Part shown: piece after piece, positions 1 through 64,000 of the stretch
How the letters are laid out: every line of letters starts with the position of its first letter
How positions within the stretch are numbered: the stretch's first letter is position 1
Origin: a virus
DNA length: 64,000 bases
Direction: 5' to 3' (one strand)
IMG/VR virus record: IMGVR_UViG_3300046782_000843
Notes under the pieces: model-generated
What the model was told of the DNA's origin: nothing
Database searches by the model: none
What the model saw: the letters and a program-made list of their open reading frames with translations, nothing else
Made by a program: the position numbers and the translations under genes

Positions 1-796
1 CGCCGGGGCAGTACTGCGACATCGTGATCGTCGCCTTGTCGAACTTCATGCCCGGCCAGTTGATCTCGGGCTGGGTGGTGTCGATGATCTGGTGCGGCAG
101 GAAGTTCTCGGCGATGAACCCCATGCAGCGGTTGGTGGTGATGCCGATGCCGGGCGCCTCGTTGCCGAGGATGCACGAGAAGTAGGAGTGACGCAGGACG
201 CGGTAGGAGATCGGCGCACCGGCGAGGTCCGAGGCGATCAGGCCGGTCGGCGGGTCGAGCGCGGGCGAGACGTCGGCGCGCGTCTGACCGCCGTAGGAGG
301 GGAAGGATTGCCCCGTCCACGAGGTGTCGCCGGTCTTGCAGAGCGCCTCTTCCAGACCGTTGATCTCCGCCGAGCGGTCGTCACCGGCGAGCGCCTGGCC
401 GTGGTGGAAGGCGGCTATTTCGAGGATCGCCGACATAGTCAGGGAGGCTTGCGCCATGTCGGTGCGGATGACACTGAAGGCCGCGCGCGGCCCGGCGAGT
501 TCGACTTCGAGGTCTTCGAGGAACTCGGTCACGCCCACCTGGTAGTAGCGCGGGCCGAAGAGCAGACCGGTGCGGGTCTGACGGCGGATGGTGTCGAAGC
601 TGGTGCCTTTCTTGTAGGCGCCGCCCTTCATGGGTTTGTACATGAAGTTTTCTTGAATCTGGGGCCCGATCCACTTGCGGGAGAAGCGGGCCTTGGCCAT
701 CGCGATGAAGGGACCGGCCTTGAAGTAGCCGTCCACGACGCCAGGCTCGATCTCTTTCGTTACGGTGGTGTTGACTTCGTCGAGTTGAATCGCCAC
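1..796 (-). CDS. putative major capsid protein, N-terminal ~265 codons (gene continues past left edge)
   Basis: The frame is open from GTG 796 (AGGAGG upstream) to base 1 with no stop, so it is absent from the supplied ORF track. Hand translation starts VAIQLDEVNTTVTKEIEPGVVDGYFKAGPF. Third codon positions are G/C-rich. It lies directly after the scaffold-like gene. Function is from synteny only. Confidence 0.5.
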   Translation of the reverse strand, partial: MAIQLDEVNTTVTKEIEPGVVDGYFKAGPFIAMAKARFSRKWIGPQIQENFMYKPMKGGAYKKGTSFDTIRRQTRTGLLFGPRYYQVGVTEFLEDLEVELAGPRAAFSVIRTDMAQASLTMSAILEIAAFHHGQALAGDDRSAEINGLEEALCKTGDTSWTGQSFPSYGGQTRADVSPALDPPTGLIASDLAGAPISYRVLRHSYFSCILGNEAPGIGITTNRCMGFIAENFLPHQIIDTTQPEINWPGMKFDKATITMSQYCPG

Positions 797-844
797 GAGT
801 GCCTCCTGCGGCTGCGAGGGCGCGGGAGCGCGCTCGCGGGTGGT

Positions 845-1630
845 CTAGGTTTGTTTGGCGGCCACCAGCCGCTCGTACTCCGCGACCGCAGAGTCGAGCG
901 TGTGTTGCGCGGGGCCGTCTTTGGTCGAGAGCACGTCGAGCGGCGAGGACTCGGAGCGCAGCGGGAAGGGCTGCGATGCCGAGGCGCGCGTGCGATCGAG
1001 CACCCGCTTTTCGACCTCGTCGTTGATGCGCTTGTCTTCGGCTTCCTTCTGGCGCGCGACGAGCCGGTCGCCGTACTTCTCCTGGTAAGCGTCTTGGAGC
1101 GAGTAGACCCGGCCCGGTTGCCCGATGATCGGGCGCCCGAGTTTCGGGTTCTGCACCAGCTCGGTCATGTCGAGCGGCTCGTTGAAGACATGCCGGTGCC
1201 AGTCGCCTTGCGTCGCGATGAAAGCAGAGACCGCGATATAGTCGCGGCCCGCGTCGTTCACGGCTTCTTCGGCGATGCGGCGGATGGCCGCGGGGTCGAG
1301 GGTGGAGTTGGGCTGCGGCTGGGGGTTGGGGTTGGCCGGGTGCGCGGTGGGGTCAGGGGCGCCGCCTCGCGCGGTCGCGAGCGCGTCCTGGTTCTCGGCA
1401 TACCACCCGTTGAGGCGCGTGTAGTAGTCGTTGAGCGCCTGCTCCTTCTCCCGCAGTGTGTCCATATGGCGGCTGTAGTCGCTGCGGGCGAGCGTGGAGT
1501 CACCAATCATGGTGACGGCGTCCTTCGCCTCCGCCGACTCGAATGCCGCTTGCGCCTGTGCCCGCACTCCCTCGGGGAGCTTGGCGAGCACGCCAGCCAT
1601 GAACGATTGCCCAGACTCGAATGCACCCAT
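845..1630 (-). CDS. putative scaffolding protein
   Basis: 261 aa with GAAGGAG RBS before ATG 1630. The protein is helical and charged with a Pro/Gln linker (ANPNPQPQPN). It sits immediately upstream of the capsid-like ORF. Role is inferred from position. Confidence 0.5.
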   Translation of the reverse strand: MGAFESGQSFMAGVLAKLPEGVRAQAQAAFESAEAKDAVTMIGDSTLARSDYSRHMDTLREKEQALNDYYTRLNGWYAENQDALATARGGAPDPTAHPANPNPQPQPNSTLDPAAIRRIAEEAVNDAGRDYIAVSAFIATQGDWHRHVFNEPLDMTELVQNPKLGRPIIGQPGRVYSLQDAYQEKYGDRLVARQKEAEDKRINDEVEKRVLDRTRASASQPFPLRSESSPLDVLSTKDGPAQHTLDSAVAEYERLVAAKQT

Positions 1631-1820
1631 TGCTGATCACTCCTTCGCGCGCGAGGCGAGTGCAGCGACGGCCCTTCGCAGGAGGCGAGCAAGGCCAGCC
1701 GGAGCACCTCTCGGTGCGAGCTACCAGGTGAACGGCGGTGTGGTCGGTGGAGTGGTCGGTGGAGTGGGTGTCGTCGTCGTCGGCGAGCGGGTGGTCAAGA
1801 CCCGAGCGGGAGCGGAGCGG

Positions 1821-2324
1821 TTAGATCTGCTGGATCACCGGCGAGGGGATCGAGGCGTGCGCCTCGGGCAGCGGCACCTCGCGCGCGGGCGCCAGGGCGA
1901 ACGTGACGACGTTGCTGTCGAGACCCGCGGCGGAGCGGACCAGGACCGGGATGGCCGGGTCGGGGCCGACCCACAGCGGCATGTTCCAGCCGGTGGTCAG
2001 CTCGGTGTCGGAGACGAAGACCGTCTCCTCGTCCTGCCCCGCGACGACGATGACCGAGAGGTTGTCGAAGCCGGTCCCGATCGCCCGCAGCATGAAGGAC
2101 GGGTCGCCGACACACGCGCTGAGCGGGAGGAGCTGGGTCAGGGTGGGCGGCACGGGGGCCTCGACATCGCGCGAGGCGCGCGAGCCGGGCTCGGCGTCGC
2201 TGAGCGTGCCACGCAGGCGGACGCGCCGGGGGTCGGGGGCGTCGTGGCCTGGTTTGTCGTGGTCAGGTTTATCGTGATCGGGGCGGTCATGCCCTGGTTT
2301 GTCGTGGTCAGGCTTGGTGATCAT
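1821..2324 (-). CDS. hypothetical head-module protein with N-terminal pentapeptide repeats
   Basis: 167 aa. The TAG of the upstream gene overlaps its GGAG RBS. The N-terminus is tandem (K/R)P(D/G)HD units. Confidence 0.6.
   Translation of the reverse strand: MITKPDHDKPGHDRPDHDKPDHDKPGHDAPDPRRVRLRGTLSDAEPGSRASRDVEAPVPPTLTQLLPLSACVGDPSFMLRAIGTGFDNLSVIVVAGQDEETVFVSDTELTTGWNMPLWVGPDPAIPVLVRSAAGLDSNVVTFALAPAREVPLPEAHASIPSPVIQQI
2236..2318 (-). repeat. in-frame 15-nt tandem repeat encoding (K/R)P(D/G)HD
   Basis: About five units. An exact 20-nt copy, CCTGGTTTGTCGTGGTCAGG (plus-strand reading), occurs at 2248-2267 and 2293-2312. Confidence 0.8.
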
Positions 2325-2333
2325 TGGCTGCTC

Positions 2334-2744
2334 CTAGACTGAACCCGCGCCACTGATGCCACGGTCCATGCCGCCCATGGGCGGGGCCGAACCGGCCGCG
2401 GTCGGCGAGACGGCGCCACCGCCCGATTGCATCACGCTGGCGAGGTATTGCTGAATCATGTCTTTGATGAGCGAGAGCTGTGCGGACTGGTCGGGCGTGA
2501 TCTGCGCGGCAGAGTCGAGGACGTCACTGACGCCGGACATCGCCTGGGTGAGGCCAGTGAGGACCTCGGGTGGCATGCCTGAAGAGGGGATCGAGCCTGC
2601 CAGGCCGCGCATCGAGAAGGGGCCGCCACCGCCGCCGCTCGGGCCGTTCGACATCCCGGTCGGCGAGGGCGGCGGGCCGTCGAGGGCGGAGCTGCCGGGG
2701 GTCGGGCCGAGGCCCGGGAAGCCTGCGAAGTTGGGGGAGCCCAT
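2334..2744 (-). CDS. hypothetical Gly/Pro/Ser-rich protein
   Basis: 136 aa. The start overlaps the upstream stop (TAATG), and third codon positions are G/C-rich. Confidence 0.6.
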   Translation of the reverse strand: MGSPNFAGFPGLGPTPGSSALDGPPPSPTGMSNGPSGGGGGPFSMRGLAGSIPSSGMPPEVLTGLTQAMSGVSDVLDSAAQITPDQSAQLSLIKDMIQQYLASVMQSGGGAVSPTAAGSAPPMGGMDRGISGAGSV

Positions 2745-3076
2745 TAGCGTCGGCCTCCTGACAGGGAACGGGGCGCGGTGATCGGTTTGCGCGTGGGCGG
2801 CTTGGCCACCTCGCTCGGGAGTTCGATGTCGCGGTCGCGCGAGCCGACGACGGTGCGCACCAGGTCGGAGGGGGTCGCCCCGCCTTCGAGCTGCATCGAG
2901 GCGCGGGCGCCTTCGCTGGTGTCACGGCCGAGGGGGCCGCCGATGCGGTCGCGCCGCCGGAAGGTGTTCGGGCCGAGGATGTCGCGGGCGGACTGATTCT
3001 GACCGCCGTAGTCCGAGTAGGTCCGCTCGTCGGCGAAGTCTTTCTTGTTCGCCGCGGTCTTCTGGTCCTCGGCCAT
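2744..3076 (-). CDS. hypothetical protein
   Basis: 110 aa, charged. TGATG overlap with the upstream gene. Confidence 0.6.
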   Translation of the reverse strand: MAEDQKTAANKKDFADERTYSDYGGQNQSARDILGPNTFRRRDRIGGPLGRDTSEGARASMQLEGGATPSDLVRTVVGSRDRDIELPSEVAKPPTRKPITAPRSLSGGRR

Positions 3077-3384
3077 CAGTAGCGCCCGCCGCGGCTGAAG
3101 CTGCCCTTGCCGCCCTTCTGGAAGCCCTTGCCCCCCGCGAAGGGGTTCGGACGCTTGGTCGGGGACTTGCTGGGTTTCTTGCCGCCGCCCAGGCTGACCG
3201 CGGGCGAGACGGCTAGCTCCGAGCCTTCCGAGGCGAGGTCGGGGTCGGCGCTCATGGAGGCGGCGGGGGCGGTCGCTTTCTGGAACATGGCGGTGTCTCC
3301 TGGGCGGCTGCCGCGCTGGCCGTTGCTGACGCGGCGCGTCTGCACGCGGTGGATCATGTCGTCGAAGGATTCGCCCTTTGCCAT
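3076..3384 (-). CDS. hypothetical basic disordered protein
   Basis: 102 aa with a Lys/Gly-rich tail (GGKKPSKSPTKRPNPFAGGKGFQKGGKG). TGATG overlap with the upstream gene. Confidence 0.6.
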   Translation of the reverse strand: MAKGESFDDMIHRVQTRRVSNGQRGSRPGDTAMFQKATAPAASMSADPDLASEGSELAVSPAVSLGGGKKPSKSPTKRPNPFAGGKGFQKGGKGSFSRGGRY

Positions 3385-3572
3385 CAGCGGCGGCTCAACG
3401 AGCGCGGCACGGCGGCAGGCTTGGGCGTCGCCATCCCCTTAGGCCCTTCCCACTTCTGCGAGCCGGGCTTGCCCTTGTTGATCGAGGCGTAGAAGACCCG
3501 CTCGCCCTTGTCGGCGCCGTAGGTCGACTGCATCGAGGACAGGACCTTGTTGCCCGAGGGCGTGAGCGGCAT
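3384..3572 (-). CDS. hypothetical small protein (62 aa)
   Basis: I prefer the internal ATG 3572 (MPLTPSGNKVLSSMQSTYGADKGERVFYASINKG) of track ORF 3384..3839. The upstream codons are Arg/Val-rich junk. Confidence 0.5.
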   Translation of the reverse strand: MPLTPSGNKVLSSMQSTYGADKGERVFYASINKGKPGSQKWEGPKGMATPKPAAVPRSLSRR

Positions 3573-3657
3573 GAGAGTTAGGGTCAGGGGAGACTGGGGG
3601 GCTGTCAAGAGCCCCCTGCCGGACGGGGCGCGAGGGGTCCCACACCCGGGTGAGGTG

Positions 3658-3666
3658 TGGTAGGAT
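3658..3666 (+). promoter_or_regulatory. extended -10-like element TGGTAGGAT (possible leaderless promoter)
   Basis: It has the same TGG-TAG form as the -10 regions at 21592-21600 and 45744-45752. Only 8 nt separate it from ATG 3675. There is no convincing -35. Confidence 0.3.
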
Positions 3667-3674
3667 GCATATGT

Positions 3675-4022
3675 ATGTCTACCAACACCGACGAAGACGA
3701 CGACCTCGACCTCGACGACCCGAAGTACGACCCGCCGGTCTACGACGACTACGAGGTCGTGGAGCACAACAGCTCGCTCAGCGCCGCACAGCCTGCGCGG
3801 GTCCCTCCGCCGCGTGACTACCAACTGGCGCACAGCCACTGGTACGCCGCCTTCTTCCCCATGCCGCGCCCGAGCGCGGGCTGGGCGGAGGCGCCCCCCT
3901 TCAAGTGGTGGTACGCCAACGTGTGGCCTACTCTGGCGACGAACCCGACGGTGATGGCGGCTGCGGCGCCCCCGGGGGCACCGGATGCCCCAGGGCCTGC
4001 AGACCCGCCACCAGAAGGGTGA
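3675..4022 (+). CDS. hypothetical acidic protein, reverse-oriented inside late operon
   Basis: 115 aa from internal ATG 3675 (MSTNTDEDDDLDLDDPKYDPP). The C-terminal half is Trp/Pro-rich. The 3' end overlaps the convergent 912-aa gene by 95 nt. Confidence 0.5.
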   Translation: MSTNTDEDDDLDLDDPKYDPPVYDDYEVVEHNSSLSAAQPARVPPPRDYQLAHSHWYAAFFPMPRPSAGWAEAPPFKWWYANVWPTLATNPTVMAAAAPPGAPDAPGPADPPPEG

Positions 4023-6666
4023 CCGGGATCGCGTATTTCTTCGCCAGGCGCTCTAGGCCCTGGAAGCCCTCGCCCGCGACGGTGCCGAGCAGCTCGTCGC
4101 GCATCTGACTGAGGCTGAAGCGACCGCCGGTGTCGCGCCGGAACATGGCGTCGGCCCGGCGGATACGGTCGAACATCGCGGGGGCGAACTCGTTGAACCG
4201 GTTGGTGCCCATGAGGCGAATCGGGTCGAGGAACTGCTGCCCTGCGCGGTCTACCCGGAAGTTGTTCTCCATGTAGCCGGACCCCTGTCCCGTGTCCAGG
4301 CCCGCACCCGACTCTTTCACCGTGCCGCCTAGCATCTTGACGATCTTCCTGGCCGTCGCCTTATCCATGTTGCCGAGGCGCACGCCGTCGTCAGTCGAGA
4401 TCACCGCCATCTTCCCGATGTTCGGGATGCGCAGCGCGAGCCCCTTCAGCTGCGCGTTGGTGATCGTCCCGCCAGGCAGCGCCACATCCCACAGGCCGCG
4501 TGGTGCGCCGCTGCCCGCGGGCAACAGTCTGGACCAGGCACCCACGTCCTGGCCCATACCGAGCGCGTAGGTCGCCTCGGAGGCGTTCATCAGGCGTCGC
4601 GAACCTTCGTCCATCTCCCGCGCGCCGGTCGGTCCATTCGGCATGCTCTGGGAGCCGGTGAGCACCTTGGTCTGCATCCCGGGGCTGATCTCGCCCTGGA
4701 AGAGCCCTGGGCCCTCGAACGCTCGCCCGACGAGCCCGCCGTAGCCTGCGGCGATCTGGTCACGCCCCTTGGCGTCGTAGATCCCCGCCTCGTTCATCAT
4801 GGTGTTGTGCAGGTGCTGGCGGAACGGCTCCATGCCCGATTCGAGCAGCTGTGGCATGTGGCCCGTGGTCCGCCCCGGGATCGTCTCGCGCGAGCCCTGC
4901 GCCACGAGGCCCTCGAAGTAGTTGGCGTAGGACCTGGCGGCGTCCTTGGGGTCGAGTCTGCCCGCCCGAATTTGTGCCCCGGTCCAGGCCGCGGCCTGCG
5001 ACTTCAGCTCGTCCCAGTTGGTGAACCCACCCAAAGCGCGCTGGTTCGACGTCGCGATGATCTTGTCCTGCTGCGCGTCCATCCACCGGTGCTGCGCGGG
5101 GCCGAAGCCGCTACGCATTGGCGAGCCGTCGGGGTTCATGTAGCCGTGCGCCTCGGCGTCCCAGATGTCATGGACGGCCCGCGGTGGGTCCCACCGGAGC
5201 GGAAACCCGCCGCCGCGCGCCAGGTTCTGCTGGAAGGGGTAACGCTTCGGGCCGGTGACTCCGACGGCGTCGGGGTCGAAGGGGAGGTGGTTCTCGGTGA
5301 TGCGCTTGGCCATCTCGGTCGGGTAGCGGCCTGCACGGACGAGCGCGCCCGCGTTGGCCTGGTTGTAGCCCTTCACGCCCATGCTGGTATTGCCGCTCAC
5401 CTCCGCCGTCGGGGAGGTGATCGCGAGGTCTCCCGCCACCTGATTGGCGCGCACGGGGTCGTCGTTCGCGTAGAACATGATCGCGTTGCCCGCCTCGTCG
5501 TACCAGTCACGGCCTTCTTTGCCGAGGTCCATCGTCTGCATGTAGCGCTCGCGCAGGCCGCGTTCCTGGCGCGCGTTGGTCACGCCGTAGGGCGCGCCCA
5601 CGCGCTGCTTCACACCTTCGGCGGGCGCGTTGACACGGCGGACGATTCGACTGGGCGTATAGGTCTCGCCGCGCGCGAGCGCCTGCACCTCCTCGGGCAT
5701 GGCGCGCCGGTCGCCGATCTGTGCGGCGACGCGCTCCAGGCTCGCCCTGATCTCGGGTGACATATCCGGCATCCTGTCCAGGCGTTTGAGGATGGTCTTG
5801 CTGCTGAGCAGGCCCGCAGGTTTGGCGTAGGCGTCGAGCTTCGGGAACAGGTTGCTGGCGACCTCCGCGATATTGAGGGGGGTTGCGGCTGCCGTCTCGG
5901 ACGCCCCAGCCCCCACGGGCTTCGCGCCCTGGCCCGGGCGCAGCTCGCCGGGTTCAGTGAGCAGCTCGCGTTTGGGGCCGCCGAGGTCTGGGAGCTTTAT
6001 CGCGCCCTGGTCGCTGTGATACAGCTCCCGCGCTTTGGCGAGCAGGTCGGCTCGTGCACGGGGAGAGTCAAGGACCGCATGGGTCGCGATGCCTGCCCCC
6101 AGGCCGAGCGCCTGCGCCGCCAGGTCGACATACTCCCGGGGAACGCCGAGCTTCTCGCCTGCCGCGTAGACCCCTTCGCCGACCGCGGTGCCCGCCAGAA
6201 GCGACGCGCCCACCTTCAGCGGGGCCTTGGCGATGGCGCCAGGGAGGAACACCGCCCCGGCGTCCATGCTGCCGCCCAGGATGTCGGCGGCGCCCCCTGC
6301 GGCCTCGCGCAGGGATGGTCGGGGGCCTGGCGAGGGCAACCCCCCGCGCTGCAGGAAGTCGTCGTCCTGGGGAAGCGCACGGCCCAGGACGGCCATGCCC
6401 TTGACGGCGCGCTTGACACCAGCCACGGGGTTGACGTCCGCGGCACGCGCGGCCAGGGCGGCGTTGGCGACGTCCCAGTCCGAGGGCGGCGCGGGCGGGG
6501 CGTCCAGCGCGAGCGGGTCGTCGTAGGCGTCGCCCGGGACGCGCAGGCGGGCGAGCGCGGGCTGCCCATACTGCTGCGGCGGGCGCAAGGCCTCGGGCGG
6601 CAGCGGCAGGTCGCTGGTCGCAAAGCGCGGGTCGGGCAGGACACGCTGCGGGTAGGAGTCAGCCAT
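3928..6666 (-). CDS. large hypothetical virion-module protein (912 aa)
   Basis: Starts at ATG 6666 (MADSYPQRV), 8 nt after the stop of the small membrane ORF. It is a long GC3-rich frame directly after the portal. I can name no motif. Confidence 0.75.
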   Translation of the reverse strand: MADSYPQRVLPDPRFATSDLPLPPEALRPPQQYGQPALARLRVPGDAYDDPLALDAPPAPPSDWDVANAALAARAADVNPVAGVKRAVKGMAVLGRALPQDDDFLQRGGLPSPGPRPSLREAAGGAADILGGSMDAGAVFLPGAIAKAPLKVGASLLAGTAVGEGVYAAGEKLGVPREYVDLAAQALGLGAGIATHAVLDSPRARADLLAKARELYHSDQGAIKLPDLGGPKRELLTEPGELRPGQGAKPVGAGASETAAATPLNIAEVASNLFPKLDAYAKPAGLLSSKTILKRLDRMPDMSPEIRASLERVAAQIGDRRAMPEEVQALARGETYTPSRIVRRVNAPAEGVKQRVGAPYGVTNARQERGLRERYMQTMDLGKEGRDWYDEAGNAIMFYANDDPVRANQVAGDLAITSPTAEVSGNTSMGVKGYNQANAGALVRAGRYPTEMAKRITENHLPFDPDAVGVTGPKRYPFQQNLARGGGFPLRWDPPRAVHDIWDAEAHGYMNPDGSPMRSGFGPAQHRWMDAQQDKIIATSNQRALGGFTNWDELKSQAAAWTGAQIRAGRLDPKDAARSYANYFEGLVAQGSRETIPGRTTGHMPQLLESGMEPFRQHLHNTMMNEAGIYDAKGRDQIAAGYGGLVGRAFEGPGLFQGEISPGMQTKVLTGSQSMPNGPTGAREMDEGSRRLMNASEATYALGMGQDVGAWSRLLPAGSGAPRGLWDVALPGGTITNAQLKGLALRIPNIGKMAVISTDDGVRLGNMDKATARKIVKMLGGTVKESGAGLDTGQGSGYMENNFRVDRAGQQFLDPIRLMGTNRFNEFAPAMFDRIRRADAMFRRDTGGRFSLSQMRDELLGTVAGEGFQGLERLAKKYAIPVTLLVAGLQALGHPVPPGAPQPPSPSGSSPE

Positions 6667-6674
6667 GGCGCGCC

Positions 6675-6812
6675 TCAGAAGGGATAGGACGCCGCGATCC
6701 AGGCCGCCAGGCCGAGGCAGAGCGCCCGCCAGCGCCACGGCTCATAACCCGGGGCGAGCGTGGCGGAGACGATGAAGAGCACGAGCGCAAAGGTCAACAG
6801 TACCAGATGCAT
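6675..6812 (-). CDS. small membrane protein (45 aa)
   Basis: ATG 6812 with a GGAG upstream, about 10 nt after the portal stop. Two hydrophobic helices (LVLLTFALVLFIVSATL and ALCLGLAAWIAA). Confidence 0.5.
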   Translation of the reverse strand: MHLVLLTFALVLFIVSATLAPGYEPWRWRALCLGLAAWIAASYPF

Positions 6813-6822
6813 ATGCGTCTCC

Positions 6823-8973
6823 TCACTTCTTCGACTCGGTGATCGTCGACCGGCCACCCGGCTGGTCGTTCTTGACTTCCTGCTGCGGCGGCGCCTGGCC
6901 GGAGGCTTTGCGTCCGGCGGGGTTCTCGGTCTGGCCGATACCGAGCATCGACTGGGCCTGGAGCCGCTCGGTGACGGTGACCGGGACGCGCAGCTCCATG
7001 ACCTGGCCGGTCTGGGTGATCGTGAAGGTGCGGCCGGAGGCCGGGTCGGTGTATTGCGGCATCGCCATCATGCCGGTCGCCATCGCCTGGAGCGCGCCAG
7101 GAGTCTGCTGGACCTGCTGCAACATCAGCGGCAGGACGTTGGGCGGCGGCGGCGAGATCGGCGGCAGCGGGATCGCGGGCGGCGCGCCGACGTTCGGGGT
7201 TTCGAGCGTCTCGTGCAGCGACCAGAAGTCGTAGTAGCCCATGCGCGCCAGCTGCACGCGCATCATCTTGCGCTCCTGAGCGTCCAGCGCGAGGACGCTG
7301 TTGGGCGCGACAATGAAGGTGAACTGCTTGGTGACCCACTGGGCGCGCTGGTCGCGGCTGGTGGTGGTCGCGTCCAGCTCCGGGGTGTAGCCAGGCTCGC
7401 CCGGGTGCAGCGAGGGGACGAACTGGTCGGGGTCCCAGTCGAACTCGTTGAGCATCTGGCCGCCGGTGCCGAGCACCTGGATGCGCTTCTGGGTCGAGAG
7501 GAACTGGAAGTAGTTCGACTTGACCATCTCGGAGAAGTCGCGCAGGAACAGCTCGACCTGGCGGGCTTCGTTGCGGATCTCGGGAGTGAGCGCCTCGTAG
7601 TATTTCTGGATCGTGTCGGCGCTCGGCATCTGGCGCAGCTGCAGGAGGGCGGAGAGGTTGGCGGTGCCCGAGAGGTCGGCGAACTTCTGGGTCAGCTTCT
7701 CCCACATCTCGATCCCGAGCTGGATGATCTGTGGCGCGGGGCCCTCTTCTTTTTTCCAGGGGTCGCCGAAGCCCGGCATGACCTTGACCCGCTTGCCCGG
7801 GCGGCGCGGGTCCATCAGCTTCATGGTGGCTTCGGAGACCGCGGTGCGGTTGTAGGTGATGTCGGGGTTGGTCCACTGGCGCATCGCCAGGCGGACGTCC
7901 TGGACGGTGTCGTTGATCGCGTCCTGGAGTGGGAGGAGGTCGTTGAACAGCGGGATGCCGAGGAACTGCCACGGGACCGACCACAGCTTGAGGCGGCAGA
8001 AGGGGAACATCCCGTGCCAGTAGGTGTTCGGGCCGTCGTAGATGATCGTGTCTTCGGTCGAGACCAGGAGGCGCCCGCGCGGGTAGAGCGGTTGGTTGGG
8101 CTGCGCGATGTAGGCCCAGTTGGTGCCGGGCGTGCCCATCGGGATCGGCTTGCCGGTGAGGTTGCGGGTGCGGTCCTTGAAGTAGGCGCGGTAGACGACG
8201 ATCGACCCGGCGCGAGCTTTCTTGAGGGTGCCCGCGGTGCCGGGCCAGGCGATGGAGTCGAGTGGGTCGGAGGGCGAGAGCAGGCGCGACATGCCGGTGC
8301 GGAAGCGCCCCATGACCTGACCGAGCAGCGTGTCGGTCGACGCCTTGAAGAGGTGCGACTTGGTCGGATACATCCCGCGCAGGACGTTGACCGTGTGCTC
8401 CTCGCGAAAGCAGACGCCTTCCCAGAGCTGGTTGGAGCGGCCGAAGGAGGGGCGCAGCGGGAGGGTGTCGCGGGGGTCGCGCGCGGTGAGCTGGTGGGCG
8501 CCGCCTTGCGGGGCGTGCGGGTCCCAGTCGACGACCAGGTCGCCGGTGCCGCCCGCGAGTGAGTACTTGACGCAGTCGCCCAGGTCGAGGTCCATCATCG
8601 TGGTGACCCACTCAGCCAGGAGATACTGGTTGAGCATGTTCGCCTGGACCTGATACTCGGGGTTGGCGCGCCAGCCCGCGACCGGCTTGAGGTCGGTGAT
8701 CGCCGAGACGTGCGCCTGCATCGCCTTGCGGGTCTCGTTGATGGTGACCTGCGGGAGGTAGGGCAGCTTGCAGGTTTCGGGGCTGCGCTGGTTGCCGGTG
8801 ATGTAGTCCTGGGCCTTGCCGATCAGGTCGTAGGAGGGGTCCTGGCGGTTGATCAGGTCGCCCTCCTGCACCCACTCGCGCAGCCAGTTGACCACCCGCG
8901 GGTCGCCACGCGAGAGCGAGTCGGCTGTCGCCTGCGGGAGGTCGAGCACACCGGAGGGGGAGAAGTCAGGCAT
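6823..8973 (-). CDS. portal protein
   Basis: 716 aa. Size and position (after terminase, before scaffold/capsid) fit a portal. No search was run. Confidence 0.7.
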   Translation of the reverse strand: MPDFSPSGVLDLPQATADSLSRGDPRVVNWLREWVQEGDLINRQDPSYDLIGKAQDYITGNQRSPETCKLPYLPQVTINETRKAMQAHVSAITDLKPVAGWRANPEYQVQANMLNQYLLAEWVTTMMDLDLGDCVKYSLAGGTGDLVVDWDPHAPQGGAHQLTARDPRDTLPLRPSFGRSNQLWEGVCFREEHTVNVLRGMYPTKSHLFKASTDTLLGQVMGRFRTGMSRLLSPSDPLDSIAWPGTAGTLKKARAGSIVVYRAYFKDRTRNLTGKPIPMGTPGTNWAYIAQPNQPLYPRGRLLVSTEDTIIYDGPNTYWHGMFPFCRLKLWSVPWQFLGIPLFNDLLPLQDAINDTVQDVRLAMRQWTNPDITYNRTAVSEATMKLMDPRRPGKRVKVMPGFGDPWKKEEGPAPQIIQLGIEMWEKLTQKFADLSGTANLSALLQLRQMPSADTIQKYYEALTPEIRNEARQVELFLRDFSEMVKSNYFQFLSTQKRIQVLGTGGQMLNEFDWDPDQFVPSLHPGEPGYTPELDATTTSRDQRAQWVTKQFTFIVAPNSVLALDAQERKMMRVQLARMGYYDFWSLHETLETPNVGAPPAIPLPPISPPPPNVLPLMLQQVQQTPGALQAMATGMMAMPQYTDPASGRTFTITQTGQVMELRVPVTVTERLQAQSMLGIGQTENPAGRKASGQAPPQQEVKNDQPGGRSTITESKK

Positions 8974-9184
8974 ATGCTAGTCTCTCGATCGGCGATGAAG
9001 GCTGAACGCTGTGCGTGCGGGGTGACGCTGCGAGCACACCCGGGGAAGAGTCGACGGGGACAGCTGCCCTCGTTGAAGACCGACCGCTACGGGCGTCCTC
9101 GCCCGGGGCCTGGCCGTCGCACCACCAAGCGGACGTCCGCCCGCGACACCAGCCACGACTAACCGAGAGGAGGCGACGACGACG

Positions 9185-9787
9185 ATGACGTATTACCCGA
9201 CGCTCGACGAAGACCTGGCCCGCGCGAAGGAGATCCTGGAGAAGGGCAAACCGGCCGCCGAGTCGCTCGACGGGGTGATCGACGCGGAGGGGCGGATCAC
9301 CGAGGCGGTCATCACCTGGGGCGGGGCGACGATCTACGGTGGTGATGTGTATGCGGCCTACAAGCTGCTGGAGTCCTTCGTCGCCGAGATCACGGACCTG
9401 CGCCGGTGGAAGGACGCGGTCTCCGACGCCTGCATCACCGACTGGATCTTCACCCGCGAGCACGACACCAACCCGCGCAAGGCGGTCAACGACCTGCTGG
9501 TGTGGCAGGCGCGGTTGGCACTCGACCCGGCGGTGAGCCAGGAGGCGGCGAAGCTGCACGCGCGCATCGAGGACCTGGAGGCGGCGATCAAGGGGGCCGA
9601 GACCCTGGTCAGCGTGAACATGCAGACGATCGCCAAGCAGCAGGAGGCGCTGACCGCGATGACCGGGCGCAATGTCCAGCTCCTGCTGGAGGTCGAGCAG
9701 CTGCGCGTGCAGAACGCCGACTTCCTCTCGCTGATCCGAGAGCTGCGGCTCGCACTCGAAGGCCAGTCGCCTGAATCGCACCACTAG
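9185..9787 (+). CDS. hypothetical coiled-coil protein, reverse-oriented
   Basis: 200 aa with a strong RBS (GAGAGGAGG). The C-terminal half is heptad-like. Its TAG shares a CTAG with the convergent stop at 9784. Confidence 0.7.
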   Translation: MTYYPTLDEDLARAKEILEKGKPAAESLDGVIDAEGRITEAVITWGGATIYGGDVYAAYKLLESFVAEITDLRRWKDAVSDACITDWIFTREHDTNPRKAVNDLLVWQARLALDPAVSQEAAKLHARIEDLEAAIKGAETLVSVNMQTIAKQQEALTAMTGRNVQLLLEVEQLRVQNADFLSLIRELRLALEGQSPESHH

Positions 9788-10284
9788 TCCTTGCTCAGGT
9801 GATCGAGCGCGGAGGGTGTCGAGTCGTTGATGCCTGGCCCGTACTCGGTGTCCGCCACACTCGCGTCCCGCTTGAGGTCCGCCGCGTGCGCCTTCACCCA
9901 CTTGGGGTCGGGCTGCGCGCCGCCGGTCCATCCCGGCGGGGCGAGGGTGTGGACGTCCTTGTTGGAGTCGGTGTTGGCCCAGCGCCGGAAGACCACCGGC
10001 TCACCCTCGCCGTTGCGGTAGGCCTGCTCGGCCTCGCGCTCGACCCGGCGCATGGTGTGGAGCGAGTCGACCTGCACCAGGTTGCCGCGGCCGTCGCGGC
10101 AGGTGAAGCCCTTGAAGCCTGCGCCCTTGACCGCGCCGATGTCCATCGCGCGGGTGAAGGGGATCCAGTTGGTGGGTCGGCCGCAGTGGAGCGGGGCGCC
10201 CGCGGTCGCGCCGATGGCGATCGGGACGTTGACGTCCACGAGGACTTGCCCGCAGACCTGACACCAGAAGTCGTGGAGCGCCAT
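9784..10284 (-). CDS. hypothetical protein with N-terminal CxxC...HC zinc-ribbon-like motif
   Basis: 166 aa from ATG 10284 of track ORF 9784..11244; the upstream part of that ORF is Arg/Pro junk. The start overlaps the upstream stop (TGATG). Confidence 0.65.
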   Translation of the reverse strand: MALHDFWCQVCGQVLVDVNVPIAIGATAGAPLHCGRPTNWIPFTRAMDIGAVKGAGFKGFTCRDGRGNLVQVDSLHTMRRVEREAEQAYRNGEGEPVVFRRWANTDSNKDVHTLAPPGWTGGAQPDPKWVKAHAADLKRDASVADTEYGPGINDSTPSALDHLSKD

Positions 10285-10853
10285 CAGCGCGATCCTTTCA
10301 GCGGAGGGGGAGTCGGGCGGTCGGGCGGCAGCGCGATGTCCTCGTGCAGGCGCGCGGAGACATCGCTCACGTCCTGCGCCGAGAGGCCGGACCACCCGTC
10401 GTAGTTGTCGGGGAGCCCCATGCCGTGCGACAGCTCGTGGCGTGAGGTGTCGAGCAGCTCCTGGTACTTGCGCGACCAGGTCTCGGGGGCATCGGCGTCG
10501 CTCGGCACGGTTCCACGCCCGAACTGCATGTGCCCACCCTCGAAGCGCCGCGCCCGTATCCAGGGCCAGAGTGGGAGCACCGTCGCGGTGGGGGACTTCG
10601 CGGCGGCCTCGGGATACTGGTCGTTCATCTGGCCGAGCGCGAGGTCGGCGGTCGCGTTCTTCCCAAGCGGCGTGAGCCCCCAGAAGGGCGGGACCTGCGT
10701 GGTCTGCCGCGTCGGCGACGGCGTCATCCGGCTCGGGTTGAGGATGCCGTCCAGCCACGCGCTGATCTGGGTCCGCTTTTCCGGCGTGACGCGGCCGGTC
10801 AGGAGCGACTTCACAGAGGGCGGCTCGGGGCGAGACTTGCGTTCGGTCGGCAT
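10284..10853 (-). CDS. putative zinc metallopeptidase (metzincin/snapalysin-like motif)
   Basis: 189 aa from ATG 10853 (GGGAGG RBS). It contains HELSHGMGLPD, which matches HExxHxxGxxD. Confidence 0.6.
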   Translation of the reverse strand: MPTERKSRPEPPSVKSLLTGRVTPEKRTQISAWLDGILNPSRMTPSPTRQTTQVPPFWGLTPLGKNATADLALGQMNDQYPEAAAKSPTATVLPLWPWIRARRFEGGHMQFGRGTVPSDADAPETWSRKYQELLDTSRHELSHGMGLPDNYDGWSGLSAQDVSDVSARLHEDIALPPDRPTPPPLKGSR

Positions 10854-10855
10854 CG

Positions 10856-11332
10856 CTAGCCTCCCTTGTAGAACAGCTCGTCTTCGATCCGGCTGACCAC
10901 CGCGCGCATCTCCTCCTCGACCGACCGCCCGCGCTTGTGGGCGCGGTGCGCCAGCTCCGCGAGCTGCCCCGGCGTGAACGGGATGCGGATGTCGCCAATG
11001 CAGATCGAGGCCAGGCGACTGACGGCGCGGGTGAACTCGTCGGGGGTGCGGGTGCTGCCCACGCCGGTGTAGGCTTCGAGGTGGTTGCACTCAGTGCGAG
11101 AGAGGTGCAGGCCGGGCGTGAGGGTGGGCGCGTGGCGCACCAGCGACCAGGCGAGGCGCTGGATCTCGCTGACGACCGCGGCCGGTTCCCGCGGCCCTGC
11201 GGGGTTCGGTGGTGCGCTAGCACCGCCGGTGGGCGTGTCTTCACGCCCGGTTGCGTTCGTCCCCGAAGTAGAGGCTGCTCCCGGTGTCGGACTCAGTGAG
11301 GTCATAGGCATCATCGCGGATGGTTTCGCCAT
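10856..11332 (-). CDS. putative ribbon-helix-helix DNA-binding protein
   Basis: The C-terminal IRIPFTPGQLAELAHRAHKRGRSVEEEMRAVVSRI fits a strand-helix-helix pattern. The start is uncertain: ATG 11332 overlaps the terminase 3' end by 92 nt, and ATGs at 11314, 11311 and 11305 are alternatives. Confidence 0.5.
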   Translation of the reverse strand: MAKPSAMMPMTSLSPTPGAASTSGTNATGREDTPTGGASAPPNPAGPREPAAVVSEIQRLAWSLVRHAPTLTPGLHLSRTECNHLEAYTGVGSTRTPDEFTRAVSRLASICIGDIRIPFTPGQLAELAHRAHKRGRSVEEEMRAVVSRIEDELFYKGG

Positions 11333-13583
11333 AGTCGGGCTCCGTCTCGTCGGCTTCTTCGGCGGTCATGGGCGAGTTGCGGAAGTCAGGCCGCTCCACG
11401 CCCTTCTGCTGATTGAGGTGGTCGAGCGCGGCCTTGCGGCGGCGACGCTCGGCCACCGGTTCGACTTCGCCGCCTGCCATGCGCCAGGCGACGTAGTAGC
11501 CGATTGCTGAGGCCATCACCGCGTCGTCGTGCTGCCCGCGGGCGGCCTGGGCTTCGCCGATTGTCGACTGGGTGATGAAGTGGCGCAATTCCCCCCTGGT
11601 GATCGGGGAGTTGAGGATGAGGTCCGGCATCTGGGAGAGCGGGTCGAAGGTGGTGATCGCACCGTAGTAGCTGGCGAGGAGGAGCGGGCGCGTGCGCGGG
11701 CTGGTCATCCAGCCGATGCGGGTCGAGTAGCGCCGCTCGACGCTGGCGGCGTCGGCGTATTCCCAGACGTAGAAGTGGGCGTAGCCCAGGTGCAGTTGGA
11801 GGGTGTCCTGGGTGGCCAAGCCGTGGTTGTTGGTCTCGACCGCGGCCATCGCTTCCACCCCGTCGGCGTCGCAGTAGTAGCGGCCGATGGCGTCGACAAT
11901 GAAGGCCAGGGCCTTGGGGTCGAGCTTGTTGGTGCAGTACTGGGCGACCTGTTCGGCGGGCTCTTCGATCGTCGGCTGGCGGATCACATCGACGATCGAG
12001 TAGTCCTGGCCCAGGCCGTCAGAGACGTCGACCGCGATGATGTAGCGGCGGTGGCCGCGCAGGCGCGGGTATTCCCAGATGGAGAGGACCGACTGGCGCA
12101 GGTTGGGGAGCTGGGCGAGCTGCGCCTTGTCGAGGCGCCGGAAGCCGTAGCCGGGCGGGACCGGGTTGGTCTCGTGGGCGATGGCGGAGCCACGCAGGCC
12201 CGCGTGCGGCGAGAGCGGCGGGACCGGGCGTTTGGGCTGGATGTCCGGCGAGCCACTAGTCTCGGCATTAGTCGTGTCGGCCTCGGCCGCGTCGGCGGCC
12301 AGGGTGTCGCGGCGCAGCTTGGCGACGTCGAGCGCGGGCTCGACCACCCAGACGTCCTTGAGCTTGCGGATCGAGCCTGCCTCGTCGATCTGTTCGAGCT
12401 GTTCGAGGGTGAAGACCGAGCGGCCGGAGTACTGGAAGCACTCGTGGTCGTCGGCCGGATACTCCTTGAGGAACTTGTAGAGCTGCCCCTTCTTCTCGTA
12501 GAAGCGCCGGGTGGTTTCGTACCAGTAGAGCTGATTACGGTCGAGGGTGACCGTCTTGCCGCCATACCACTTGGGGCTGTCGCGCTCGCACTTGACGGCG
12601 TGCGCCAGGGTGGCGGAGCTGGGCGACCAGTCGAGCGGCGCGGGGAGCGAGTACTTGGAAGGCTCGGCCGACCAGGGGATGAAGATGTTGCGGAAGCGGC
12701 CCTCGCCCTCGCCGCTGGCCAGCCAGTGCGTGTGCCACCAGTCCCCGGCGTACTCGGCGGTGGCCTCGTAGAGGACCAGGGTGTCGGGGGCGTAGGGGAT
12801 GGCGGGCAGGAGCGCCGTGTCGAGCTGCTCGGGGTTCTCCCAGGTGGGGAGTTCGGAGATGTGGACGACGCTGAAGGTCTGGCCGCGGCCGATTGAGCCT
12901 TTGTTGCCTTCCTGGCCGGTGACCGAGGCCAGGGCGCCGCGGGTCGACTTGCCCCAGGCGGTCTTGAGGTAGCACTGGTTGGTGAGGCTGAGTTCGCGGT
13001 TCTTGGTGAAGTAGACCTTGCCGGGGCGCAGGAACCAGGGCAGCTGGTCGTAGAGGCGCACGACCATGCGAAAGAGGTAACCGGCTTGGTCCTCGACGTC
13101 GGCGCCGCACAGGGCGCGAACGTGGTGGCGGGTGACGACGCGGTGGAAGACGAGGGACTCGGCGAAGGTCGAGACCCCGAGCTGGCGCGCCTTGAGGATG
13201 TTGAAGAGCAGGCCGTCGGGGCTGCCGGACTGGACGTTGGCCAGCTCGTAGCGGGCGAGCTGGTCGAGCACCAGGCGCTGGGATTCCCAGAGCGGACAGA
13301 GGCGGCGCAGGCCGTGGCCCTCTTCGTCGATCCAGCAGAAGCGCTCGGCGAAGTAGGGGTAGTCGAAGATGACCCGCAGCTTGGTCGCCGAGACGAAGCG
13401 CTGCTCCTCGGAGTCGAGCGCGCGGGTCAGCGCCCCCTTCTCCTCGTCCCAGGCGCTAGTGACCAGGGCGGTCAGGCCCGCGGAGTCGTCGGGGGAGTAC
13501 CAGGGCAGCGGGCCCTGGAAGACCGAGGCGAAGCGGGTGGTGACTTCGGCTTCGTCCTCGGCGATGAGGTCGGGGTGATACAT
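11241..13583 (-). CDS. terL: terminase large subunit
   Basis: 780 aa. Walker A-like LKARQLGVST, Walker B-like SVVHISE, then nuclease-type acidic motifs (IIAVDVSDG, GQHDDAVMA), in the order typical of large terminases. Confidence 0.9.
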   Translation of the reverse strand: MYHPDLIAEDEAEVTTRFASVFQGPLPWYSPDDSAGLTALVTSAWDEEKGALTRALDSEEQRFVSATKLRVIFDYPYFAERFCWIDEEGHGLRRLCPLWESQRLVLDQLARYELANVQSGSPDGLLFNILKARQLGVSTFAESLVFHRVVTRHHVRALCGADVEDQAGYLFRMVVRLYDQLPWFLRPGKVYFTKNRELSLTNQCYLKTAWGKSTRGALASVTGQEGNKGSIGRGQTFSVVHISELPTWENPEQLDTALLPAIPYAPDTLVLYEATAEYAGDWWHTHWLASGEGEGRFRNIFIPWSAEPSKYSLPAPLDWSPSSATLAHAVKCERDSPKWYGGKTVTLDRNQLYWYETTRRFYEKKGQLYKFLKEYPADDHECFQYSGRSVFTLEQLEQIDEAGSIRKLKDVWVVEPALDVAKLRRDTLAADAAEADTTNAETSGSPDIQPKRPVPPLSPHAGLRGSAIAHETNPVPPGYGFRRLDKAQLAQLPNLRQSVLSIWEYPRLRGHRRYIIAVDVSDGLGQDYSIVDVIRQPTIEEPAEQVAQYCTNKLDPKALAFIVDAIGRYYCDADGVEAMAAVETNNHGLATQDTLQLHLGYAHFYVWEYADAASVERRYSTRIGWMTSPRTRPLLLASYYGAITTFDPLSQMPDLILNSPITRGELRHFITQSTIGEAQAARGQHDDAVMASAIGYYVAWRMAGGEVEPVAERRRRKAALDHLNQQKGVERPDFRNSPMTAEEADETEPDYGETIRDDAYDLTESDTGSSLYFGDERNRA

Positions 13584-13601
13584 GCAGGGCTCAGGTCTGG
13601 G

Positions 13602-14276
13602 CTAGTACACGACGCCGGGCGGCATGCCCATCTTGGTGAACCAGGGAGCGGTCTGCGGCTGGTCACCGCCTGCGGCCGCGGGGGCCTGCTCGGGGGCTGG
13701 GTAGGTAGCCGGAGCGGCCTGGCCGAGGCCGCCACCCTGCATGGGGGCGCGCCCGGTGAAGCCACCGCCGAAGGTGCCGGGAGGCCCGAAGCCGCCGCCG
13801 CCGAGGCGTCCGCGGGCGAAGCGCTGGCCAGGAGCCATCGGACCGGCGCCGCCCATCGCGGCACCAGGCGTGAGCGGGGCGGTCGCGCCGCCGGGCTGGA
13901 CCTGGGGCTGCGGCTGCATCGCGCCGACGAGCTGGGCGATGCCGGGGGCGATGCCGGGGGCGCTGGCGGGCTGGGGCTGGACACCAGGGGTGGGCGCGGT
14001 GCCTGCGGCGCCCATTGCGCCTTGGACGCCCGGCAGCGCGCCCTGGGCCGCGCCCGCGAGCTGCGGGGCGACCTGCTGGCCGAGCTGGCCGAGCTGTCCG
14101 GCGACCTGGTTCAGGCCGGGGCGTTTGGGTTGGAAGCCAGGGACGCCGCGGCCGTTGCCGCCCTTGCCGGTGCCGAAGCCGCCGACCTGCTGGCCCATGG
14201 TGCCCAGCTGGCCGACCTTCTGGCTGGCGGAGCCGGGGGCCGCGAGTCCTTGAAAGGCTGAAGCCATGGCGCCCAT
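13602..14276 (-). CDS. Gly/Gln/Pro-rich low-complexity protein
   Basis: 224 aa with GQLGQ and FGG repeats. Third codon positions are almost all G/C, and the stop is 18 nt before the terminase ATG, so I accept it as coding. Confidence 0.6.
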   Translation of the reverse strand: MGAMASAFQGLAAPGSASQKVGQLGTMGQQVGGFGTGKGGNGRGVPGFQPKRPGLNQVAGQLGQLGQQVAPQLAGAAQGALPGVQGAMGAAGTAPTPGVQPQPASAPGIAPGIAQLVGAMQPQPQVQPGGATAPLTPGAAMGGAGPMAPGQRFARGRLGGGGFGPPGTFGGGFTGRAPMQGGGLGQAAPATYPAPEQAPAAAGGDQPQTAPWFTKMGMPPGVVY

Positions 14277-14357
14277 AGACCTAACCTCGGGTCCCTGTCA
14301 ACGGACAGGGTGGGAAAACGCGGGGGGTTGTTTTCGGGGTGTCCCTGGCGCGCATGG

Positions 14358-14858
14358 TCAGTGTCCCTCCTGTAGTGAGCCGAGGCGGAGCGCCCCGGGG
14401 GCGTCGGCGACCTGGAGGACGAAGAGCCGACCCGCGGCGGGCGTGAAGCGGAAGCGTTCGAGGAGGGCCGCGACCTCGGGGGTGGCGTCTTCGGCGCCGC
14501 AGTAGACCTGCTGGATGTCGGCGTCCTTGAAGGACTGGAGGCCTGCGGTGAGGAGCTGGCGCAGGACGACCCCGCGGGTGCCGCCGGGGAGGGTGTCGTC
14601 GACCCACCAGGCGTCCCAGTGCATGGCGGTGAAGAGGGAGCAGGTGCCGACGATGACCGGTTCGCCGTCGAGGCCGACCTGCTCGACCACGAGGACGGCC
14701 CAGCAGCCGGGGTCGTCGGGGAGGCCGCGGGTGGCGAAGGGCTCGATCGGCAGCAGGCGGTCCCACTCGTCGGCGGGGAGGATACGGACGCGGGTGCCGC
14801 GGGGCTGAGGCGAGAAGGGGCTCAGCATCGCGGGGTCTTCGGGCTCGGGGCTGGTCAT
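14358..14858 (-). CDS. hypothetical protein
   Basis: 166 aa, globular-looking. ATGA overlap with the upstream gene. No confident motif. Confidence 0.65.
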   Translation of the reverse strand: MTSPEPEDPAMLSPFSPQPRGTRVRILPADEWDRLLPIEPFATRGLPDDPGCWAVLVVEQVGLDGEPVIVGTCSLFTAMHWDAWWVDDTLPGGTRGVVLRQLLTAGLQSFKDADIQQVYCGAEDATPEVAALLERFRFTPAAGRLFVLQVADAPGALRLGSLQEGH

Positions 14859-15619
14859 GGCGTCGCCTCGTGGGGAGCAGGAGTCTGGGGCGTGGGCGTG
14901 ACGTCGATGGTGGTGGCGGAGCCGCCGGGGGCGGCGGCGCGCACGCGGCCAGGGGTGAAGAGGAGGTCGCCGACCACTTGTTGCAGCTGTTCGAGGCTGC
15001 CGGGGGCGGTCGAGGCGAGGGCGGTCGACCCGGCGGCGATGGCGTTCTGCTGGACGATGACACCCGCGCGCGGCTCGATGAGGTGCGCGAGCTGGAGGGC
15101 GAGCTTCTGGCGCTCGACGTTGGGCTCGGTCATGACGGTGCCGGTGCCGCCGCAGTCAAGACAGGGTTTCGCGGGCGGGCTGTCGGGCGGTGGTGGCGGG
15201 GCGGCCTGGCAGCGGCAGGGGATGGGCTGCGGGGCGGCGCGGCGCATGACGTCGTCGACCACCGGCGGCAGCTGCGTGATGATGCGGTGCGCGGCGTCGA
15301 TGTGCGCCTGGACGAAGAGGGCGCGCTTGTAGCTGGCGAAGAGGTCGGCGACGGTGATCCCGGCGTAGATGCAGATCTTGCGCAGGGGCCAGGCCTGGTA
15401 GGCCGGGTCGAGCAGGCAGTTGATGACCTTGTCGACGTGGCCGTCGGTGTCGGCGACCGCGAGGGTGGCCATGAGCTTCTGGCGCCCGCCGACCGCGCGG
15501 GTGAAGAGGTCGACCGCGGCGTCCGAGAGGTCGAGTTCCTGGGACGTCAGCGCGGTGGACTGTCGTGGGGCGCGTGGGGCGACCTTGGCGACCGGCGAGC
15601 GCTTCTGCGGCTTGGGCAT
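14855..15619 (-). CDS. DNA-binding/zinc-finger protein, candidate small terminase subunit
   Basis: 254 aa with a basic N-terminus, an HTH-like LRKICIYAGITVADLFASYKR segment, and CLDCGGTG (CxxCxGxG zinc finger). It lies upstream of terL. The TerS role is speculative. Confidence 0.65.
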   Translation of the reverse strand: MPKPQKRSPVAKVAPRAPRQSTALTSQELDLSDAAVDLFTRAVGGRQKLMATLAVADTDGHVDKVINCLLDPAYQAWPLRKICIYAGITVADLFASYKRALFVQAHIDAAHRIITQLPPVVDDVMRRAAPQPIPCRCQAAPPPPPDSPPAKPCLDCGGTGTVMTEPNVERQKLALQLAHLIEPRAGVIVQQNAIAAGSTALASTAPGSLEQLQQVVGDLLFTPGRVRAAAPGGSATTIDVTPTPQTPAPHEATP

Positions 15620-15630
15620 GCGCCTGGCTC

Positions 15631-15816
15631 CTACTCGAAGCGCCGGACGATGCGGCCGCCCAGCAGGCCAGCGGCGACCAGGCCCGGCACCGGGCGGTCA
15701 ATCTGGCGCCGCGGGACGTCGAGCGGCGGTTGCTCGCGCAGGAAGCGCGCGACCTCGGCGCGGTCGACCGGCGGGACGGCGTAGGGCGGCGCGTGCTTGG
15801 GGTCGTCGGGGGTCAT
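15631..15816 (-). CDS. hypothetical small protein
   Basis: 61 aa. ATGA overlap with the upstream mini-ORF. Confidence 0.5.
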   Translation of the reverse strand: MTPDDPKHAPPYAVPPVDRAEVARFLREQPPLDVPRRQIDRPVPGLVAAGLLGGRIVRRFE

Positions 15817-15890
15817 CGGCGGGCCTCCAGGCGCATCCGCAGGATCTTCGAAGATGCGCGGCGTGGGCGTTCGAACATCGCTGGAGTCAT
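15813..15890 (-). CDS. possible 25-aa mini-ORF created by a junction duplication
   Basis: MTPAMFERPRRASSKILRMRLEARR, with ATGA overlaps at both ends. The 17-nt junction GTCATCGGCGGGCCTCC is duplicated at 15812-15828 and 15886-15902. Confidence 0.25.
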   Translation of the reverse strand: MTPAMFERPRRASSKILRMRLEARR

Positions 15891-16258
15891 CGGCGGGCCT
15901 CCGCGAGGCGAGCGAGGTCGTCTTCGCGGCTGGTCAGGCGCTCGGCGAGGTCGCGGGTGCGCTCGTCGCCCAGGTGCAGCATGATCTCCTCCTCGTCGGG
16001 GGTGTGGCCGGTGTCGGCTTCGGTGCGGGTGACGTAGGCGAGGGCGGCCGCGAGGTCGTCGGGGTCGACGTGGCTGAGGCCGGTGTCGCGGCGGATGCGG
16101 GCGCGGGTGGCCGTGGAGTCGTCGAGGGGGAGCGCGGGGGCGAAGCGGTCGGTCAGGCGGTCGAGGGCGGCGGCCTGGCGGTCGAGGGTGGCCGCGATGC
16201 GGTCGAGGGCGGCCACGGTGCGCCGGAGCAGGAGCGCGGAGGTGAGTGCCTTGAACAT
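15887..16258 (-). CDS. hypothetical protein, first gene of leftward operon
   Basis: 123 aa with helical, Ala/Arg/Asp-rich but non-repetitive composition. Confidence 0.55.
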   Translation of the reverse strand: MFKALTSALLLRRTVAALDRIAATLDRQAAALDRLTDRFAPALPLDDSTATRARIRRDTGLSHVDPDDLAAALAYVTRTEADTGHTPDEEEIMLHLGDERTRDLAERLTSREDDLARLAEARR

Positions 16259-16714
16259 GAGGGACCAGCGTCCACGCAGAGCTGCAGGCTTGTCTAGTCC
16301 CCCCTGCGCCTGGAGGCGTGACAGGGGAGGTCACAAGGCAAGGCGAGACGACCAGATGTGGTCGTGTGGGCTTGCCCAAGGGGAAAAATTCTAGTGAAAA
16401 AAATATAGCTGGAGTCGGGTGCGCCTGCTCCTAGGAGCTGGGGCCGGGTGCCCGCGGACAATGGCTGAGCTACAACCTCTGCCGTGGCCGCGGTCGAGCT
16501 ACAAGCCCAGCCGTAGGAACGGATGAGCTGCTGCCCGGCTGAGCTGGTGTGCTGCTGGGCTGGTGTGCGGCTGGGCTGGGGGGCTGGCGGGCCAGGACGC
16601 CTCGCGCGGGCGCCTCGTCGAGGGCGGCGCCGCGGCCGTTCGAGCGCCTGGCGAGGCGAAAGTGAGGCCAGATCCGTAGCTCAGCAGGGCTAAGTCCTTT
16701 GTTTGCAACGACTT

Positions 16715-16728
16715 GCTAGTTAACATAA
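16715..16728 (+). repeat. AT-rich 14-mer GCTAGTTAACATAA, copy 1
   Basis: Identical to 40905-40918. The 11-mer GTTAACATAAC also occurs at 40830-40840. TTGCAA (16703-16708) lies upstream. Confidence 0.85.
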
Positions 16729-17044
16729 TAACTCTTATCAGACACTGAGGCTGTCGCGGCTCGCGGCAAGCGGCGTGCCAGGGCGTCGAGGCGGGCCAGG
16801 GCCTGGTCGCGCGCGTCGAGGCGCCGCCGACCGGTCGAGCTGGAACGGTCGAGGTTGAAGCCCGGCTGTGGCTGTGGTCGAGGTTGAAGCTCGGCTGTGA
16901 CTACGGCTGAGCTGGCTACGGTCGAGCTGGCCGCTACGGCTGAGCTGGCGCCTGGCCACGGGCCGCCTGCTGAGCTGGGCTTCGATACACCGCCCTCCAC
17001 GCCGCCCTCGAACGCCCGCCAAGCGACTCGGCCGTCAACCTGGC

Positions 17045-17071
17045 CAGCTATGGCAACGGTTGCCATAGCTG
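17045..17071. promoter_or_regulatory. 27-bp perfect palindrome CAGCTATGGCAAC-G-GTTGCCATAGCTG
   Basis: 13-bp arms around a single central G, read directly from the sequence. Confidence 0.8.
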
Positions 17072-17203
17072 CACACCAAGCTGAGCTGGCCAGCCAGCTG
17101 AACCCTGCCAGCCCAGCCGCAAGGCCAGACGGGGCGAAAGCAGGCGAAACCACGCGGAAACACTGAGCGAATACCGCGATATTACAATCTGTAATGCGTT
17201 TTG

Positions 17204-17265
17204 CACAGGCACGTCCACAGGTTATGCACAGGCTAAGTGAGGCAAAAAGGTCACTTTTCCACAGG
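17204..17265 (+). promoter_or_regulatory. phased CACAGG boxes
   Basis: CACAGG starts at 17204, 17216, 17227 and 17260 (steps of 12, 11 and 33 nt), with a fifth at 17453. An AAGTGA-n10-TCACTT inverted repeat lies between them. Confidence 0.5.
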
Positions 17266-17457
17266 CCCTAGGAGCCACGAGGATGCCTCAGGAGCGACGC
17301 CGCCGGTTTTCCGCGGGGTTCGGTCGACCGAGCCTGCGTTCGTGGCGCCAGCGCGTTTTCGGGGGTCTCGAGTTTTGCCTCACTTACGGTGAGATGGTCG
17401 AGGTATGTGGTCGAGCTGTGAGTGCTGGGCGTCTGGACCTATGCTTGTCGCGCACAG

Positions 17458-17496
17458 GCATATGTATTGACAGCCACTTGCATATGGTAGTAAGGT
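17458..17496 (+). promoter_or_regulatory. early promoter P1 with dual GCATATG boxes
   Basis: GCATATGT (17458-17465), TTGACA (17467-17472), GCATATGG (17480-17487), TAAGGT (17491-17496). The spacer is 18 nt. Confidence 0.55.
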
Positions 17497-17580
17497 AGTG
17501 TCCTGGTCTCGACGCGGCGGGCACGACGCGCGCCGCGGGACACGAGCCGCCAGCACAGTCGGCACAGAGGAGCACACGCC

Positions 17581-17892
17581 ATGCAAGCCATCTCGACCAA
17601 GTATCACGGTCCGACCAACCACCGCGGCGCCCGGATCAAGGCGTCCTGCGAGGCCGGGAGCCTGACCGTCGGCTACGACTACAGCCTGGGCAGCGAGGCG
17701 AACCACATCCGGGCCATCCGCGCCCTGATCGCCAAGCTCGGCTGGTTCCACGACGCGAGCCGGGGCGACCGGTATGGCGCCTGGCACGTCGGCGGCCTGG
17801 GCCACGGCTACGTCGCCGTCTGCACCGGGGAGTACAGCGTCGTCGAGGCGCCCGGCAACGTCGCGGCCTACCTGGCGGGGGTGCGCTCGTGA
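17581..17892 (+). CDS. hypothetical early protein
   Basis: 103 aa (MQAISTKYHGPTNHRGARIKA). CA-rich leader with GAGGAG before the ATG. Confidence 0.75.
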   Translation: MQAISTKYHGPTNHRGARIKASCEAGSLTVGYDYSLGSEANHIRAIRALIAKLGWFHDASRGDRYGAWHVGGLGHGYVAVCTGEYSVVEAPGNVAAYLAGVRS

Positions 17893-18110
17893 AGGCCGCC
17901 GAGCTGGTCGACGACGGCAAGCCCCTGGTCATGCGCCTGGCTGAGCTGGTCGAGGCGGAGGGCGGTCGCGCCTACCTGTCGGGCTGGGTACGCGGCGCGA
18001 CCGGCCCCTGGCAGCTGCAGTTCGAGCTGGAATACGTCACCCTGGCGGCCGCCAAGGCCGCTCGGCGCCGCTTCCTGGCCGGGAAGGACGTGGTCGATGG
18101 CCGCCTCTAA
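17889..18110 (+). CDS. hypothetical early protein
   Basis: 73 aa. The GTG start overlaps the upstream stop (GTGA). Confidence 0.6.
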   Translation: MKAAELVDDGKPLVMRLAELVEAEGGRAYLSGWVRGATGPWQLQFELEYVTLAAAKAARRRFLAGKDVVDGRL

Positions 18111-18306
18111 GCCCGTCCCTGCCCACGTCAGCGTGCGCCTGGCCCAGGTCTGGACGCGAGACGGGCGCCTGGTCGTCAGCGCCTGGAGCCGTCGCGGCCA
18201 GGCCAGCTGGCGCCTGCTGTTCACGCGCGAGTATGTCAACCCGGCCGCTGGGCGCCTGGCGCTCGGCGGCGCTTCTCTGAGGAGCTGGACCCATGGCCAA
18301 GCCTAA
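18097..18306 (+). CDS. hypothetical early protein
   Basis: 69 aa. Overlaps the upstream gene by 14 nt. Confidence 0.5.
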   Translation: MAASKPVPAHVSVRLAQVWTRDGRLVVSAWSRRGQASWRLLFTREYVNPAAGRLALGGASLRSWTHGQA

Positions 18307-18721
18307 GCTCGTCGTCACGACCCCCGTCGGCGTCTTCTCGCGGTCGACCGACCGCACCTACTCCCACATTGTCGTCGCCCGCGGCGGCAAGCCCAGCTGG
18401 ATTCGAGCGCGCCTGGCTCGCGAGCTGGCCTACTACCTGGAGCAGGAGCGCGACTACGCCGCGGTGGTCGCCGGTGGGCCCCTCAGGGCCATCTACGAGG
18501 AGCAGCGCAGCCTCTACCCGGAGTACCTGGCCCGGGTGCGCCAGGAGATCGCCTGCCACGAGGAGCGCCTGGCGGCGACGCTGGCCGCCTCGGCGGCGTC
18601 GGTGCATGGCTGCCACGGCTGGTGCGGGAGGCTGGACCTGGCCAGGAAGCTCGCCAGCAAGACCGCCGAGACGCAGCTCGACGTGCGGGTCTACACGCTC
18701 GACGGCCAGGAGGTGAAGTGA
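18293..18721 (+). CDS. hypothetical early protein
   Basis: 142 aa with plausible globular composition. Ends in the conserved GGCCAGGAGGTGAAGTGATGG junction. Confidence 0.7.
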   Translation: MAKPKLVVTTPVGVFSRSTDRTYSHIVVARGGKPSWIRARLARELAYYLEQERDYAAVVAGGPLRAIYEEQRSLYPEYLARVRQEIACHEERLAATLAASAASVHGCHGWCGRLDLARKLASKTAETQLDVRVYTLDGQEVK

Positions 18722-18918
18722 TGGCCCTCGTCTCCACGATCGACGGCAACCACCGCAAGGTCATCATCAACGTCCACGCCATGCGCGGAGCGATCCTCAC
18801 GGTCATCCGGTACAACCACGGTGGGGGGAAAACCAAGCTCACCGTCGCGCTCACCCCGGAGGAGTGCCGGGAACTCGCCGCGTCCTTCAACGAAGCCGCT
18901 GGCCAGAAGGTGAAGTGA
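18721..18918 (+). CDS. hypothetical early protein
   Basis: 65 aa from internal ATG 18721 (MALVSTIDGN). TGATG coupling. Confidence 0.65.
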   Translation: MALVSTIDGNHRKVIINVHAMRGAILTVIRYNHGGGKTKLTVALTPEECRELAASFNEAAGQKVK

Positions 18919-19130
18919 TGGACGCCGACCGCTTGATCGGGCTCGCCTACGTTGCGGCGCGCATGCACTCGGGCCAGTGGTCGCGGGGCTACCGGCTGCT
19001 CTCCAAGATCCAGTGGCGGCCGGGGAGTGACGCCCAGGCGAGGCTGCTGCCGCGTGAGGACTGGGACGCGGCCAGGACCTGGGCGGCGCACTACCTGGCC
19101 TTCGCGAGGCGCCACCCGCGCGCCTTCTGA
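18918..19130 (+). CDS. hypothetical early protein
   Basis: 70 aa from internal ATG 18918 (MDADRLIGLAY). The same coupling junction as at 18721. Confidence 0.65.
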   Translation: MDADRLIGLAYVAARMHSGQWSRGYRLLSKIQWRPGSDAQARLLPREDWDAARTWAAHYLAFARRHPRAF

Positions 19131-19152
19131 GCGGAGAGCCGCGTCGACACCC

Positions 19153-19185
19153 ATGGGGGGTTGGGCACCAGGCCTGGCCCCCCAT
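19153..19185 (+). terminator. hairpin after 18918..19130 (possible terminator)
   Basis: ATGGGGGG / CCCCCCAT 8-bp stem with a 17-nt loop. There is no U-tract. It lies just upstream of promoter P2. Confidence 0.35.
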
Positions 19186-19195
19186 TGTGGTGTGG

Positions 19196-19238
19196 GAAAG
19201 CATAGGCCTTGACACCGAAAAGCATATGCAAGTAGAAT
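19196..19238 (+). promoter_or_regulatory. early promoter P2 with dual boxes
   Basis: GAAAGCATAGGC (19196-19207), TTGACA (19209-19214), GCATATGC (19222-19229), TAGAAT (19233-19238). The spacer is 18 nt, and the leader to ATG 19290 is about 45 nt. Confidence 0.7.
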
Positions 19239-19289
19239 GAAGACCGGTTCATTCGAGACACGTTCACAGCAGCTACAGGAGACACGCAC

Positions 19290-20036
19290 ATGACCAGACA
19301 GTCCGCCCCCGCCGCCAGCACCCTGACCGCCGCCCAGTACATCGCCGCCCTGCGTGAGCAGCTCGCGCCGCTGCCCGTCAACACCTCCAGCAACAGCCTG
19401 TCCTTCCCCGGAAGCTCGATCGCCGTCTACCTCGACACCAACAGCCTGCGCCAGGTCCGCAGCGTCGAGGTCCGCGGCAGCTACGCCGACCGCGCCCGCC
19501 ACGCAGGCATTCACCGCTTCACCAAGGTCGCCGACGTCACCTACATCGCCCGGCAGCTCATTCGCATCGTCGGCGAGGACCGCGTGGCCCGAGCCTCGGC
19601 CAAGGCGGCCCAGGCGCAGCTCGACGCCCAGCTGCTGCGCGAGAAGGCCGTCGTCGCCCGCCTGCAGCCCATGGCCAACGCGATCAACGAGCTGGTCAAG
19701 AGCGGCGTCCTGACCGTCGCGCGCCTGGAGGGCGACAGCCGCCCCAACGGCGACGTCGAGGTGTCCATGCGCCTCAACGGCCTGAGTGAGGCGCAGGCCG
19801 TGGCGGTGCTCGCGCTGCTGGCCGGGCCGGTCGTCGCGCCCGAGCCCGTCGAGCGCCAACCGCTCCCCGCCAGCGTCGGCGACCGTATCCGCGCGACGCT
19901 GGCCGCCCGCCAGGCCGAGATGGACGCCGAGCGCCAGGTCGAGGTCTGCGGCGCGCCCGGCGGCGTCGGCGTCTCCTGCCGCAAGGACGCGGGCCACGAC
20001 GGGCCGCACGGCGACTGGCACGAGAGCTGGCGGTAG
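19290..20036 (+). CDS. hypothetical early protein
   Basis: 248 aa. Conserved leader ACAGGAGACACGCAC before the ATG. Confidence 0.75.
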   Translation: MTRQSAPAASTLTAAQYIAALREQLAPLPVNTSSNSLSFPGSSIAVYLDTNSLRQVRSVEVRGSYADRARHAGIHRFTKVADVTYIARQLIRIVGEDRVARASAKAAQAQLDAQLLREKAVVARLQPMANAINELVKSGVLTVARLEGDSRPNGDVEVSMRLNGLSEAQAVAVLALLAGPVVAPEPVERQPLPASVGDRIRATLAARQAEMDAERQVEVCGAPGGVGVSCRKDAGHDGPHGDWHESWR

Positions 20037-20108
20037 GTGTACGAAACGCCCTGGCCACCCGCGAGCCAGGGCGTCGGGCGACCAAACGCCCCTGACGAGG
20101 CACCGACC

Positions 20109-20384
20109 ATGATGATTCCGACGATCCACAGCAACGGCACCGGCCGCAGCAGCCTGCTCGGCGAGCTGGAAGCGGCGCACAGCGCAGTCATCGCGGCGGT
20201 CGACGCCCTGCGCCAGGTCACCGTCCACGGCCGCGACTACTACGTCCAGCCGGGCGGCGAGAGCGCCTACCGCGTCGCCCGGGCGGAGATGGACGCGCGC
20301 CTGGAGGCCCTGCGCCAGGTGGGCGAGGACCTGCTCGTGATGCACCGGGGCGTCGTCGAGCAGGGCAGCAACGGCGGCCGGTAG
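20109..20384 (+). CDS. hypothetical early protein
   Basis: 91 aa from ATG 20109 (MMIPTIHSNGTG). GTG 20037 is an alternative start. Confidence 0.6.
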   Translation: MMIPTIHSNGTGRSSLLGELEAAHSAVIAAVDALRQVTVHGRDYYVQPGGESAYRVARAEMDARLEALRQVGEDLLVMHRGVVEQGSNGGR

Positions 20385-20442
20385 CCGGTCACCACAGCAG
20401 TCAACAGCAGCAGTCAACAGCAGCCACACAGGAGACACGACC

Positions 20443-20898
20443 ATGCACAGCTTCAACTTCGTCCAGACCTTCACCCGCGCCGACGAGAACCACGCCCACG
20501 TCTACACCAGCGGCTACGTCGTCGAGGCCGAGAGCCGCGAGGCCGCCGAGGCGATCGGCCGCGAGCGCAGCGCGCACCTCACCGTGCTGAGCACCCGCCT
20601 GGCCGCCATCCTCGACCGGGATGGCGTGGTGACCGAGTATCACGCCGACGGCGGGGTGCTCACCGAGGCGCAGCAGCTCTTCGCCCTGCGCGTCCTGGGT
20701 GTCGACATCCCGGCCTACTTCGTCGGGCGCGCGTTCGCCGAGCAGGTGCTGCGCGAGTACGCCACTGAGCAGAACGGCTTCGCGGTCGACGTCCATCCGC
20801 TCGGCACCCCCTACAGCGACAGCAGCATCTCGACCGTGTATCCCGCGGACGGCGACAGCTTCCGCGACGCGGTCGCCGTGTTGCGCCGCGTGTTCTGA
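20443..20898 (+). CDS. hypothetical early protein
   Basis: 151 aa. Exact leader CACAGGAGACACGACC before the ATG. Confidence 0.75.
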   Translation: MHSFNFVQTFTRADENHAHVYTSGYVVEAESREAAEAIGRERSAHLTVLSTRLAAILDRDGVVTEYHADGGVLTEAQQLFALRVLGVDIPAYFVGRAFAEQVLREYATEQNGFAVDVHPLGTPYSDSSISTVYPADGDSFRDAVAVLRRVF

Positions 20899-20976
20899 CC
20901 ACAGCCGCCCCCGCTCGCCAGGCATGACGCCTGGCGGGCTGGTCAGGCGCCCCCAGCAGCCACAGGAGACACGACC

Positions 20977-21540
20977 ATGAAGCACCAGACATCGACCCCC
21001 CTACGCGTCCAGGCCCTCGCCCTCGTCCACGTCCTGGCCGCCCGCCTCGACGCCCCGCCGCTCGACTACCGGGACTGGCAGACCATCAGCCAGCAGGTCG
21101 CGCAGCTGCAGAAGCTGAGCCGCGAGGCGGTGCGCAGCTTCGTCATGACCGCCGAGCAGGGCGAGCGCCTGGGCGTGGCCGTCGAGCCCGTCGTCGAGCC
21201 CGAGCCGGTGCGGCCGAGCGTCGCGCTGCCGCCCTCGGCTGCCGACCAGCGCCATGGCGAGCGCGTCGCCGTCGAGCAGCTGGTGCTCGGCTACCTGCGC
21301 GAGACCTACCGCCTCGCCGAGGTGGTGGGCCGCAAGGAGCCGGTCCTGACCGCGGCCAGCGTCACCGACTACCTCGACCAGCTGGGCGCGCTGCCGGAGT
21401 GGCTGGGCGACCTGACCCGCAACCGCCGCCGCCGCGAGGTCTACAACGCCCTGGCCCGCCTGGTGCGCGCTGGGGCCATCGTCGCCAGCTACACCGTCAT
21501 CCACGGCCATGACGTCCTGGCCTACAACCCGGTCGGCTGA
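20977..21540 (+). CDS. hypothetical protein with C-terminal winged-helix-like region
   Basis: 187 aa. Exact leader CACAGGAGACACGACC before the ATG. Confidence 0.7.
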   Translation: MKHQTSTPLRVQALALVHVLAARLDAPPLDYRDWQTISQQVAQLQKLSREAVRSFVMTAEQGERLGVAVEPVVEPEPVRPSVALPPSAADQRHGERVAVEQLVLGYLRETYRLAEVVGRKEPVLTAASVTDYLDQLGALPEWLGDLTRNRRRREVYNALARLVRAGAIVASYTVIHGHDVLAYNPVG

Positions 21541-21561
21541 CCGGCGCCAGCCCCCTGCCAT

Positions 21562-21600
21562 GCATATGCTTGACACCTTCGGGCATATGCATGGTAGACT
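21562..21600 (+). promoter_or_regulatory. early promoter P3 with dual GCATATGC boxes
   Basis: GCATATGC (21562-21569), TTGACA (21570-21575), GCATATGC (21583-21590), TGG-TAGACT (21592-21600). The spacer is 19 nt, and the leader to ATG 21652 is about 45 nt. Confidence 0.65.
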
Positions 21601-21651
21601 CTAGTCCTCGACCGCGGCACCGACACAGCCGCCCACAGCAGGAGACACGAC

Positions 21652-21771
21652 ATGGACCGCACAGACGCCGCCCGCAGCCTCGCCAAGGTGTTCGCCTACC
21701 TCGCCTGCAACAAGCCGGACGCCGCCCGCGCTGCCGCTGAGCCGCTGATCGCCTGGCTGCGCAGCCTGTAA
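21652..21771 (+). CDS. hypothetical 39-aa protein (below ORF-track cutoff)
   Basis: MDRTDAARSLAKVFAYLACNKPDAARAAAEPLIAWLRSL. Leader CAGGAGACACGAC before the ATG. Confidence 0.5.
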   Translation: MDRTDAARSLAKVFAYLACNKPDAARAAAEPLIAWLRSL

Positions 21772-21807
21772 CCGTTTCACCCACACGACCACAGAGGAGA
21801 CACGACC

Positions 21808-22263
21808 ATGACGCACCACAGCTCGTCCCCGCAGCCCATCCCGCTCTATCCCGTCGTCTTGACCCACGCCGCCACGCGCGCCTGGCTGGCGGGCCACGGC
21901 CTGGACTACGTCCGGCTCCCGAAGGGTCTCGGCGACCCCTACATCGTCAGCGTGCCGAGCGGCGAGCACTTCACGATCGAGGCGCTGATCACCGGCGGGT
22001 TCAGGGTCGAGCGCCACCAGGCCACCACGGGCCAGGCGGTGCAGGCACCGAGCGCCGCCCCCGCCGACTTCACCGTCGAGAACCACGGCAGCGTCTGGCT
22101 GCTCACGCCCGAGACCACCGACGCGCGCAACTGGGTCGACGAGAACGTCGCCCTGGAGCCCTGGCAGTGGCTCGGCCGCTCGTTCGCCGTCGAGCCGCGG
22201 CTGCTCGACCAGCTCGTCGAAGGCATCCAGGCCGAGGGGCTCTCGGTCGAGGCGGCATCATGA
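21808..22263 (+). CDS. hypothetical early protein
   Basis: 151 aa. Leader AGAGGAGACACGACC before the ATG. Confidence 0.75.
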   Translation: MTHHSSSPQPIPLYPVVLTHAATRAWLAGHGLDYVRLPKGLGDPYIVSVPSGEHFTIEALITGGFRVERHQATTGQAVQAPSAAPADFTVENHGSVWLLTPETTDARNWVDENVALEPWQWLGRSFAVEPRLLDQLVEGIQAEGLSVEAAS

Positions 22264-22535
22264 ACCGCCGCCCGCAGCTCACCTGGAGCGAGAGGGAAGC
22301 CCGCGCCGTGGCGCGCCGCCAGGGCCAGCACGCCATCACCTACCTGCGCCAGGTGCTGGCCTACCAGCACCAGGCGGACCAGTGGCAGCAGCTCGCCGAC
22401 CAGGCGGGCGTGGATGCCACCAACGCCGCCTACTGGCGGCAGAACGTCGACCGCGCGGTCGGCGACATGCTGCACACCGCACGCCGCGCCTGGCGCCTGG
22501 CGCTGCAGCTCCAGGGCGAGGCCGCCCGACGCTGA
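22260..22535 (+). CDS. hypothetical early protein
   Basis: 91 aa from internal ATG 22260 (MNRRPQLTW). ATGA coupling. Confidence 0.65.
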   Translation: MNRRPQLTWSEREARAVARRQGQHAITYLRQVLAYQHQADQWQQLADQAGVDATNAAYWRQNVDRAVGDMLHTARRAWRLALQLQGEAARR

Positions 22536-22553
22536 CACCAACGACTCGACCTG

Positions 22554-22591
22554 CTGGGCGCCACAATCCTGTGGCGCCCAGCTTTGTGTTT
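22554..22591 (+). terminator. intrinsic terminator
   Basis: Perfect 12-bp stem CTGGGCGCCACA / TGTGGCGCCCAG with a 4-nt loop, followed by CTTTGTGTTT. Confidence 0.75.
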
Positions 22592-22631
22592 CACCCGGCA
22601 CACGTCCACAGCAGACACAGGAGACACGACC

Positions 22632-23045
22632 ATGAACCGCACCCCCGCCGCCCCCGCCGAGCGCACGATCACCCTCACCGACCGCCCCCCGGTCATGATC
22701 CGCGAGGTGGACTGGCCGGTCATCGCCATCGCCAAGCACTGGCAGGGCGAGTTCGAGCGCCAGTCGCCCCGCACGGCCAGGATCTACGTCAGGGAGCACC
22801 AGGATGGCCGTAGGCTGGTCTACGGCGTCACGACCACGCAATACATCAGCGAGCCCGCGCCCCGCGCTGGGGTCATCGTCGCGGCTCCTGGGGACCTCAC
22901 GGCCGAGGAGCTGGCGCGCGGCGACGAGCTGAGCCTGGGCGACAACGCGGCCACGGTCGAGGCGATCAAGCAGGTCGCCCGGCTGATCGGCTACCCCGAC
23001 CTGGCGCAGGCGTGCATCGCGGACCTTCCGGCGGAGGTGCTCTGA
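22632..23045 (+). CDS. hypothetical early protein
   Basis: 137 aa from ATG 22632. Exact leader CACAGGAGACACGACC. Confidence 0.7.
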   Translation: MNRTPAAPAERTITLTDRPPVMIREVDWPVIAIAKHWQGEFERQSPRTARIYVREHQDGRRLVYGVTTTQYISEPAPRAGVIVAAPGDLTAEELARGDELSLGDNAATVEAIKQVARLIGYPDLAQACIADLPAEVL

Positions 23046-23389
23046 TGGCGCGCCGCTTCACCCGTGACCAGGTGCTCGCCGCCGGGCGAGCGCTCGACCC
23101 CCAGGGCCTGCCGCCTGCCAGCGACGGCGCCCACGTCGTCGGCCGGGCCCGCTACTCGGTCCACCCGACTCTCACCCTCTCGGACGAAGAGGTCGTCCCG
23201 CGCTTCGACGTCCTGCTCGCCGAGGCGGAGACCGACGTCGGCGCCCAGGACGCCGTCAGCGCCCGGCCTGAGGGCTCGGGCGAGGGCATCCTGGCCGTCT
23301 GGGACCACACCACCGACCTGGTGTATCTCGACGGCAGCGCGAGCTGGGGCTTCCCCCGCAGCCTCTGGCCGCTGCCGGAGGTGCTCTGA
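23045..23389 (+). CDS. hypothetical early protein
   Basis: 114 aa from ATG 23045 (MARRFTRDQV). GGAGGTGCTCTGATGGC coupling junction. Confidence 0.65.
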   Translation: MARRFTRDQVLAAGRALDPQGLPPASDGAHVVGRARYSVHPTLTLSDEEVVPRFDVLLAEAETDVGAQDAVSARPEGSGEGILAVWDHTTDLVYLDGSASWGFPRSLWPLPEVL

Positions 23390-23625
23390 TGGCCGCCCGT
23401 CCCCGCGCTCGTAAGTGCCTGCGCTGCCACCACGGCGCGGGCGTCTTCGCCTACGTCCTGCACGACGCCGACGGTGTGGCCTGGAGCGTCCTGGCGCACC
23501 CGGCCTGCATGCCGAAGCTCCAGGCCCGCAGCCCGCTGCGGTTCATCCCCGACTGGGCCGCGGAGGGCGTCGGGCGGCACGTCGCGATCGGCATCAGGAA
23601 GCCCGTGCGAAAGGCGGTGCTCTGA
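23389..23625 (+). CDS. hypothetical Cys/His-containing protein
   Basis: 78 aa. Same coupling junction. CLRCHH...HPAC motif. Confidence 0.6.
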   Translation: MAARPRARKCLRCHHGAGVFAYVLHDADGVAWSVLAHPACMPKLQARSPLRFIPDWAAEGVGRHVAIGIRKPVRKAVL

Positions 23626-23879
23626 TGGCCGCCCGCATCGCCGCCTCAGCCCTGCTGCCCCCCAGCAAGCGCACCGCCTACCACCACCAGCGCGACGTCG
23701 AGCGCCTGCAGCGCCTGGCGGGCGAGGTGCTGCACATCAGCCATGACGGCGACTTCCTGGTCCGCACCAAGACCACCCCGCCGCAACACGTCCGCACGCA
23801 CCGCTACCAGGTGGCCTACGCCTACATCGTCGGCTACCTGCACGCCCGCGGCGGGGCCGAAGGGGAGGTGGTCCTGTGA
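23625..23879 (+). CDS. hypothetical early protein
   Basis: 84 aa from ATG 23625 (MAARIAASALL). Third copy of the coupling junction. Confidence 0.6.
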   Translation: MAARIAASALLPPSKRTAYHHQRDVERLQRLAGEVLHISHDGDFLVRTKTTPPQHVRTHRYQVAYAYIVGYLHARGGAEGEVVL

Positions 23880-24385
23880 AGCCAGGCCTGCTCAAGACCG
23901 AGCAACACGTCGTCAGCGCGGAGGGCACCCGCTACCGGGTGCTCTACGTGTATGCGGCCCGCGGCGAGGAGGCCCCGGAGGCCGCGGACCTCGCCGAGGT
24001 TCACCCCGACGGCAGCTGGCGCTTCGAGGAGCGCACGACGCTGCCGACCGCGGAGCTGCGCCGCGTCGCCGCCAGCAAGCGCGTCGAGGTGACCGGTATC
24101 CCCGAGGGCGAGCGGCCGCGGTGTGTGAAGTGCAACAAGCCGCTGCGGGTCCAGACGCGCGACACCTGGGGGCCGGGGGGCCGGGTAGTCGCCCGCGTCT
24201 TCGAGCGCTGGCAGGGCTACACCGCCAGCGTCGACCGCGCCCGGCCGGAGCGCTTCTGCACGGTGGCCTGCATGCAGTGGTTCGCCCGGCGCGCGTTCGA
24301 TGCCGGGTATCGCATGGTCCGCACGCCGCCCAGGGCACCGGAATATCCCCAAGTGGATATTCGTCCAGCAGGAGGGCCCCGCTGA
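23876..24385 (+). CDS. hypothetical protein with CxxC...CxxxC motifs
   Basis: 169 aa. GTGA start overlap. Contains RCVKCNKP and CTVACMQW. Confidence 0.65.
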   Translation: MKPGLLKTEQHVVSAEGTRYRVLYVYAARGEEAPEAADLAEVHPDGSWRFEERTTLPTAELRRVAASKRVEVTGIPEGERPRCVKCNKPLRVQTRDTWGPGGRVVARVFERWQGYTASVDRARPERFCTVACMQWFARRAFDAGYRMVRTPPRAPEYPQVDIRPAGGPR

Positions 24386-24582
24386 TGGCCCGCCTCCCAC
24401 GCCACGCCCGCGTACGAGTGGGGCGCCTGCTCGGTCGACCCTCGGGGGCGCGCCTCACGGTCGACCGCCTGACCTTCGACCTGTCCGAGGCCGACCTCCA
24501 CGAGCTGGCGCGTCAGCTCGTGGCGGTCCTGGCCGCCCGGCCGCCCCTCGACCACCCGCAGCCCACGGGAGACCGCCCATGA
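24385..24582 (+). CDS. hypothetical small protein
   Basis: 65 aa from ATG 24385. TGATG coupling. Confidence 0.5.
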   Translation: MARLPRHARVRVGRLLGRPSGARLTVDRLTFDLSEADLHELARQLVAVLAARPPLDHPQPTGDRP

Positions 24583-24668
24583 TCCGCACCCGCGACGTCG
24601 TCGAGCTGCTCGTCGACCTGCTCCTGGTCGTGCTGACCCTCTGGCTGTTCGTCCGAGGGCTGTCATGA
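24579..24668 (+). CDS. 29-aa single-pass membrane peptide
   Basis: MIRTRDVVELLVDLLLVVLTLWLFVRGLS. ATGA overlaps at both ends. Confidence 0.45.
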   Translation: MIRTRDVVELLVDLLLVVLTLWLFVRGLS

Positions 24669-24901
24669 TCCTCTCGCTCATTGCCTTCCTGACCGGCCTG
24701 CTCGCCCTGGGGCTGCGCCTCCACGACGTCTGGGACAAGTGGCGGGCGCGCCGCCACCCGGTGGTCACCCTGGTCCCGCTGCACCCCCTCGACGCCCGGC
24801 TGGCCGACATCGCGGCGGCGATCCGCGAGCGCGGGCCTGACCTGCACCTACGGCTGCGCGACGTGCCGCCGGGGCCGGGACCAGGGGCGCGTACGCCATG
24901 A
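24665..24901 (+). CDS. small membrane protein
   Basis: 78 aa with an N-terminal TM helix (ILSLIAFLTGLLALGL). Confidence 0.6.
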   Translation: MILSLIAFLTGLLALGLRLHDVWDKWRARRHPVVTLVPLHPLDARLADIAAAIRERGPDLHLRLRDVPPGPGPGARTP

Positions 24902-25083
24902 CGTCCACCGAGCCGAAGATCTGCCACGCCTGCAAGGTGGCGACATGGCTGTGCCGCAACTGCGGGCGGCGCACCTGCGAGCACTACTGCGGCTACAAGG
25001 CCAACGGCACGGCGATGTGCCAGCCCTGCCAGCGCCTGATCGCCGAGAACTGGACACCCCGCAAGCGGGAGCCCAACCCATGA
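24898..25083 (+). CDS. Cys-rich zinc-finger-like small protein
   Basis: 61 aa with 8 Cys in CxxC-type pairs. Confidence 0.6.
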   Translation: MTSTEPKICHACKVATWLCRNCGRRTCEHYCGYKANGTAMCQPCQRLIAENWTPRKREPNP

Positions 25084-25568
25084 GCCGCGCCCGCATCCCG
25101 CGCCGCGTCAAGCACGCCCAGCAGCCGGGCCGCACGGCCGCTCGCCTGCGCCACTGGAAGCTGGTGCGCCGCTACTACCTACGCCTCTCGGCCGCGGTCA
25201 AGCGCGTCGAGGTGCAGGGCTACCTGGCCCGCCTGTGGGCGATGCCGCTGCTCTATCGCCTCGACGGCCACACGCCGGTCGCCGACCAGGACCCACTGGC
25301 CTGGGCGGCCTGGATCGAGCGACCCGACCGGCCCGAGCAGCAGCGCGTCGGGCTCGACCAGGTCGGGCCGTATCAGGTCTCGACCGTGTTCATCGGCCAC
25401 AACCTGCAATGGCACCCTGACGCCCCGCCGCTGGTCTTCGAGACGATGGTCTTCACCGCTGACGGCGCGCCTGCGCACGAGCAGCCCACCCAGCGCTACA
25501 GCACCTGGGAGGAGGCGGCGCAGGGCCACGCCGACCTCGTCGCCCAGCTACAGAGGGAGCTGTCATGA
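25080..25568 (+). CDS. hypothetical early protein
   Basis: 162 aa from ATG 25080 (MSRARIPRRV). ATGA coupling. Confidence 0.65.
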   Translation: MSRARIPRRVKHAQQPGRTAARLRHWKLVRRYYLRLSAAVKRVEVQGYLARLWAMPLLYRLDGHTPVADQDPLAWAAWIERPDRPEQQRVGLDQVGPYQVSTVFIGHNLQWHPDAPPLVFETMVFTADGAPAHEQPTQRYSTWEEAAQGHADLVAQLQRELS

Positions 25569-25708
25569 AACCAGACCGCCTGCGTGTCCGCGACCACGAC
25601 CACATCCACCCCGACGCGGAAGGCGCGGGCTGCCTCATCCTGCTGCTGGCGGGGGCTGTCGTGGTCGGCGGCCTGCTCGCGCTGGCGTCTTTCTGGCTGG
25701 CCCGCTGA
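25565..25708 (+). CDS. 47-aa membrane peptide
   Basis: MKPDRLRVRDHDHIHPDAEGAGCLILLLAGAVVVGGLLALASFWLAR. ATGA coupling. Confidence 0.45.
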   Translation: MKPDRLRVRDHDHIHPDAEGAGCLILLLAGAVVVGGLLALASFWLAR

Positions 25709-25799
25709 GGCCGCATGCCGCAAGGCCGCATGCCGCAAGCCCACAGGGGCACAGGTACACAGGGGGCGACCGTACAGGGGGCGACCGTACGTACCTGTG
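25709..25799 (+). repeat. two tandem 15-mers enclosed by an inverted repeat
   Basis: GGCCGCATGCCGCAA is repeated at 25709-25738 and ACAGGGGGCGACCGT at 25759-25788. CACAGGTAC (25750-25758) pairs with GTACCTGTG (25791-25799). Confidence 0.8.
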
Positions 25800-25862
25800 T
25801 ACCTGCGGTACATAGCGCCGACCATCGCGTAACTAACCCAGCTCACCTCACCGGAGCCCGTC

Positions 25863-26303
25863 ATGCCGAAGGTGCCGAACCTGCCGCCTCTCGACCGCGT
25901 CTTCGCCCACATCGAGCGCTTCAGCTGCGCGTGCCCGGCCTGTGGGCAGGCGATCTCCTCCGACTACGACCACAACCGGCACGGCAGCAGCCGCACGGCC
26001 ATCAAGAACCGCATGACCTGGAACCCGTTCACCCAGCGGCTGCGCTGCCCGGGATGCCGCGCCTGCTTCGTGGTCGGGCTGCTGCTGTACCCAGCGGGGA
26101 TGCGCGCAGGCCGCCAGGAGCTGACCCCGCCCGATACCCAGCCGACGCGGGAGGAGCGCATGGCGCTGCGCCGCCTCGGGGGCGCCTGGGTGATGCCTGC
26201 CTACGAGCCGAAGGCGCCCGTCAACGTGGCGGTCGAGAGCCCGTGCGTCTGCCCGCCCAGGTCCTGGGACGCGGGCTGTCCGGTACATGGGTTCCCCGTG
26301 TAG
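25863..26303 (+). CDS. hypothetical protein with two CxxC pairs
   Basis: 146 aa. Contains CACPACG and RCPGCRAC. Confidence 0.6.
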   Translation: MPKVPNLPPLDRVFAHIERFSCACPACGQAISSDYDHNRHGSSRTAIKNRMTWNPFTQRLRCPGCRACFVVGLLLYPAGMRAGRQELTPPDTQPTREERMALRRLGGAWVMPAYEPKAPVNVAVESPCVCPPRSWDAGCPVHGFPV

Positions 26304-26342
26304 CCCGCGTAGGGGGTAAAAGAGAGAGACTTTCTGGCTAAC

Positions 26343-26493
26343 TTGTACCAGTACAACAGGTTATCTGGTCCCGCATGTACTGGGACTCTGTGGGACTATG
26401 GGACTTTGAAGCCCCAAAGTCCCACTTCTAGAAAAACATGGGACTTTTAATATCTCTTGTACGTACAAGGGGTTGGGTGCCATAGTCCCACAG
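26343..26493. repeat. TGGGACT iterons plus TTGTAC/GTACAA palindromes (candidate origin)
   Basis: TGGGACT occurs at 26381, 26391, 26399 and 26439, with inverted copies at 26418 and 26484. The 14-bp CTGTGGGACTATGG (26388-26401) is inverted at 26480-26493. Palindromes occur at 26343-26356 and 26456-26469. An AT-rich stretch spans 26428-26460. Confidence 0.8.
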
Positions 26494-26534
26494 ATCACGT
26501 CCCCCAGGAAAAGCCGTATGGGTTGCCCATAGAG

Positions 26535-27521
26535 TCAGTGCAGGATGACCCGCGCGTAGACGCCGTGCCGCACCTTGACGATCCGGTCCCGTTCAAGGAG
26601 CGTCTCCAGCACCCGGTAGAGCGTGGTCTTGCTGACCGGGATGCCCCCCGCCAGCTCGCGCAGCGCGGCCAGCTCGATCTCGCTGCCGTCCTCGGGGAAG
26701 AGCGCCAGCACGCGCGTGCAGTTGCCCTGGTCCGCGCCGCTGTAGGGCACGAACAGCCCCTGCTCGTCGCGCTCCAAGTAGAACGTCTCCGCTGGGCTGG
26801 TGTGGGGATGCCAGAGGAAGGCGTAGTACGGCTTGGCGATCTCCTCGGGGCTGGCCAGGTACATCTGGGTGTCGGCGAACCCGGCGATGGCGGTTGAGCC
26901 CAGCAGCTGGTCCTGCAGGCGCAGGTAGCGCTCGCGCTTGTCGGCCTTGAGCTTGGCCGAGTGCGCCGTGGCGAGGATCGTCCAGGTGCGGTCGCGCAGC
27001 ATGGCGCGGATCTCGTGGCAGGCGACGGCGCACGAATCGTAATCATTCAAATTGCCGCCCAAGAACAAGCCGATCGGGTCGACCAGGAGGAGGCTGTGCT
27101 TGGGCAGCGCCAGGCGGTCGGCCATCTCCATGAGCCTGGCCGTGCGCTCGAACTTGCGGCGCAAGGTCTTCGGGTCGAAGTGCCGGTCGTCGACCATCGC
27201 GTAGTGGCGGATGTCCGGGTAGCCTGCCCGGTGGAACCACTCGCCCGCGCCACGGCTCCAGCTGCGGTCGGCGGCGACGATGCCGATCGCCTCGACCGGG
27301 TTGGGTTGATGGCCGAAGATCGGCAGGCCGTGCTTGAGCGCGTGCATCATGCCAGCCAGCAGCGCCGTCTTGCCGACGTTGGGCCCGCCTGCGAGGAGTG
27401 AGATCCCACCCGCCGGGATGATCCTGGGGATGGGGTCGATGCGCTCGTCAGGGTAGTCGTCGGTGAGGAGAATGGTCGGGGCAGACAGGGCTTGACTTCC
27501 AGCGCGACGTGTGGCAGACAT
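26535..27521 (-). CDS. RepA/AAA_25-like RecA-fold ATPase with C-terminal winged helix
   Basis: 328 aa. Walker A is GGPNVGKT and Walker B is SLLLVDPIG. The C-terminal LYRVLETLLERDRIVKV is wHTH-like. AGGAGG RBS. Confidence 0.7.
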   Translation of the reverse strand: MSATRRAGSQALSAPTILLTDDYPDERIDPIPRIIPAGGISLLAGGPNVGKTALLAGMMHALKHGLPIFGHQPNPVEAIGIVAADRSWSRGAGEWFHRAGYPDIRHYAMVDDRHFDPKTLRRKFERTARLMEMADRLALPKHSLLLVDPIGLFLGGNLNDYDSCAVACHEIRAMLRDRTWTILATAHSAKLKADKRERYLRLQDQLLGSTAIAGFADTQMYLASPEEIAKPYYAFLWHPHTSPAETFYLERDEQGLFVPYSGADQGNCTRVLALFPEDGSEIELAALRELAGGIPVSKTTLYRVLETLLERDRIVKVRHGVYARVILH

Positions 27522-27617
27522 GAAGACCTCCTCTGTTGTTCCAGCCTAGATGCTCTGGCGACCCTCCTGCTGTTGGGGCGAGGGGGTCGCCAACTCACAC
27601 CGGTTGGGGAAGCCCCG

Positions 27618-27647
27618 CTTCTATCGCAGCGCGTCCGGCCAGATCAA
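27618..27647 (-). promoter_or_regulatory. possible leftward promoter for the ATPase gene
   Basis: On the minus strand: TTGATC, 18-nt spacer, TAGAAG. Confidence 0.35.
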
Positions 27648-27682
27648 GCCTCCCCCCAGGTGGTGACGCCCTCGTGCGACAC

Positions 27683-27696
27683 CCCTAGATCTAGGG
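27683..27696. promoter_or_regulatory. 14-bp perfect palindrome CCCTAGATCTAGGG
   Basis: Lies in the divergent intergenic region, 30 nt upstream of the -35 of P4. Confidence 0.6.
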
Positions 27697-27726
27697 ACGG
27701 TTTGCACAACAAAACAATCCCACAAC

Positions 27727-27756
27727 TTGACACGGCGGGAGCCGCTGGGCTAGGGT
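27727..27756 (+). promoter_or_regulatory. promoter P4
   Basis: TTGACA (27727-27732), 18-nt spacer, TAGGGT (27751-27756). Leader to ATG 27800 is about 40 nt. Confidence 0.55.
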
Positions 27757-27799
27757 GCCGTCGTGAAAACGACCAGACGATGGAAGGGAGCCGACACCG

Positions 27800-28117
27800 A
27801 TGCTCAGTGAGTTCTCGCAGATCGACGACCTCGACAAACCGATTCGGGACGCCGCCGTGCGCCCCGGGCCCGTGCGGATGCGGGTGCAGCCGATGATCAT
27901 GGCGCCGAACGGCCAGTATCGCAGTTGGCGCGGCGTGAGCTGGACCATGGTGTGCGAGTCCGCCGCCGAGGCCCTCGCGGCCCGCGACGCGCTGCGCACG
28001 TTCTTCGAGACGCTCACCCGGTGCGGCCCCCAGCAAGTGACTCGACGCCTGCAGGCCATGCCGACGACGACGACCACCACCACCACGAAGACGAAGAAGG
28101 AGGGCAGACGCGTATGA
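27800..28117 (+). CDS. hypothetical protein
   Basis: 105 aa with GGGAG RBS and a poly-Thr tail. Confidence 0.6.
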   Translation: MLSEFSQIDDLDKPIRDAAVRPGPVRMRVQPMIMAPNGQYRSWRGVSWTMVCESAAEALAARDALRTFFETLTRCGPQQVTRRLQAMPTTTTTTTTKTKKEGRRV

Positions 28118-28617
28118 ATCTCAGCACCTCGATCCTAGGCAGCACAGCCGTCGAGCAGTTGCAGAAAACCGCTCGCGCGGCGGTGGTCGAGTTCGGGAGT
28201 GACAAGCTCACGCGGGGCGACCTGGCGCGCGTGGGCTGCTACAACTTCATGGCGGCCAAGAACCTCAGCGCGCGGGTCAACGCGGCGGTCACGGTGAAGA
28301 GCCTCAAGCAGCTGTATGACGAGGTGCCCTGGACGGCGCTGGCGCTGCCGAGGGTCGGGACGGTGAGCCTGGCGGTGCTGGGCGCGTGCTTCGAGGCCAA
28401 GGGGATCGGGGGGACCGAGCCGCTGGAGGCCTACGTGAAGAAGCACAACGAGCCGGACCAGGCGCTGGTGACCTGGACGACGCTGAAACACCACGAGGAG
28501 CAGGAGCAGGCCGAGGCGCGCAAGGCCGCGAAGAAGCGCAAGGGGCAGCGGCGGGACCAGGCCCACAAGCTACGCGTTGAGCGCTTCGAGGCACGGGCCG
28601 CAGGCGGCGGCGCATGA
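28114..28617 (+). CDS. hypothetical protein with basic C-terminal tail
   Basis: 167 aa from ATG 28114 (MNLSTSILG). ATGA coupling. Confidence 0.65.
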   Translation: MNLSTSILGSTAVEQLQKTARAAVVEFGSDKLTRGDLARVGCYNFMAAKNLSARVNAAVTVKSLKQLYDEVPWTALALPRVGTVSLAVLGACFEAKGIGGTEPLEAYVKKHNEPDQALVTWTTLKHHEEQEQAEARKAAKKRKGQRRDQAHKLRVERFEARAAGGGA

Positions 28618-28991
28618 GCCTGGTCGACCTAGAGTGGCTGGCGAAGCTCACCCCCGAGGGCGAGGGCACCGTGGTGCTGCGCGCGGCGGTCTGCCGACAG
28701 CTGGTCGCCGAGCTGAAGGAACTGCGCCGCATCGCCTATGCCGCGGTACTAGAGCCCACGCCGGAAACTACCCCCAGCCTGACCGACGAGGACCGCGAGG
28801 CGCTCGCCACGACTCGGGATGCGCTCGCGTTGGATGACTCTCGCCTCTTCGCGCAGCTCGTGCATGGCTACTATCGCGACGCAGACCGCGCCGACCGCAC
28901 CCCGCGGCTATTCCTGTACTGGCATATCGGCCTACTGGCCGGGATGTGCCTGCGGGTGAACGCCGCCCCATCCACCCCCACCACCCACTGA
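28614..28991 (+). CDS. hypothetical protein
   Basis: 125 aa. ATGA coupling. Confidence 0.65.
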   Translation: MSLVDLEWLAKLTPEGEGTVVLRAAVCRQLVAELKELRRIAYAAVLEPTPETTPSLTDEDREALATTRDALALDDSRLFAQLVHGYYRDADRADRTPRLFLYWHIGLLAGMCLRVNAAPSTPTTH

Positions 28992-29005
28992 AGGAGACGA
29001 CGACG

Positions 29006-29716
29006 ATGCCGACAACACAGCAGATGATCGCGCGGGCCGAAGACCTGGAGCGCCGGGCCCAGGCGCTCCGCCTCGCGGCGGCGGAGATGACCGACCAGGC
29101 GGCGAGTAACAAGGCGCCGCTGTTCCCAGGCGCGCTCGACCAGGCCATCGCCCTGCGCAAGCAGCAGCGCGCCACAACCAACGGGCACCAGAATGGCGCA
29201 GGACCGGCCCAGGAGGCTGCTGGCGGGGCGATCGGCGGGGAAGTCGACCGCGAGGCCCTGATCCGCACCACGCTCGCAGACGGGCCGCTCTCGTCGACGC
29301 GGCTCCTGGACATCCTCGCCGAACACGGGGAGGGGATGAGCCGCAGCTGGCTGACCAAGCTCCTGGGCGACATGCGTGACGTCTACATGAGCGGGCACGG
29401 CCACAGCGCCGTCTGGCGCCTGCGAGTCACGCGGGGACCACGCAAGAAGACCGCCCCGAAGGCACATGCGCCGGAGCCCACGGTCACGCCCCGCCACAAG
29501 AAGGCGTCCAAGAAGCACTACTCCCAGGAGATCAAGGCGCAGCGTGCGGCCTCAGCCGCGCTGCTCGCCCGCTTCAACACCGAGAGCGCCCTGACGCCGC
29601 TGAACGTCGGCGTGACCGCCGCCGAGATGCGCGCCATCCCGCCGCTGTCGCGCTACGGCTACATCAAGCGCAAGGGCGACGGCTACCTGCGCACCGCCAA
29701 GGTGTACACCGCGTAA
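29006..29716 (+). CDS. hypothetical protein, possible winged-helix domains
   Basis: 236 aa from ATG 29006. RBS is GAAGGAGACGACGACG. Confidence 0.65.
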   Translation: MPTTQQMIARAEDLERRAQALRLAAAEMTDQAASNKAPLFPGALDQAIALRKQQRATTNGHQNGAGPAQEAAGGAIGGEVDREALIRTTLADGPLSSTRLLDILAEHGEGMSRSWLTKLLGDMRDVYMSGHGHSAVWRLRVTRGPRKKTAPKAHAPEPTVTPRHKKASKKHYSQEIKAQRAASAALLARFNTESALTPLNVGVTAAEMRAIPPLSRYGYIKRKGDGYLRTAKVYTA

Positions 29717-29894
29717 CGCGACCCGCCTACAGTGAACTACTGACGAAAGTCAGGCGCACCAGAGGGAAACCCTCGCCGAGGCGTGTGTCGTTCCCGCGCC
29801 TCGGAGCCGCCTTCTGGCCCCTATTTAGCCCCCCGAATGGCCCGGCAGCCTGCCCCACCCGACCCCATGCCCTAACTTGCACAGAGAAAGTGCG

Positions 29895-29993
29895 TTGTCA
29901 GGGGATCCCCGACAGCCAGTATCACCCCTGGTGATGAAAAATATGACCTGGTGTGATAGCTCTACCGCACCCGGCTTATGACCCCTAGTCATA
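29895..29993 (+). promoter_or_regulatory. operator cluster: three related 17-bp sites plus GGGGATCCCC palindrome
   Basis: O1 is TATCACCCCTGGTGATG (29920-29936), O3 is TATGACCTGGTGTGATA (29942-29958), and O2 is TATGACCCCTAGTCATA (29977-29993). TTGTCA (29895-29900) lies 19 nt before TATCAC, and GGGGATCCCC lies in that spacer. Confidence 0.6.
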
Positions 29994-30135
29994 GGCGAAA
30001 GTCCACGCCGCTTAGCGTCTCCTAGCGGCCCTGGACGCACTCGGGCGACAGGTCGGCATGGGTCGACGCGGTTCACTTGACCTCGGTCCCGGCGGGGGGC
30101 AGACTCGCCCCTCGCGCTTGACGGGAGGACGGCTG

Positions 30136-30447
30136 GTGCCCACACGACCCCCGACGACCCTCCGCTCCGCGCGTCTCGCCAGAAAGTGGTCACAGGCCAC
30201 CCTGGCGAGCAAGCTCGGCGTCACCCAGAGCACCATCGCGATGTATGAGAAGGGCACTCGCAAGCCCGGTCTCGACGTCGCGACCGCGATCGAGGACCTG
30301 CTGGGCGTGGCCCCCAATAGCTTTGTCCGGCGGCGGCGGCGGCGTTCGACCACCACCACGAAGACGCAGACCAGGACGACGACGGAGGCGCAGCATGTCC
30401 GACGAGACGACCCCGACGACGACACCGACCCTGGCGCCAACCTCTAG
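30136..30447 (+). CDS. Xre-family helix-turn-helix regulator
   Basis: LRSARLARKWSQATLASKLGVTQSTIAMYEKGTRKPGLDVATAIEDLLGV. I prefer GTG 30136 (GGGAGGA RBS) over ATG 30058. The 3' end overlaps the next gene by 53 nt. Confidence 0.75.
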   Translation: MPTRPPTTLRSARLARKWSQATLASKLGVTQSTIAMYEKGTRKPGLDVATAIEDLLGVAPNSFVRRRRRRSTTTTKTQTRTTTEAQHVRRDDPDDDTDPGANL

Positions 30448-31783
30448 CCCCCTCGACCTCTGGCTCACCGACCGCTCCCGCTTCAAGGTCGGCATCTCCC
30501 GCTGCCCCCGCGCGCGGTATCTCGGCTACCACGCAGGTCCGACCGGCTACGGCTTCACCGCCCGCCGCGAGGCGCTGCCACTGGTCACGGGGATCGCGGT
30601 GCATCAGATCCTCGAAGCCTGCGCCCGCATCCTGCAGCGGTTCGACCGCCTGCCCGACCTGGTCGAGATGCGCGAGATGATCGGCGCCATTACCCGCGAC
30701 TACCTGGGGCGGGTCGACGCGCGCGGCTACCGCGGCATCCTCGGCGGGCCACAAACAGAAGAGACCATCGTCGAGCAGTGCGCGCTGGTCGCGGGCCTGG
30801 CCTGGGTGCTGCGGCTGAAGTTCCTGCCCTGGCTGCACGCGCAGTACAAAGTCGTGCGGGTTGAGGAAGAACGCTTGCATATGCTAGGCGAGGGCCAGGC
30901 GATCATGCTGCGCACGGACCTCCTGGCCGAGCGGCGCAGCGGCCACAGCCTGGCCTACTTCGAGTGCAAGACCACCGGCTGGGAGTCCGAGGCCTGGGCG
31001 GAGCAGTGGGAGACCGACGCGCAGCTCGCCCTGGGCACGGTCGACGCCCGCGAGCTGTGGGGCACCGAGGTCACCGAGATCTACATCGTGGGATTGAACA
31101 AGGGCCGCAGGGTGCGTGACCGCTACACGCCGGACGACCCGCGCAAGAAGCAGCAGTCGCCGCTCTGCTACGGGTATCGCCGCCCTGGCAACCCACCCTT
31201 CGCCAGCGATGACTGGCTCCCCAGTTACGAGTGGGTCAACCCCGAGGGCGAGACCAAGCACGCCTCCAAGATGCACAAGCGGGCGGGCGTGTGGCTGCTG
31301 GAGGAGAGTGACTGGCCGACCTGGCGCGCGTATCAAGGGCAAGACCCAGACCTGACACCGGGGGAGTTCTGGACCCGGATGCTGCCGCCGAGTGTCCTCG
31401 ACAAGATCTGCTTCATCCTCGGCCCCATGAACCCGCAGGCCGAGCAGCTGAAGTCGCTGCTGCGCGGCTTCGAGGGCGAGGAGACCCGCTGGCAAGAGGC
31501 GCTCTGGACGTTGTATCAGCTGCAGCAGCTGGGGCACACCTGGTCGAGTCCGACGTTCCAGGCCGCGCTCGACCGCCTGGTGCCCTGCAGCTGGGCGTGC
31601 AGACCCTTTGGCAAGGACAATCAGTGTGAGTTCGTGCCGGTCTGCCACCGCCATAACGGGTGGGACGACCCGATGGCGAACGGCTACCAGGCGAGGCTGC
31701 CGCACCACGAGCCGGAGCGGGTGCAGGCCGTGGCGCGGGGCTTGTTACCCGAGCAGGCCGAGACGGTCGAGGAGGAGGAGTAA
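30395..31783 (+). CDS. PD-(D/E)XK nuclease, Cas4/AddB-like with Cys cluster
   Basis: 462 aa from ATG 30395. RTDLLAE...YFECKT fits D...ExK. One N-terminal Cys (ISRCPRARY) plus the C-terminal CSWACRPFGKDNQCEFVPVC resemble an Fe-S staple. Confidence 0.6.
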   Translation: MSDETTPTTTPTLAPTSSPLDLWLTDRSRFKVGISRCPRARYLGYHAGPTGYGFTARREALPLVTGIAVHQILEACARILQRFDRLPDLVEMREMIGAITRDYLGRVDARGYRGILGGPQTEETIVEQCALVAGLAWVLRLKFLPWLHAQYKVVRVEEERLHMLGEGQAIMLRTDLLAERRSGHSLAYFECKTTGWESEAWAEQWETDAQLALGTVDARELWGTEVTEIYIVGLNKGRRVRDRYTPDDPRKKQQSPLCYGYRRPGNPPFASDDWLPSYEWVNPEGETKHASKMHKRAGVWLLEESDWPTWRAYQGQDPDLTPGEFWTRMLPPSVLDKICFILGPMNPQAEQLKSLLRGFEGEETRWQEALWTLYQLQQLGHTWSSPTFQAALDRLVPCSWACRPFGKDNQCEFVPVCHRHNGWDDPMANGYQARLPHHEPERVQAVARGLLPEQAETVEEEE

Positions 31784-32007
31784 TGGCCGCACCGATACGA
31801 GACGAAGACTTCAACCGCATCGAGCGCTGGGCCACCGAGATCGTGCAGGCGGTGATCAAGTCGCCAGGCGAGCATGACGCGACGCTGCGGGTGATGCGCC
31901 TGCTCAGCGACATCCAGACGCAGGTTGCCCAGCAGACGATCGACGAGATCGGCAAGCGGCTGCACGCGGTCCCGACCACCAGCACGCCGACGAGGCGCAC
32001 GCCATGA
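31783..32007 (+). CDS. hypothetical protein
   Basis: 74 aa. TAATG coupling. Confidence 0.6.
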   Translation: MAAPIRDEDFNRIERWATEIVQAVIKSPGEHDATLRVMRLLSDIQTQVAQQTIDEIGKRLHAVPTTSTPTRRTP

Positions 32008-32594
32008 GCCCGGTCGGCGGCAGCCGTCACTACGGCGGGCCCGGCCTGGGCGACATCGGCATGTGGCGCTGCCCGAGCTGCGGCGCCGACAACGCCGGGC
32101 CGCTCACCCAGGGCTGTCAGCTGTGCGGAGCGGGGAAGCCGCTACCACCGCCGCCGCCAGCCCCAGCCCCAGCGCCTGCACCCGACCGCCGCTACGAGCC
32201 GCGCTCGACCTACGAGCTGGGCGAGCCGACTTACTCCTCCGGCTCGAATCAGGCGCAGTCACTGCCGGAGTACCAGGCCTGGGTCACTCAGCAGCCCCAC
32301 GCCACGTTGGAGGACGCCTACATGGCAGGCTACGTCGAGGGCATCGCCGCCGCCCGCCGGGCCGAGCGCCAGCCCCCAGCCCGTGAGGTTCACGCCCCCG
32401 AGGGCAAGACCTACCGCACCCTGGTCGCCGCGCTCAGCTACTTCCGCGACCAGTTCCTGGCGGGGAAGCCCGAGGAAGTCCGCACCGGCGAGTGGCTCAG
32501 CGTCGAGGAGGCCAACGCGGTGATCGCCCAGCTGCAGGAAACGCTCACTGGAGTGAGAGAGGAAGAGGACGCCCATGCCGTTCAATCACGCTGA
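32004..32594 (+). CDS. hypothetical protein with N-terminal zinc ribbon
   Basis: 196 aa. Contains WRCPSCG...CQLCG. Confidence 0.65.
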   Translation: MSPVGGSRHYGGPGLGDIGMWRCPSCGADNAGPLTQGCQLCGAGKPLPPPPPAPAPAPAPDRRYEPRSTYELGEPTYSSGSNQAQSLPEYQAWVTQQPHATLEDAYMAGYVEGIAAARRAERQPPAREVHAPEGKTYRTLVAALSYFRDQFLAGKPEEVRTGEWLSVEEANAVIAQLQETLTGVREEEDAHAVQSR

Positions 32595-32796
32595 CATCAC
32601 CGAGATCTTCACGTACCACCCGCCGACGCCGGACCAGCAGGTCGCGTACGAGAAGCTGCGCAGCGCCGCGAAGGACTTCGCCAACGCGATCATCGACCTG
32701 ACCCCGGCCTCGCCGGACCAGTCGAGCGCGCTGCGTTACCTGCGTGTGGCGGTGCATATCGCCAACGCCGCGATTGCCCTGAAGGGGAAGTACTGA
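32575..32796 (+). CDS. hypothetical small helical protein
   Basis: 73 aa (MPFNHADITEIFTYHPPTPDQQVAYEKLR). Confidence 0.65.
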   Translation: MPFNHADITEIFTYHPPTPDQQVAYEKLRSAAKDFANAIIDLTPASPDQSSALRYLRVAVHIANAAIALKGKY

Positions 32797-34232
32797 TGGC
32801 TGACCCGACTTTGATCGTAGAGTCTCCGCCCCGCCGCATCTTCACCGCGACCATGGTCCTCGGCGTGCCGGGAGCGGGGAAGACGTCCCTCCTCGCCAGC
32901 TTCGCCCGCTACCTCTGGGAGAGCTACCACCGCGTGCTGCTGCTCTACTCCTGGGACGGCGGCGCCATCCCGACCGAGCTGCAGAAGCTGATGAAGCAGG
33001 GCCTGGTCCGCTTCTGGCGCGCCCGCACCAGGAGTGCCGAGATGCTGGGCATCGAGACCTTGTATCTCGCCACGCGGGGCTACTGGCCACGCTCGATCAA
33101 CGCCGAGACGGGGGAAACCTCCCCGGCGGTCGACCTCGTCCCGCCCGTCACCACGCTCTATCGCGTCAGCTGCAAGGCCACCGGCGAGGCGCTGGCGCAC
33201 CTACCGGCGCGGCACCTCGTCGGCCCCACCTACTGCACGCCGTGCAAGACGCTGCACGCGGTCAATGAGCTGGCGGTGGTCGAGGACGTGCATCGCACCA
33301 AGGGCTTCGAGCTGGTCGGCGGGGTGGCCTACGACGGCCTGACCAGCATGACCAACGTGGTCATGGAGCATATGGACCACGCCAGGGGCGCCGGACAGAT
33401 AGGCGGCGAGAAACCAGCCTTCGGCGGCATCGTGGTGTCCGGCTCGATCAAGCTGGGCGGGAACAACCGCGCCGATGTCGGCTTCGGGCAGTCACGCGGC
33501 CAGCAGTTCGTCAACAACTCGCTGTCGATCCCGTATCTGGTCGAGGGACCCGTGTTCACCGCACTGGCGATGGAGGCGACCGATGAAGGCGGCTTAGGGG
33601 TCGTCGGCGCCAAGCTCCCAGGCCGCGCTGCGACCGACGAGGCCAGCTCCTGGTTCGGCAACGTCGCCGAGATGGGCAAGACCACCGACGACGCGGGTCG
33701 GGAGCACTTCGCGCTGTTCCTGCGCCCGTTCATCGACGCCCAGAACCGCCGCCACCTGCTCAAGACTTCCGCCTCGCCGCAAGGCCTGCCCGACGTGCTG
33801 ATTGACCCGCTCGACGCGCCCTGGTCACAGGCCAACCTGGGGCTGGTCTTCACGCTGCTCGATGCCGACCTGCGCCGCGCCATGGCCGAGGAGATCGTCG
33901 GCGCGCCGGGGCTGGCGGGCACGCCCAGCGAGTATGGCGAGGGCTTCAGCGTCGCGGCGGCGACCGCCCCGGCGGCGAGCCAGGAGCTGGCGCCAATGCG
34001 GGTGCCGGTGGCGGCGCCGGTCATGCCCACCGCGCCCCCGTTCACGCCGCCTGCTGCGACCGCGGTGCCGACCGTGCGGCCCAAGGTCCGCCCACGAATC
34101 GAGGCCGCGGCGGTCGTCGAGGAGCCAGGCGTTCTGGTGCCGACGGCCTTAGTGGGTGATACGAGGCCTGTGGCAGGCGGACCACCACCGCCGCCTGGAC
34201 GACCACCCCAGCGGCTGACGACGGTGCCATAA
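32796..34232 (+). CDS. P-loop ATPase, Sak4/AAA_24-like recombination-associated
   Basis: 478 aa. Walker A is GVPGAGKTS and Walker B-like is VAYDGLTSM. Long Pro/Ala-rich tail. Confidence 0.55.
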   Translation: MADPTLIVESPPRRIFTATMVLGVPGAGKTSLLASFARYLWESYHRVLLLYSWDGGAIPTELQKLMKQGLVRFWRARTRSAEMLGIETLYLATRGYWPRSINAETGETSPAVDLVPPVTTLYRVSCKATGEALAHLPARHLVGPTYCTPCKTLHAVNELAVVEDVHRTKGFELVGGVAYDGLTSMTNVVMEHMDHARGAGQIGGEKPAFGGIVVSGSIKLGGNNRADVGFGQSRGQQFVNNSLSIPYLVEGPVFTALAMEATDEGGLGVVGAKLPGRAATDEASSWFGNVAEMGKTTDDAGREHFALFLRPFIDAQNRRHLLKTSASPQGLPDVLIDPLDAPWSQANLGLVFTLLDADLRRAMAEEIVGAPGLAGTPSEYGEGFSVAAATAPAASQELAPMRVPVAAPVMPTAPPFTPPAATAVPTVRPKVRPRIEAAAVVEEPGVLVPTALVGDTRPVAGGPPPPPGRPPQRLTTVP

Positions 34233-34370
34233 GAAAGCATAGGCTTCTCGAGTTTTCCCGACCGGCGACGACGACGACCATGACTATCACCATGACGACT
34301 CCGACGATGACGACGACGCGCGTGTGGGCACTCCGCCCACCCGTACATCCGTGCATCAAGGAGCATCGTT

Positions 34371-35036
34371 ATGGGAAAGTCACTGCAAGAACTCGCGGGC
34401 CTGCTCAAAGACGAACCGCTGCCGACCGCCGGGCAGGACCTCGACGACCTGCCGACGTTTGGCGGCTTCACGCCCCCGCCGCCACCCGGGGCCTATCGGT
34501 TCAAGCTGCCGATGGACCTGTCAGCGATCTGGGACCTGATCGACGTCCCCGACAAGCAGCCACCGCAGCGCGTGCGGGCGAACTTCGACCGCGACCATCC
34601 GCTGCTGATCGTCCAGTCACCCAAGGGCGCGAGCAACGGCGAACCCTTCGAGACCAAGCTCACCAACAACGAGCGGGGCAGAGGCAAGGGCAAGGAAGTC
34701 GTGGCGAGTGACCTCGACTACCTGCTGCGCGCGTTCGGCGACAAGGGCAAGCCAGGCAACAACCGCGGCTACATGCAGGCCATCGCCAAGCACGCGGGCA
34801 AGGAGTTCAGCGCCGACATCCGCTACAGCTGGCGCTGCAGCAAGGACCGCGACATCCGCGCCCGGGATGGTTCGGGGCAGGTCCAGGTCGTCGAAGGCAA
34901 GAAGGGCTGCGGCGAGGGCTACTACCAGGAGGACGTCCCCAAGGGGCCTAACGGCGAGGTGCCCTACGAGATCAACTGCGGCAGCTGCGGCGCGCTGCTG
35001 CGGGCGTTCGGCAACCTGGACAACATGCGGGCCTAA
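34371..35036 (+). CDS. hypothetical protein (position typical of ssDNA-binding partner of Sak4-like ATPases)
   Basis: 221 aa with AAGGAG RBS and a C-terminal CxxC...CGSCG. Function is unverified. Confidence 0.6.
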   Translation: MGKSLQELAGLLKDEPLPTAGQDLDDLPTFGGFTPPPPPGAYRFKLPMDLSAIWDLIDVPDKQPPQRVRANFDRDHPLLIVQSPKGASNGEPFETKLTNNERGRGKGKEVVASDLDYLLRAFGDKGKPGNNRGYMQAIAKHAGKEFSADIRYSWRCSKDRDIRARDGSGQVQVVEGKKGCGEGYYQEDVPKGPNGEVPYEINCGSCGALLRAFGNLDNMRA

Positions 35037-35060
35037 TAAAGCATATGTGAGGAGGCGGCG

Positions 35061-35297
35061 ATGGCGAGACGCCAGACGGAGACCGAGACGATTGAGTTCC
35101 CACACGAGTATGTCGCCTTCGCCGACGCTCGCGTCGCCGCCATCGTCCGCCGCTCTTGCTATGACCAGAACATCGTCGAGAGTGTGAGCCGCAGCTGCTA
35201 CCTGCAAGGGCTGTGGGACGGGCTGCAGCTCGCGCTCGATCGACCCGAGTTACTCGATGCCGTTCGTGAAGGAGATCCGCATGTCAAAGAAACGTGA
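35061..35297 (+). CDS. hypothetical protein
   Basis: 78 aa with GAGGAGG RBS. GCATATGT lies at 35041. Confidence 0.6.
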   Translation: MARRQTETETIEFPHEYVAFADARVAAIVRRSCYDQNIVESVSRSCYLQGLWDGLQLALDRPELLDAVREGDPHVKET

Positions 35298-35502
35298 CCC
35301 GCTCGCTGTGATCATCAACTACTTCACCACCACCGACCTGGTGCAGGCGAACCAGGCCGTGACCATCATCAAGGAGATCGTCCGCAGCCGCCAGCCGGTG
35401 GCCGCCCCGCGCAAGTCTGCGCCGCATCGCAAGCGCTCGGGCCTGCCAACCCAGCTGCCGCTCGACAGTCCCGGTACCGCCGGGGCACAGACGGCAAACT
35501 AA
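35281..35502 (+). CDS. hypothetical protein
   Basis: 73 aa from ATG 35281 (MSKKRDPLAV). AAGGAG RBS. Confidence 0.55.
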   Translation: MSKKRDPLAVIINYFTTTDLVQANQAVTIIKEIVRSRQPVAAPRKSAPHRKRSGLPTQLPLDSPGTAGAQTAN

Positions 35503-35541
35503 TCGACGACGCCGACGTTTCGCGCAGGAGGAGGCCATACC

Positions 35542-35823
35542 GTGCCCAGTGGATCGACCGCATCGCGTGCTACGCCCCGGCCCCCCGCCACGCCTGTTCC
35601 CAGCCGGGGGCGGGTGCAGCGGGTCTACCCCGAGCGGGGGTTCGGGTTCATTCGCTGCACCGAGGGCCACGCCGACGACCTCGGGCAGGACTTCTTCTTC
35701 CACCAGTCGGGCCTGGTGGACTACGACATCAAGGACCTGCAGGAAGGCTCGATCGTCCGCTTCACGCCGAGCTACGTCCCCAAGGGCAAGCGGGCCGAGC
35801 AGATCCATCGCGAGGAGATGTGA
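35542..35823 (+). CDS. cold-shock-domain protein
   Basis: GRVQRVYPERGFGFIRC...DFFFHQSGL carries the RNP1-like GFGFI and RNP2-like FFH motifs. GTG start with GGAGGAGG RBS. Confidence 0.8.
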   Translation: MPSGSTASRATPRPPATPVPSRGRVQRVYPERGFGFIRCTEGHADDLGQDFFFHQSGLVDYDIKDLQEGSIVRFTPSYVPKGKRAEQIHREEM

Positions 35824-35826
35824 GTC

Positions 35827-37269
35827 ATGCAGCGCCAGGCCAGCCCCCCTGACCCTGCGTTGACGTTCGGGTGGCTGCCTGCCCCGCCGGTGGTGTCACC
35901 GCGCCGGTCGCGCGTGGTAGTGCCCGAGCGGTTGGTACCGGCGATGAGTGTCACGCCCGCGTCCACAGGGGTGTCGGACGTCGGGTTGTGGTCGTCGCCG
36001 GTGCCGACCTATACCTACCTCGCCGGAGCGGCGGGGAGTGGCAAGACCTACAAGACCCGGGAGTGGGCGGCGCAGGAGAAGGGCCTGCTGCTCTGCGCCA
36101 CCACCGGCATCGCCGCGATCAACGCGGGCGGCGAGACCATCAACTCGGTCCTGGGCTACTTCGACACTGACTCGATGCGGCAGAAGTACCAGGACGGGTT
36201 TCTCAGTGCGCGCCTGGGCAGGCTGTGGAAGGTCGGCGTGCGGCGGCTCGTCCTCGACGAGGTCTCGATGCTCGACGCCGACCAGCTGACCTATCTGGTC
36301 AAGGCGATCGAGGAGGTCAACGGGCGGGGCTATGTGATCAGCAAGTGGGTCGACGACGGTGAGACGCCGCAGCCCGCCATGGGGTTGACGTTGGTCGGTG
36401 ACTTCCTGCAGCTGGCGCCGGTCAAGGCCGAGTATGCGTTCACCTCGCCGGAGTGGCGGCCGTTCGCGGAGTCACTAATAACCCTGACGGAGATCCGCCG
36501 CCAGGCCGACGCCGACTTCATCCAGATGCTGCGGGCGGCGCGGGCGGCCCAGGGGGAGCAGGTCGCGGACTACTTCGTCAGTCGCGGGCTGATCGAGCAG
36601 GAGACCGACAACCACTTCGAGGGGCCGACCATCGTCGCCAGGAACGAGCACGTCGACCGGCATAACTACCTGCGCATGGCCGCGGTGCAGGGCAAGGAAG
36701 TGCGCTTCGACTCCAGCCGCTGGGGCAAGCAGCGCGGCGAGTGGACCTCGCAGGTCCCCCCGGAGCTGGTGCTGAAGATCGGGGCGCTGGTGATGATCCT
36801 CAACAACTATCGCGACCCCGACACCGGGCAGCTGGTGTATGTCAACGGCGACCTGGGCACGCTGGTCGACGCGACCGACACGACCGCCTGGGTGCAGCTG
36901 CAGCGCACCGGCGGCGCGGTCGAGGTCAGCCGGGTGCGGCGTGAACTGAAGATTCCCGCCGATGGGGCTAGAAGGAAAGAGCTGCTGGCGAAGGGCGAAG
37001 GCGACAAGGTCGACGGCAAGTGGGAGATCGTGGGCGACGTGGTGTACATGCCGCTGCGGGTGGCATATGCATCCACCGTGCATAAGTCGCAGGGGCTGAG
37101 CCTGGACAAGGTGCAGGTCAACATCAGAGATGCGTTCTTTGGCACGCCGGGGATGTTGTATGTGGCGCTGAGCCGGGCGCGGACCGCGGAGGGGCTGCGG
37201 CTGGTCGGGAGCCCGAAGGTGCTGATCGAGCGGTGCGTGAGTGACCCGAAGCTGAGGGCGTGGCTATGA
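35827..37269 (+). CDS. PIF1/RecD-like superfamily 1 helicase
   Basis: Motifs are GAAGSGKT, LVLDEVSM, VGDFLQLAPV, EIRRQADADF, VHKSQGLSL and YVALSRAR. Confidence 0.85.
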   Translation: MQRQASPPDPALTFGWLPAPPVVSPRRSRVVVPERLVPAMSVTPASTGVSDVGLWSSPVPTYTYLAGAAGSGKTYKTREWAAQEKGLLLCATTGIAAINAGGETINSVLGYFDTDSMRQKYQDGFLSARLGRLWKVGVRRLVLDEVSMLDADQLTYLVKAIEEVNGRGYVISKWVDDGETPQPAMGLTLVGDFLQLAPVKAEYAFTSPEWRPFAESLITLTEIRRQADADFIQMLRAARAAQGEQVADYFVSRGLIEQETDNHFEGPTIVARNEHVDRHNYLRMAAVQGKEVRFDSSRWGKQRGEWTSQVPPELVLKIGALVMILNNYRDPDTGQLVYVNGDLGTLVDATDTTAWVQLQRTGGAVEVSRVRRELKIPADGARRKELLAKGEGDKVDGKWEIVGDVVYMPLRVAYASTVHKSQGLSLDKVQVNIRDAFFGTPGMLYVALSRARTAEGLRLVGSPKVLIERCVSDPKLRAWL

Positions 37270-38252
37270 CGACACCGGAACTGAACGAACAGCAACGCCT
37301 GGCGGCGGCGGCGCTCTACGCCCATTGTCGAGAACTCCCGATCGGCTACGAGTGGTACCGCTATCGCTTCCCGAAGTGGGAGACGGAGTCCAACCGCACC
37401 ACGATGGTCTACCGGCCAAACGTCGCCGGGTGGCACGCGCGCGGGGAACAGATCGTCACCGCCGCGAGCTTCGCGGGGATCGCCATGGGGCGCTACACCG
37501 AGGAGACCCGTCCCTTCAAGCTGTTGTGCGAGCTGGAAGGGCGCAGAGTGTCAACAGACATCGACGAGACCACCGCGCTGCGCTTGGCGACAAGCACGCT
37601 CCAGGCGACCCCCTACCTCTGGTCAGATGCGGTCTCGGCGACGATCCACGCCGCGCCAGAGCTGCCCCCGCACGTCGTCAGCCGGTCGGTCCTGCCGTTC
37701 CCCCAGATGTTCTGGGCTCTGGAGACGCCGTGGTCAATGATGACCTTGACCAACGTCACGGTCGCGATCGAGTTCTTCTTGCTGCTTGACCAGGGCACGT
37801 CCTTCGTCCTGATCTGCTGCGTCGATGCGAATGGACGGGAGTCTGAGGTCCTCAGCCGCACGATCGCCTACGGCACCCGGTATCCCGAGGAGATCGAGCC
37901 GGAGTCGCTGGGGGGCATCGTGCTGCAGCACCTGTCGTTCCTGAACTCGCCCTACATCAAGTCGGACGAGGAGCGGATCGAGCGTGCGGTGCGACGGCGC
38001 TGCGCGCGGGTCAGCCCCGAGGAAGCTGAGAAGACCATACGGGTGGTCACCCTGCGCCGCCCGTCGAAGCCAACGACGAGCACGGCCGAGCCCGGCAGCC
38101 GCGAATGGAAACACCAGTGGTGGGTGACCGGGCACCACCGAGCGCAGTGGTATGCCTCCGAGCAGGCGCACCGGGTGAAGTGGATCGCGCCGTATTTGAA
38201 AGGCCCGAGTGACAAGCCGGTGCTCGACAAAGTCTACGCGGTGAAGCAGTGA
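37266..38252 (+). CDS. hypothetical protein
   Basis: 328 aa. ATGA coupling to the helicase gene. Confidence 0.7.
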   Translation: MTTPELNEQQRLAAAALYAHCRELPIGYEWYRYRFPKWETESNRTTMVYRPNVAGWHARGEQIVTAASFAGIAMGRYTEETRPFKLLCELEGRRVSTDIDETTALRLATSTLQATPYLWSDAVSATIHAAPELPPHVVSRSVLPFPQMFWALETPWSMMTLTNVTVAIEFFLLLDQGTSFVLICCVDANGRESEVLSRTIAYGTRYPEEIEPESLGGIVLQHLSFLNSPYIKSDEERIERAVRRRCARVSPEEAEKTIRVVTLRRPSKPTTSTAEPGSREWKHQWWVTGHHRAQWYASEQAHRVKWIAPYLKGPSDKPVLDKVYAVKQ

Positions 38253-38842
38253 CGACACCAACTGATCGCCTGGTTCAGGTCACCTTCGTCGTAGGCACGC
38301 CGGTCTTCGTCAACGTGCATGTGCGACAGCTCGGTCGGTTCATTGGTGACAAGCGCTTCACCATCAATCGGGAGCGCAGCAATCGCCCGCGCCTGGAGCA
38401 GAACGAAGACAAGATTCGCGCGAACGACCGTGGGGGCGCCATCGCGGAAGTCGCCTTCGCAGGCGCCCTGAATGTCTACCCGATGCTGCAGTTTGAGAAG
38501 TACTTCGACTACAACCTGCGCCTGCCGGGGGGCGACTTGATCGCCGTCTCGTGGGATGAAGTGGAAGGCCGGTGCATCGTCGACCGGCAGCGGGAAGAGC
38601 ACCACCGGCGGAAACGCAACGACCCGCCCGACCTGCACATCGTGCTGCGGGGCGAACTGCCCTCCGAGGACGCCGACGACGGGCGAAACCATGCCCTGTT
38701 CTTCGCGGGCTGGGCGACCCACGATGAAGTCATCGCGTGTACCCCGGAACCCATGCGCTACGGCCCCGCGCACGTCCGGCGAGACCTACACCCGAGGCTG
38801 CAGATCTTCTGCGCCGCCCGTGGAGCAGGCTGGTGCGGTTGA
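38249..38842 (+). CDS. hypothetical protein
   Basis: 197 aa. GTGA coupling. Confidence 0.65.
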   Translation: MTTPTDRLVQVTFVVGTPVFVNVHVRQLGRFIGDKRFTINRERSNRPRLEQNEDKIRANDRGGAIAEVAFAGALNVYPMLQFEKYFDYNLRLPGGDLIAVSWDEVEGRCIVDRQREEHHRRKRNDPPDLHIVLRGELPSEDADDGRNHALFFAGWATHDEVIACTPEPMRYGPAHVRRDLHPRLQIFCAARGAGWCG

Positions 38843-38960
38843 GGACGCTTCTCGATCGCCTCGCGGTCGACCAGACGCTGACGATGTCGGAGAGCTGGCG
38901 GCGCGAGCAGCAGCGCCGCGAGTACACGGCTACGACTACGAACCAGGAGGAGACGACACC

Positions 38961-39257
38961 ATGCCCTACAGTCGCCCCGACCCGTCAGGCGCCGCCCTCT
39001 CAGACGAAGAGCGGGAACAGCTGAAGTCGTTCGAGGAGGACACCGCCAAGCTCGCTCACGCCATCACGACCGCCTGTGACGGGCACGACATGCGGGTGGT
39101 GCTGGCGACGATCTCGACGGTGCTGGCCTACACCCTGGTGCAGGCGACGCGCGGCCCCGAGGGGCTCGACAGCTACCTGGAGATCATGCGGGCGGATGTC
39201 CACGACCTGTGGCGGCGCAAGGAGCTGGGCCTGCCCTTCGGCGGGCGAGTGAACTGA
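38961..39257 (+). CDS. hypothetical protein
   Basis: 98 aa from ATG 38961. RBS is CAGGAGGAGACGACACC. Confidence 0.65.
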   Translation: MPYSRPDPSGAALSDEEREQLKSFEEDTAKLAHAITTACDGHDMRVVLATISTVLAYTLVQATRGPEGLDSYLEIMRADVHDLWRRKELGLPFGGRVN

Positions 39258-39271
39258 GGGAGCCCTGGTGT

Positions 39272-39844
39272 GTGACGCCCGCTCCCCTTGCGCTGTCGCG
39301 GACCTGTCGCCTCGCCGACTTCGCGGGGTGTCTGACCGTGGCGCGCTGGCAGCAGCAGCTGGCCTTCGAGGCCTGGCAGCGTTGGGAGCAGGAGCACCAT
39401 GTGCGGACCCGGGAGCAGCCGCTGTGCGTGAACTGGAGCGGGTGCGAGTTCACGGCGCCGGGGCCCGAGGCGGTCTACCGCTACCGGGGGTATGGCGTGA
39501 CCGAGAACGGCGACGGCCTGGTGATGCGGGCGGTCCCGGCGGTCTGGGGGCTGAGCGTGCTGGATCACCTCGACGCGCCGGTGCGGTTTTTGACCCGGGC
39601 CGCGACGGTCCTGCGGCCGCAGGGGCTGCTGTTCCTGACCTTCTCGTTCTGGAACGCCGAAGGGCCGGACTGCGCAGTCGGCGCCGCGAGCCGGGTGCGG
39701 ATCTACGACGTCCACAGCTACCGGAAGCTGGTGGGCGAGGCCAGGCGGGCCGGGTTCCGCGCCTTCGGGGGGATGGACTGGAGCTACCACGGGGACGCGC
39801 TGGAGGACCACTCGCTGGCCTCCCTGGTGCTGGTGAGGCGCTGA
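39272..39844 (+). CDS. hypothetical protein (partial methyltransferase-like C-terminal pattern only)
   Basis: 190 aa from GTG 39272. VLDHLDAP...VLRPQGLLFLTF resembles post-I motifs of class I methyltransferases, but I saw no GxGxG SAM loop. Confidence 0.55.
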   Translation: MTPAPLALSRTCRLADFAGCLTVARWQQQLAFEAWQRWEQEHHVRTREQPLCVNWSGCEFTAPGPEAVYRYRGYGVTENGDGLVMRAVPAVWGLSVLDHLDAPVRFLTRAATVLRPQGLLFLTFSFWNAEGPDCAVGAASRVRIYDVHSYRKLVGEARRAGFRAFGGMDWSYHGDALEDHSLASLVLVRR

Positions 39845-39972
39845 TGGCGATCGACGACGAGACGCGGGTGATCTTCGGGTTCTGGCCGCGCACGCTGCGG
39901 GGCTGGTGGTTCTGGGCGCGGTACTGGTCGCCCTGGGCGCGGGCGTGGACACGGTGGAAGGGGGAGCGATGA
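39844..39972 (+). CDS. Trp/Arg-rich 42-aa peptide
   Basis: MAIDDETRVIFGFWPRTLRGWWFWARYWSPWARAWTRWKGER. TGATG coupling and G/C-rich third codon positions. Confidence 0.5.
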   Translation: MAIDDETRVIFGFWPRTLRGWWFWARYWSPWARAWTRWKGER

Positions 39973-40067
39973 TGCTCGACATCGGCGGGAAGCTGCTGGC
40001 GGCGGTCCTGGTGGGGCTGCTGGCGCTCTTGGTCATCGAGTGGTGGAAGTTCGCGGGGCGGCGATGA
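39969..40067 (+). CDS. 32-aa membrane peptide
   Basis: MMLDIGGKLLAAVLVGLLALLVIEWWKFAGRR. ATGA overlaps at both ends. Confidence 0.45.
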   Translation: MMLDIGGKLLAAVLVGLLALLVIEWWKFAGRR

Positions 40068-40396
40068 CCGACCTGCGCATCAAGCCGAAGATGGCCCGCG
40101 CCCAGCTGTCAGGGCGGATGCTGCTGGCCCGGTGGATCGTCCGCGGCCGGATGACGCAGGCCGAGGCTGCTGAGCAGATCGGCGTGTCGCGGGTCAAGCT
40201 GAACCAGTACCTGCAGGGGTCGAGCCGCCCGAGCCTGGAGACCGCGACGCGCATCGAGGATGCCACGGGGATCGGGATGCGGAGCTGGCTGGTCGACGAC
40301 CCCACACCGTCGAAGCCAGGGCCCCTAGACGTGGTCGAGGACCGCTCCCTGGCGCAGCGTGAGGCGGACGGTGACCAGGATCGTCCAGTCAGGTGA
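40064..40396 (+). CDS. Cro/Xre-like helix-turn-helix protein
   Basis: 110 aa from ATG 40064. Contains MTQAEAAEQIGVSRVKLNQYLQGSSRPSLETATRIEDATG. Confidence 0.7.
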   Translation: MTDLRIKPKMARAQLSGRMLLARWIVRGRMTQAEAAEQIGVSRVKLNQYLQGSSRPSLETATRIEDATGIGMRSWLVDDPTPSKPGPLDVVEDRSLAQREADGDQDRPVR

Positions 40397-40434
40397 TATC
40401 TCGGTGAGGAGATATCATGTGATATCATCTCACC
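40393..40434 (+). promoter_or_regulatory. GATATC-based operator upstream of RHH gene
   Basis: GATATC occurs at 40395, 40411 and 40421. GATATCA-TG-TGATATC is a perfect inverted repeat (40411-40426), nested in GGTGAG...CTCACC (40404-40434). The ATG is at 40436. Confidence 0.6.
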
Positions 40435-40435
40435 C

Positions 40436-40660
40436 ATGGCACAACGACATGCAATGCTGTTTCGGTTCGACGATGAGATGCGACAGGCCCTGGCAGCGAT
40501 CAAGGAGCGGGACGGCATCCCGGTCCAGGAACAGGTGCGGCGCGCCGTGCTGACCTGGTTGGCGACGAAGGACGTGGAGCGCCCGCTGAGCGCCAGGCAG
40601 GCCTCAGCAGCGGCGCGGCTGGCGCGGCTGACGGCGCCAGAGGGGTCCGCCGGTGGCTAA
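40436..40660 (+). CDS. ribbon-helix-helix DNA-binding protein
   Basis: MLFRFDDEMRQALAAIKERDGIPVQEQVRRAVLTWL is a classic RHH strand-helix-helix pattern. Confidence 0.7.
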   Translation: MAQRHAMLFRFDDEMRQALAAIKERDGIPVQEQVRRAVLTWLATKDVERPLSARQASAAARLARLTAPEGSAGG

Positions 40661-40868
40661 GCCGGACATCCTGGCCCGCATCCGGGACTGGCGAGAGGAC
40701 GACAGCCAGGGCTACTTCGAGGTGATCGAGCTGATCTGCGACGCCGAGGATGAGATCGTGCGGCTCCGAGAGATGGTTACACCAGGCTCAACCCTTGCAG
40801 GAGAAAGCCGCCAGGAGGAAGTAACCGAAGTTAACATAACTACTCCAGCCTGTGGAAAACTGGAGTAA
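40653..40868 (+). CDS. hypothetical acidic small protein
   Basis: 71 aa. The GTG start overlaps the RHH gene by 8 nt. Confidence 0.5.
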   Translation: MAKPDILARIRDWREDDSQGYFEVIELICDAEDEIVRLREMVTPGSTLAGESRQEEVTEVNITTPACGKLE

Positions 40869-40904
40869 AAACGTGAGATTAACCAATGTTTACCGAGTCC
40901 AACC

Positions 40905-40918
40905 GCTAGTTAACATAA
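40905..40918 (+). repeat. AT-rich 14-mer GCTAGTTAACATAA, copy 2
   Basis: Identical to 16715-16728. TTTACC (40889-40894) lies upstream, and a related GTTAACATAAC occurs at 40830-40840. Confidence 0.85.
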
Positions 40919-41024
40919 CATCCATTACAAGGCACGATCTCCCCTCTTCGACGTTTACACCCCCCGCAATTCCTGGTTATTTTCCACACTTCCCCGACTT
41001 AAGTCAACGCCGGAGGTGACTGTT

Positions 41025-41318
41025 ATGAGACGCATCGACGCCGACGACGCCCACGCCGCTCTCGACGCCCCGATCGCCCGCCCCGCCCCCAGGGAGGAGC
41101 AGGACTGGGACGCCTTCCTGCACGAGATCAACGACCTGCGCACGAGCGGGGACTACGACTGGGCAGATGAAACGCTCGGGTTCATCGCCGAGACCGTGGA
41201 GAAGACCGAGCGGGTCACGGTGGGGCAGCGCACCGCGGTCGCGAACATCACCAACGCGCGGCGGGAGCGCCCCTGGAGCCGTCGCGCAGGCTCGCGGCGC
41301 TACGAGGGCTACCGATGA
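41025..41318 (+). CDS. hypothetical protein
   Basis: 97 aa from ATG 41025 (GGAGGTG RBS). Confidence 0.65.
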   Translation: MRRIDADDAHAALDAPIARPAPREEQDWDAFLHEINDLRTSGDYDWADETLGFIAETVEKTERVTVGQRTAVANITNARRERPWSRRAGSRRYEGYR

Positions 41319-41569
41319 CCCCGGGCGCGGAGATCGGGGCGCCTGGGGGCGCTGGCGGCTGCGAGGACGGCATCCACGACCAGGTGGTGGCGGGCGAGCC
41401 GCAGTATGGCGGGGCGGTGAACATCGACCACCACTGCGCGCGGTGCGGCAAGCGGCTGTGGGTCGAGAGCTGGACGCGCGAGGCCTGGGAGGCCGAGCAG
41501 GTGAAGCGGGCGAAGAAGGCGGGGAAGCAGCAGCTGCAGGGGGCGACGTCCCCTGAGCCGCGTGACTGA
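41315..41569 (+). CDS. hypothetical protein with CxxC
   Basis: 84 aa. ATGA coupling. Confidence 0.55.
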   Translation: MTPGAEIGAPGGAGGCEDGIHDQVVAGEPQYGGAVNIDHHCARCGKRLWVESWTREAWEAEQVKRAKKAGKQQLQGATSPEPRD

Positions 41570-41987
41570 GCCCGACGACGACTTCGACGACGATGCGCCA
41601 GACCTCGACCTGCGGGGGATGGTCCGCTCGCCTGACCACGACACCTCGGTCGCTGCGGCGGTCCACCACGTCTCCGGCCGCACCAAGCTGCAGGAGCGCA
41701 TCTACCAGATCCTCCACGACAGCGGCGGCTTGATGGACGAGCAGCTCTGGCTACTGCCGGAGTTCGCCCACTACGACCAGTCGACCGTCCGCAAGCGGCG
41801 CAGCGAGCTGTATCAGGCCGGGCTCGTCGTCAAGATCGGTGTGGGCGTCAACTCGCGCGGCTTCAAGATGACCATCTGGGGCGTCGCGCCCCCACGGCCG
41901 CCGGAGCCGCCTCCTGCAGCGCCAAAACCACGCCGCAGCCTGTACCCAACCCCGCCGACGGTGACGCCGAAGAGGAAGCGGGTATGA
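41562..41987 (+). CDS. winged-helix DNA-binding protein
   Basis: 141 aa. RIYQILHDSGGLMDEQL...STVRKRRSELYQAGLVVKIG is MarR-like. Confidence 0.6.
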   Translation: MTEPDDDFDDDAPDLDLRGMVRSPDHDTSVAAAVHHVSGRTKLQERIYQILHDSGGLMDEQLWLLPEFAHYDQSTVRKRRSELYQAGLVVKIGVGVNSRGFKMTIWGVAPPRPPEPPPAAPKPRRSLYPTPPTVTPKRKRV

Positions 41988-44900
41988 GCCGACTCGCCCA
42001 CCCCGACGGCTGCCGCGGCTGCACCCTCGACGAGCGCGGCGACGGCTTCGCGCCCGCCGATGGTCCCTCCGACGCCTGGCTGCTCCTGGTCGGCGAGGCG
42101 CTCGGGATGACCGAGGCGCTGACCGGCCGCCCCTTCGTCGGCGACGCGGGCGGGATGCTCCAGCGCCTGCTCAATCTCCTCGGCTGGAGCCGCGACGCCA
42201 TCCGCATCCACAACACCATCAGCTGCAGGCCGCCGGGCGACTGGTTCGACGAGAGAGCGCCCTGGTACTACTCGGCGATGGGGCACTGCCCGTACCTCCG
42301 CGACACGCTGGCTGAAGGCCACCAGGTGGTCGTGCCGATGGGCCTGACCGCCCTGCGGCGGGTGATGCACCTGGAGCACAAGAAGAAGCTCAAGGTACAG
42401 GACTTCCACGGCGCGGTGCTGCGCGACCCGACCGACCGCTACTGGGTCGTGCCGACCTTCCACCCGTCGTTCTTGCAGCGCGGCGCCACCAACATGATCG
42501 GCACCGTGCTGTGGGACCTCAGGAGGGCGGAGGAGGCGCGGGACCACGGGCGGGTGGCGAGCGCCCACACGCTGGTGGTCGACCCGAGCGTCGAGTGGTT
42601 CCGCGCCTGGGTCGACACGGTGGTCGCCGCCAGAACCCAAGACCCTGGCGCCTATCCGCTATCGAGCGACGTCGAGACGCCGGACAAGGCGGGCGGCCGG
42701 GACGAGGGGGAGATCACCGCCGACGATGTGAGCTACCAGCTGCTGCGGCACAACGTCTCCTGCCACACCGACGAAGGCGTCACGGTGCCCCACGCCGGGC
42801 CGTACCTGGAGGAACTCCGGCGGCTGTATGCCTCCCCCGGAAGCATATGGATGTGGAACCGCGAGTACGACTTCGGGCGCCAGGTCCACGCCGCGATGAT
42901 GCGCGAGGAAGACTCGCACCGGGCGGTCGACCTGATGTGGCTGTGGCACTTCCTACAGAGCGATGTCCCCCGCGGGCTCGGGTTTGTCGCGCCTTTCTAC
43001 AGCAACTATGGGCCCTGGAAACACCTGGCGGATGAGGACCCGGCGACCTACGGCGCCGCCGACGGCCTGCAGACGCACCGGGTCGGGTTCGGGATCTACC
43101 ACGACCTGCAGCGCCAGGGCCAGCTCACGATGGCCCTGCGTCACACCCACCAGCTCCTGAGCGAGGTGCTGCGGCCTGCGCAGTTGGTCGGGCTGAAGGT
43201 CGACCGCCCGCAGCTGCTCGTCTTCAAGCAGGAGCTGATCGACAAGGCGCGCGAGCGGATGGACACCCTGAGCGCGTGCGTGCCGGACTCCCTCGCCGCC
43301 CTCACCCCGAAGGAGGGGCTGAAGCGCCCGCCCGCGGCCGACCTGCTGCATGTGAAAGCGACCGCATTCACCCGGAAGGGCGTGCCCCGCAAGGGGAAGC
43401 CCACGTCCGAGATCAAACAGGAGCTATATGCGCGAGCACAAGTCATCGAACGCCTCGTCATCAAAGAAGTCCTTGTCTGCCGCAGCTGCGGAGCTACAGA
43501 CCTTGATCGACGCCACAAGTGTGCTCTACCTGCACCTGGAGGTCTTCCGGCTGCAGCTCCTCAACTCGACCTGGCTGTGGCGAGCGTCAGCCGGTGGTTT
43601 TGGAAGGAGCCATTCAACCCTGACTCCGTCCCGCAGGTCCTCAGTTACATCAAGCACCGCAAGCACAAGCCCGGGCGGGCGAAAAAGTCGGCGAGCGAGG
43701 AAAGCGAAAGCACCAACCGCGAAACCCTAGAGCGGCTAGCGCGGACGACCGGCGACCGCTTCTATGGGACGCTGCTCGACTACCGCGCGATCGGGAAGGT
43801 CAAAGGGACCTACGTGGAAGGCACCGAGCGGCGACTCGATGCTGACGACCGGCTGCACCCGGTGCCGACCTTCAAGCCGAGCACCATGCGACTCAGCTAC
43901 ACCAATCCAAACATAACCAACGTGGTTGCAGACAAGGGTGGCGCACAAGGCTTGGCCGCGGGCTTCAGGAGGTGCATTGTCGCGGGGCCAGGCTGCCGCC
44001 TGCTGGAGGTGGACTTCAGCGCGATCGAAGCGGTCGAGACTGGGTGGTGCGCCAGCGATGCGGAGTATTACCGCCTCGCCAAACTGGGCGTCCATGCCGC
44101 CCTGGTCACGCACGTCCTGCGTCAGCCCTACGACCCCGGCGAGAGTGACGCGGCGCTCAAGGCGCTCTTCGCGCGGGTGAAGGACGAGCACCAGGACGTC
44201 TACGAGCCCGCCAAGCGCTACATCCACGGGCGAGCATATGGCTTGACGGTGGCCGGGATGCAGCTGCAGTTTCCGCATCTTTTCAAGACCCAGGCCGTCG
44301 CCCAGCAATACGCGCGCATCTTCGAGGGGATGGCGCCGGGGGTGGCCCGCTGGCAGGGGAACACACAGCTGCGTGCCAGCCGCCAGCATTATCTCGGTGG
44401 CGCCGGTGACCATCCCTTTGCCTATAAGCACTGGTTCTGGTCCGTCTACCAATACAAGCGACTGACCGCGACGCAGTACTACCGCCTGGTCGCGAAGCAC
44501 CAGCGCGAGGGGAGCGAGCCGCCGGTCCTGACGATCAACGGGCAGCACTTCCGCATCAGTTTAGGGGAAGACGGCAAGCGGGTGTTAGCGTTCTACCCCC
44601 AGAGCATCGCCGCGGGGATCCTGAAGGAAGCGCTGCTGCGGCTGTTCGCGGACAAGGACAGCCCGAGTTACATCGGCGATGTCTACTTCGGGAAGACGCC
44701 GCTGCGCGCCCCGATCCACGACTCACTGCTGCTGGAGATCCCGCTGCGGGTGTGGGACCGGGTGGTCGAGATCGTGTGTATGGAGATGCAGCGGCCGGTC
44801 GTGCAGCAGCCGCTGCCCGAGAGCTGGGGGGCGCGCTTCGGCGAGTATGTCGCGATCGGGGTCGCGGCGAAGGCGGGGCAGAACTGGGCCGCGATGGAGA

Positions 44901-44998
44901 AGATCGCGGTGCCAGGGTATGAGAGTGACTGGGAGGCGCAGCCAGTCGAGGCTGAGGACGAGGAGGACTGGGGCGACCTGGCGAGAGTGATCGCATAA
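41984..44998 (+). CDS. DNA polymerase, family A, with N-terminal UDG family-4-like domain and 3'-5' exonuclease
   Basis: The UDG4-like part has CRGC, GEALG...GRPFVGDAG and FHPSF. The exonuclease part has SSDVETP, WNREYDF and YGAADG. The polymerase part has RLHPVPTFKPSTMRLSYTNPNITNV, LLEVDFSAIEAV, AKRYIHGRAYG and IHDSLLLE. Confidence 0.9.
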   Translation: MSRLAHPDGCRGCTLDERGDGFAPADGPSDAWLLLVGEALGMTEALTGRPFVGDAGGMLQRLLNLLGWSRDAIRIHNTISCRPPGDWFDERAPWYYSAMGHCPYLRDTLAEGHQVVVPMGLTALRRVMHLEHKKKLKVQDFHGAVLRDPTDRYWVVPTFHPSFLQRGATNMIGTVLWDLRRAEEARDHGRVASAHTLVVDPSVEWFRAWVDTVVAARTQDPGAYPLSSDVETPDKAGGRDEGEITADDVSYQLLRHNVSCHTDEGVTVPHAGPYLEELRRLYASPGSIWMWNREYDFGRQVHAAMMREEDSHRAVDLMWLWHFLQSDVPRGLGFVAPFYSNYGPWKHLADEDPATYGAADGLQTHRVGFGIYHDLQRQGQLTMALRHTHQLLSEVLRPAQLVGLKVDRPQLLVFKQELIDKARERMDTLSACVPDSLAALTPKEGLKRPPAADLLHVKATAFTRKGVPRKGKPTSEIKQELYARAQVIERLVIKEVLVCRSCGATDLDRRHKCALPAPGGLPAAAPQLDLAVASVSRWFWKEPFNPDSVPQVLSYIKHRKHKPGRAKKSASEESESTNRETLERLARTTGDRFYGTLLDYRAIGKVKGTYVEGTERRLDADDRLHPVPTFKPSTMRLSYTNPNITNVVADKGGAQGLAAGFRRCIVAGPGCRLLEVDFSAIEAVETGWCASDAEYYRLAKLGVHAALVTHVLRQPYDPGESDAALKALFARVKDEHQDVYEPAKRYIHGRAYGLTVAGMQLQFPHLFKTQAVAQQYARIFEGMAPGVARWQGNTQLRASRQHYLGGAGDHPFAYKHWFWSVYQYKRLTATQYYRLVAKHQREGSEPPVLTINGQHFRISLGEDGKRVLAFYPQSIAAGILKEALLRLFADKDSPSYIGDVYFGKTPLRAPIHDSLLLEIPLRVWDRVVEIVCMEMQRPVVQQPLPESWGARFGEYVAIGVAAKAGQNWAAMEKIAVPGYESDWEAQPVEAEDEEDWGDLARVIA

Positions 44999-45028
44999 CC
45001 ACACAGGCAACAGCAGAGGAGACGACAC

Positions 45029-45688
45029 ATGGCAAAGAAGCAAGAGCAGAAGGACCAGCCGGGGCACCACTCGGGGAAGAGCGGCTTCCCCCACTACGAC
45101 CAGGTGCTGCGCGCCTATGACGAGCTACTCGCCAGCGGGCAGATCCAGCGGCGGACGGACCAGGAGCAGGTCGAGCAGGACAAGGGGCTACTGACGCGGA
45201 GAGCTGGCTACTACAGCAACCAGCTGACGCCCGCGATCGGCATCCTGGCCAAGACCAGCGGCAACAACTCGCTGGGGTATTCGGTGGACCTGTTGATCCA
45301 CAAGGCCGGGACATTCTGGGACGTGGCGACCGACGTCGAGGGGCTGGCGTCGCCGGTCAATGGGGGACCGCTCGGGCCCGACCCGGAGCTGTCGGCGAAC
45401 GGCTGGAGGCAGCCGACTGCGGAGCTGGCGGGGATCAACAGTGAGGAGGCGGGAGGGGCCGACCTGCGCAGCCAGGCGCCGCCCTGGGACGAGAGTCATG
45501 CGGTCGAGTTCGGCACGGCCTGCAACCAGGTCTACACCGAGTCGGGCGCGTCGCCGGACGGCGGGATGATCGCCGTCTACGCCATGAGGTGCGCCTACGA
45601 CTACTACGTCGCGGGCATGGCGTGGGCCGACTGCTTGAAGAAGCATACCAATGCCTTCCGCGCCGAATACGGGCTGCCGCCGCTCTAA
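45029..45688 (+). CDS. hypothetical protein sharing a domain with virion protein 53027..53704
   Basis: 219 aa. IGILAKTSGNNSLGYSVDLLIHKAGTFWDVA aligns with IGLITRTSGNNVLGLSVDKLVQSTNGDFVDIA. Confidence 0.7.
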   Translation: MAKKQEQKDQPGHHSGKSGFPHYDQVLRAYDELLASGQIQRRTDQEQVEQDKGLLTRRAGYYSNQLTPAIGILAKTSGNNSLGYSVDLLIHKAGTFWDVATDVEGLASPVNGGPLGPDPELSANGWRQPTAELAGINSEEAGGADLRSQAPPWDESHAVEFGTACNQVYTESGASPDGGMIAVYAMRCAYDYYVAGMAWADCLKKHTNAFRAEYGLPPL

Positions 45689-45698
45689 GGTCGGGGTG

Positions 45699-45752
45699 GA
45701 AAGCATAGGCTTTTGGGCCACTTGACAGAAGCATATGCTTGTGTGGTATACT
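45699..45752 (+). promoter_or_regulatory. promoter P5 with dual boxes
   Basis: GAAAGCATAGGC (45699-45710), TTGACA (45722-45727), GCATATGC (45731-45738), TGG-TATACT (45744-45752). Leader to GTG 45803 is about 44 nt. Confidence 0.65.
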
Positions 45753-45802
45753 GATGGGGTGGTGGCGCGAATGTCCGCGCCCCACCTGATTGGAGCCGCA
45801 CC

Positions 45803-46186
45803 GTGAGCAACAAGCGCACCCCCGACCCGGTCCCCGAGCTAACCCTGTCCCGCGACGAGTTCTCCCAGACCCTGCGCGACCGCAGCGGCCATCCTGAAGG
45901 CGTGACCAAGGAGAGCCTGGTCAACGTCGCCGACTTCTACGGCAACCTCACCACCTGGGTGGTGCGGACCGTGCGCGTCGAGGGCCAGGACACGGTCTTC
46001 CTGCAGCGCAACCACGCGGGCGGCGGCGACCGCTTCGTGCTGCCGCCGGAGGTCACCGCGGTCCTGGCACGGCACCGCGACACCGCGGCCACGGTCAACC
46101 GGCGGCGTGGCGCGCGGCGCAGCGCGGCGAATAGGAAGGCGCTGGGGATCGCCCCGGCGTTCCTGAAGAAAGCGAGTGAGGCATGA
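45803..46186 (+). CDS. hypothetical protein
   Basis: 127 aa. GTG start with GGAG RBS. Basic C-terminal tail. Confidence 0.65.
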   Translation: MSNKRTPDPVPELTLSRDEFSQTLRDRSGHPEGVTKESLVNVADFYGNLTTWVVRTVRVEGQDTVFLQRNHAGGGDRFVLPPEVTAVLARHRDTAATVNRRRGARRSAANRKALGIAPAFLKKASEA

Positions 46187-46530
46187 TCGGGCGCCCGAGT
46201 GCTTTACTCGTCACGCTGGCGCTCTGCGCCTCGGCCTGCAGCGGGTCGAGCCCCACTGCGCCCAGTGCAGCCCGTACTGGCACCCTGACCATCCGGCTCG
46301 ACGCGGCGTGCGCCGGGGTCCGGGTGGTCAGCGCGGACCTGTTCGTCGATGGCGTCGGCGTCGGGCCGGTCGCCAGCGGCGGCGCCTATACCGCCTCGGT
46401 CGCCCTCGGCCAGCACAACGTCGAGGCGGCGGCCTACAACCTGACGACGGGGGTCCGGTTGTATCACTGGGGACCGGAGACGGTCACGGTGGGCACGGGC
46501 GGCTTCAACGAGCTGTTTTACTGCGCCTGA
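46183..46530 (+). CDS. putative lipoprotein
   Basis: 115 aa. The signal peptide LLVTLALCASACSG carries a lipobox-like ASAC. Confidence 0.6.
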   Translation: MIGRPSALLVTLALCASACSGSSPTAPSAARTGTLTIRLDAACAGVRVVSADLFVDGVGVGPVASGGAYTASVALGQHNVEAAAYNLTTGVRLYHWGPETVTVGTGGFNELFYCA

Positions 46531-46546
46531 TGGAGACTCACGAACC

Positions 46547-46765
46547 ATGCCCAAGAAACCCTACAGCTACGACTACACGGCGCGGGCCAACCCGCGCCGG
46601 TATCTCCTCTCCGGCATCCCGCCCACCCTCTGGGAGCGCGTCCGCTCCCGGGCGCGGCGGGAGGGCATCTCGGTGCGGCAGCTGATCCTGCAGCTCGTCG
46701 AGGCCTGGGCCGCCCGGCCCGAGGGCGCCGACGAGGTCGTGCTGCCCTCTGCCGTCGCTGACTAG
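46547..46765 (+). CDS. ribbon-helix-helix DNA-binding protein
   Basis: 72 aa. Contains YLLSGIPPTLWERVRSRARREGISVRQLILQLVEAW. Confidence 0.65.
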   Translation: MPKKPYSYDYTARANPRRYLLSGIPPTLWERVRSRARREGISVRQLILQLVEAWAARPEGADEVVLPSAVAD

Positions 46766-49257
46766 CGAGCCTCGGGGTTGGTCTCCACCGAGGGCGGCGG
46801 GCCAGGTGGAGGCGTCGGCGCTCCGGGCGGCGGCGTCGGTGGCCTGCCAACCTGGGAGGGCAGGTCGCCGGTCTGGTGCAGCCGGTTAGCCGCCGCGACC
46901 GCCCAGGCGGTCAGACGGGTCGTGTCACCAGGCGGGATGCGCAAGCCTTGAGTGAGGAAGCGCACGCCGCCCTTGCTGTTCGCCAGGGCGGAGAAAAGCC
47001 CGCCTGCCACCTGCGGCGCCGCGGCGGTGAACGGGCTGCCCCCAAACGCCGCCAGCGTCGACCACAGCGACGAGAGCGAGAACGAGGTCATACTCGGGTT
47101 CGCCGAGGCCGCCAGCATCTTCTGCCCGAGGAAGAACCGGTCAAGGTCGCGGGTGCGGTTGCCAAACAGGATCTGCTTGGTCTCCGGCCCGAGGCTCTCC
47201 CACATCCGCGCCGCGCCCGCCTCGCGGCTCCAGCCCTTCTCCAGGCCAGTCGCGTGCTCGAAGATCTTGTCGAGCACCGCGCGCCCGACCTGCGGCATGG
47301 TCTGAGGCGCCACGCGCGCCAGCTCCTGTAGCCCCTCGACGTGGCGGTCGCCTGTACCGACCGCGGTGTCGAAGGCCTGCACCTTCTCCTTGTTCATGCT
47401 GTCGACCAGGTCCTCGATCGCATACTTCGCCTTGGTCGCGCCGCGCGCCTCAGCGAGGGCGGCCTGCGCCTGCGGGCCGAGCGTCGCCATCGCGGCGTCG
47501 ACCGCCTGGGACACCTCGTTGACGGCGATGCCCGCGGTGCCCTGTTCAAGCGACCTGAACGCCGGGTGGTCGAAGCCGCGCGCCGCCCGCTTGAGCGCTC
47601 CGAGGTTCTTCTCGACCGTGCCCACCGGCTCGAAGTCGCGCAACGCGAGGACGTTGTCGAGGGCCTGGAGGCCCTTGGAGTATTGCTGCTGCCCCAGAGG
47701 CATCTGCGCCACGATCTCGTCGCGGATCGGCTGCAGCGCGGCCTTCACCTGGCGCAGGTCGGTGGGGACCTGGATGGGCTCGAAAATAGGCACGCGGGGT
47801 TGCCCCGGCGGATAGAAGGGCGGTGGGGCGGTGCCGGTCTGGACCGTGTGCAGGTGCGCAGGGTCGGCGGCGAGCCGGTCGACGGTGTCGTAGGCGGTCG
47901 AGGCCTGGCGGCTGAGCGCGGAGGCCGCGTCGCTGGTGCCCTGCCGCAGCGCGATGCCCGCCTCGCCGGGCGTGACGATCGCGGGGTAGACCTGGTCGGC
48001 CATGCGCTGCCCGAGGTTGGCCACCGCACGCGCTCGCTCGTTCTTCGCGACCAGGCCGATGCCTCCACCTGCCAGGGTCGACTCGGCGTGCTGCTGCAGG
48101 GCCCGCGCGACCCGGTTGCCGGTGGTCGTGCCGAGGTCGACCTTGACGCCGCCCCGCGTGAGGAGGTCGACGGCCGCTTGCTGCTCGGGCAGGAGGTGCG
48201 GCTTGAAGCGCAGTGGGATGGGCAGCCCGTACTTCCCGAGCACCTCGGGGCCGAGGGTTTGGGCCGCGACGTCGGTGACCTTCCCGGCGCCCTCGGCATA
48301 CTTGCCCTCGCGGATGTTCTGCTCGCCTTCTGAGAGGCGGGTGCCGAGGCCGCCCATGAGGTCGAGCGGGACGTTCACCGCTTCGAGGAGCGTGTTGCCG
48401 ACCTCCTTCCCCCCTTGCATCAACGCGGGGAGCCGTCCCCTCCCAGGCGGCTCGTTGAGACCCCCCTGGAAGGCCTGCGCGGCGCGGTCAGCGGCGGCGC
48501 GCACCCGGCCCGTCGAGGTGTCGAACAGCTTGTGCGCCGTGTCAGTCGGATGCTCCAGCGCCCAGCCGACGGCGTTGCTGGCGTCGACCGCGCCGTGGCC
48601 GACTGCCTTGGCCGCCGCCACGGAGCTGCCCTCCGGGTCCCGCAGGAACGTATCTGCGCCCCGCCCGGCGGCGACCACACCTGCTTTGGCCGCCCCCCAG
48701 AGGTCGCGGAGGCCCTTGGTCGCCTCGTGGCTGAAGATGTCCCAGGAGGTCGGGGGCGTGGTCGGTGCCGTCGGTGTCGTCGGTGTAGTCGCTGGTGTGG
48801 TGCCCGGCGCCGGGGTCTCAGTGCTCGGCTTGATCATCCCGAGCACCTTCTGCACGTAGGGGTCGGTGGCCTCGCGCGGGGCGGTCGGGCTCGCGTTGTA
48901 GCGGCGCAGGGCCATCACGACGTCGTTGTTGTGGGTGTTGAGCAGGTCGCGCAGCTCCTCGACGCCGCCCCGCACGACGTCCGCCGGGTCGTTGACGTTG
49001 ACCTGGTGGCGCGCCGCGGTCTCCGGCATCAGTTGCATGATGCCGCGGGCCCCAGCCCGAGAGACCGCCGCTGGGTTCATCGACGACTCAGTCTTCGCCA
49101 CCGCGAGCGCGAGGCGCGGGTCGACCTGATACTTCTTGGCAATGCCGGTGATCACGTCGTCCCAGCTGGCGGGCGTCCCGAGCGTCGGGGGCGGCGCGGG
49201 CGGCGCCGACGGCGTCAGAGGCGGCGGCTGCGGTGGAGCGAACTGTGGGTCAGCCAT
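46762..49257 (-). CDS. internal virion / tail-associated protein with N-terminal lytic transglycosylase (SLT) domain
   Basis: 831 aa from ATG 49257. Contains AKTESSMNPAAVSRAGARGIMQLMPETA. Confidence 0.8.
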   Translation of the reverse strand: MADPQFAPPQPPPLTPSAPPAPPPTLGTPASWDDVITGIAKKYQVDPRLALAVAKTESSMNPAAVSRAGARGIMQLMPETAARHQVNVNDPADVVRGGVEELRDLLNTHNNDVVMALRRYNASPTAPREATDPYVQKVLGMIKPSTETPAPGTTPATTPTTPTAPTTPPTSWDIFSHEATKGLRDLWGAAKAGVVAAGRGADTFLRDPEGSSVAAAKAVGHGAVDASNAVGWALEHPTDTAHKLFDTSTGRVRAAADRAAQAFQGGLNEPPGRGRLPALMQGGKEVGNTLLEAVNVPLDLMGGLGTRLSEGEQNIREGKYAEGAGKVTDVAAQTLGPEVLGKYGLPIPLRFKPHLLPEQQAAVDLLTRGGVKVDLGTTTGNRVARALQQHAESTLAGGGIGLVAKNERARAVANLGQRMADQVYPAIVTPGEAGIALRQGTSDAASALSRQASTAYDTVDRLAADPAHLHTVQTGTAPPPFYPPGQPRVPIFEPIQVPTDLRQVKAALQPIRDEIVAQMPLGQQQYSKGLQALDNVLALRDFEPVGTVEKNLGALKRAARGFDHPAFRSLEQGTAGIAVNEVSQAVDAAMATLGPQAQAALAEARGATKAKYAIEDLVDSMNKEKVQAFDTAVGTGDRHVEGLQELARVAPQTMPQVGRAVLDKIFEHATGLEKGWSREAGAARMWESLGPETKQILFGNRTRDLDRFFLGQKMLAASANPSMTSFSLSSLWSTLAAFGGSPFTAAAPQVAGGLFSALANSKGGVRFLTQGLRIPPGDTTRLTAWAVAAANRLHQTGDLPSQVGRPPTPPPGAPTPPPGPPPSVETNPEAR

Positions 49258-49262
49258 GGCAC

Positions 49263-51185
49263 TCAGTAGGGCACGCCGTTGTGGTAGAGCACTCCGGCGC
49301 GCATCTCCCACTCAGGGCCAGGGCCGCCCTTAGGCGCGGTAGTCGTTGTCGCGGCCCCGCCGCCACCGGGGACGGGCTGCGCAGGTGTGGTGTTGGGCGG
49401 CGCCCCGATCACCGGGATGTTCTCCAGCGTGTTGCCGAAGATCTCCCTCGGGTCGATGCCGTTCGACTGCCCACGCAGCGCGATGCGGCGCATCTCGCCG
49501 TCCTGGTCGTGGAGCTGCGCGACCAGGAAGCCGCGCGCGGTCTCGGCCAGCGCCTTGAGGGCGTCGAGCGGCACACCCGCGCCACCCCCGCGGGAGAAGG
49601 AGTTGGTCTGGTCGTTCCACTGCCCGAAGTAGCGCTCGCCCATGCCCTTGATGCGGTCGACGATCGAGAGATACTCGGGGCTGCGCTCGTAGGCGGCCTG
49701 GCGCACGATCGAGTTCGGGTTGAGGATCTTCTCGAAGGTGGTGATCACCGCCTGACTCGCGCCGTTGGGGTCCTCGGTGAAGCGGTTGAGCGCCGCGTTC
49801 ATGTTCTCGACCTGCGCCCGCATCTCGATCTGCGGCTTGATCGCATTGCGCGCCTGGTCCGCCAGATGGCCGGTCAGCTCGACCCGCGCCTGGCGGGTGA
49901 GCGGTGCGTCAGCCATCGACTTGGCCGTGTTGAGCCGTTGTTCGGCGAGCTGCGCGTTCTCCTCGGCGAACACTGCGCGGTGCTGCCAGTCGGAGAGCCG
50001 CGCCATCAGCGCACGCGGCTCTTCCTTGCCGCTCGGGTCGAAGAGCATCTGCGCGATCTCCTCGCGCTTGTTGAGCGCACGGCCCGAACCGCTGCTGCTC
50101 TTGACGTGCGCGCCCGCAGGGAACGGCGAGATGCCGTCGGCCTTGGTGAGCGCCGCCGTCTGCTTGTTGACGAACCCCAGCTCCTGCACCGTCTGCCCGT
50201 TCGCGTCGGTGTACTCGATGTTGACCGGCGCATACGGCAGGCTGCTCTTGGCGTGTTCGGCGAGGTAGGTATCGAGCCCCCGCTTCTTCCAGTCGGGCAC
50301 GCCCTGCTCGCGGAAGAAGTCCTGGAGCTGCTGCACCTCGGCCTGCATCTTGGCGCGCTCGGTCTGCGCGGCGACATCGGCGCTGCTCGGGAAGCGGGGC
50401 ACCGCCATGGTCACGTCGGTGCGGCCGACCGCCGGGCCAGGGTCGTAGCTGCTGTAGTAGCTCCCAGGTCCCGAGGGGGCGGCGGTAGCAGGCGGCGGTG
50501 TGGGCGGCGCACCCAGCGCGGCAGGCGTGGAGGCTGGTAGCGGCGTCGGGGTTGTGGGGGGTGCCACAGCCGCAGGAGCGGCCGGTTGGGCCCCCTGAGG
50601 GACACTAGGAGGCCCTGGCGGGGGTGTTCCGAGCCCGGGCATGCGCGGGACCATGTTGGCGCGCCGGTCGACGACAAAGGGCGGCGGTGCCGGAGGTGGC
50701 GCGACGGCAGGCGTGGTGTCAGGTGCGGGCGTCTGGTCCGCCGGGAGCGGCTGCGGCGCCGCCATCGGGTCGCCCTGGGTCGGGCTGTTCTCGGTCTGCG
50801 CCAGGGCGGAGGGAACCTGCCCCGAGGGCGAGACGCCTGGCGGCAGCGGCAGGTAGCCTTGGGGCGAGTGCGTACTCGGCAGCCCCGGCGTCACCGTCTC
50901 GGTCGGGTGCGCGGTCGTCATGTACTTCGCCAGGGTGTCGTAGACGGGGCTGTTCTGCATCTCGCCCATCCACCCGGCCATGCCCCCCTTGCGACTGCGC
51001 GGCTGCCCCAGTTGGAACATGCCGGTCGCGGCCATCGTGCGGACCTCCGGGTCGGGGTGGTCGAGCAGGTGCGTGTAGATGTCCGCCTCCCGCTGCTGCG
51101 CGAGGAGGTCACGCTGCTGCGCGTCCTGGCGGATCTCGTGCTGCCGGTCGGCGTAGCCGCTGAGGATGCCGGAGAGCCAGCCCAT
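49263..51185 (-). CDS. hypothetical internal virion protein
   Basis: 640 aa with GGAG RBS and a Pro/Ala-rich central linker. Confidence 0.7.
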   Translation of the reverse strand: MGWLSGILSGYADRQHEIRQDAQQRDLLAQQREADIYTHLLDHPDPEVRTMAATGMFQLGQPRSRKGGMAGWMGEMQNSPVYDTLAKYMTTAHPTETVTPGLPSTHSPQGYLPLPPGVSPSGQVPSALAQTENSPTQGDPMAAPQPLPADQTPAPDTTPAVAPPPAPPPFVVDRRANMVPRMPGLGTPPPGPPSVPQGAQPAAPAAVAPPTTPTPLPASTPAALGAPPTPPPATAAPSGPGSYYSSYDPGPAVGRTDVTMAVPRFPSSADVAAQTERAKMQAEVQQLQDFFREQGVPDWKKRGLDTYLAEHAKSSLPYAPVNIEYTDANGQTVQELGFVNKQTAALTKADGISPFPAGAHVKSSSGSGRALNKREEIAQMLFDPSGKEEPRALMARLSDWQHRAVFAEENAQLAEQRLNTAKSMADAPLTRQARVELTGHLADQARNAIKPQIEMRAQVENMNAALNRFTEDPNGASQAVITTFEKILNPNSIVRQAAYERSPEYLSIVDRIKGMGERYFGQWNDQTNSFSRGGGAGVPLDALKALAETARGFLVAQLHDQDGEMRRIALRGQSNGIDPREIFGNTLENIPVIGAPPNTTPAQPVPGGGGAATTTTAPKGGPGPEWEMRAGVLYHNGVPY

Positions 51186-51200
51186 GGTCGATGCTCCTTC

Positions 51201-52085
51201 TTACGTCCAGGTCGAGGGGTCGTCCCACCCGTTGGTGTCGCTCGGGCGCCAGTCGCCACCCCCGCTCACTGGCGGCTGCTCCTCGTCGGGGAACTCGGGG
51301 CCGTTCTGTTGATACGGCGGGACCTGGTAGGGCGGCGCGGGAGGCGCTCCGCCCGTGGCTGTCGCGGGGGTCTTCCCCTTGGGCGGCGTGGTTGTTCCCG
51401 CGGTCTTCTTCCCGCCGCCGAAGAGGGTCGTCCCCAGGTCCGCGATCAGCTTCCCAGCCGACTGGCCGGTGTCGGTGCCTTCCTTCATTGCCTGGGTGCG
51501 GTTGGCCGCGCCCTGGCTGAGGAGCTGCTGGTAGATGTTCCCGGCCTGCCCCAGGAGCGGCGCGGCGGTCTGCTGCAGCTGCCCGCCAAGACCCGCGAGC
51601 GCCGAGGCGGCGCCAGGCTGCACGCCGGTGGTGAGCGCCGAGACCTGCCCGGCCTGCTGACGGTCCAGGTTGCCTTGGAGCTGGTCGCGCGCGGCGCCGC
51701 GGATGCCGCTGTTGGCGAGCTTGGCCTGCTCGCCACGGTAGCTCTCCTGGAGGGCGGCGCGGGCGGGCGCGACCGCGTTCGCCATCGCCCCCCGGCTGCC
51801 GCGTAGCAGCGTCTGATAGTAGCTGGCGGGCTGCGCGATGTAGGGCTGCGCCTCGTTGAGCATCGAGGTGCCCGTCTGGCCCAGGCTCCCGGCAGCGCCC
51901 GTTGCCCCCTTGAGCGCGGCCAGCTCCTCGGGCGAGCGCTGCAGGGCCGCGTTCTGGGCGGCACGGCTGGCGTAGATGCCGCCGATGAGACCTGCGCCCT
52001 GCGCCCCGGCCTGGCCGATGGCCGGGCCATACTTCTGCCACCAGGACTGCGGCGCGGATGGGTCAGTGGTGGGATCGTCAGGCAC
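51201..52085 (-). CDS. hypothetical Gly/Ala/Gln-rich virion protein
   Basis: 294 aa from GTG 52085 (GGGAGG RBS, 1 nt after the upstream stop). The track ORF's longer N-terminus is junk. Confidence 0.6.
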   Translation of the reverse strand: MPDDPTTDPSAPQSWWQKYGPAIGQAGAQGAGLIGGIYASRAAQNAALQRSPEELAALKGATGAAGSLGQTGTSMLNEAQPYIAQPASYYQTLLRGSRGAMANAVAPARAALQESYRGEQAKLANSGIRGAARDQLQGNLDRQQAGQVSALTTGVQPGAASALAGLGGQLQQTAAPLLGQAGNIYQQLLSQGAANRTQAMKEGTDTGQSAGKLIADLGTTLFGGGKKTAGTTTPPKGKTPATATGGAPPAPPYQVPPYQQNGPEFPDEEQPPVSGGGDWRPSDTNGWDDPSTWT

Positions 52086-52086
52086 G

Positions 52087-53013
52087 TCAGCCTCCCAGGT
52101 AGTTGCTGTAGATGTTGGTCGGGGCGACGACTTTCGCCGCGCCGAGCACCGCCGACATCGGGTTGACTTGGCGCGTCTTCCCATAGTCGATCGCCTGCTG
52201 TCCGCCGAAGTTGACCGCCCGCTGCAGGAGCGGGTAGTTGCCCAGCGCGCCGACGGCGTTGGGCAGGAAGTTGCTGGCTGCCCCGAGCCCGGCTTGCAGC
52301 GGGTTGAAGCTGCCGGTGCGAGCGGCATTGAGCCCTGTGTTCACCCCGTAGTTGATCGCCTGCTGGCCCAGCGTGTTTCCGGTGAGCGCAGGGGCGACCC
52401 GTCCGGCGTAGGCGCCAGCGGCACCGGTCGCCCCGCCCAGCAGACCCGCCTTGAGCCCACCGCCTCCAGCGACACCGCCCAGGGCCCCGAGGCCGCCTTG
52501 CACCGCGGCGTTCTTGAGCAGGCCGGTCGCGCCGCCCCCGACGCCCGGCGCAAAGCCTCCGGAGGCCGCGCCGAGCGCCCCACCGAGCAGCGCGCCCTTG
52601 ACGCCACCACTCGCCCCTCCCGACGCTGCGCCGAGACCGCCCTGGAGGGCCGCATTGGCCCCCAGACCGATCCCAGACCCCGCCAGGGACGCCCCGCCGG
52701 TGAAGGCGGCGGCGCCAATCTGGGCCGCGTGGATGGCCCCCATGGTCTTAGTCGCAGCCTGGGTGGGACGATAGCCCGAGGAGGTCGAGTCGGACTCCCG
52801 CAGCCGCCAGCCGGGGGGCAGGACGCCCGCCGCCGTGAGCTGCTTCTCGGCGTCGGTGGCGGAGATCGTCCGGTTGCCGAAGGCCTTGGGCCCGGTGACG
52901 AGCTTGTCGAGCGCGGTCTGGACGGAGGACTCGGTCGCCTTGTCGGCCGCATTCAGGGTGCTGCCGGGCGAGGAGATGCCGAAGAAGTGCCCCAGACCGC
53001 TCAAAAAGCTCAT
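52087..53013 (-). CDS. hypothetical Gly-rich virion protein
   Basis: 308 aa with long GGxGA-type repeats. Confidence 0.65.
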   Translation of the reverse strand: MSFLSGLGHFFGISSPGSTLNAADKATESSVQTALDKLVTGPKAFGNRTISATDAEKQLTAAGVLPPGWRLRESDSTSSGYRPTQAATKTMGAIHAAQIGAAAFTGGASLAGSGIGLGANAALQGGLGAASGGASGGVKGALLGGALGAASGGFAPGVGGGATGLLKNAAVQGGLGALGGVAGGGGLKAGLLGGATGAAGAYAGRVAPALTGNTLGQQAINYGVNTGLNAARTGSFNPLQAGLGAASNFLPNAVGALGNYPLLQRAVNFGGQQAIDYGKTRQVNPMSAVLGAAKVVAPTNIYSNYLGG

Positions 53014-53026
53014 GCGCGTCCCTTCG

Positions 53027-53704
53027 TCAAAGCAGGGCCATCGGGCCTGGCGTGTCCGCCAGCGCCTGGGTCGGCTGGGTCCAGGCCGGGATCAGGGAGC
53101 CGTCGCCCGCCGTCACCGCCCACGACGCCGTGATCGTCTTCGTCAACCCGTCGCCAGTGTCGTGCGACGACGCGATGTCGACGAAGTCGCCGTTGGTCGA
53201 CTGCACCAGCTTATCGACCGAGAGCCCCAGGACGTTGTTGCCGCTCGTCCGGGTGATCAACCCGATCAACGGGTCGACCTGGTAGATCTCCCAGGCCGCC
53301 GCGCGCGTCAACTGCGCCTTGGCCGCTTCCTCGTCGGCGAGCGGCACGACCGGGTTGTAGAGCGCGAGCGTCGCGACGACGATGTCGAAGTGGTTGGCGA
53401 TCGTCGGCGTCCCGCCCCCACCACCACCGCCGCCTCCGCCACCGCCGCTCGTGCCGGTGGTGCCCTGCTTGATCGCCAGCGCCTCGTCGGCCTTGCGGTC
53501 GGCGCGCGTGACCTGAGTCTCCAGGGTGTTGGCGGCGGTGACAAGATCCCCTGCCGTCGCTTCGACCCCCTGCAGGCGGCCTTCGAGCTGGGCCACACGG
53601 TCCCAGAGCAGCCGGACCGACTGCTGCGCCTGCCAGTCGGCGATGCCGTCCACATGCGGGTAGCTGCGCTTGGTGTCGACCGGTGGGGTCGTGTCGATCG
53701 GCAT
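53027..53704 (-). CDS. hypothetical virion protein: coiled coil, poly-Gly linker, domain shared with 45029..45688
   Basis: 225 aa. A G12 run is encoded at about 53411-53450. Confidence 0.7.
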   Translation of the reverse strand: MPIDTTPPVDTKRSYPHVDGIADWQAQQSVRLLWDRVAQLEGRLQGVEATAGDLVTAANTLETQVTRADRKADEALAIKQGTTGTSGGGGGGGGGGGGTPTIANHFDIVVATLALYNPVVPLADEEAAKAQLTRAAAWEIYQVDPLIGLITRTSGNNVLGLSVDKLVQSTNGDFVDIASSHDTGDGLTKTITASWAVTAGDGSLIPAWTQPTQALADTPGPMALL

Positions 53705-53708
53705 CTAC

Positions 53709-56700
53709 TCAGCCTGTCTGGCCCGGGGCGACCGCGCCGCCACTGCTCTGCGCCGCGAGGATCGCGTGCGCCATCGGGCGGCTCGGGTCGAGGTCATCGT
53801 TGCCGAAGGGGCGAACTTCGATCGAGGCGTAGGCGCCCCACGGTTGGATGACGAGCGAGGTCTCGTCCCGATAGAGCCAGAAGGGCTGCGCCGAGGTCAG
53901 GAGGTACTTGATGAGGACGCCCTTGCCCGCGAGGAAGGTGACGAAGCGGCGCTGCTTCTGGTTGAGCGTCGCCGGGATGACGTAGTCGCGGGTGGTCACG
54001 CCACCGACCTGGTTGTGCTGCATCACGGTGCGCAGGGTGACATCCGCCGAGGCCTTGAGCGTGATGTGGCCGTAGAGCGGGTAGAACCAGCCGGGGAGGC
54101 CGTGGTTGGTCTCCTGCGTCTCCCAACGGTCGAAGCAGAAGGGCTCCTCGTCGAAGACCGGTTCGGCGGAGTAGAGGCGGCCTGGGTTGCCGTCGACCGG
54201 GAACATCCGCCACACCCGTCCCAGGTGCTGCGTGGGCAGGGCGCGTTGGATCACACTGCGGCCGTTGGCGTTGACGGTCAGGGTCTCGACCACGGCGCCG
54301 TCGACCTCGACCTGCACGGTCTTGTTCTGCCCGTAGGTGTCGCACTCGAAGATGATCGCCTTGAGGAACTTGTCGGCGTGTGTGCCGAGGATCGAGAAGT
54401 TCTGGTTCCAGTTGGCCTGCTCGCTAGGCTCCTCTTGCAGGTGCCAGCGGTGCGTGTAGAGCAGGCCCGGGTTGTCGTCGATCGCGAAGAAGCGGAAGAC
54501 GTGCCCGCGGCCCCAGGGCAGCGTGAGGTGGACGACCCGGCGCCCCGAGGCGACGATCGGCCAGTAGGTCAGGTTGCCGCCCAGGGTGTTGATGAGGCGC
54601 GCCTGGTCGACCCAGATCTCGATGCGCTTTTCCGCACCGCCCGTGTCGCAGTAGAGGTCGAGCCCGGTGTAGTACTGGTCCCACCGGTTCTCGAAGTGGA
54701 TGTCCCACTTACTGATCCGCGGCGGCTCAGCGAGGTTGATCCAGTCGGCCCGGTAGAGGACCCAAGGCGCGCAGCCCACCGGGTCGGGGCGGATGCGCAC
54801 CATGTGCGAGGGCACCGCGGGCCAGGAGAACTTGAACTTGTGCCGGTTGGCCGAGTTGACGGTGAAGGTTGCGACGGTGGTGCGCAGCCCGGCGAAGTCG
54901 CGCTCGATGAAGATCTGCTTGTCCGCGCCACCCGTGTCGCAGTCGAGCGTGAGGCCGCTCAGCCAGACCTCGTCGGGCGAGTTGAGGTCGTCCCAGTTGG
55001 TGACGCGCGCGTTGGTCAGGTCTGGCTGCGGCGTGATCGAGTAGCCGAGCTGATAGAGCGTCGGGGGAGAGAGCGACGACCAGCTGACTTGACACGAGAC
55101 CGAGTGCGCCTTCTGCGGCGAGTCGCCGAAGGCGTGCAGCAGGAAGCGCTGGCGCCCCGTGACGCTGGCGACGATCGGGATCTGGTTGTTGGCGTAGGTG
55201 TCTTCGTTGAGGTAGAAGTTCACCGCCAGGTTCACGCGCGGGTCGACGTCGAGGAACGCATCGCCGAAGAGTTTCTCCTCCCGCCGCCCGGCCGAGAACG
55301 ACCCGCTCTGGATGACACAGGGGATCAGGGTGCCCGCATCGTCGGCACCCTTGTGCAGGTAGCTGGCGCCGGTCTGGTAGCCGCCGACGACCAGGATGCG
55401 CTCGTCCAGGCCCTGCACGGTCGCATTGGGGTATTTGAAGTTGTAGTGCCGCCAGAACTTCTGGAGCAGGGAGTAGACCAGCACCTGGCGGTTGCCCCCC
55501 GCATCCTGATACTGGAAGTAGAGCGCGTTCTCCCAGACGGTGAGACGCAAGGCGTCCGCCGGGACGCCAGGGTCGCGGTCGATCCCCAGGTAGCCGTTGA
55601 TGCTGTTCCCATAGAACAGGGGGTTGATCGCCTCTGAGAGCCACTCTTCCGGCCCGCCGTTGGTGGCGAAGACCCCGTCCTCGGCGACGAAGTAGATGTA
55701 GCCGCCCGGGCCGACGCAAAACGCCCAGCGCGAGATCAGCCCGCGCGTGCAGAGGCCAGGGGCGGTGGTGACGCCCTGCGCCCCACCCAGGTTCGGGTAG
55801 ATGAAGTAGAGCCGCTGGCGCGAGAACACGAAGCCCTGCGACCCGAGCAGCCCGCCGTGCATCAGCTCCTCGCTAGGCGCGCAGACCTCGACGTTGCCGA
55901 ACGCCGACCAGTGGTCGGGCTCGTCGGGGACCGAGAAGTAGAGGAAGCCGGGGCGCAGGTGGTCGCCGCAGCCGAAGAGCATCCCTTCGAGCGGCCCGAA
56001 GATCGCCGCCAGCGGCTGCGCCAGGATGGTCTTGCCGTCGGAGTCGACCGTGGGCACCAGCTCGTAGTGGTCGGTCGGGAGGGTTCCGGCCAGCGCGATC
56101 GCGGTGTCGGAGAGGTTGTCGGGGAAGTCCGCCCCGTCGCCGTCGTTCATCCCGACGAGGTACCAGTCGTCGATGAGCGTGCCGCCGCGCCGGTAGACCT
56201 TCTGGCGCATGGCGCCGTCGCCGAACGCCGTCGGGCGGACGACGACCTGGCGGCGCACCGGGTCGATCGGGGCCAGCTCGAAGGTGACCGATTGCGGGTC
56301 GGTGCGCACCTCACCCTGCACGTCGCTGCCGTTAGACTCGGCGCCGGTGCGCGTATCGTAATGCGTGCAGCGGTAGTCGTATGCCTGCACGCCCGGCTCG
56401 GTGGTGTCAGGGCCAGCGCCGCCGGTCAGGAAAGCGTCGCCAAACGCAATGGCGGTCACGCCCTTGATGTTGGTGCGCATGTAGATGATGACCCCGGTGA
56501 TCGTCGACCAGTTGCGGCCCTCGGTCGAGCCGATGCGCTGGAAGTCGCCGCGCCGGAGCGGGGAGCCGAGCAGCCCGTAGGAGAACCACTGGTGGCTGCC
56601 GAGCCCGAGCTGGAACCCAGGCGCACGCCCCGGGTCGGACTCGGCACGGCGGTCCTCCCAGCTTTTGCGCTGGTCGTTGTAGGCGCGAGTCTGCGCGTCC

Positions 56701-57770
56701 TTGTCGCGCAGCGCGAAGATGCGCGCCTGCTCCGCCGCCTCGATCTGCGACTGGTGCGCGGCCACGAACTGCAGATAGTCGTTAGGGCGAAACGCCTTGA
56801 CATAGGCGTCAGTGTTCTTGTAGGGGGGTGCGTCCCCGCCACCCGCGGGCGCCGCGGGCGCCACACCGGGCAGCTGCAGCGCGTCGAACTCCTCGCTCAC
56901 GACGATGTAGAGCCGAATCTCAGCGATCTGGTCCGGCTGCGCCATCTTCATCTCCAGGTGGAAGATGTCCTCGTCGGAGGCGGTGCGCGTGCCGGGGCCG
57001 GTCACTTCGTTCAGGACGTCGAGGTTGCGCGGGAGAGCGATGCCCCACCAGCTGTCGTAGGCGCCGGTGGTGCCGCTGGTGTCGCCGGGGTTCGGCGTGA
57101 GGTAGACCGCGGGCGACCCGCTGTCGGTTGTGTCGTCGACCGCGGCATCGGGCGTGCCGACCAGGTTGCCCTCCTCGTCGCGCCCGGGTGCGGGCGTCCA
57201 ATTCGCGGCGGCGGCGTCGGTGCTGTCGAGCGTGAGCACGAGCGCCGAGGAGTACTCTTTGTCGAGCGCGGTAGTCGGCGTGCGCGGCTTGCGCAGCCCC
57301 ACGGGGAGGACGAGCCCGTCGTAGCCGCGGACCTTGCGGACCTTGTTCTTGTCGGCGACATACATCCACGGGTCGGGCGTGAGGGTGGTGCGATGCGGCA
57401 GGAGGGTGAGCGGGTCGCCGGAGTAGCCGCCGTCGATGAGGGTGGTCGCGCCCTGGTAGCCGCGCTCCAGGCCGCCGCCCACGCCCCAGAAGCGGGTGGC
57501 GTTACCGAGACGCGGGTCGTTGAGGACGCGAACGCTGTGCGCGCCACCTGCGCCTTGATGCGTCGCGAGCACTTCCTGCCCCGGGCGCGTGGTCGCCTCC
57601 GCCTCGTTCTCGTGCCAGACGTTGGTCAGGCGCGCCCAACCTTCCATCACGTCGAGGCTGTCCTTGAGGTTCAGCCCGCCCACGCCGAAGCGCACCGTGT
57701 GCGTCTCGAACGGCGTGTCGAAGGCGGCGGAGGTGACGTTGTTGGCGCGACGGGAGATCTGCTCAGCCAC
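53709..57770 (-). CDS. very large tail structural protein (1353 aa)
   Basis: GTG 57770 with AGGAG RBS. Uninterrupted GC3-rich frame within the tail module. Confidence 0.8.
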   Translation of the reverse strand: MAEQISRRANNVTSAAFDTPFETHTVRFGVGGLNLKDSLDVMEGWARLTNVWHENEAEATTRPGQEVLATHQGAGGAHSVRVLNDPRLGNATRFWGVGGGLERGYQGATTLIDGGYSGDPLTLLPHRTTLTPDPWMYVADKNKVRKVRGYDGLVLPVGLRKPRTPTTALDKEYSSALVLTLDSTDAAAANWTPAPGRDEEGNLVGTPDAAVDDTTDSGSPAVYLTPNPGDTSGTTGAYDSWWGIALPRNLDVLNEVTGPGTRTASDEDIFHLEMKMAQPDQIAEIRLYIVVSEEFDALQLPGVAPAAPAGGGDAPPYKNTDAYVKAFRPNDYLQFVAAHQSQIEAAEQARIFALRDKDAQTRAYNDQRKSWEDRRAESDPGRAPGFQLGLGSHQWFSYGLLGSPLRRGDFQRIGSTEGRNWSTITGVIIYMRTNIKGVTAIAFGDAFLTGGAGPDTTEPGVQAYDYRCTHYDTRTGAESNGSDVQGEVRTDPQSVTFELAPIDPVRRQVVVRPTAFGDGAMRQKVYRRGGTLIDDWYLVGMNDGDGADFPDNLSDTAIALAGTLPTDHYELVPTVDSDGKTILAQPLAAIFGPLEGMLFGCGDHLRPGFLYFSVPDEPDHWSAFGNVEVCAPSEELMHGGLLGSQGFVFSRQRLYFIYPNLGGAQGVTTAPGLCTRGLISRWAFCVGPGGYIYFVAEDGVFATNGGPEEWLSEAINPLFYGNSINGYLGIDRDPGVPADALRLTVWENALYFQYQDAGGNRQVLVYSLLQKFWRHYNFKYPNATVQGLDERILVVGGYQTGASYLHKGADDAGTLIPCVIQSGSFSAGRREEKLFGDAFLDVDPRVNLAVNFYLNEDTYANNQIPIVASVTGRQRFLLHAFGDSPQKAHSVSCQVSWSSLSPPTLYQLGYSITPQPDLTNARVTNWDDLNSPDEVWLSGLTLDCDTGGADKQIFIERDFAGLRTTVATFTVNSANRHKFKFSWPAVPSHMVRIRPDPVGCAPWVLYRADWINLAEPPRISKWDIHFENRWDQYYTGLDLYCDTGGAEKRIEIWVDQARLINTLGGNLTYWPIVASGRRVVHLTLPWGRGHVFRFFAIDDNPGLLYTHRWHLQEEPSEQANWNQNFSILGTHADKFLKAIIFECDTYGQNKTVQVEVDGAVVETLTVNANGRSVIQRALPTQHLGRVWRMFPVDGNPGRLYSAEPVFDEEPFCFDRWETQETNHGLPGWFYPLYGHITLKASADVTLRTVMQHNQVGGVTTRDYVIPATLNQKQRRFVTFLAGKGVLIKYLLTSAQPFWLYRDETSLVIQPWGAYASIEVRPFGNDDLDPSRPMAHAILAAQSSGGAVAPGQTG

Positions 57771-57793
57771 ACCAGACTCCTAGCATATGCATG

Positions 57794-58432
57794 TCAGCCC
57801 CAGCCCCCGAGGATGAGCGTCGCGGCGATCTCGGTCAGCTTGTAGCGGCGCTCGCAGTAGTCGGCGCGCTCGGGGTCGACCAGGCGGCCGACCTTACGCA
57901 GCAGGGTGCCGAGCGCGGAGTACTTCACGCCGGAGGTGAACTCGTCGGCGAGCGGGAGCGCGGCGCCGGGGGCGAGGGCAGTCACGAGCGGGGGCACCCG
58001 GATGTAGAGCAGTTCAACGATGCCAGCCCCCGCGGGCGTCGGGACCAGGCGCAGCGTCAGGGTGGCCTGGTCGAGGTCTGCGTAGCCGAGCGGCAGGCCG
58101 CGGGTCGTCTCCCAGCCTGGCGCCGCGAGGTCGCCCTCGAAGCTGTCGACGGGGCCCAGAGGCGTGCGCACCTGGGTGAGGGTGTCCCGCCAGACCAGGG
58201 CCGCGGTGGCAAGCCAGTCGCTGGGGAGGGCGAGGCTCAACGTCCCCGCGGCCACGGGCAGCTCGATGCGCGCGACATCGAGATGGGTATCGCGCGCCAG
58301 GGCGCGCACACCGGCGTTGAGCGCATCGAGCACCTCGTCCCGCGTCCAGATCAGCGACGGCCAGGTATCGCCGCCGTCGGGTGGTTCGATCAGCGCCAGC
58401 TGCAGCTCGGTGAGGAGGTCGCGGTCAAGCAT
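57794..58432 (-). CDS. hypothetical tail/adaptor protein
   Basis: 212 aa. Position only. Confidence 0.65.
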   Translation of the reverse strand: MLDRDLLTELQLALIEPPDGGDTWPSLIWTRDEVLDALNAGVRALARDTHLDVARIELPVAAGTLSLALPSDWLATAALVWRDTLTQVRTPLGPVDSFEGDLAAPGWETTRGLPLGYADLDQATLTLRLVPTPAGAGIVELLYIRVPPLVTALAPGAALPLADEFTSGVKYSALGTLLRKVGRLVDPERADYCERRYKLTEIAATLILGGWG

Positions 58433-58435
58433 AGG

Positions 58436-58531
58436 TTAGTGGCCTGCGCAATATGCCGAGAGGAGCAGCAGGGCCACCAGGCCGAGCCACGGCGCCAGGT
58501 CCGGCCACTGCGTCCCACCCTGCCTACCCAT
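58436..58531 (-). CDS. possible 31-aa membrane peptide
   Basis: MGRQGGTQWPDLAPWLGLVALLLLSAYCAGH. The start overlaps the upstream stop, and its own stop is 3 nt before the next ATG. Confidence 0.3.
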   Translation of the reverse strand: MGRQGGTQWPDLAPWLGLVALLLLSAYCAGH

Positions 58532-59294
58532 CGCTCGACCCATCGGTGCCTGGTGTGCCGGAGACCGAACGCGCGTGGGAGGCGAACTGCAGCGACACGC
58601 CCTGCATCTGCGACGGGTCGCCGGTCGCGGGCTGGTAGTCACGGCGGCGGTCGAGACCCGCGAAGCGGCGATAGCGCTGGTGGGTTTTGAGCAGCGAGTT
58701 CTCCTCGGCCGCGGCCGCGAGGAAGACGTCGAAGTAGGGACGGGTCGCGCGCCAGCGATGCGCCGCCTCCTTGAACGCGGCGACGTGCAGCGCCATGTCG
58801 ACGACGACGTCGATGATCTCCTCGCCCAGGTCGACCACGTCCGAGCCGAAGATGAGCACGGGCGTGGCGAGCACCCCGTCGCAGACCAGCGAGGCGGTGA
58901 GCGAGGCGGCGGGCCAGACCGCGAGCCGGGTCAGCGAGACCGGCGCGAACAGCAGCGGGCGCGTCGGTACGCTGCCGCCGCTGGCGGTGTGCTCCTGCCG
59001 CCAGCTGGGACGGCCCAGGTCCAGCTCACTGAGCGAGGTGGGCGTGAGCGGCAGGCCGAGGCTGGTCGTCACGCGCATCCCGTAGGTCATCGAGCCAGGC
59101 AGCTGCACCTCGGGGTTGAATGCGAAGGCGCTGACCGGCACGCGCGTGCGCCAGCGGCCGGTGAGGAGGTTCCACTCGCGCAGGGTCTCGTTGAGCGCGA
59201 GGCGCGCCTCCTCCCCCGTCCAGAAGACGGTCTGGTCCCAGCGCTGAACCATCAGCGTCTGGAGGTCCGCGAGGGAGGTGGTGGTGTAGGGCAT
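58524..59294 (-). CDS. hypothetical tail/adaptor protein
   Basis: 256 aa from ATG 59294 (MPYTTTSLADLQ). Confidence 0.65.
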   Translation of the reverse strand: MPYTTTSLADLQTLMVQRWDQTVFWTGEEARLALNETLREWNLLTGRWRTRVPVSAFAFNPEVQLPGSMTYGMRVTTSLGLPLTPTSLSELDLGRPSWRQEHTASGGSVPTRPLLFAPVSLTRLAVWPAASLTASLVCDGVLATPVLIFGSDVVDLGEEIIDVVVDMALHVAAFKEAAHRWRATRPYFDVFLAAAAEENSLLKTHQRYRRFAGLDRRRDYQPATGDPSQMQGVSLQFASHARSVSGTPGTDGSSDG

Positions 59295-59400
59295 CGGGCC
59301 TCGGCTCAGTGTCCGGCGCGGCGGGGAAGGGGGCAAGTCCCCCTGCCGCTGCCGCTAGTCAGGGTCGATCGGGAACGGGACGCCGCTGGCCAGGCACCAA

Positions 59401-61905
59401 TCACCCGCGGCCTTCCCGCGTGGCGACGAACTCGTAGGCGCCGATGGTACAGGGCCCTGCGGTCGGCCGCGGTCTGCCGGTGAGGTCGGTATTGATGTAG
59501 GCGACGCCGACCCCGGCGAGGATGGCGGGGCTGCCAGGCTTGACGGTGAAGTCATGGGTGGCCTCGTTGGTGAAGAGCGGGTTGGTCCCGTCGTCGAGGT
59601 TGTTGGTGTGGACGGTGGTGGTGCCCAGGTTCGCGTAGTCGTTGCCGTTGTTGTAGGCGATGTTGTTGCGGACGAGCGTGCCGACCGCCTGCGGCGTGGG
59701 GAGCGGGGGCAGCGGAGCGCGCCGCCGCAGGCTGCCCGCGCCGACCAGGATGCCGTACTGCGTGCAGGCGTAGACCGTGTTGTCCTGGACCTCGTTGTTC
59801 GAGGAGGCGATGGCCAGGCCCTGCCCCCCGGGGTCGGTCCCGGGGCCGAAGATGTTGTAGACCAGATTGTTGTAGATCCGGTTGTTGCTCCCCACGTTGA
59901 GGATGCCCCAGAGCTGCCCGATGTTCGAGTTGCGGGACTGGTCGTGGATGGTGCAGTTGCGGACGATGTTGTTGTCCGGCGACTGGCCGTCGTCGTTGAA
60001 GATGTGGACCCCGGCGCCCTTGTTGTCGCTGAGGTCGCAGCCGTCCACCAGGCAGTTCGGGCCCGCGAGGTAGATGGCGTAACCGTTGTGGGAGAAGTCG
60101 CCGTTAAAGGGACGGCCCCCGCCGGTGATGCGCAGGTTGATGAACTCGAACCCGCCGATGAGCGTCGGCAAGCCGCCGTGATACTCGATGCCGTGCGCCG
60201 CGAAGTCACTGAAGGCCGAGTTGTCGGTCCGCATCGCGATGATCGTGGCGTTCTTGATGCGGACGTGATGCGGCTCGCCGGAGGGGGAGGCGATGAAGGC
60301 GACTGTGTCGTAGACGCCCGCGGTCGAGCCGTCCATGTGGATGCCGTCGAACTCGATGTGGTGCTCTGCCCCAGTGTTGAAGCGGACGCACGCTCCGGGA
60401 TTGCCGGAGAGCGGCGTGGTGGGCTTCATCCAGACCACTTCGTTCTGGTAGGCGGCGATGCGGACCGGGTTGCTCCAGCTCGTGCCGCTCGGGCAGGAGT
60501 CGAGACCCTCGTCGTAGGTGCCGCCGCGGATAGAGAGGAGGTTCCCCGGCAGCAGGACCGAGACGCCCTTGGTGATGGTCCGGTAGGGCAGGGCCCAGGT
60601 GCCTGGGTTGGTGTCGAGGCCCGTGGTCGCGACGTAGCGGGCCAGTTCGAGGAGGGCGCCGGGGCTGGCGAGGCAGAGGCGCGCGGTGGTGGCGAGCGCG
60701 ATGCTGGTGTTGGCGAGGGTGCCGTAGGACTTGACCGCGAAGCTGGTGCTGGTGGCGAGCGCGGCGGCGACGCCGGTGGGCGGCAGGGCGGTCACCAAGA
60801 CGCGCAAGGACGCTGAGGCCGAGAGCACCGGGCTGCCGCCGCTGAGCGTCACCGAGGCCGTGAGGCGGAAGCTCGTGGCGACGCTGGTCAGGCGAGCGGC
60901 GATGCCCGCGGGCGGCAGGGCGGTGACCAGGACGCGCAGGGTCGCGGTGGCCGCGATCGGGTTGGCGAGGCTGGTCGCGGTGGCGTGCGTGCTGAGGCGC
61001 CAGGAGGAGGTGGCGGAGAGCACCGCGGCGACGCCAGCCAGGGCGGCCCGCCGGGTAGTGACGGCCAGGGTCGGCTGCGCCTCGAAGGCCGCGGGGATCG
61101 GCACCGGACGGTCGGGGTCGATCGGGAAGGGCCCGGTGCAGGGCGGGGCGCCCACCGCAGGGTCGATCGGGAAGGGCGCGCCGCACGCTTTCTCGTCCGC
61201 GTTGGCCGGGCGGGTCAGGGTTCCGCTGGTGTTGATCAGGACGGTGGCGGCGGCGACCAGGTCGGACAACGTCCCCCGGCTGGTCACCCGCAGCGTCGGG
61301 TGGGCGGCGAGCGCGGCACGAATGCCGGTCAGCCTCGCCCCGGTGGTGGTCACCGCCAAGGTCGCGTGCGCGACGAGCGCGGCCGCAGCGCCGAGGCTGG
61401 TGAGCGGCGGAGGCGTGACCAGGACGTGCAGGGTCGCCGAGGCGGTCAGGGCAGCCCCGGCGCCACTGAGGGCGCTGGCGGAGACGGTGAATGAGAGCGT
61501 GGCGTGCCCGGCGAGCTGGGCGGCGTTGCCCGTGAGGACGGCACCGGCGGTCGTGATGGAGACGGTCGCGGCGGAGGCCAGGGCGGCGGCGACGCCGGTC
61601 GGTGGACCCGCGGTGGTCGAGACGCGCAAGGACGCCGAGGCGGCGAACGACGCGGCGGGCTTGGTGAGGGCGGCCGTGGTCGCGAAGGCGATGGTCGCCT
61701 GGGCGAGGAACTGCGGGGGACCGGCGACGAAGCCCGCCGAGACGCTGAACGAGAAGGTGGCCGTGGAGGTGAGCTGGGCGGCGGGCTTGGTCAGCGCGCC
61801 GGTGGAGGAGACCGAGAGCCCGGCGCTGGCGGCGAGCGCGGCGGCGGTGCGCTGCCCGGTGCCTTGCGCGAAGTAAGGCGCCCCGAAGGGGAAGGCACCG
61901 AACAT
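59401..61905 (-). CDS. tailspike / depolymerase-like protein with C-terminal parallel beta-helix
   Basis: 834 aa. The N-terminal roughly 430 aa are Ala/Thr/Leu-rich periodic repeats. The C-terminal part has NN-rich beta-helix turns (NNIVRNCTIHD, NNRIYNNLVYN, NNEVQDNTVY, RNNIAYNNGND). Confidence 0.75.
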   Translation of the reverse strand: MFGAFPFGAPYFAQGTGQRTAAALAASAGLSVSSTGALTKPAAQLTSTATFSFSVSAGFVAGPPQFLAQATIAFATTAALTKPAASFAASASLRVSTTAGPPTGVAAALASAATVSITTAGAVLTGNAAQLAGHATLSFTVSASALSGAGAALTASATLHVLVTPPPLTSLGAAAALVAHATLAVTTTGARLTGIRAALAAHPTLRVTSRGTLSDLVAAATVLINTSGTLTRPANADEKACGAPFPIDPAVGAPPCTGPFPIDPDRPVPIPAAFEAQPTLAVTTRRAALAGVAAVLSATSSWRLSTHATATSLANPIAATATLRVLVTALPPAGIAARLTSVATSFRLTASVTLSGGSPVLSASASLRVLVTALPPTGVAAALATSTSFAVKSYGTLANTSIALATTARLCLASPGALLELARYVATTGLDTNPGTWALPYRTITKGVSVLLPGNLLSIRGGTYDEGLDSCPSGTSWSNPVRIAAYQNEVVWMKPTTPLSGNPGACVRFNTGAEHHIEFDGIHMDGSTAGVYDTVAFIASPSGEPHHVRIKNATIIAMRTDNSAFSDFAAHGIEYHGGLPTLIGGFEFINLRITGGGRPFNGDFSHNGYAIYLAGPNCLVDGCDLSDNKGAGVHIFNDDGQSPDNNIVRNCTIHDQSRNSNIGQLWGILNVGSNNRIYNNLVYNIFGPGTDPGGQGLAIASSNNEVQDNTVYACTQYGILVGAGSLRRRAPLPPLPTPQAVGTLVRNNIAYNNGNDYANLGTTTVHTNNLDDGTNPLFTNEATHDFTVKPGSPAILAGVGVAYINTDLTGRPRPTAGPCTIGAYEFVATREGRG

Positions 61906-61976
61906 GACGACCTGCTACGGCGTGGGCGTGTCGAGCCCCGCCAGCTGGTGGACGGACGTATCAGCCATTGCTGCCC

Positions 61977-63299
61977 TCACTGAATGGGAATGGAGATCGA
62001 CAAGGCCACTTGCACGGCGCCCGCAGGCCAGGGCGCGTTTTGCACGAGGTAGAGATCACAAGAGGTGGCCCCGGGTCCGGCCACATACGCCACACCACCG
62101 CTCCACCCACTGCCGACGGCCCCCGCGATGACCGGTATACAGGCGAAGGCCGCCGTGACGCCACTCGGGAACAAGAGCGTCAGGGAGGCGACCGACGCCC
62201 CAAGCGTGGCCGAGCCGAAGACCGTCAGTAGCATCGTCTTGCCGATGTAGCTGTATGAATAAGAACCGGTGAAGCCTGTGAGATAGCTCCCGAGCGCGGC
62301 CGACGTCCAGTGGCCGAGCGGCGTGGTGCGGCCCTTCTCCGTGAGGTCGCGCCCCACCAGGACATCCCCCGTCGGGCTCAGTACGAGCGGGCCAGGCGCC
62401 CCTGTGGTGACCCCACTGTCGGTGAGCGGGAGGACGTACATGAGCCCGCCAGAGAGCGCCATCTCCCAGAGCTGCTGGTTCGCGGGCATGGTGGTGTCCC
62501 GCCACATGAACCGGCCCTGCGTCCCACCCACCGACCGCACCTCTTGCCACCCGAGAAAGACATTCGTCGTCGCGTCCAGCCGGGGGATGTTCGCCGACAG
62601 GCGCGCGTCGGGGACGGTGCCGGTGGTGAGCGACCCGGGGAAGGAGACGTCACCGGTGGCGGCGATCTTGAACACCAGAACCGGCGTCGCCGGGTTCGCG
62701 CCTGTTGCCACCGTGAAAAAGCTGATCTCTCCATTCGACAGGGTGATCACCACCCCGAGCTTGGTGATGTCATCCCGCATCCACTGCCCGTTGAAGGAGA
62801 TGTTCTGGCTGAGCACTAGGTTGGCGGTGGGGTTGGGCGCCATGACGCGGCCCTTGGTCGTGTCCCCGGTCGACAGGACCTGCAGCTCGGCGCGGGCCGC
62901 GCTCACCAGCTGATTCTGGGTGAAGACGTTCGCCGCGTTGAGGAGCGCCACGTTGGCGGAGAGGCGCGTGTCGGCGACCGGCCCCTCCGCGTCAGTCAGG
63001 GTCTTGGCGGTGATGGTCGCGGCGACCTGGTCACCGACGACGATCGCGCGGGCGGGGCTGGGCGGTTCAGCGGCGCGGGCGATGGTGAGGACGTCCCCAG
63101 CGCGGGCGGTGACGCGGATGATCTCCGCGTTGGTCGCGAGCGCGATCACGCCCGTGGGCCAGACGGTGGCGTTGAAGGGGACGGCGGGGAAGCCTGCGCC
63201 TGCACCCGCCGAGAGCGTCAGCGAGGTGCCGGAGCTGGCGGGCGAGGGGGCGGTGGCGACCGTCGCGTAGGCGAAGTTGACATGCGCATCGAAGGCCAT
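61977..63299 (-). CDS. tail fibre protein
   Basis: 440 aa. The N-terminal FAYATVATAPSPASSGTSLTLSAGAGAGFPAVPFNATVWP...IIRVTARAGDVLTIAR pattern recurs in phage fibre/minor tail proteins (from memory, not searched). Confidence 0.65.
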   Translation of the reverse strand: MAFDAHVNFAYATVATAPSPASSGTSLTLSAGAGAGFPAVPFNATVWPTGVIALATNAEIIRVTARAGDVLTIARAAEPPSPARAIVVGDQVAATITAKTLTDAEGPVADTRLSANVALLNAANVFTQNQLVSAARAELQVLSTGDTTKGRVMAPNPTANLVLSQNISFNGQWMRDDITKLGVVITLSNGEISFFTVATGANPATPVLVFKIAATGDVSFPGSLTTGTVPDARLSANIPRLDATTNVFLGWQEVRSVGGTQGRFMWRDTTMPANQQLWEMALSGGLMYVLPLTDSGVTTGAPGPLVLSPTGDVLVGRDLTEKGRTTPLGHWTSAALGSYLTGFTGSYSYSYIGKTMLLTVFGSATLGASVASLTLLFPSGVTAAFACIPVIAGAVGSGWSGGVAYVAGPGATSCDLYLVQNAPWPAGAVQVALSISIPIQ

Positions 63300-63307
63300 G
63301 GGCTACG

Positions 63308-63748
63308 TCATTGGACCGTGATCTGCAGCGCCCCGGGCGCGAAGCTGGGTGCCGCGTCGCCGCTGTTGATCGTCTTGGGCGTCGTGAGCGCGTCCCAGAT
63401 CAGGAGGTTGCCCGCGGAGGCGGCGTCGAAGATGCCGAAGTGCGTCACCACGCCCCAGTTCGCGGAGGGGGCGGCGAAGGTGATCGCCACGGCGTTGGAT
63501 GTGAGCCCGCCGGTCCCCGAGGAGGCGCCGGAGGTCGTGCCGTGTGTGCCCATCCAGTTGGTATCGAGCGGGGCGAGGTTGACCCGGGCGTAGCTGCCTC
63601 CGGCCACCTCGGTCCCACCCCCGGCATCGCTGGGCGCGGCGGTGAAGAGTGCCACCCAGTTCCCGATCGGTTTCGCGAAGGTGGCCGAGCGGAAGAGGTG
63701 GTCGACCAGCTTGTTTTCGAGGTAATCCGAGGCTTGTGCGGTACCCAT
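63308..63748 (-). CDS. small tail-associated structural protein
   Basis: 146 aa with GGAG RBS. Begins YLENKLVDHLFRS...ALFTAAPSDAGGGTEV. Confidence 0.65.
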   Translation of the reverse strand: MGTAQASDYLENKLVDHLFRSATFAKPIGNWVALFTAAPSDAGGGTEVAGGSYARVNLAPLDTNWMGTHGTTSGASSGTGGLTSNAVAITFAAPSANWGVVTHFGIFDAASAGNLLIWDALTTPKTINSGDAAPSFAPGALQITVQ

Positions 63749-63761
63749 CGGTCAGGTCTCC

Positions 63762-64000
63762 TTAGAACGGCACGCCGAGGATGGTGAGGGTCGCGCCTGC
63801 CCCGATCGCGTAGAGGTCCGAGAGCTTGAGCGGGCCGGTCGAGAAGGGGCCCAGCGAGAGCGGCGCCGCGGTCAGGGCGATCGGCAGGCCCGTGGCCGCG
63901 GTGACGCCAGCGCTGCCCCCGATCGCGGCCGCCGCGCCAGAGGTGGAGAGGAGCAGCTGGCGATACGGGATGTTCTTCGCCTGGTCGACCACGCCGGGCG
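63762..64000 (-). CDS. C-terminal part of a structural-module ORF entering from the right edge
   Basis: The frame is open to base 64000. The track starts it at GTG 63992, but there is no upstream stop inside the window. Confidence 0.4.
   Translation of the reverse strand, partial: PGVVDQAKNIPYRQLLLSTSGAAAAIGGSAGVTAATGLPIALTAAPLSLGPFSTGPLKLSDLYAIGAGATLTILGVPF

Follow-up and report, generated by a model that had tools for sequence, protein, structure and literature searches.

Introduction

Repeat-rich control regions at the boundary between early and late genes are well known in phages. In lactococcal phage c2 the replication origin lies in a non-coding region between divergent early and late gene clusters. 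Iteron theta origins such as lambda ori, P1 oriR, RK2 oriV and that of pSC101 contain direct repeats in one orientation, whereas the packaging (pac) sites of SPP1 (pacL/pacC/pacR) and P1 (hexamer repeats plus an IHF site) are found at the head of the terminase operon. The terminal repeat of T7 is flanked by the short-repeat arrays SRL and SRR in the concatemer junction. Promoters of leaderless mRNAs, which are common in Actinobacteria, have the −10 element ~7 nt before the start codon.

The locus described here is a gap of 1.3 kb in the window, by which we mean the whole 64-kb stretch of viral DNA that was analysed (IMG/VR record IMGVR_UViG_3300046782_000843). The gap is a control hub of an uncultured soil phage of ~70 kb, where the late (leftward) and early (rightward) gene blocks diverge, and as a kind of element the hub is ordinary. 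We infer that its repeat arrays most likely mark a replication origin or a packaging start site. Since almost no proteins of this phage group match any family, conserved DNA signals are one of the few ways into its biology. The comparison set consisted of ~20 related ~70-kb soil-phage genomes, here given L numbers, and 19 unique genomes carry the aligned core described below. The closest relatives, from IMG/VR and JGI metagenomes, reach a best TerL identity of 83% and none fit base-by-base comparison. A search for the first late protein (p123) in metagenomes returned nothing and a phage collection gave no DNA match.

Results

A non-coding gap between two gene arms

The original prediction of a gene-free gap of 1.3 kb held: positions 16259-17580 form the sole non-coding gap of at least 350 nt in the 64-kb window. 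From ~16260 to 17500 the GC content was similar (0.5-0.8) in all three codon phases, against a GC3 of 0.9-1.0 in the flanking genes, and no other stretch of at least 350 nt in the window lacks GC3 periodicity. The predicted divergence of late and early genes was also found, with arms that run leftward and rightward from the hub and converge near 46.7 kb. The GC skew was confounded by gene direction.

Codon-position GC periodicity and homologues were both looked for as signs of a protein-coding gene in the gap, and neither was found. The 145-aa ORF at 16716-17153 on the minus strand, which had been named as a possible real gene, does not look like one; its codon-position GC is flat (0.70/0.66/0.67) and it gave no match in Pfam or by tblastn against 57 related loci. 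Rfam searches over the gap gave no match at the gathering threshold and none at E ≤1, and RNAalifold predicted zero pairs for the core in 19 sequences, that is, no conserved RNA fold. The spacing of six GAGCTGG cores by multiples of 3 could trace a former coding sequence. With the GC3 signal, ORF homologues, Rfam matches and consensus RNA structure all lacking, we consider a hidden gene or non-coding RNA across the repeats extremely unlikely, as we do the partition centromere discussed with the arrays. A decayed gene was rejected as well. In relatives ~390-aa DUF932-like or AAA ATPase genes lie opposite the late operon, and tblastn of 11 such genes against the window found no remnant. A literature search on the conserved strings of the gap found nothing relevant.

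Late promoters

Comparison with relatives showed that the late operon has its own predicted leaderless promoter adjoining the first late gene. This promoter, P_late1 (16259-16304, minus strand), is conserved in relatives and consists of a G-run followed by TAGACA (−35, 16291-16296), an 18-nt spacer, GACGCT (−10-like, 16267-16272), 8 nt and an ATG (16258), which is the start of the 123-aa first late gene, p123. Because a Shine-Dalgarno sequence is lacking, the mRNA is predicted to be leaderless, and transcription is predicted to start at the start codon of this gene. The element GGGGRNCTAGACA precedes the p123 homologue in ~30 unique relatives and in many of these also a second late gene, and the spacer length and the distance to the start codon are kept. 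A second copy, P_late2 (3573-3615, minus strand), has the layout GGGGGCTC-TTGACA, 17 nt, GACCCT, 7 nt and ATG (3572); the encoded protein starts with MPLTPSGNK, and the element recurs in relatives at the homologous position, before the same MPLT... gene. In both predicted promoters the −35 and −10 elements are 17-18 nt apart and the start codon follows ~7 nt past the −10 element, as in leaderless sigma-70-type promoters, with an atypical −10 hexamer. With this promoter class defined, late genes can be annotated across the phage group.

Between the late promoter and the T-tracts of the core lies a hairpin or inverted repeat (16337-16376) whose 18-nt arms enclose a loop of 4 nt; folded as DNA it has −16.8 kcal/mol (z = −5.6). 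Relatives do not keep it, and in L004 the late promoter directly follows the T-tracts.

An invariant core

Box 1 of the core, CATTGTCCGCG (16453-16463, minus strand), is identical in 32 loci representing 19 unique genomes with TerL identities of 47-83%. This 11-mer has no dyad symmetry, occurs once per genome and always on the late-gene strand, and keeps a near-fixed distance to box 2. The order of the core is CATTGTCCGCG, ~31 nt, GCACCCGACnTCAGC and then two T-rich tandem units. Alignment of the 19 unique genomes defined the distal half (16381-16422, minus strand), with box 2 (GCACCCGACTCCAGC, 16408-16422) followed by the tandem T-rich units CAGCTATATTTTTTT and CACTAGAATTTTT. Two such units of 11-15 nt follow box 2 in nearly all 19 genomes; L035, for example, has two copies of CACCGATCTTTTTT and L012 two of CAGCGATTTTT. 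The distal half is the only part of the gap that matches relatives at the nucleotide level. It coincides with the AT-rich island of the original prediction (GC 0.35 in a genome of 69% GC); the segment 16378-16417 is the fourth most AT-rich 40-mer of the window.

The identity of the core in 19 genomes down to 47% TerL identity, with near-fixed spacing and no RNA fold, points to a site for a protein acting at the DNA level. Sigma-54, sigma-28, CtrA, IHF and GANTC readings of the conserved boxes were considered by checking the alignment by eye and were rejected. The core is predicted to work independently of the late promoter. The two are parted by a 1.1-kb antisense insertion in L012, in L020, L025 and L043 they are 3.4-4.4 kb apart with ORFs on both strands between them, and in L015 and L024 an inserted endonuclease gene brings its own late-promoter copy.

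These arrangements bear on the possibility that the hub is purely a transcriptional switch, in which early-encoded regulators use the arrays and the CACAGG boxes as operators, the core is a promoter or activator site, and the regulators time the early promoter P1, a reversible promoter cassette (B-A) and the late promoter. In most relatives an A-11/T-7 hexamer is indeed readable immediately ahead of the T-tract; since it falls in a T-run, this −10-like match is low in information. The core has no −35 element, is present in a single copy per genome and can be as far as 1-4 kb from the late promoter, the insertions downstream of the core in L015 and L024 come with their own late promoter, and P_late2 has no core-like element. 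We regard a switch of this kind as rather unlikely, and the evidence on its side is given with the promoters below.

Iteron arrays

Bare GAGCTGG occurs 70 times in the window against 19.6 expected and is widespread in the genome as a Glu-Leu codon pair. The eight GAGCTGG cores listed earlier were located at 16435-17089, all on the plus strand. The longer unit GGYYGAGCT is far more specific, with 14 copies in the window (4.7 expected), eight of which lie within 16463-17417 and all on the plus strand. A looser 13-nt iteron pattern gave 14 plus-strand copies in 959 nt against ~0.7 expected.

The iterons form three groups, all on the plus strand. Array 1 (16462-16592) has four GGYYGAGCT-type units, at 16462, 16491, 16520 and 16536, and then a degenerate run of GCTGG. 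Array 2 (16782-17090) has eight units, at 16832, 16846, 16875, 16904, 16919, 16937, 16967 and 17078. The pattern counts further revealed a mini-array of two iterons 13 nt apart (17395-17420), ~45 nt upstream of the −35 element of P1. The hub thus has well over three direct repeats in one orientation. The successive spacings are 29, 29 and 16 nt in array 1, 14, 29, 29, 15, 18, 30 and 111 nt in array 2, and 13 nt in the mini-array; the spacing is irregular (13-30 nt, most often 29) and does not show the ~21-22 bp helical phasing of classical origins. Array 2 is a diverged copy of array 1 that stems from the tandem duplication of a module of ~250 nt; local alignment of 16411-16655 with 16782-17047 scored 81, against 31.5 ± 4.6 for shuffles. 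The predicted triple tandem at 16901-16949 is present. A 24-mer reported as duplicated is indeed repeated, with a unit of 29 nt rather than 24, twice at 16847-16904 and 86% identical. A perfect palindrome with 12-bp arms, AGCTATGGCAAC/GTTGCCATAGCT, was recovered at 17045-17071 (z = −3.6) and is not seen in L095.

Direct-repeat arrays flank the core in 14 of the 19 genomes, as compared to 8.7% of random windows, and are absent in L032 and L035, in which the core is present. The arrays differ from lineage to lineage. Only this phage has two; relatives have one, and the GGYYGAGCT unit is shared only with L095, which is also the only relative to share three small early genes (20037-20384, 21598-21771 and 21808-22263) with this phage. 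These genes co-occur with the iteron type, and no DNA-binding domain was recognised in any of them. Pairing the lineage-specific repeats with the protein that reads them is a testable problem. AGCT was tried as a group-wide core and rejected, as it is three-fold enriched here and not consistently in relatives.

Arrays of repeats in one orientation are also found in centromeres such as sopC, and a partition centromere of a plasmid-like prophage had been among the original suggestions. No ParA- or ParB-like match was obtained among the ~40 proteins scanned, and a TerL search of 185,579 bacterial and archaeal genomes yielded no relative, hence no plasmid or prophage kin. A DNA-pattern scan for prophages gave 45 matches, among which only L130 looks genuine; the serine recombinase beside this remnant has no homologue in the phages.

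Promoter cassette and early-side elements

Between array 1 and the promoter cassette lies a conserved CTTTCGCCTCGCC box (C1; 16646-16668, minus strand), which is also on the late-gene strand in L003 and L005. The B-A cassette (16690-16745, plus strand) contains the only strict sigma-70 match in the region (16702-16729). It consists of a hairpin-like CTAAGTCC...GACTTGCTAG, TTGCAA (−35, 16703-16708), a 15-nt spacer, CATAAT (−10, 16724-16729) and TTATCAGAC, and is oriented toward the early genes in this phage. At least 12 relatives keep the arrangement GTTAACATAA-N6-TTATCAGAC, which can face either way and lies 130-640 nt from box 1, and the cassette is inverted with respect to the closest relative, L001.

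We considered that the core is an undescribed replication or packaging signal of ~70-kb soil phages and the B-A cassette an invertible switch. The phage group would then be large, wholly uncultured and possibly infecting Acidobacteriota; a conserved machine would read the core, the adjacent iteron arrays would set lineage specificity, and the B-A switch would redirect transcription through the signal toward late or early genes. This combined proposal is improbable.

Beyond array 2, GGCGAAAG boxes (C2) precede the AT-rich palindrome ATTACA-ATC-TGTAAT (17124-17195, plus strand), in an order that is homologous in L095; this segment has a GC content of 0.40 and its fold is not significant. It is adjoined, like array 2, by three boxes that fit the DnaA-box consensus TTWTNCACA (17199-17263, plus strand; starts at 17199, 17222 and 17255), which correspond to the CACAGG boxes of the original prediction. 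A fourth box, GTCCACAGG, is partial, and the extended consensus is TTWTSCACAGGC (CACAGGC). TTWTNCACA occurs five times in the window against 0.22 expected, and L095 has two such boxes at the homologous place. Over the 19 genomes this consensus is 22 times denser in the 1 kb that flanks box 1 toward the early genes, with such boxes in just 5 of 19. Upstream of the polymerase operon, at 40.8-41.0 kb, both the CACAGG boxes and the GTTAACATAA element are found again. In view of the extended consensus, this recurrence and their occurrence in only 5 of 19 genomes, the DnaA-like boxes may be operators of a phage regulator.

Part of this segment is enclosed by a perfect 14-nt inverted repeat, TAAGTGAGGCAAAA / TTTTGCCTCACTTA, with 125 nt between its arms (17234-17386); folded as RNA, the entire unit gives no significant structure (z = −1.5). 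The early promoter P1 (17458-17496, plus strand) can be read from the sequence as predicted, with TTGACA (17467-17472), an 18-nt spacer holding GCATATG boxes and TAAGGT (17491-17496), although the strict promoter scan did not call it. P1 is predicted to drive the 103-aa first early gene (ATG at 17581, Shine-Dalgarno sequence GAGGAG). This gene matches phrog_3199; the distant phages that carry it differ in GC content and are not comparable.

Several of these observations speak for the transcriptional switch introduced above. Promoter elements such as the late −35 box and GTTAACATAA-N6-TTATCAGAC are near-invariant in the group, iterons lie just upstream of P1, and the CACAGG boxes and GTTAACATAA are repeated before the polymerase operon as regulatory motifs would be.

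Terminase operon and contig ends

In all 19 genomes the operon p123, p61, p254 and TerL is preceded by the core, which has the same orientation, and this linkage extends to a TerL identity of 47%. The 254-aa p254 is encoded directly upstream of TerL in L006, L008, L013 and L015 and is a candidate small terminase (TerS) from gene order only. Searches of Pfam, PHROG, NCBIfam and PDB profiles, and an AlphaFold model compared by Foldseek with the PDB and BFVD, gave no significant match for p254; p123 likewise had no significant match in the identification searches. The p254 model has an N-terminal helical bundle and then a long helix, as is typical of small terminases. When p254 domains were compared with iteron type, the signal was weak in the C-terminal part and absent in the N-terminal part: over the N-terminal 60 residues the likeness between the window and L095 is no greater than with relatives that carry other repeats. 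The best PHROG match of TerL is phrog_2, a broad family, and its only solved relatives are the nuclease domains of T4 and RB49 gp17 (E = 5.6e-5).

The hub could accordingly be the pac region of a headful-packaging phage. In that case p254 would assemble on the array and on bent T-tract DNA, TerL would make its first cut in or near the core, and packaging would proceed toward the late genes. The constant linkage of core and terminase operon, the position and predicted fold of p254 and the T4-like TerL all favor such a function. So do the irregular repeats and A/T tracts beside a unique segment, which resemble the pac sites of SPP1 and P1, and the circular assembly of the ~70-kb relatives with arbitrary break points, as expected of permuted genomes. 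However, p254 as a TerS has no family or significant fold match and its N-terminus does not follow iteron type, L032 and L035 have the core and no array, and the DnaA-consensus boxes and the oriC-like T-rich units would have no role. Moreover, T4-type terminases need little sequence specificity. We consider a pac region possible but doubtful.

The contig ends, which come from assemblies rather than virion DNA, also allowed us to judge a cos site or a fixed terminal-repeat junction of a linear genome with inward-running arms, in which the 11-mer of box 1 would form the genome end and the arrays would correspond to T7-type flanking short repeats. Cut at the hub, the gene map would consist of two arms that converge, a layout seen in several terminally repeated podoviruses; an invariant 11-mer close to the terminase genes resembles the conserved cohesive ends of many actinophage clusters; and a unique middle segment lies between the two arrays of this phage. 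Against this, related contigs with breaks near the hub never end at box 1 or the A element but 385-2162 nt from them. What seems to be one and the same phage has different break points in two assemblies (70,146 and 70,150 nt), and IMG/VR assigns direct terminal repeats to four of five ~70-kb relatives checked, with differing break points. As box 1 also lacks twofold symmetry and the second array is peculiar to this phage, fixed ends at the hub are very unlikely.

Discussion

The original prediction offered a pac or cos site, a replication origin or a centromere. An origin and a headful pac site stay consistent with the data; cos and centromere found no support. Every repeat on the earlier list is present, and the list lacked the late promoter, the invariant core, the module duplication and the match to the DnaA consensus.

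We tentatively favor the reading that the core, the arrays and the early-side elements form an iteron-type replication origin, which we consider plausible, short of probable. A phage DNA-binding protein, probably an early one, would oligomerize on the iterons, and host DnaA may assist at the DnaA-like boxes. The strand-asymmetric T-rich tandem units beside the iterons would then melt, and the phage helicase and family-A DNA polymerase would be loaded there; transcription from the flanking promoters may aid the opening. Through the iterons beside P1 the same protein could feed back on early transcription. The tandem T-rich units are, by sequence composition, candidate AT-rich unwinding elements; they resemble the GATCTnTTnTTTT 13-mers that are the unwinding elements of oriC-type origins. 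Other points in favor of an origin are the non-coding nature of the gap, the invariance of the core and its separability from the late promoter, the flanking arrays of direct repeats, the boxes of DnaA consensus beside array 2, the sharing of the iteron unit with L095 alone together with three early genes, whereas the N-terminus of p254 does not follow it, and the location at the divergence point of the gene arms.

Some observations count against an origin. The iteron spacing is irregular, no initiator gene for the iterons was identified, and no replication gene adjoins the hub: the DNA polymerase, the helicase and the AAA_25 ATPase are encoded 9-25 kb away. A second AT-rich, repeat-bearing gap at 26.3-26.5 kb adjoins the AAA_25 ATPase and is a rival origin. 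Furthermore, the core stays with the packaging operon while the early genes reshuffle, which fits a packaging signal better. For every member of the group, one invariant DNA landmark marks a control point of packaging or replication. If the hub is an origin or a pac site, it would be a cis element for vectors or for studies of packaging specificity in poorly tractable soil bacteria.

Compared with the systems outlined in the Introduction, the late promoters share with those of leaderless mRNAs a −10-like hexamer 7-8 nt before ATG or GTG and the lack of a Shine-Dalgarno sequence, but their −10 hexamers are GACGCT, GACCCT and TTCGCT instead of TANNNT, and a conserved G-run precedes the −35 element. 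Like T7 SRL and SRR, two related direct-repeat arrays flank a unique segment next to the first promoters; unlike T7, relatives have one array, fixed ends are not supported and TerL looks like the T4 type, not the T7 type. The hub is at the head of the terminase operon like the pac sites of SPP1 and P1 and similarly has irregular short repeats and A/T tracts beside a unique conserved segment, whereas 0.6-4 kb separate it from the candidate small terminase gene downstream, with no overlap. With the c2 origin it shares a large non-coding point of early/late divergence with promoters and repeats; the two have no sequence similarity, host and phage type are unrelated, and a priming transcript in the hub would be hypothetical.

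Iteron theta origins differ from the hub in that an initiator gene overlaps or adjoins them, their repeats are spaced by ~22 nt rather than irregularly by 13-30 nt, and they are linked to replication genes instead of a packaging operon. The two-part invariant box between iterons and AT-rich units has no counterpart in them. In common with these origins, the hub has direct repeats that all point one way, next to an AT-rich segment that is strand-asymmetric and here made of tandem 11-15-nt T-rich units, and matches to the DnaA-box consensus nearby. Extra iterons next to a promoter, also a feature of iteron theta origins, suggest feedback control.

Phage and relatives

The window (GC ~69%) encodes TerL, a distant large terminase that matches phrog_2 at E = 5.7e-12 (11241-13583, minus strand). 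It also encodes an AAA_25 ATPase (minus strand, 26535-27521), a helicase of PIF1/RecD-like type (35827-37269) and a family-A DNA polymerase with a fused UDG domain (41984-44998). For nearly all other proteins of the window, Pfam, PHROG and NCBIfam gave no match. TerL relatives with 47-83% identity were found at 47 IMG/VR loci and at 37 loci of JGI/ENA metagenomes, and several of the matching contigs are 69-72 kb long and were graded complete with direct terminal repeats by IMG/VR. No DNA match to the window was found in the phage collection, and a search of 185,579 genomes of bacteria and archaea with TerL gave no relative. From the size of the complete relatives and these negative searches we infer that the window covers most of the genome of an uncultured ~70-kb soil phage.

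The first 2931 nt of a 242,931-nt MAG contig from an uncultured Acidobacteriota genome (L130:1-2931) hold a remnant of a related phage, adjoining a frameshifted small serine recombinase. The remnant has the invariant core and T-tract described below, a box similar to the late promoter (GGGGGATCTAGACG) and the beginning of the first late gene in truncated form. This remnant provides a lead to Acidobacteriota as the host phylum. Phages of Tunturiibacter, an Acidobacterium, match TerL weakly.

The small-terminase candidate p254 (14855-15619, minus strand) is a conserved 254-aa protein with a CxxC...CxxCxGxG motif, similar to the DnaJ zinc-finger motif. The motif is flanked by a helical domain with a long helix on the N-terminal side and by further helices on the C-terminal side. 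The motif would be unusual for a small terminase, if p254 is one.

A non-coding gap with directional repeats

The leftward genes start at 16258, the rightward ones at 17581, and the two arms meet near 46.7 kb, which makes the gap at 16259-17580 the divergence point of the late (packaging-and-structural) and early blocks. As the original prediction had claimed, the gap contains no credible gene: GC is alike in the three codon phases over ~16260-17500, compared with a GC3 of 0.9-1.0 in the flanks, and this is the sole stretch of at least 350 nt without coding periodicity in the 64 kb. In the 145-aa ORF, which had been offered as a possible counter-example, GC is flat across codon positions, and the ORF has neither a family match nor a homologue in the relatives. 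Rfam gave no match to the gap, even at E ≤1.

All repeats that had been listed are present, including the GAGCTGG cores, but these are a weak marker, with 70 copies genome-wide as a Glu-Leu codon pair. The true repeat unit is longer, GGYYGAGCT, which occurs 14 times in the window; eight copies lie within 16463-17417, every time on the plus strand. A 13-nt pattern occurs 14 times on the plus strand in 959 nt, against ~0.7 expected. Six GAGCTGG cores in 16837-17089 are spaced by 72, 15, 18, 30 and 111 nt, each a multiple of three; a stop codon breaks the frame and the GC3 signal is absent, and the spacing may be a trace of array growth or chance (about 0.4%).

Shared architecture and invariant core

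Compared with its relatives the gap has almost no nucleotide similarity, while the architecture is kept. On the late-gene strand the order in most relatives begins with the A element, GTTAACATAA-N6-TTATCAGAC, with neighbouring B and C boxes, followed by a direct-repeat array, box 1 (CATTGTCCGCG), a GC-rich spacer of ~31 nt, box 2 (GCACCCGACnTCAGC), two T-rich units in tandem and GGGG(G/A)NCTAGACA; the first late gene (123 aa) has its start codon ~35 nt further on. All elements are present in the most distant relative, L094, whose TerL is 47% identical. Box 1 is the same in 32 loci (19 unique genomes), with a single copy per genome and always on the late-gene strand, and the spacing between it and the invariant CA of box 2 differs by a few bases only. 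Since RNAalifold predicted no common structure for the core, it looks like a protein-binding DNA element.

This element is distinct from the late promoter, and the two need not adjoin. In L012 an insertion of two antisense genes and then a hairpin (7308-8367) parts the T-tracts from the late promoter and puts 1.1 kb between core and late operon, and in L020, L025 and L043 a distance of 3.4-4.4 kb, with ORFs on both strands, separates the core from the first late gene. In two further relatives PD-(D/E)XK endonuclease genes (PF11645; L015:7807-8673 and L024:2494-3252) are inserted between core and first late gene, and each has a late-promoter box of its own in front of it; they look like mobile endonuclease cargo.

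Late promoters

A GGGGRNCTAGACA box precedes the first late gene in ~30 unique relatives, and many have a second copy several kb downstream, before a gene whose protein starts with MPLT. Both sites consist of a -35-like T(A/T)GACA, 17-18 nt, a hexamer ending in CT (GACGCT, GACCCT, TTCGCT or GTAGCT at the -10 position) and 7-8 nt to the start codon, and no Shine-Dalgarno sequence precedes the start codon in either place. In the window the copies lie at 16304-16259 and 3615-3573, both on the minus strand, the second reading GGGGGCTC-TTGACA, 17 nt, GACCCT, 7 nt and the ATG at 3572. We read both as late promoters giving leaderless mRNAs from predicted start sites. The copy at 3573-3615 implies a short leaderless gene (protein start MPLTPSGNK) instead of the 151-aa ORF of the automatic ORF list.

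Repeat arrays

Segments 16411-16655 and 16782-17047 align with a score of 81, compared with 31.5 ± 4.6 for shuffles, which identifies the two repeat clusters as one tandemly duplicated module. It lengthens the gap by roughly 370 nt and so explains much of the difference from the shorter equivalent gaps of relatives (~0.6-1.1 kb; L001, L095). An array was scored where a 9-mer, with one mismatch allowed, had at least four copies in a 300-nt stretch on the early side of box 1; 14 of the 19 genomes have one, versus only 8.7% of random coding windows. The repeated word varies by lineage, with many CAGCTGG variants and in others GCGCGCCAG or GCGCCTGGC. L095 is the sole relative with the GGYYGAGCT unit and the only one to share three small early genes with the window; the N-terminal part of p254 shows no greater similarity to L095 than to relatives with other repeats. 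This single lineage pair weakly suggests an early protein as reader of the repeats. Two adjoining iteron-like GGCCGAGCT units occur at 14075-14100, within a variable gene directly upstream of TerL.

Early side

The sole strict sigma-70 match in the gap (TTTGCA, 16 nt, CATAAT; 16702-16729, plus strand) is built from the B and A elements. This B-A cassette is inverted relative to the flanking genes when compared with the closest relative, L001; the A element points towards the late genes in ~8 lineages and towards the early genes in four. Rightward of the cassette follow a perfect palindrome with 12-bp arms, GGCGAAAG boxes, an AT-rich palindrome, three matches to the DnaA-box consensus TTWTNCACA, two further iterons and the early promoter P1. 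The consensus occurs five times in the window against 0.22 expected, and L095 has a homologous order with two matches. Across the 19 genomes the density of such matches on the early side of box 1 is 22 times that elsewhere, but only five genomes have them. A perfect 14-nt inverted repeat (17234-17247/17373-17386, enclosing 125 nt) is placed between the DnaA-like boxes and the P1-side iterons.

Two motif classes of the hub, the GTTAACATAA element and the DnaA-like box, recur together in the gap at 40780-41025, upstream of the polymerase operon, with GTTAACATAA elements at 40830 and 40909 and TTTTCCACA boxes at 40851 (minus) and 40980 (plus); a CTCCAG/CTGGAG hairpin carries one of these boxes in its loop. 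The first early gene (103 aa, phrog_3199) has homologues in unrelated phages of quite different GC (L048, L051, L053, L056), where it is likewise the first gene after 0.9-2.7 kb without detected homologues, with a distant TerL or other leftward genes on the opposite side.

Possible functions

Judged from these comparisons, the control region is real and composite, and its architecture is kept across a large uncultured phage group. Two of its elements appear to be undescribed, the leaderless class of late promoters and the invariant core with its two parts; a literature search for the conserved strings returned nothing relevant. The hub as a whole is a new variation on a familiar sort of element, and its exact function is inferred. 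That it acts only as a transcriptional switch is unlikely, given a core that is single-copy and separable from the late promoter. A cos site, a fixed terminal-repeat junction, a centromere, and a gene or RNA are very improbable even when taken together: none of the related contigs breaking near the hub has a conserved box at its end, box 1 lacks symmetry, no partition genes were found among the ~40 proteins scanned and no plasmid-like relatives turned up, and coding and RNA tests were negative.

A packaging (pac) site is somewhat less likely than the origin discussed below, but the genomic context is favourable: the core always lies upstream of the genes for the 123-aa protein, the next late protein p61, p254 and TerL, with p254 immediately upstream of TerL in several relatives. 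Moreover, the sole solved relatives of TerL are T4-type gp17 nuclease domains, and the related phages give circular assemblies whose break points are arbitrary. However, tests gave no support for p254 as small terminase.

Our tentative preference is for a replication origin. Against this, no initiator gene adjoins the hub, iteron spacing is irregular, the core stays with the packaging operon while early genes reshuffle, and a second AT-rich, repeat-bearing gap (26.3-26.5 kb) adjoins the AAA_25 ATPase. In its favour, the hub combines the classical triad of iteron-type origins, namely iterons in one orientation, tandem T-rich units similar to the 13-mers of oriC, and DnaA-box matches, with promoters on its flanks.

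Follow-up and report, generated by a model that had tools for sequence, protein, structure and literature searches.

Results

The locus and its genetic context

The window, that is, the whole 64,000-nucleotide stretch of DNA analysed here, covers all but 3,464 bp of a circularly permuted phage genome of 67,464 bp, with a G+C content of 69%; the missing segment falls in a leftward structural block and holds no HTH-like open reading frame (ORF). A rightward early block (~27800-46500), which includes the genes for a Dda-like helicase (35827-37269) and a DNA polymerase (41984-44998), is flanked by long leftward blocks whose products include tail and adaptor-like proteins. Within the early block lies xre (30136-30447, plus strand), which encodes a 103-aa Cro-like regulator with an HTH_3 domain (Pfam E-value 7.5e-16, above the curated cut-off), placed by PHROG in the class of transcriptional regulators/repressors. 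Translation starts at a GTG codon at 30136, located 8 nt after the Shine-Dalgarno sequence GGGAGGA (30121-30127). Only one other HTH_3-like protein is encoded in the window, at 40064-40396. The nearest solved structures to Xre are generic Xre proteins, with E-values no better than 6e-4.

As the first gene of a rightward operon, xre overlaps the start of a gene for a 462-aa protein (30395-31783). This protein has no family match; its D..ExK motif and cysteine pattern (one N-terminal, three C-terminal) suggest a RecB/Cas4-like nuclease. Upstream, the neighbouring gene (29006-29716) is on the same strand as xre; as the first-pass annotation stated, no divergent partner gene is present. This neighbour is followed by a 10-bp G+C stem-loop (29776-29804, plus strand, from the fold), which looks like a terminator without a U-run and separates the upstream operon from the control region of xre. 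No integrase or other lysogeny gene was found among the 30 proteins scanned with Pfam, a result that does not prove their absence, since most of the proteins had no family.

Three operator-like sites upstream of xre

Re-reading of the window sequence bore out both the sequences and the positions of three 17-bp inverted repeats proposed as operators in the first-pass annotation, all of them palindromic and given here without strand. O1 (29920-29936) is TATCACCCCTGGTGATG, or TATCACC-CCT-GGTGATG, with both arms of the C type and a perfect 6-3-6 repeat of ATCACC/GGTGAT; O3 (29942-29958) is TATGACCTGGTGTGATA, or TATGACC-TGG-TGTGATA, a hybrid, as had been remarked, of a G-type left arm (TATGAC) and a C-type right arm (TATCAC); and O2 (29977-29993) is TATGACCCCTAGTCATA, or TATGACC-CCT-AGTCATA, with the G type on both arms. 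The half-sites extend to 7 bp, so that the sites can be written as TATSACC arms around a 3-nt centre. The centre-to-centre spacing is 22 bp between O1 and O3 and 35 bp between O3 and O2. Within each site the arm centres are ~11 bp, or about one helical turn, apart, a geometry that fits a dimeric HTH protein.

These three sites are the sole matches to TATSAC-N5-GTSATA in the entire 67.5-kb phage genome, and no further full site was found in the 3,464 bp that lie beyond the window. Allowing up to two mismatches, TATSACNNNNNGTSATA also matched at O1, O3 and O2 only in the 64-kb window. Using a 12-point score for the half-sites, we obtained 11, 12 and 12 for O1, O3 and O2, respectively; no other position in the window scored 10, and eleven scored 9. 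The G+C content is locally lower, at 0.55 in a 150-nt window at 29876 and 0.595 over 29850-30049, versus 0.69 for the whole window. When the local 200 bp (G+C 0.595) was shuffled 20,000 times, at least one site scoring 11/12 or better arose in 12 shuffles and two or more such sites in none. The earlier description of three related, operator-like inverted repeats upstream of an Xre-type HTH gene is thus supported. The clustering is far beyond chance, and we regard it as almost certain that a dimeric repressor binds the three sites. Phage control regions of this kind are ordinary; what is unusual here is that the partner repressor gene of the relatives is lacking.

Two candidate tandem promoters

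A standard sigma-70 scan of 29600-30300 found no promoter. We therefore applied a strict rule fitted to this phage, in which the -35 hexamer starts with TTG and matches at least five of six positions, the spacer is 16-19 nt, and the -10 hexamer has the form [T/C]AnnnT with at least three of six matches. This rule gave eight hits in 64 kb, all intergenic, correctly oriented and placed before genes: seven on the plus strand (17467, 19209, 21570, 27727, 29895, 30077 and 45722) and one on the minus strand (6797). Shuffles of the whole window gave 3.3 hits, versus the 8 observed. Shuffles of the 419-nt spacer upstream of xre, which holds two of the hits, gave at least one plus-strand hit in 2% of cases and at least two in 0.03% (0.0003). 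Given the rarity of such hits in the shuffles, xre has two credible tandem promoters.

The distal candidate, P1 (29895-29922, plus strand), consists of a -35 hexamer TTGTCA (29895-29900), a 16-nt spacer that contains GGGGATCCCC, and a predicted -10 hexamer CAGTAT (29917-29922) that overlaps the first three nucleotides (TAT) of O1. The first-pass annotation had already singled out TTGTCA as a -35-like element, which we find credible, and had correctly placed it 19 nt before the TATCAC of O1. The better -10 element, however, is CAGTAT at 16 nt, and we have replaced the TTGTCA-N19-TATCAC arrangement with TTGTCA-N16-CAGTAT. From this position we infer a P1 start near 29929, within O1, in which case O3 would span about +13 to +29 and O2 about +48 to +64.

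The proximal candidate, P2 (30077-30105, plus strand), 85 bp beyond P1, reads TTGACC-N17-CAGACT and has no TATSAC site, only a lone half-site-like GTTCAC that abuts its -35 hexamer. It is the positional equivalent of the promoters of cro-like genes in related phages (TTGACG-17-CACACT, TTGACA-18-TAGAGT and TTGACA-18-TACTGT). The -10 hexamers of both P1 and P2 are weak, at three of six matches each. On the minus strand, the intergenic region before xre has no promoter by the strict rule; the best leftward candidate within the array pairs the -10 hexamer TATTTT (complement of 29938-29943) with GGTAGA at -35, and was rejected.

Other elements in the control region

The first-pass annotation had also read the palindrome GGGGATCCCC (29901-29910), directly after TTGTCA in the P1 spacer, as an echo of a box-in-spacer design of the early promoters. 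With up to one mismatch, this sequence has 4 matches in the window, versus 5.0 expected in 69% G+C DNA, and it was rejected as a meaningful box. The remark is nevertheless true of the phage, since four early promoters carry GCATATGC in their spacers, but these seem to form a different regulon. Around GGGGATCCCC there is an imperfect 23-nt hairpin or palindrome, GTTGTCAGGGGATCCCCGACAGC (29894-29916, without strand, from the fold), which together with a small neighbouring stem folds at -16.7 kcal/mol (z -2.4). The RNA folds of 29994-30076 and 30106-30140 were no better than those of shuffled sequences, and an Rfam search of 29000-31000 gave no match.

Two short ORFs in this region were set aside. 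A 51-codon minus-strand ORF (29882-29727) was considered as a hidden divergent partner and rejected by our own reading: it has no Shine-Dalgarno sequence, a third-position G+C content of ~69% versus 80-94% in real genes, and several AGG, CTA and AAT codons. A 15-codon mini-ORF from the ATG at 29934 lacks a ribosome-binding site and is taken as chance.

Close relatives of Xre

A search of 5.8 billion proteins returned two relatives of Xre only. One (P0001) is from this very phage; the other (P0002), with 81% identity, is encoded on a 906-bp contig, L005, which begins between O1 and O3. Conservation of the sites alongside the regulator can thus be followed in this single diverged relative, and there O3 and O2 are kept while the contig ends before O1. 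L005 O3 is TATCACCTGGTGTGATA, in which a G-to-C change at the degenerate arm position yields a perfect C-type palindrome, and in L005 O2 the central base alone differs; with three substitutions in 57 nt, the retention of these sites carries little statistical weight. Both P2 hexamers are unchanged in L005. The segment 30058-30135 is probably non-coding, and L005 has insertions of 1 nt and 2 nt there.

The HTH-coding core of xre (30187-30286) is only 70-82% identical to that of L005, versus ~95-100% for its flanks, the sites and the next gene, so that the regulator changes faster than its supposed targets. In the recognition helix Q, S and M are kept, and T34L, I35V and K39A are changed. As an observation in its own right, the divergent core suggests that the regulator either evolves fast over a short stretch or has received a small patch by recombination. 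Other samples contributed ten contigs of this phage, which match the window throughout the covered parts of 29595-30455, except for three bases at one contig end; being so nearly identical, they give no comparative power.

The control slot in sister phages

Searches of reference collections gave no context of host or close relative. Blastn of 29000-31000 against the INPHARED phages found no match; tblastn against the same set found none for the 462-aa protein and distant hits only for the DNA polymerase; and a profile scan of reference genome contigs with the 462-aa alignment found no relative, which leaves the phage without a host or prophage context. In IMG/VR (complete contigs of ~70 kb) and soil metagenomes, the 462-aa protein does pick out about a dozen distinct related loci. 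These are colinear with the window from the minus-strand AAA_25 gene (26535-27521) onwards, and the window resembles the sister-phage module in that a cro-like HTH gene immediately precedes the conserved gene for the 462-aa protein. Xre scored 39.3 bits against the profile of the relatives' cro-like proteins, versus 20.8 against that of their repressors, and is thus the diverged counterpart of the cro-like gene product.

Three configurations are seen at the slot in front of the 462-aa gene. In the first (L001/L006/L015, L002/L012/L016, L003/L014/L017, L007/L018, L011, L019 and L021), a divergent CI-like HTH repressor of 170-235 aa is paired with a rightward cro-like HTH gene. In the second (the window, L008 and L013), the cro-like gene stands alone behind an upstream spacer of 300-420 bp. 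In the third (L009 and L010), there is no HTH gene. A 29006-type protein is present in every relative that has a regulatory module; in L009/L010 (~4100-5040), the HTH module and the 29006-type gene are both missing and the 27800-type gene almost directly precedes the 462-aa gene.

The divergent spacers of the two-gene modules all carry sites of the form TATCAC-N5-GTCATC(AC). Most repressor loci have sites scoring at least 11/12, and L021 has a variant with two at 10/12; such sites occur nowhere else in the 9-11 kb of the wholly scanned loci (for L001-L003 the spacer alone was scanned, and their duplicates L015-L017 were scanned whole). Written as TATCAC-N5-GTCATCAC, these sites occupy the spacer and -10 element of the leftward repressor promoter, TTGCnn-N17-TAnnnT, which was read from the sequences and was found by rule in L007 and L019. 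In L001 a symmetric site, CATCAC-TTGAC-GTGATA, also lies over the -35 hexamer of the cro-like promoter. From their occurrence in these spacers, TATCAC and GTSAT words at 5-nt spacing are the operator vocabulary of the phage lineage.

The window thus shares with the sister modules (L001-L003, L007, L011, L019 and L021) the slot itself, flanked by the 29006-type gene and the 462-aa gene, a homologous cro-like HTH gene (39 bits), a TTGAC(A/G/C)-N17/18 promoter and the TATCAC/GTSAT words at 5-nt spacing. It differs from them in that those modules have the divergent 170-235-aa CI-like repressor and asymmetric sites at its leftward promoter, whereas in the window the sites are symmetric (TATSACC on both arms), lack the GTCATCAC arm, are not associated with a leftward promoter and lie instead at a rightward one. 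Neither the window nor the 3.46 kb beyond it yielded a homologue of the repressor; the repressor profile, which has the conserved motif SQREFA..LGVTQGAVSYLLAEKRR, matched only the HTH of Xre in the window, at 19.6 bits. At the DNA level, the intergenic region of the window shares with the relatives chance-level short words only. None of the other repressor-less loci has a site scoring at least 11/12, though L008, L013 and L026 have cro-like genes. TATSAC sites are absent from L008 and L013; L013 has palindromes built on AGTCAT/ATGACT at ~76 and ~190 nt upstream of its promoter.

Comparison with the lambda operators and with other phages

The first-pass annotation had pointed out that TATCAC is the consensus half-site of the lambda operators. 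The consensus lambda operator is TAtCACCGCcaGTGaTA (PMC10742460), and its half-site is identical to the window half-site TATCACC. By our own count, O1 matches the consensus at 13 of 17 positions. The likeness extends to the layout, since lambda OR and OL each have three 17-bp pseudo-palindromic sites about two helical turns apart (22 and 35 bp in the window), and in lambda, too, the regulator gene cro heads the rightward early/replication operon. Lambda CI and Cro read TATC(AC) with the Q-S residues of the recognition helix, and Xre has Q-S at the same place. This pair opens the recognition helix in all five aligned sequences (three of the Xre type and two cro-like, from L006 and L008), and by our own reading the NQS motif is found in nine sequences of the cro-like profile as well.

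The differences are equally plain. Unlike lambda, the window has neither a divergent repressor gene nor a pair of divergent promoters sharing sites; a single rightward promoter has all three sites either on it or beyond it, and is followed by a second promoter without a site. Xre has no specific similarity to lambda Cro or CI, and this 69% G+C soil phage is unrelated to lambda in both lineage and host. Q-S are the commonest residues at the start of the recognition helix in HTH_3 proteins generally, and the lambda resemblance is therefore a common solution and not a sign of kinship. In keeping with the first-pass annotation, we think it best to attribute the likeness of the half-sites to convergence, or to what Q-S recognition helices prefer in general.

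Palindromic operators for Xre- and Cro-type proteins are textbook knowledge, and the same design is common in phages at large. A scan of IMG/VR for pairs of TATSAC-N5-GTSAT sites separated by 4-34 nt found 79 loci, well above a rough estimate of a few by chance. In 44 of the 79 an ORF matching the Xre/cro-like profile lay within 450 bp, and the pair was often located between divergent HTH genes. Many of these loci are on prophage-like contigs of low G+C content, where as many as five TATCAC..GTGATA sites stand beside an HTH gene or between two divergent ones. Because such pairs beside HTH genes are common in IMG/VR phages, the window array belongs to a known kind. Like the window, the TATCAC-N5-GTGATA clusters (L050-type and L077) have 2-5 sites within ~100 bp beside Xre-type genes. 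In the high-G+C locus L077, the GTGATA arm runs into the promoter -10 element on each side of the HTH gene, much as the TAT of O1 merges with the -10 element of P1. Unlike the window array, the clearest of these clusters (L062, L075 and L077) lie between two divergent genes, and their sequence is unrelated to that of the window phage.

Other features of the window

The 8-bp palindrome GCATATGC lies in the spacers of four strong early promoters (TTGACA-N18/19-TAnnnT), sometimes just upstream too, with copies in 17450-17500, 19209-19238, 21560-21600 and 45700-45750 and also at 35041 and 34236; these promoters seem to make up a regulon of their own. A perfect 16-bp palindrome, GATATCATGTGATATC (40411-40426), with an extra copy of GTGATATC within 40390-40435, lies after the second HTH_3 gene (40064-40396) and before a small gene without a family match (40436-40660), and is probably another operator. 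Both of the repeated boxes, GCATATGC and GATATC, are thus located at genes other than xre.

Several stretches of low G+C content or low coding density were also seen. In the segment 26300-26500 (~46-50% G+C), GGGACT(TT) occurs six times or more, on either strand, and the segment may be an origin or iteron region; it adjoins the leftward AAA_25 gene, whose product has a weak C-terminal HTH_IclR match (E-value 0.0044). A related word, GGCGAAAGTCCAC, lies directly 3' of O2 (29994-30006), and L014 has an exact copy of a 14-mer, AGGCGAAAGTCCAC, at 1243-1256. The lowest G+C content in the window (45%) is found at 40780-41020, with repeats of (CTA)GTTAACATAA; a 13-mer from this segment, CTAGTTAACATAA, recurs at 16706 (within 16700-16725), in the long non-coding stretch. 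Upstream of the first rightward promoter, ~1.3 kb (16260-17580) has no convincing gene and is crowded with short direct repeats such as GGTCGAGCTG and GCTGAGCTGG.

Two further products of the early block have domain matches. The 73-aa protein encoded at 32575-32796 has an Acb2/Tad1 hairpin domain (Pfam PF24729, E-value 2.7e-11) and, by the name of the family, is a candidate sponge for the signalling nucleotides of bacterial defence. A cold-shock-domain protein (Pfam CSD, E-value 4e-10) is encoded at 35542-35823, just before the Dda-like helicase gene.

Discussion

A lambda-style switch requires two regulators and two divergent promoters that share operators. The first-pass annotation had seen in the three sites next to an HTH gene the makings of such a switch, and this part of its proposal is not supported: only one HTH gene adjoins the sites, and the complete genome has neither a divergent partner gene nor a homologue of the CI-like repressor that sister phages have in this slot. 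In our reading the system is not a bistable switch of two regulators.

With confidence a little better than even, we favour instead the reading that O1, O3 and O2 are operators for a dimeric HTH protein, likely the adjacent Xre, through which P1 would be repressed as Xre accumulates, with P2 providing a basal level of transcription; both the identity of the binder and the sign of regulation are what we infer from the layout of the region. The array would then be the control region of the rightward early operon, that is, of xre and the gene for the nuclease-like 462-aa protein, with the Dda-like helicase and DNA polymerase genes further downstream. Transcription to xre would start at the two tandem promoters. 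Accumulating Xre would fill the three operators, and the filled operators would block initiation at P1 and also obstruct any read-through from the upstream operon, so that early expression would drop to the level set by P2, a form of Cro-like negative autoregulation. As binder, Xre is the most economical choice, in view of its adjacency, its HTH_3 domain, the Q-S residues of its recognition helix and its position as the counterpart of the cro-like gene. Several points weigh against this reading: P2 would escape control; both -10 hexamers are weak, and the standard sigma-70 scan gave no promoter in the region; the HTH-coding core differs more between the window and L005 than do its supposed targets; and in sister phages the TATCAC-type sites track the divergent repressor and not the cro-like gene.

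The last of these points is also central to the main rival explanation, which we consider unlikely: the sites would be operators orphaned from a switch whose divergent CI-like repressor, present in the ancestor, was deleted or never came in with the module, and they would now be either leftovers or recognised mainly by a repressor supplied in trans, such as that of a related resident prophage, as an immunity target. The array sits where the sister phages have their operator-laden repressor promoter, between the homologue of the 29006-29716 gene and the cro-like promoter; the complete genome has no repressor homologue; and GTGATACT, read on the lower strand of O1, recurs in the -10 region of several repressor promoters. 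Without selection, however, this genome would be unlikely to retain three palindromes that are perfect or nearly so. The window sites, moreover, are symmetric and without the conserved GTCATCAC arm, no DNA homology to the relatives can be detected in the region, and O1 is aligned with a rightward promoter, its lower strand offering no acceptable -35 element. Chance, as the origin of a functionless palindrome cluster, could draw on the locally A+T-richer spacer, where the G+C content falls to 0.55-0.595, but not one of the 20,000 local shuffles gave even two sites of such quality; its probability is practically negligible, and it is effectively refuted.

If the sites are functional, they might be bound by another phage protein, a rather improbable alternative whose candidates are the HTH_3 protein 40064-40396, the small protein 40436-40660 and the protein 29006-29716, which has a winged-helix-like C-terminus by eye. 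The first of these is, besides Xre, the only HTH_3-like protein of the window, and exact TATCACC/TATCACA words occur once each beside its gene, at 40392 and 40418; these words, however, belong to the palindrome GATATCA-TG-TGATATC and have no partner arm at 5-nt spacing, and with no full site elsewhere a distant regulator would have its single target here. The 29006-29716 protein is adjacent to the array and accompanies the regulatory module in every relative that has one, but L008, L013 and L024 keep this type of protein without TATSAC sites. Equally, the sites might not block P1 at all and might instead influence P2 from afar, by activating it from upstream or by looping, which we regard as very unlikely. 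P2 is the conserved counterpart of the relatives' cro-like promoter and has a weak -10 element; the repressor-less L013 has its palindromes upstream of its promoter; and GTTCAC abuts the P2 -35 hexamer in the position where L001 has its full CATCAC-TTGAC-GTGATA site. Against action at a distance, the distances from the site centres to the downstream start inferred for P2 are by our estimate ~127, 162 and 184 bp, too far for direct contact with RNA polymerase, and no second full site is present near P2 to close a loop.

Returning to the favoured reading, repression of P1 by Xre, we put forward a further proposal more tentatively: that in this phage a CI/Cro-type switch exists naturally in a Cro-only form, its operators having passed from the service of a leftward repressor promoter to that of an early promoter that runs rightward and limits itself. 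If this were true, the lineage would offer snapshots of a lysogeny switch being lost or rebuilt, in which the DNA-binding core of the regulator diverges fast (70-82% identity) and the sites stay fixed. The type of element is well known, and the notable point is a local one: in a single lineage, the same slot holds a repressor with a cro-like gene, a cro-like gene alone, or neither. If confirmed, the array would add a clean and compact operator-regulator pair, comprising three sites and a regulator of 103 aa together with its two tandem promoters, from an uncultured lineage of high-G+C soil phages without cultured relatives, and the sister genomes, with and without a CI-like repressor in the one slot, would provide a natural comparison for the gain, loss and simplification of lysogeny modules.
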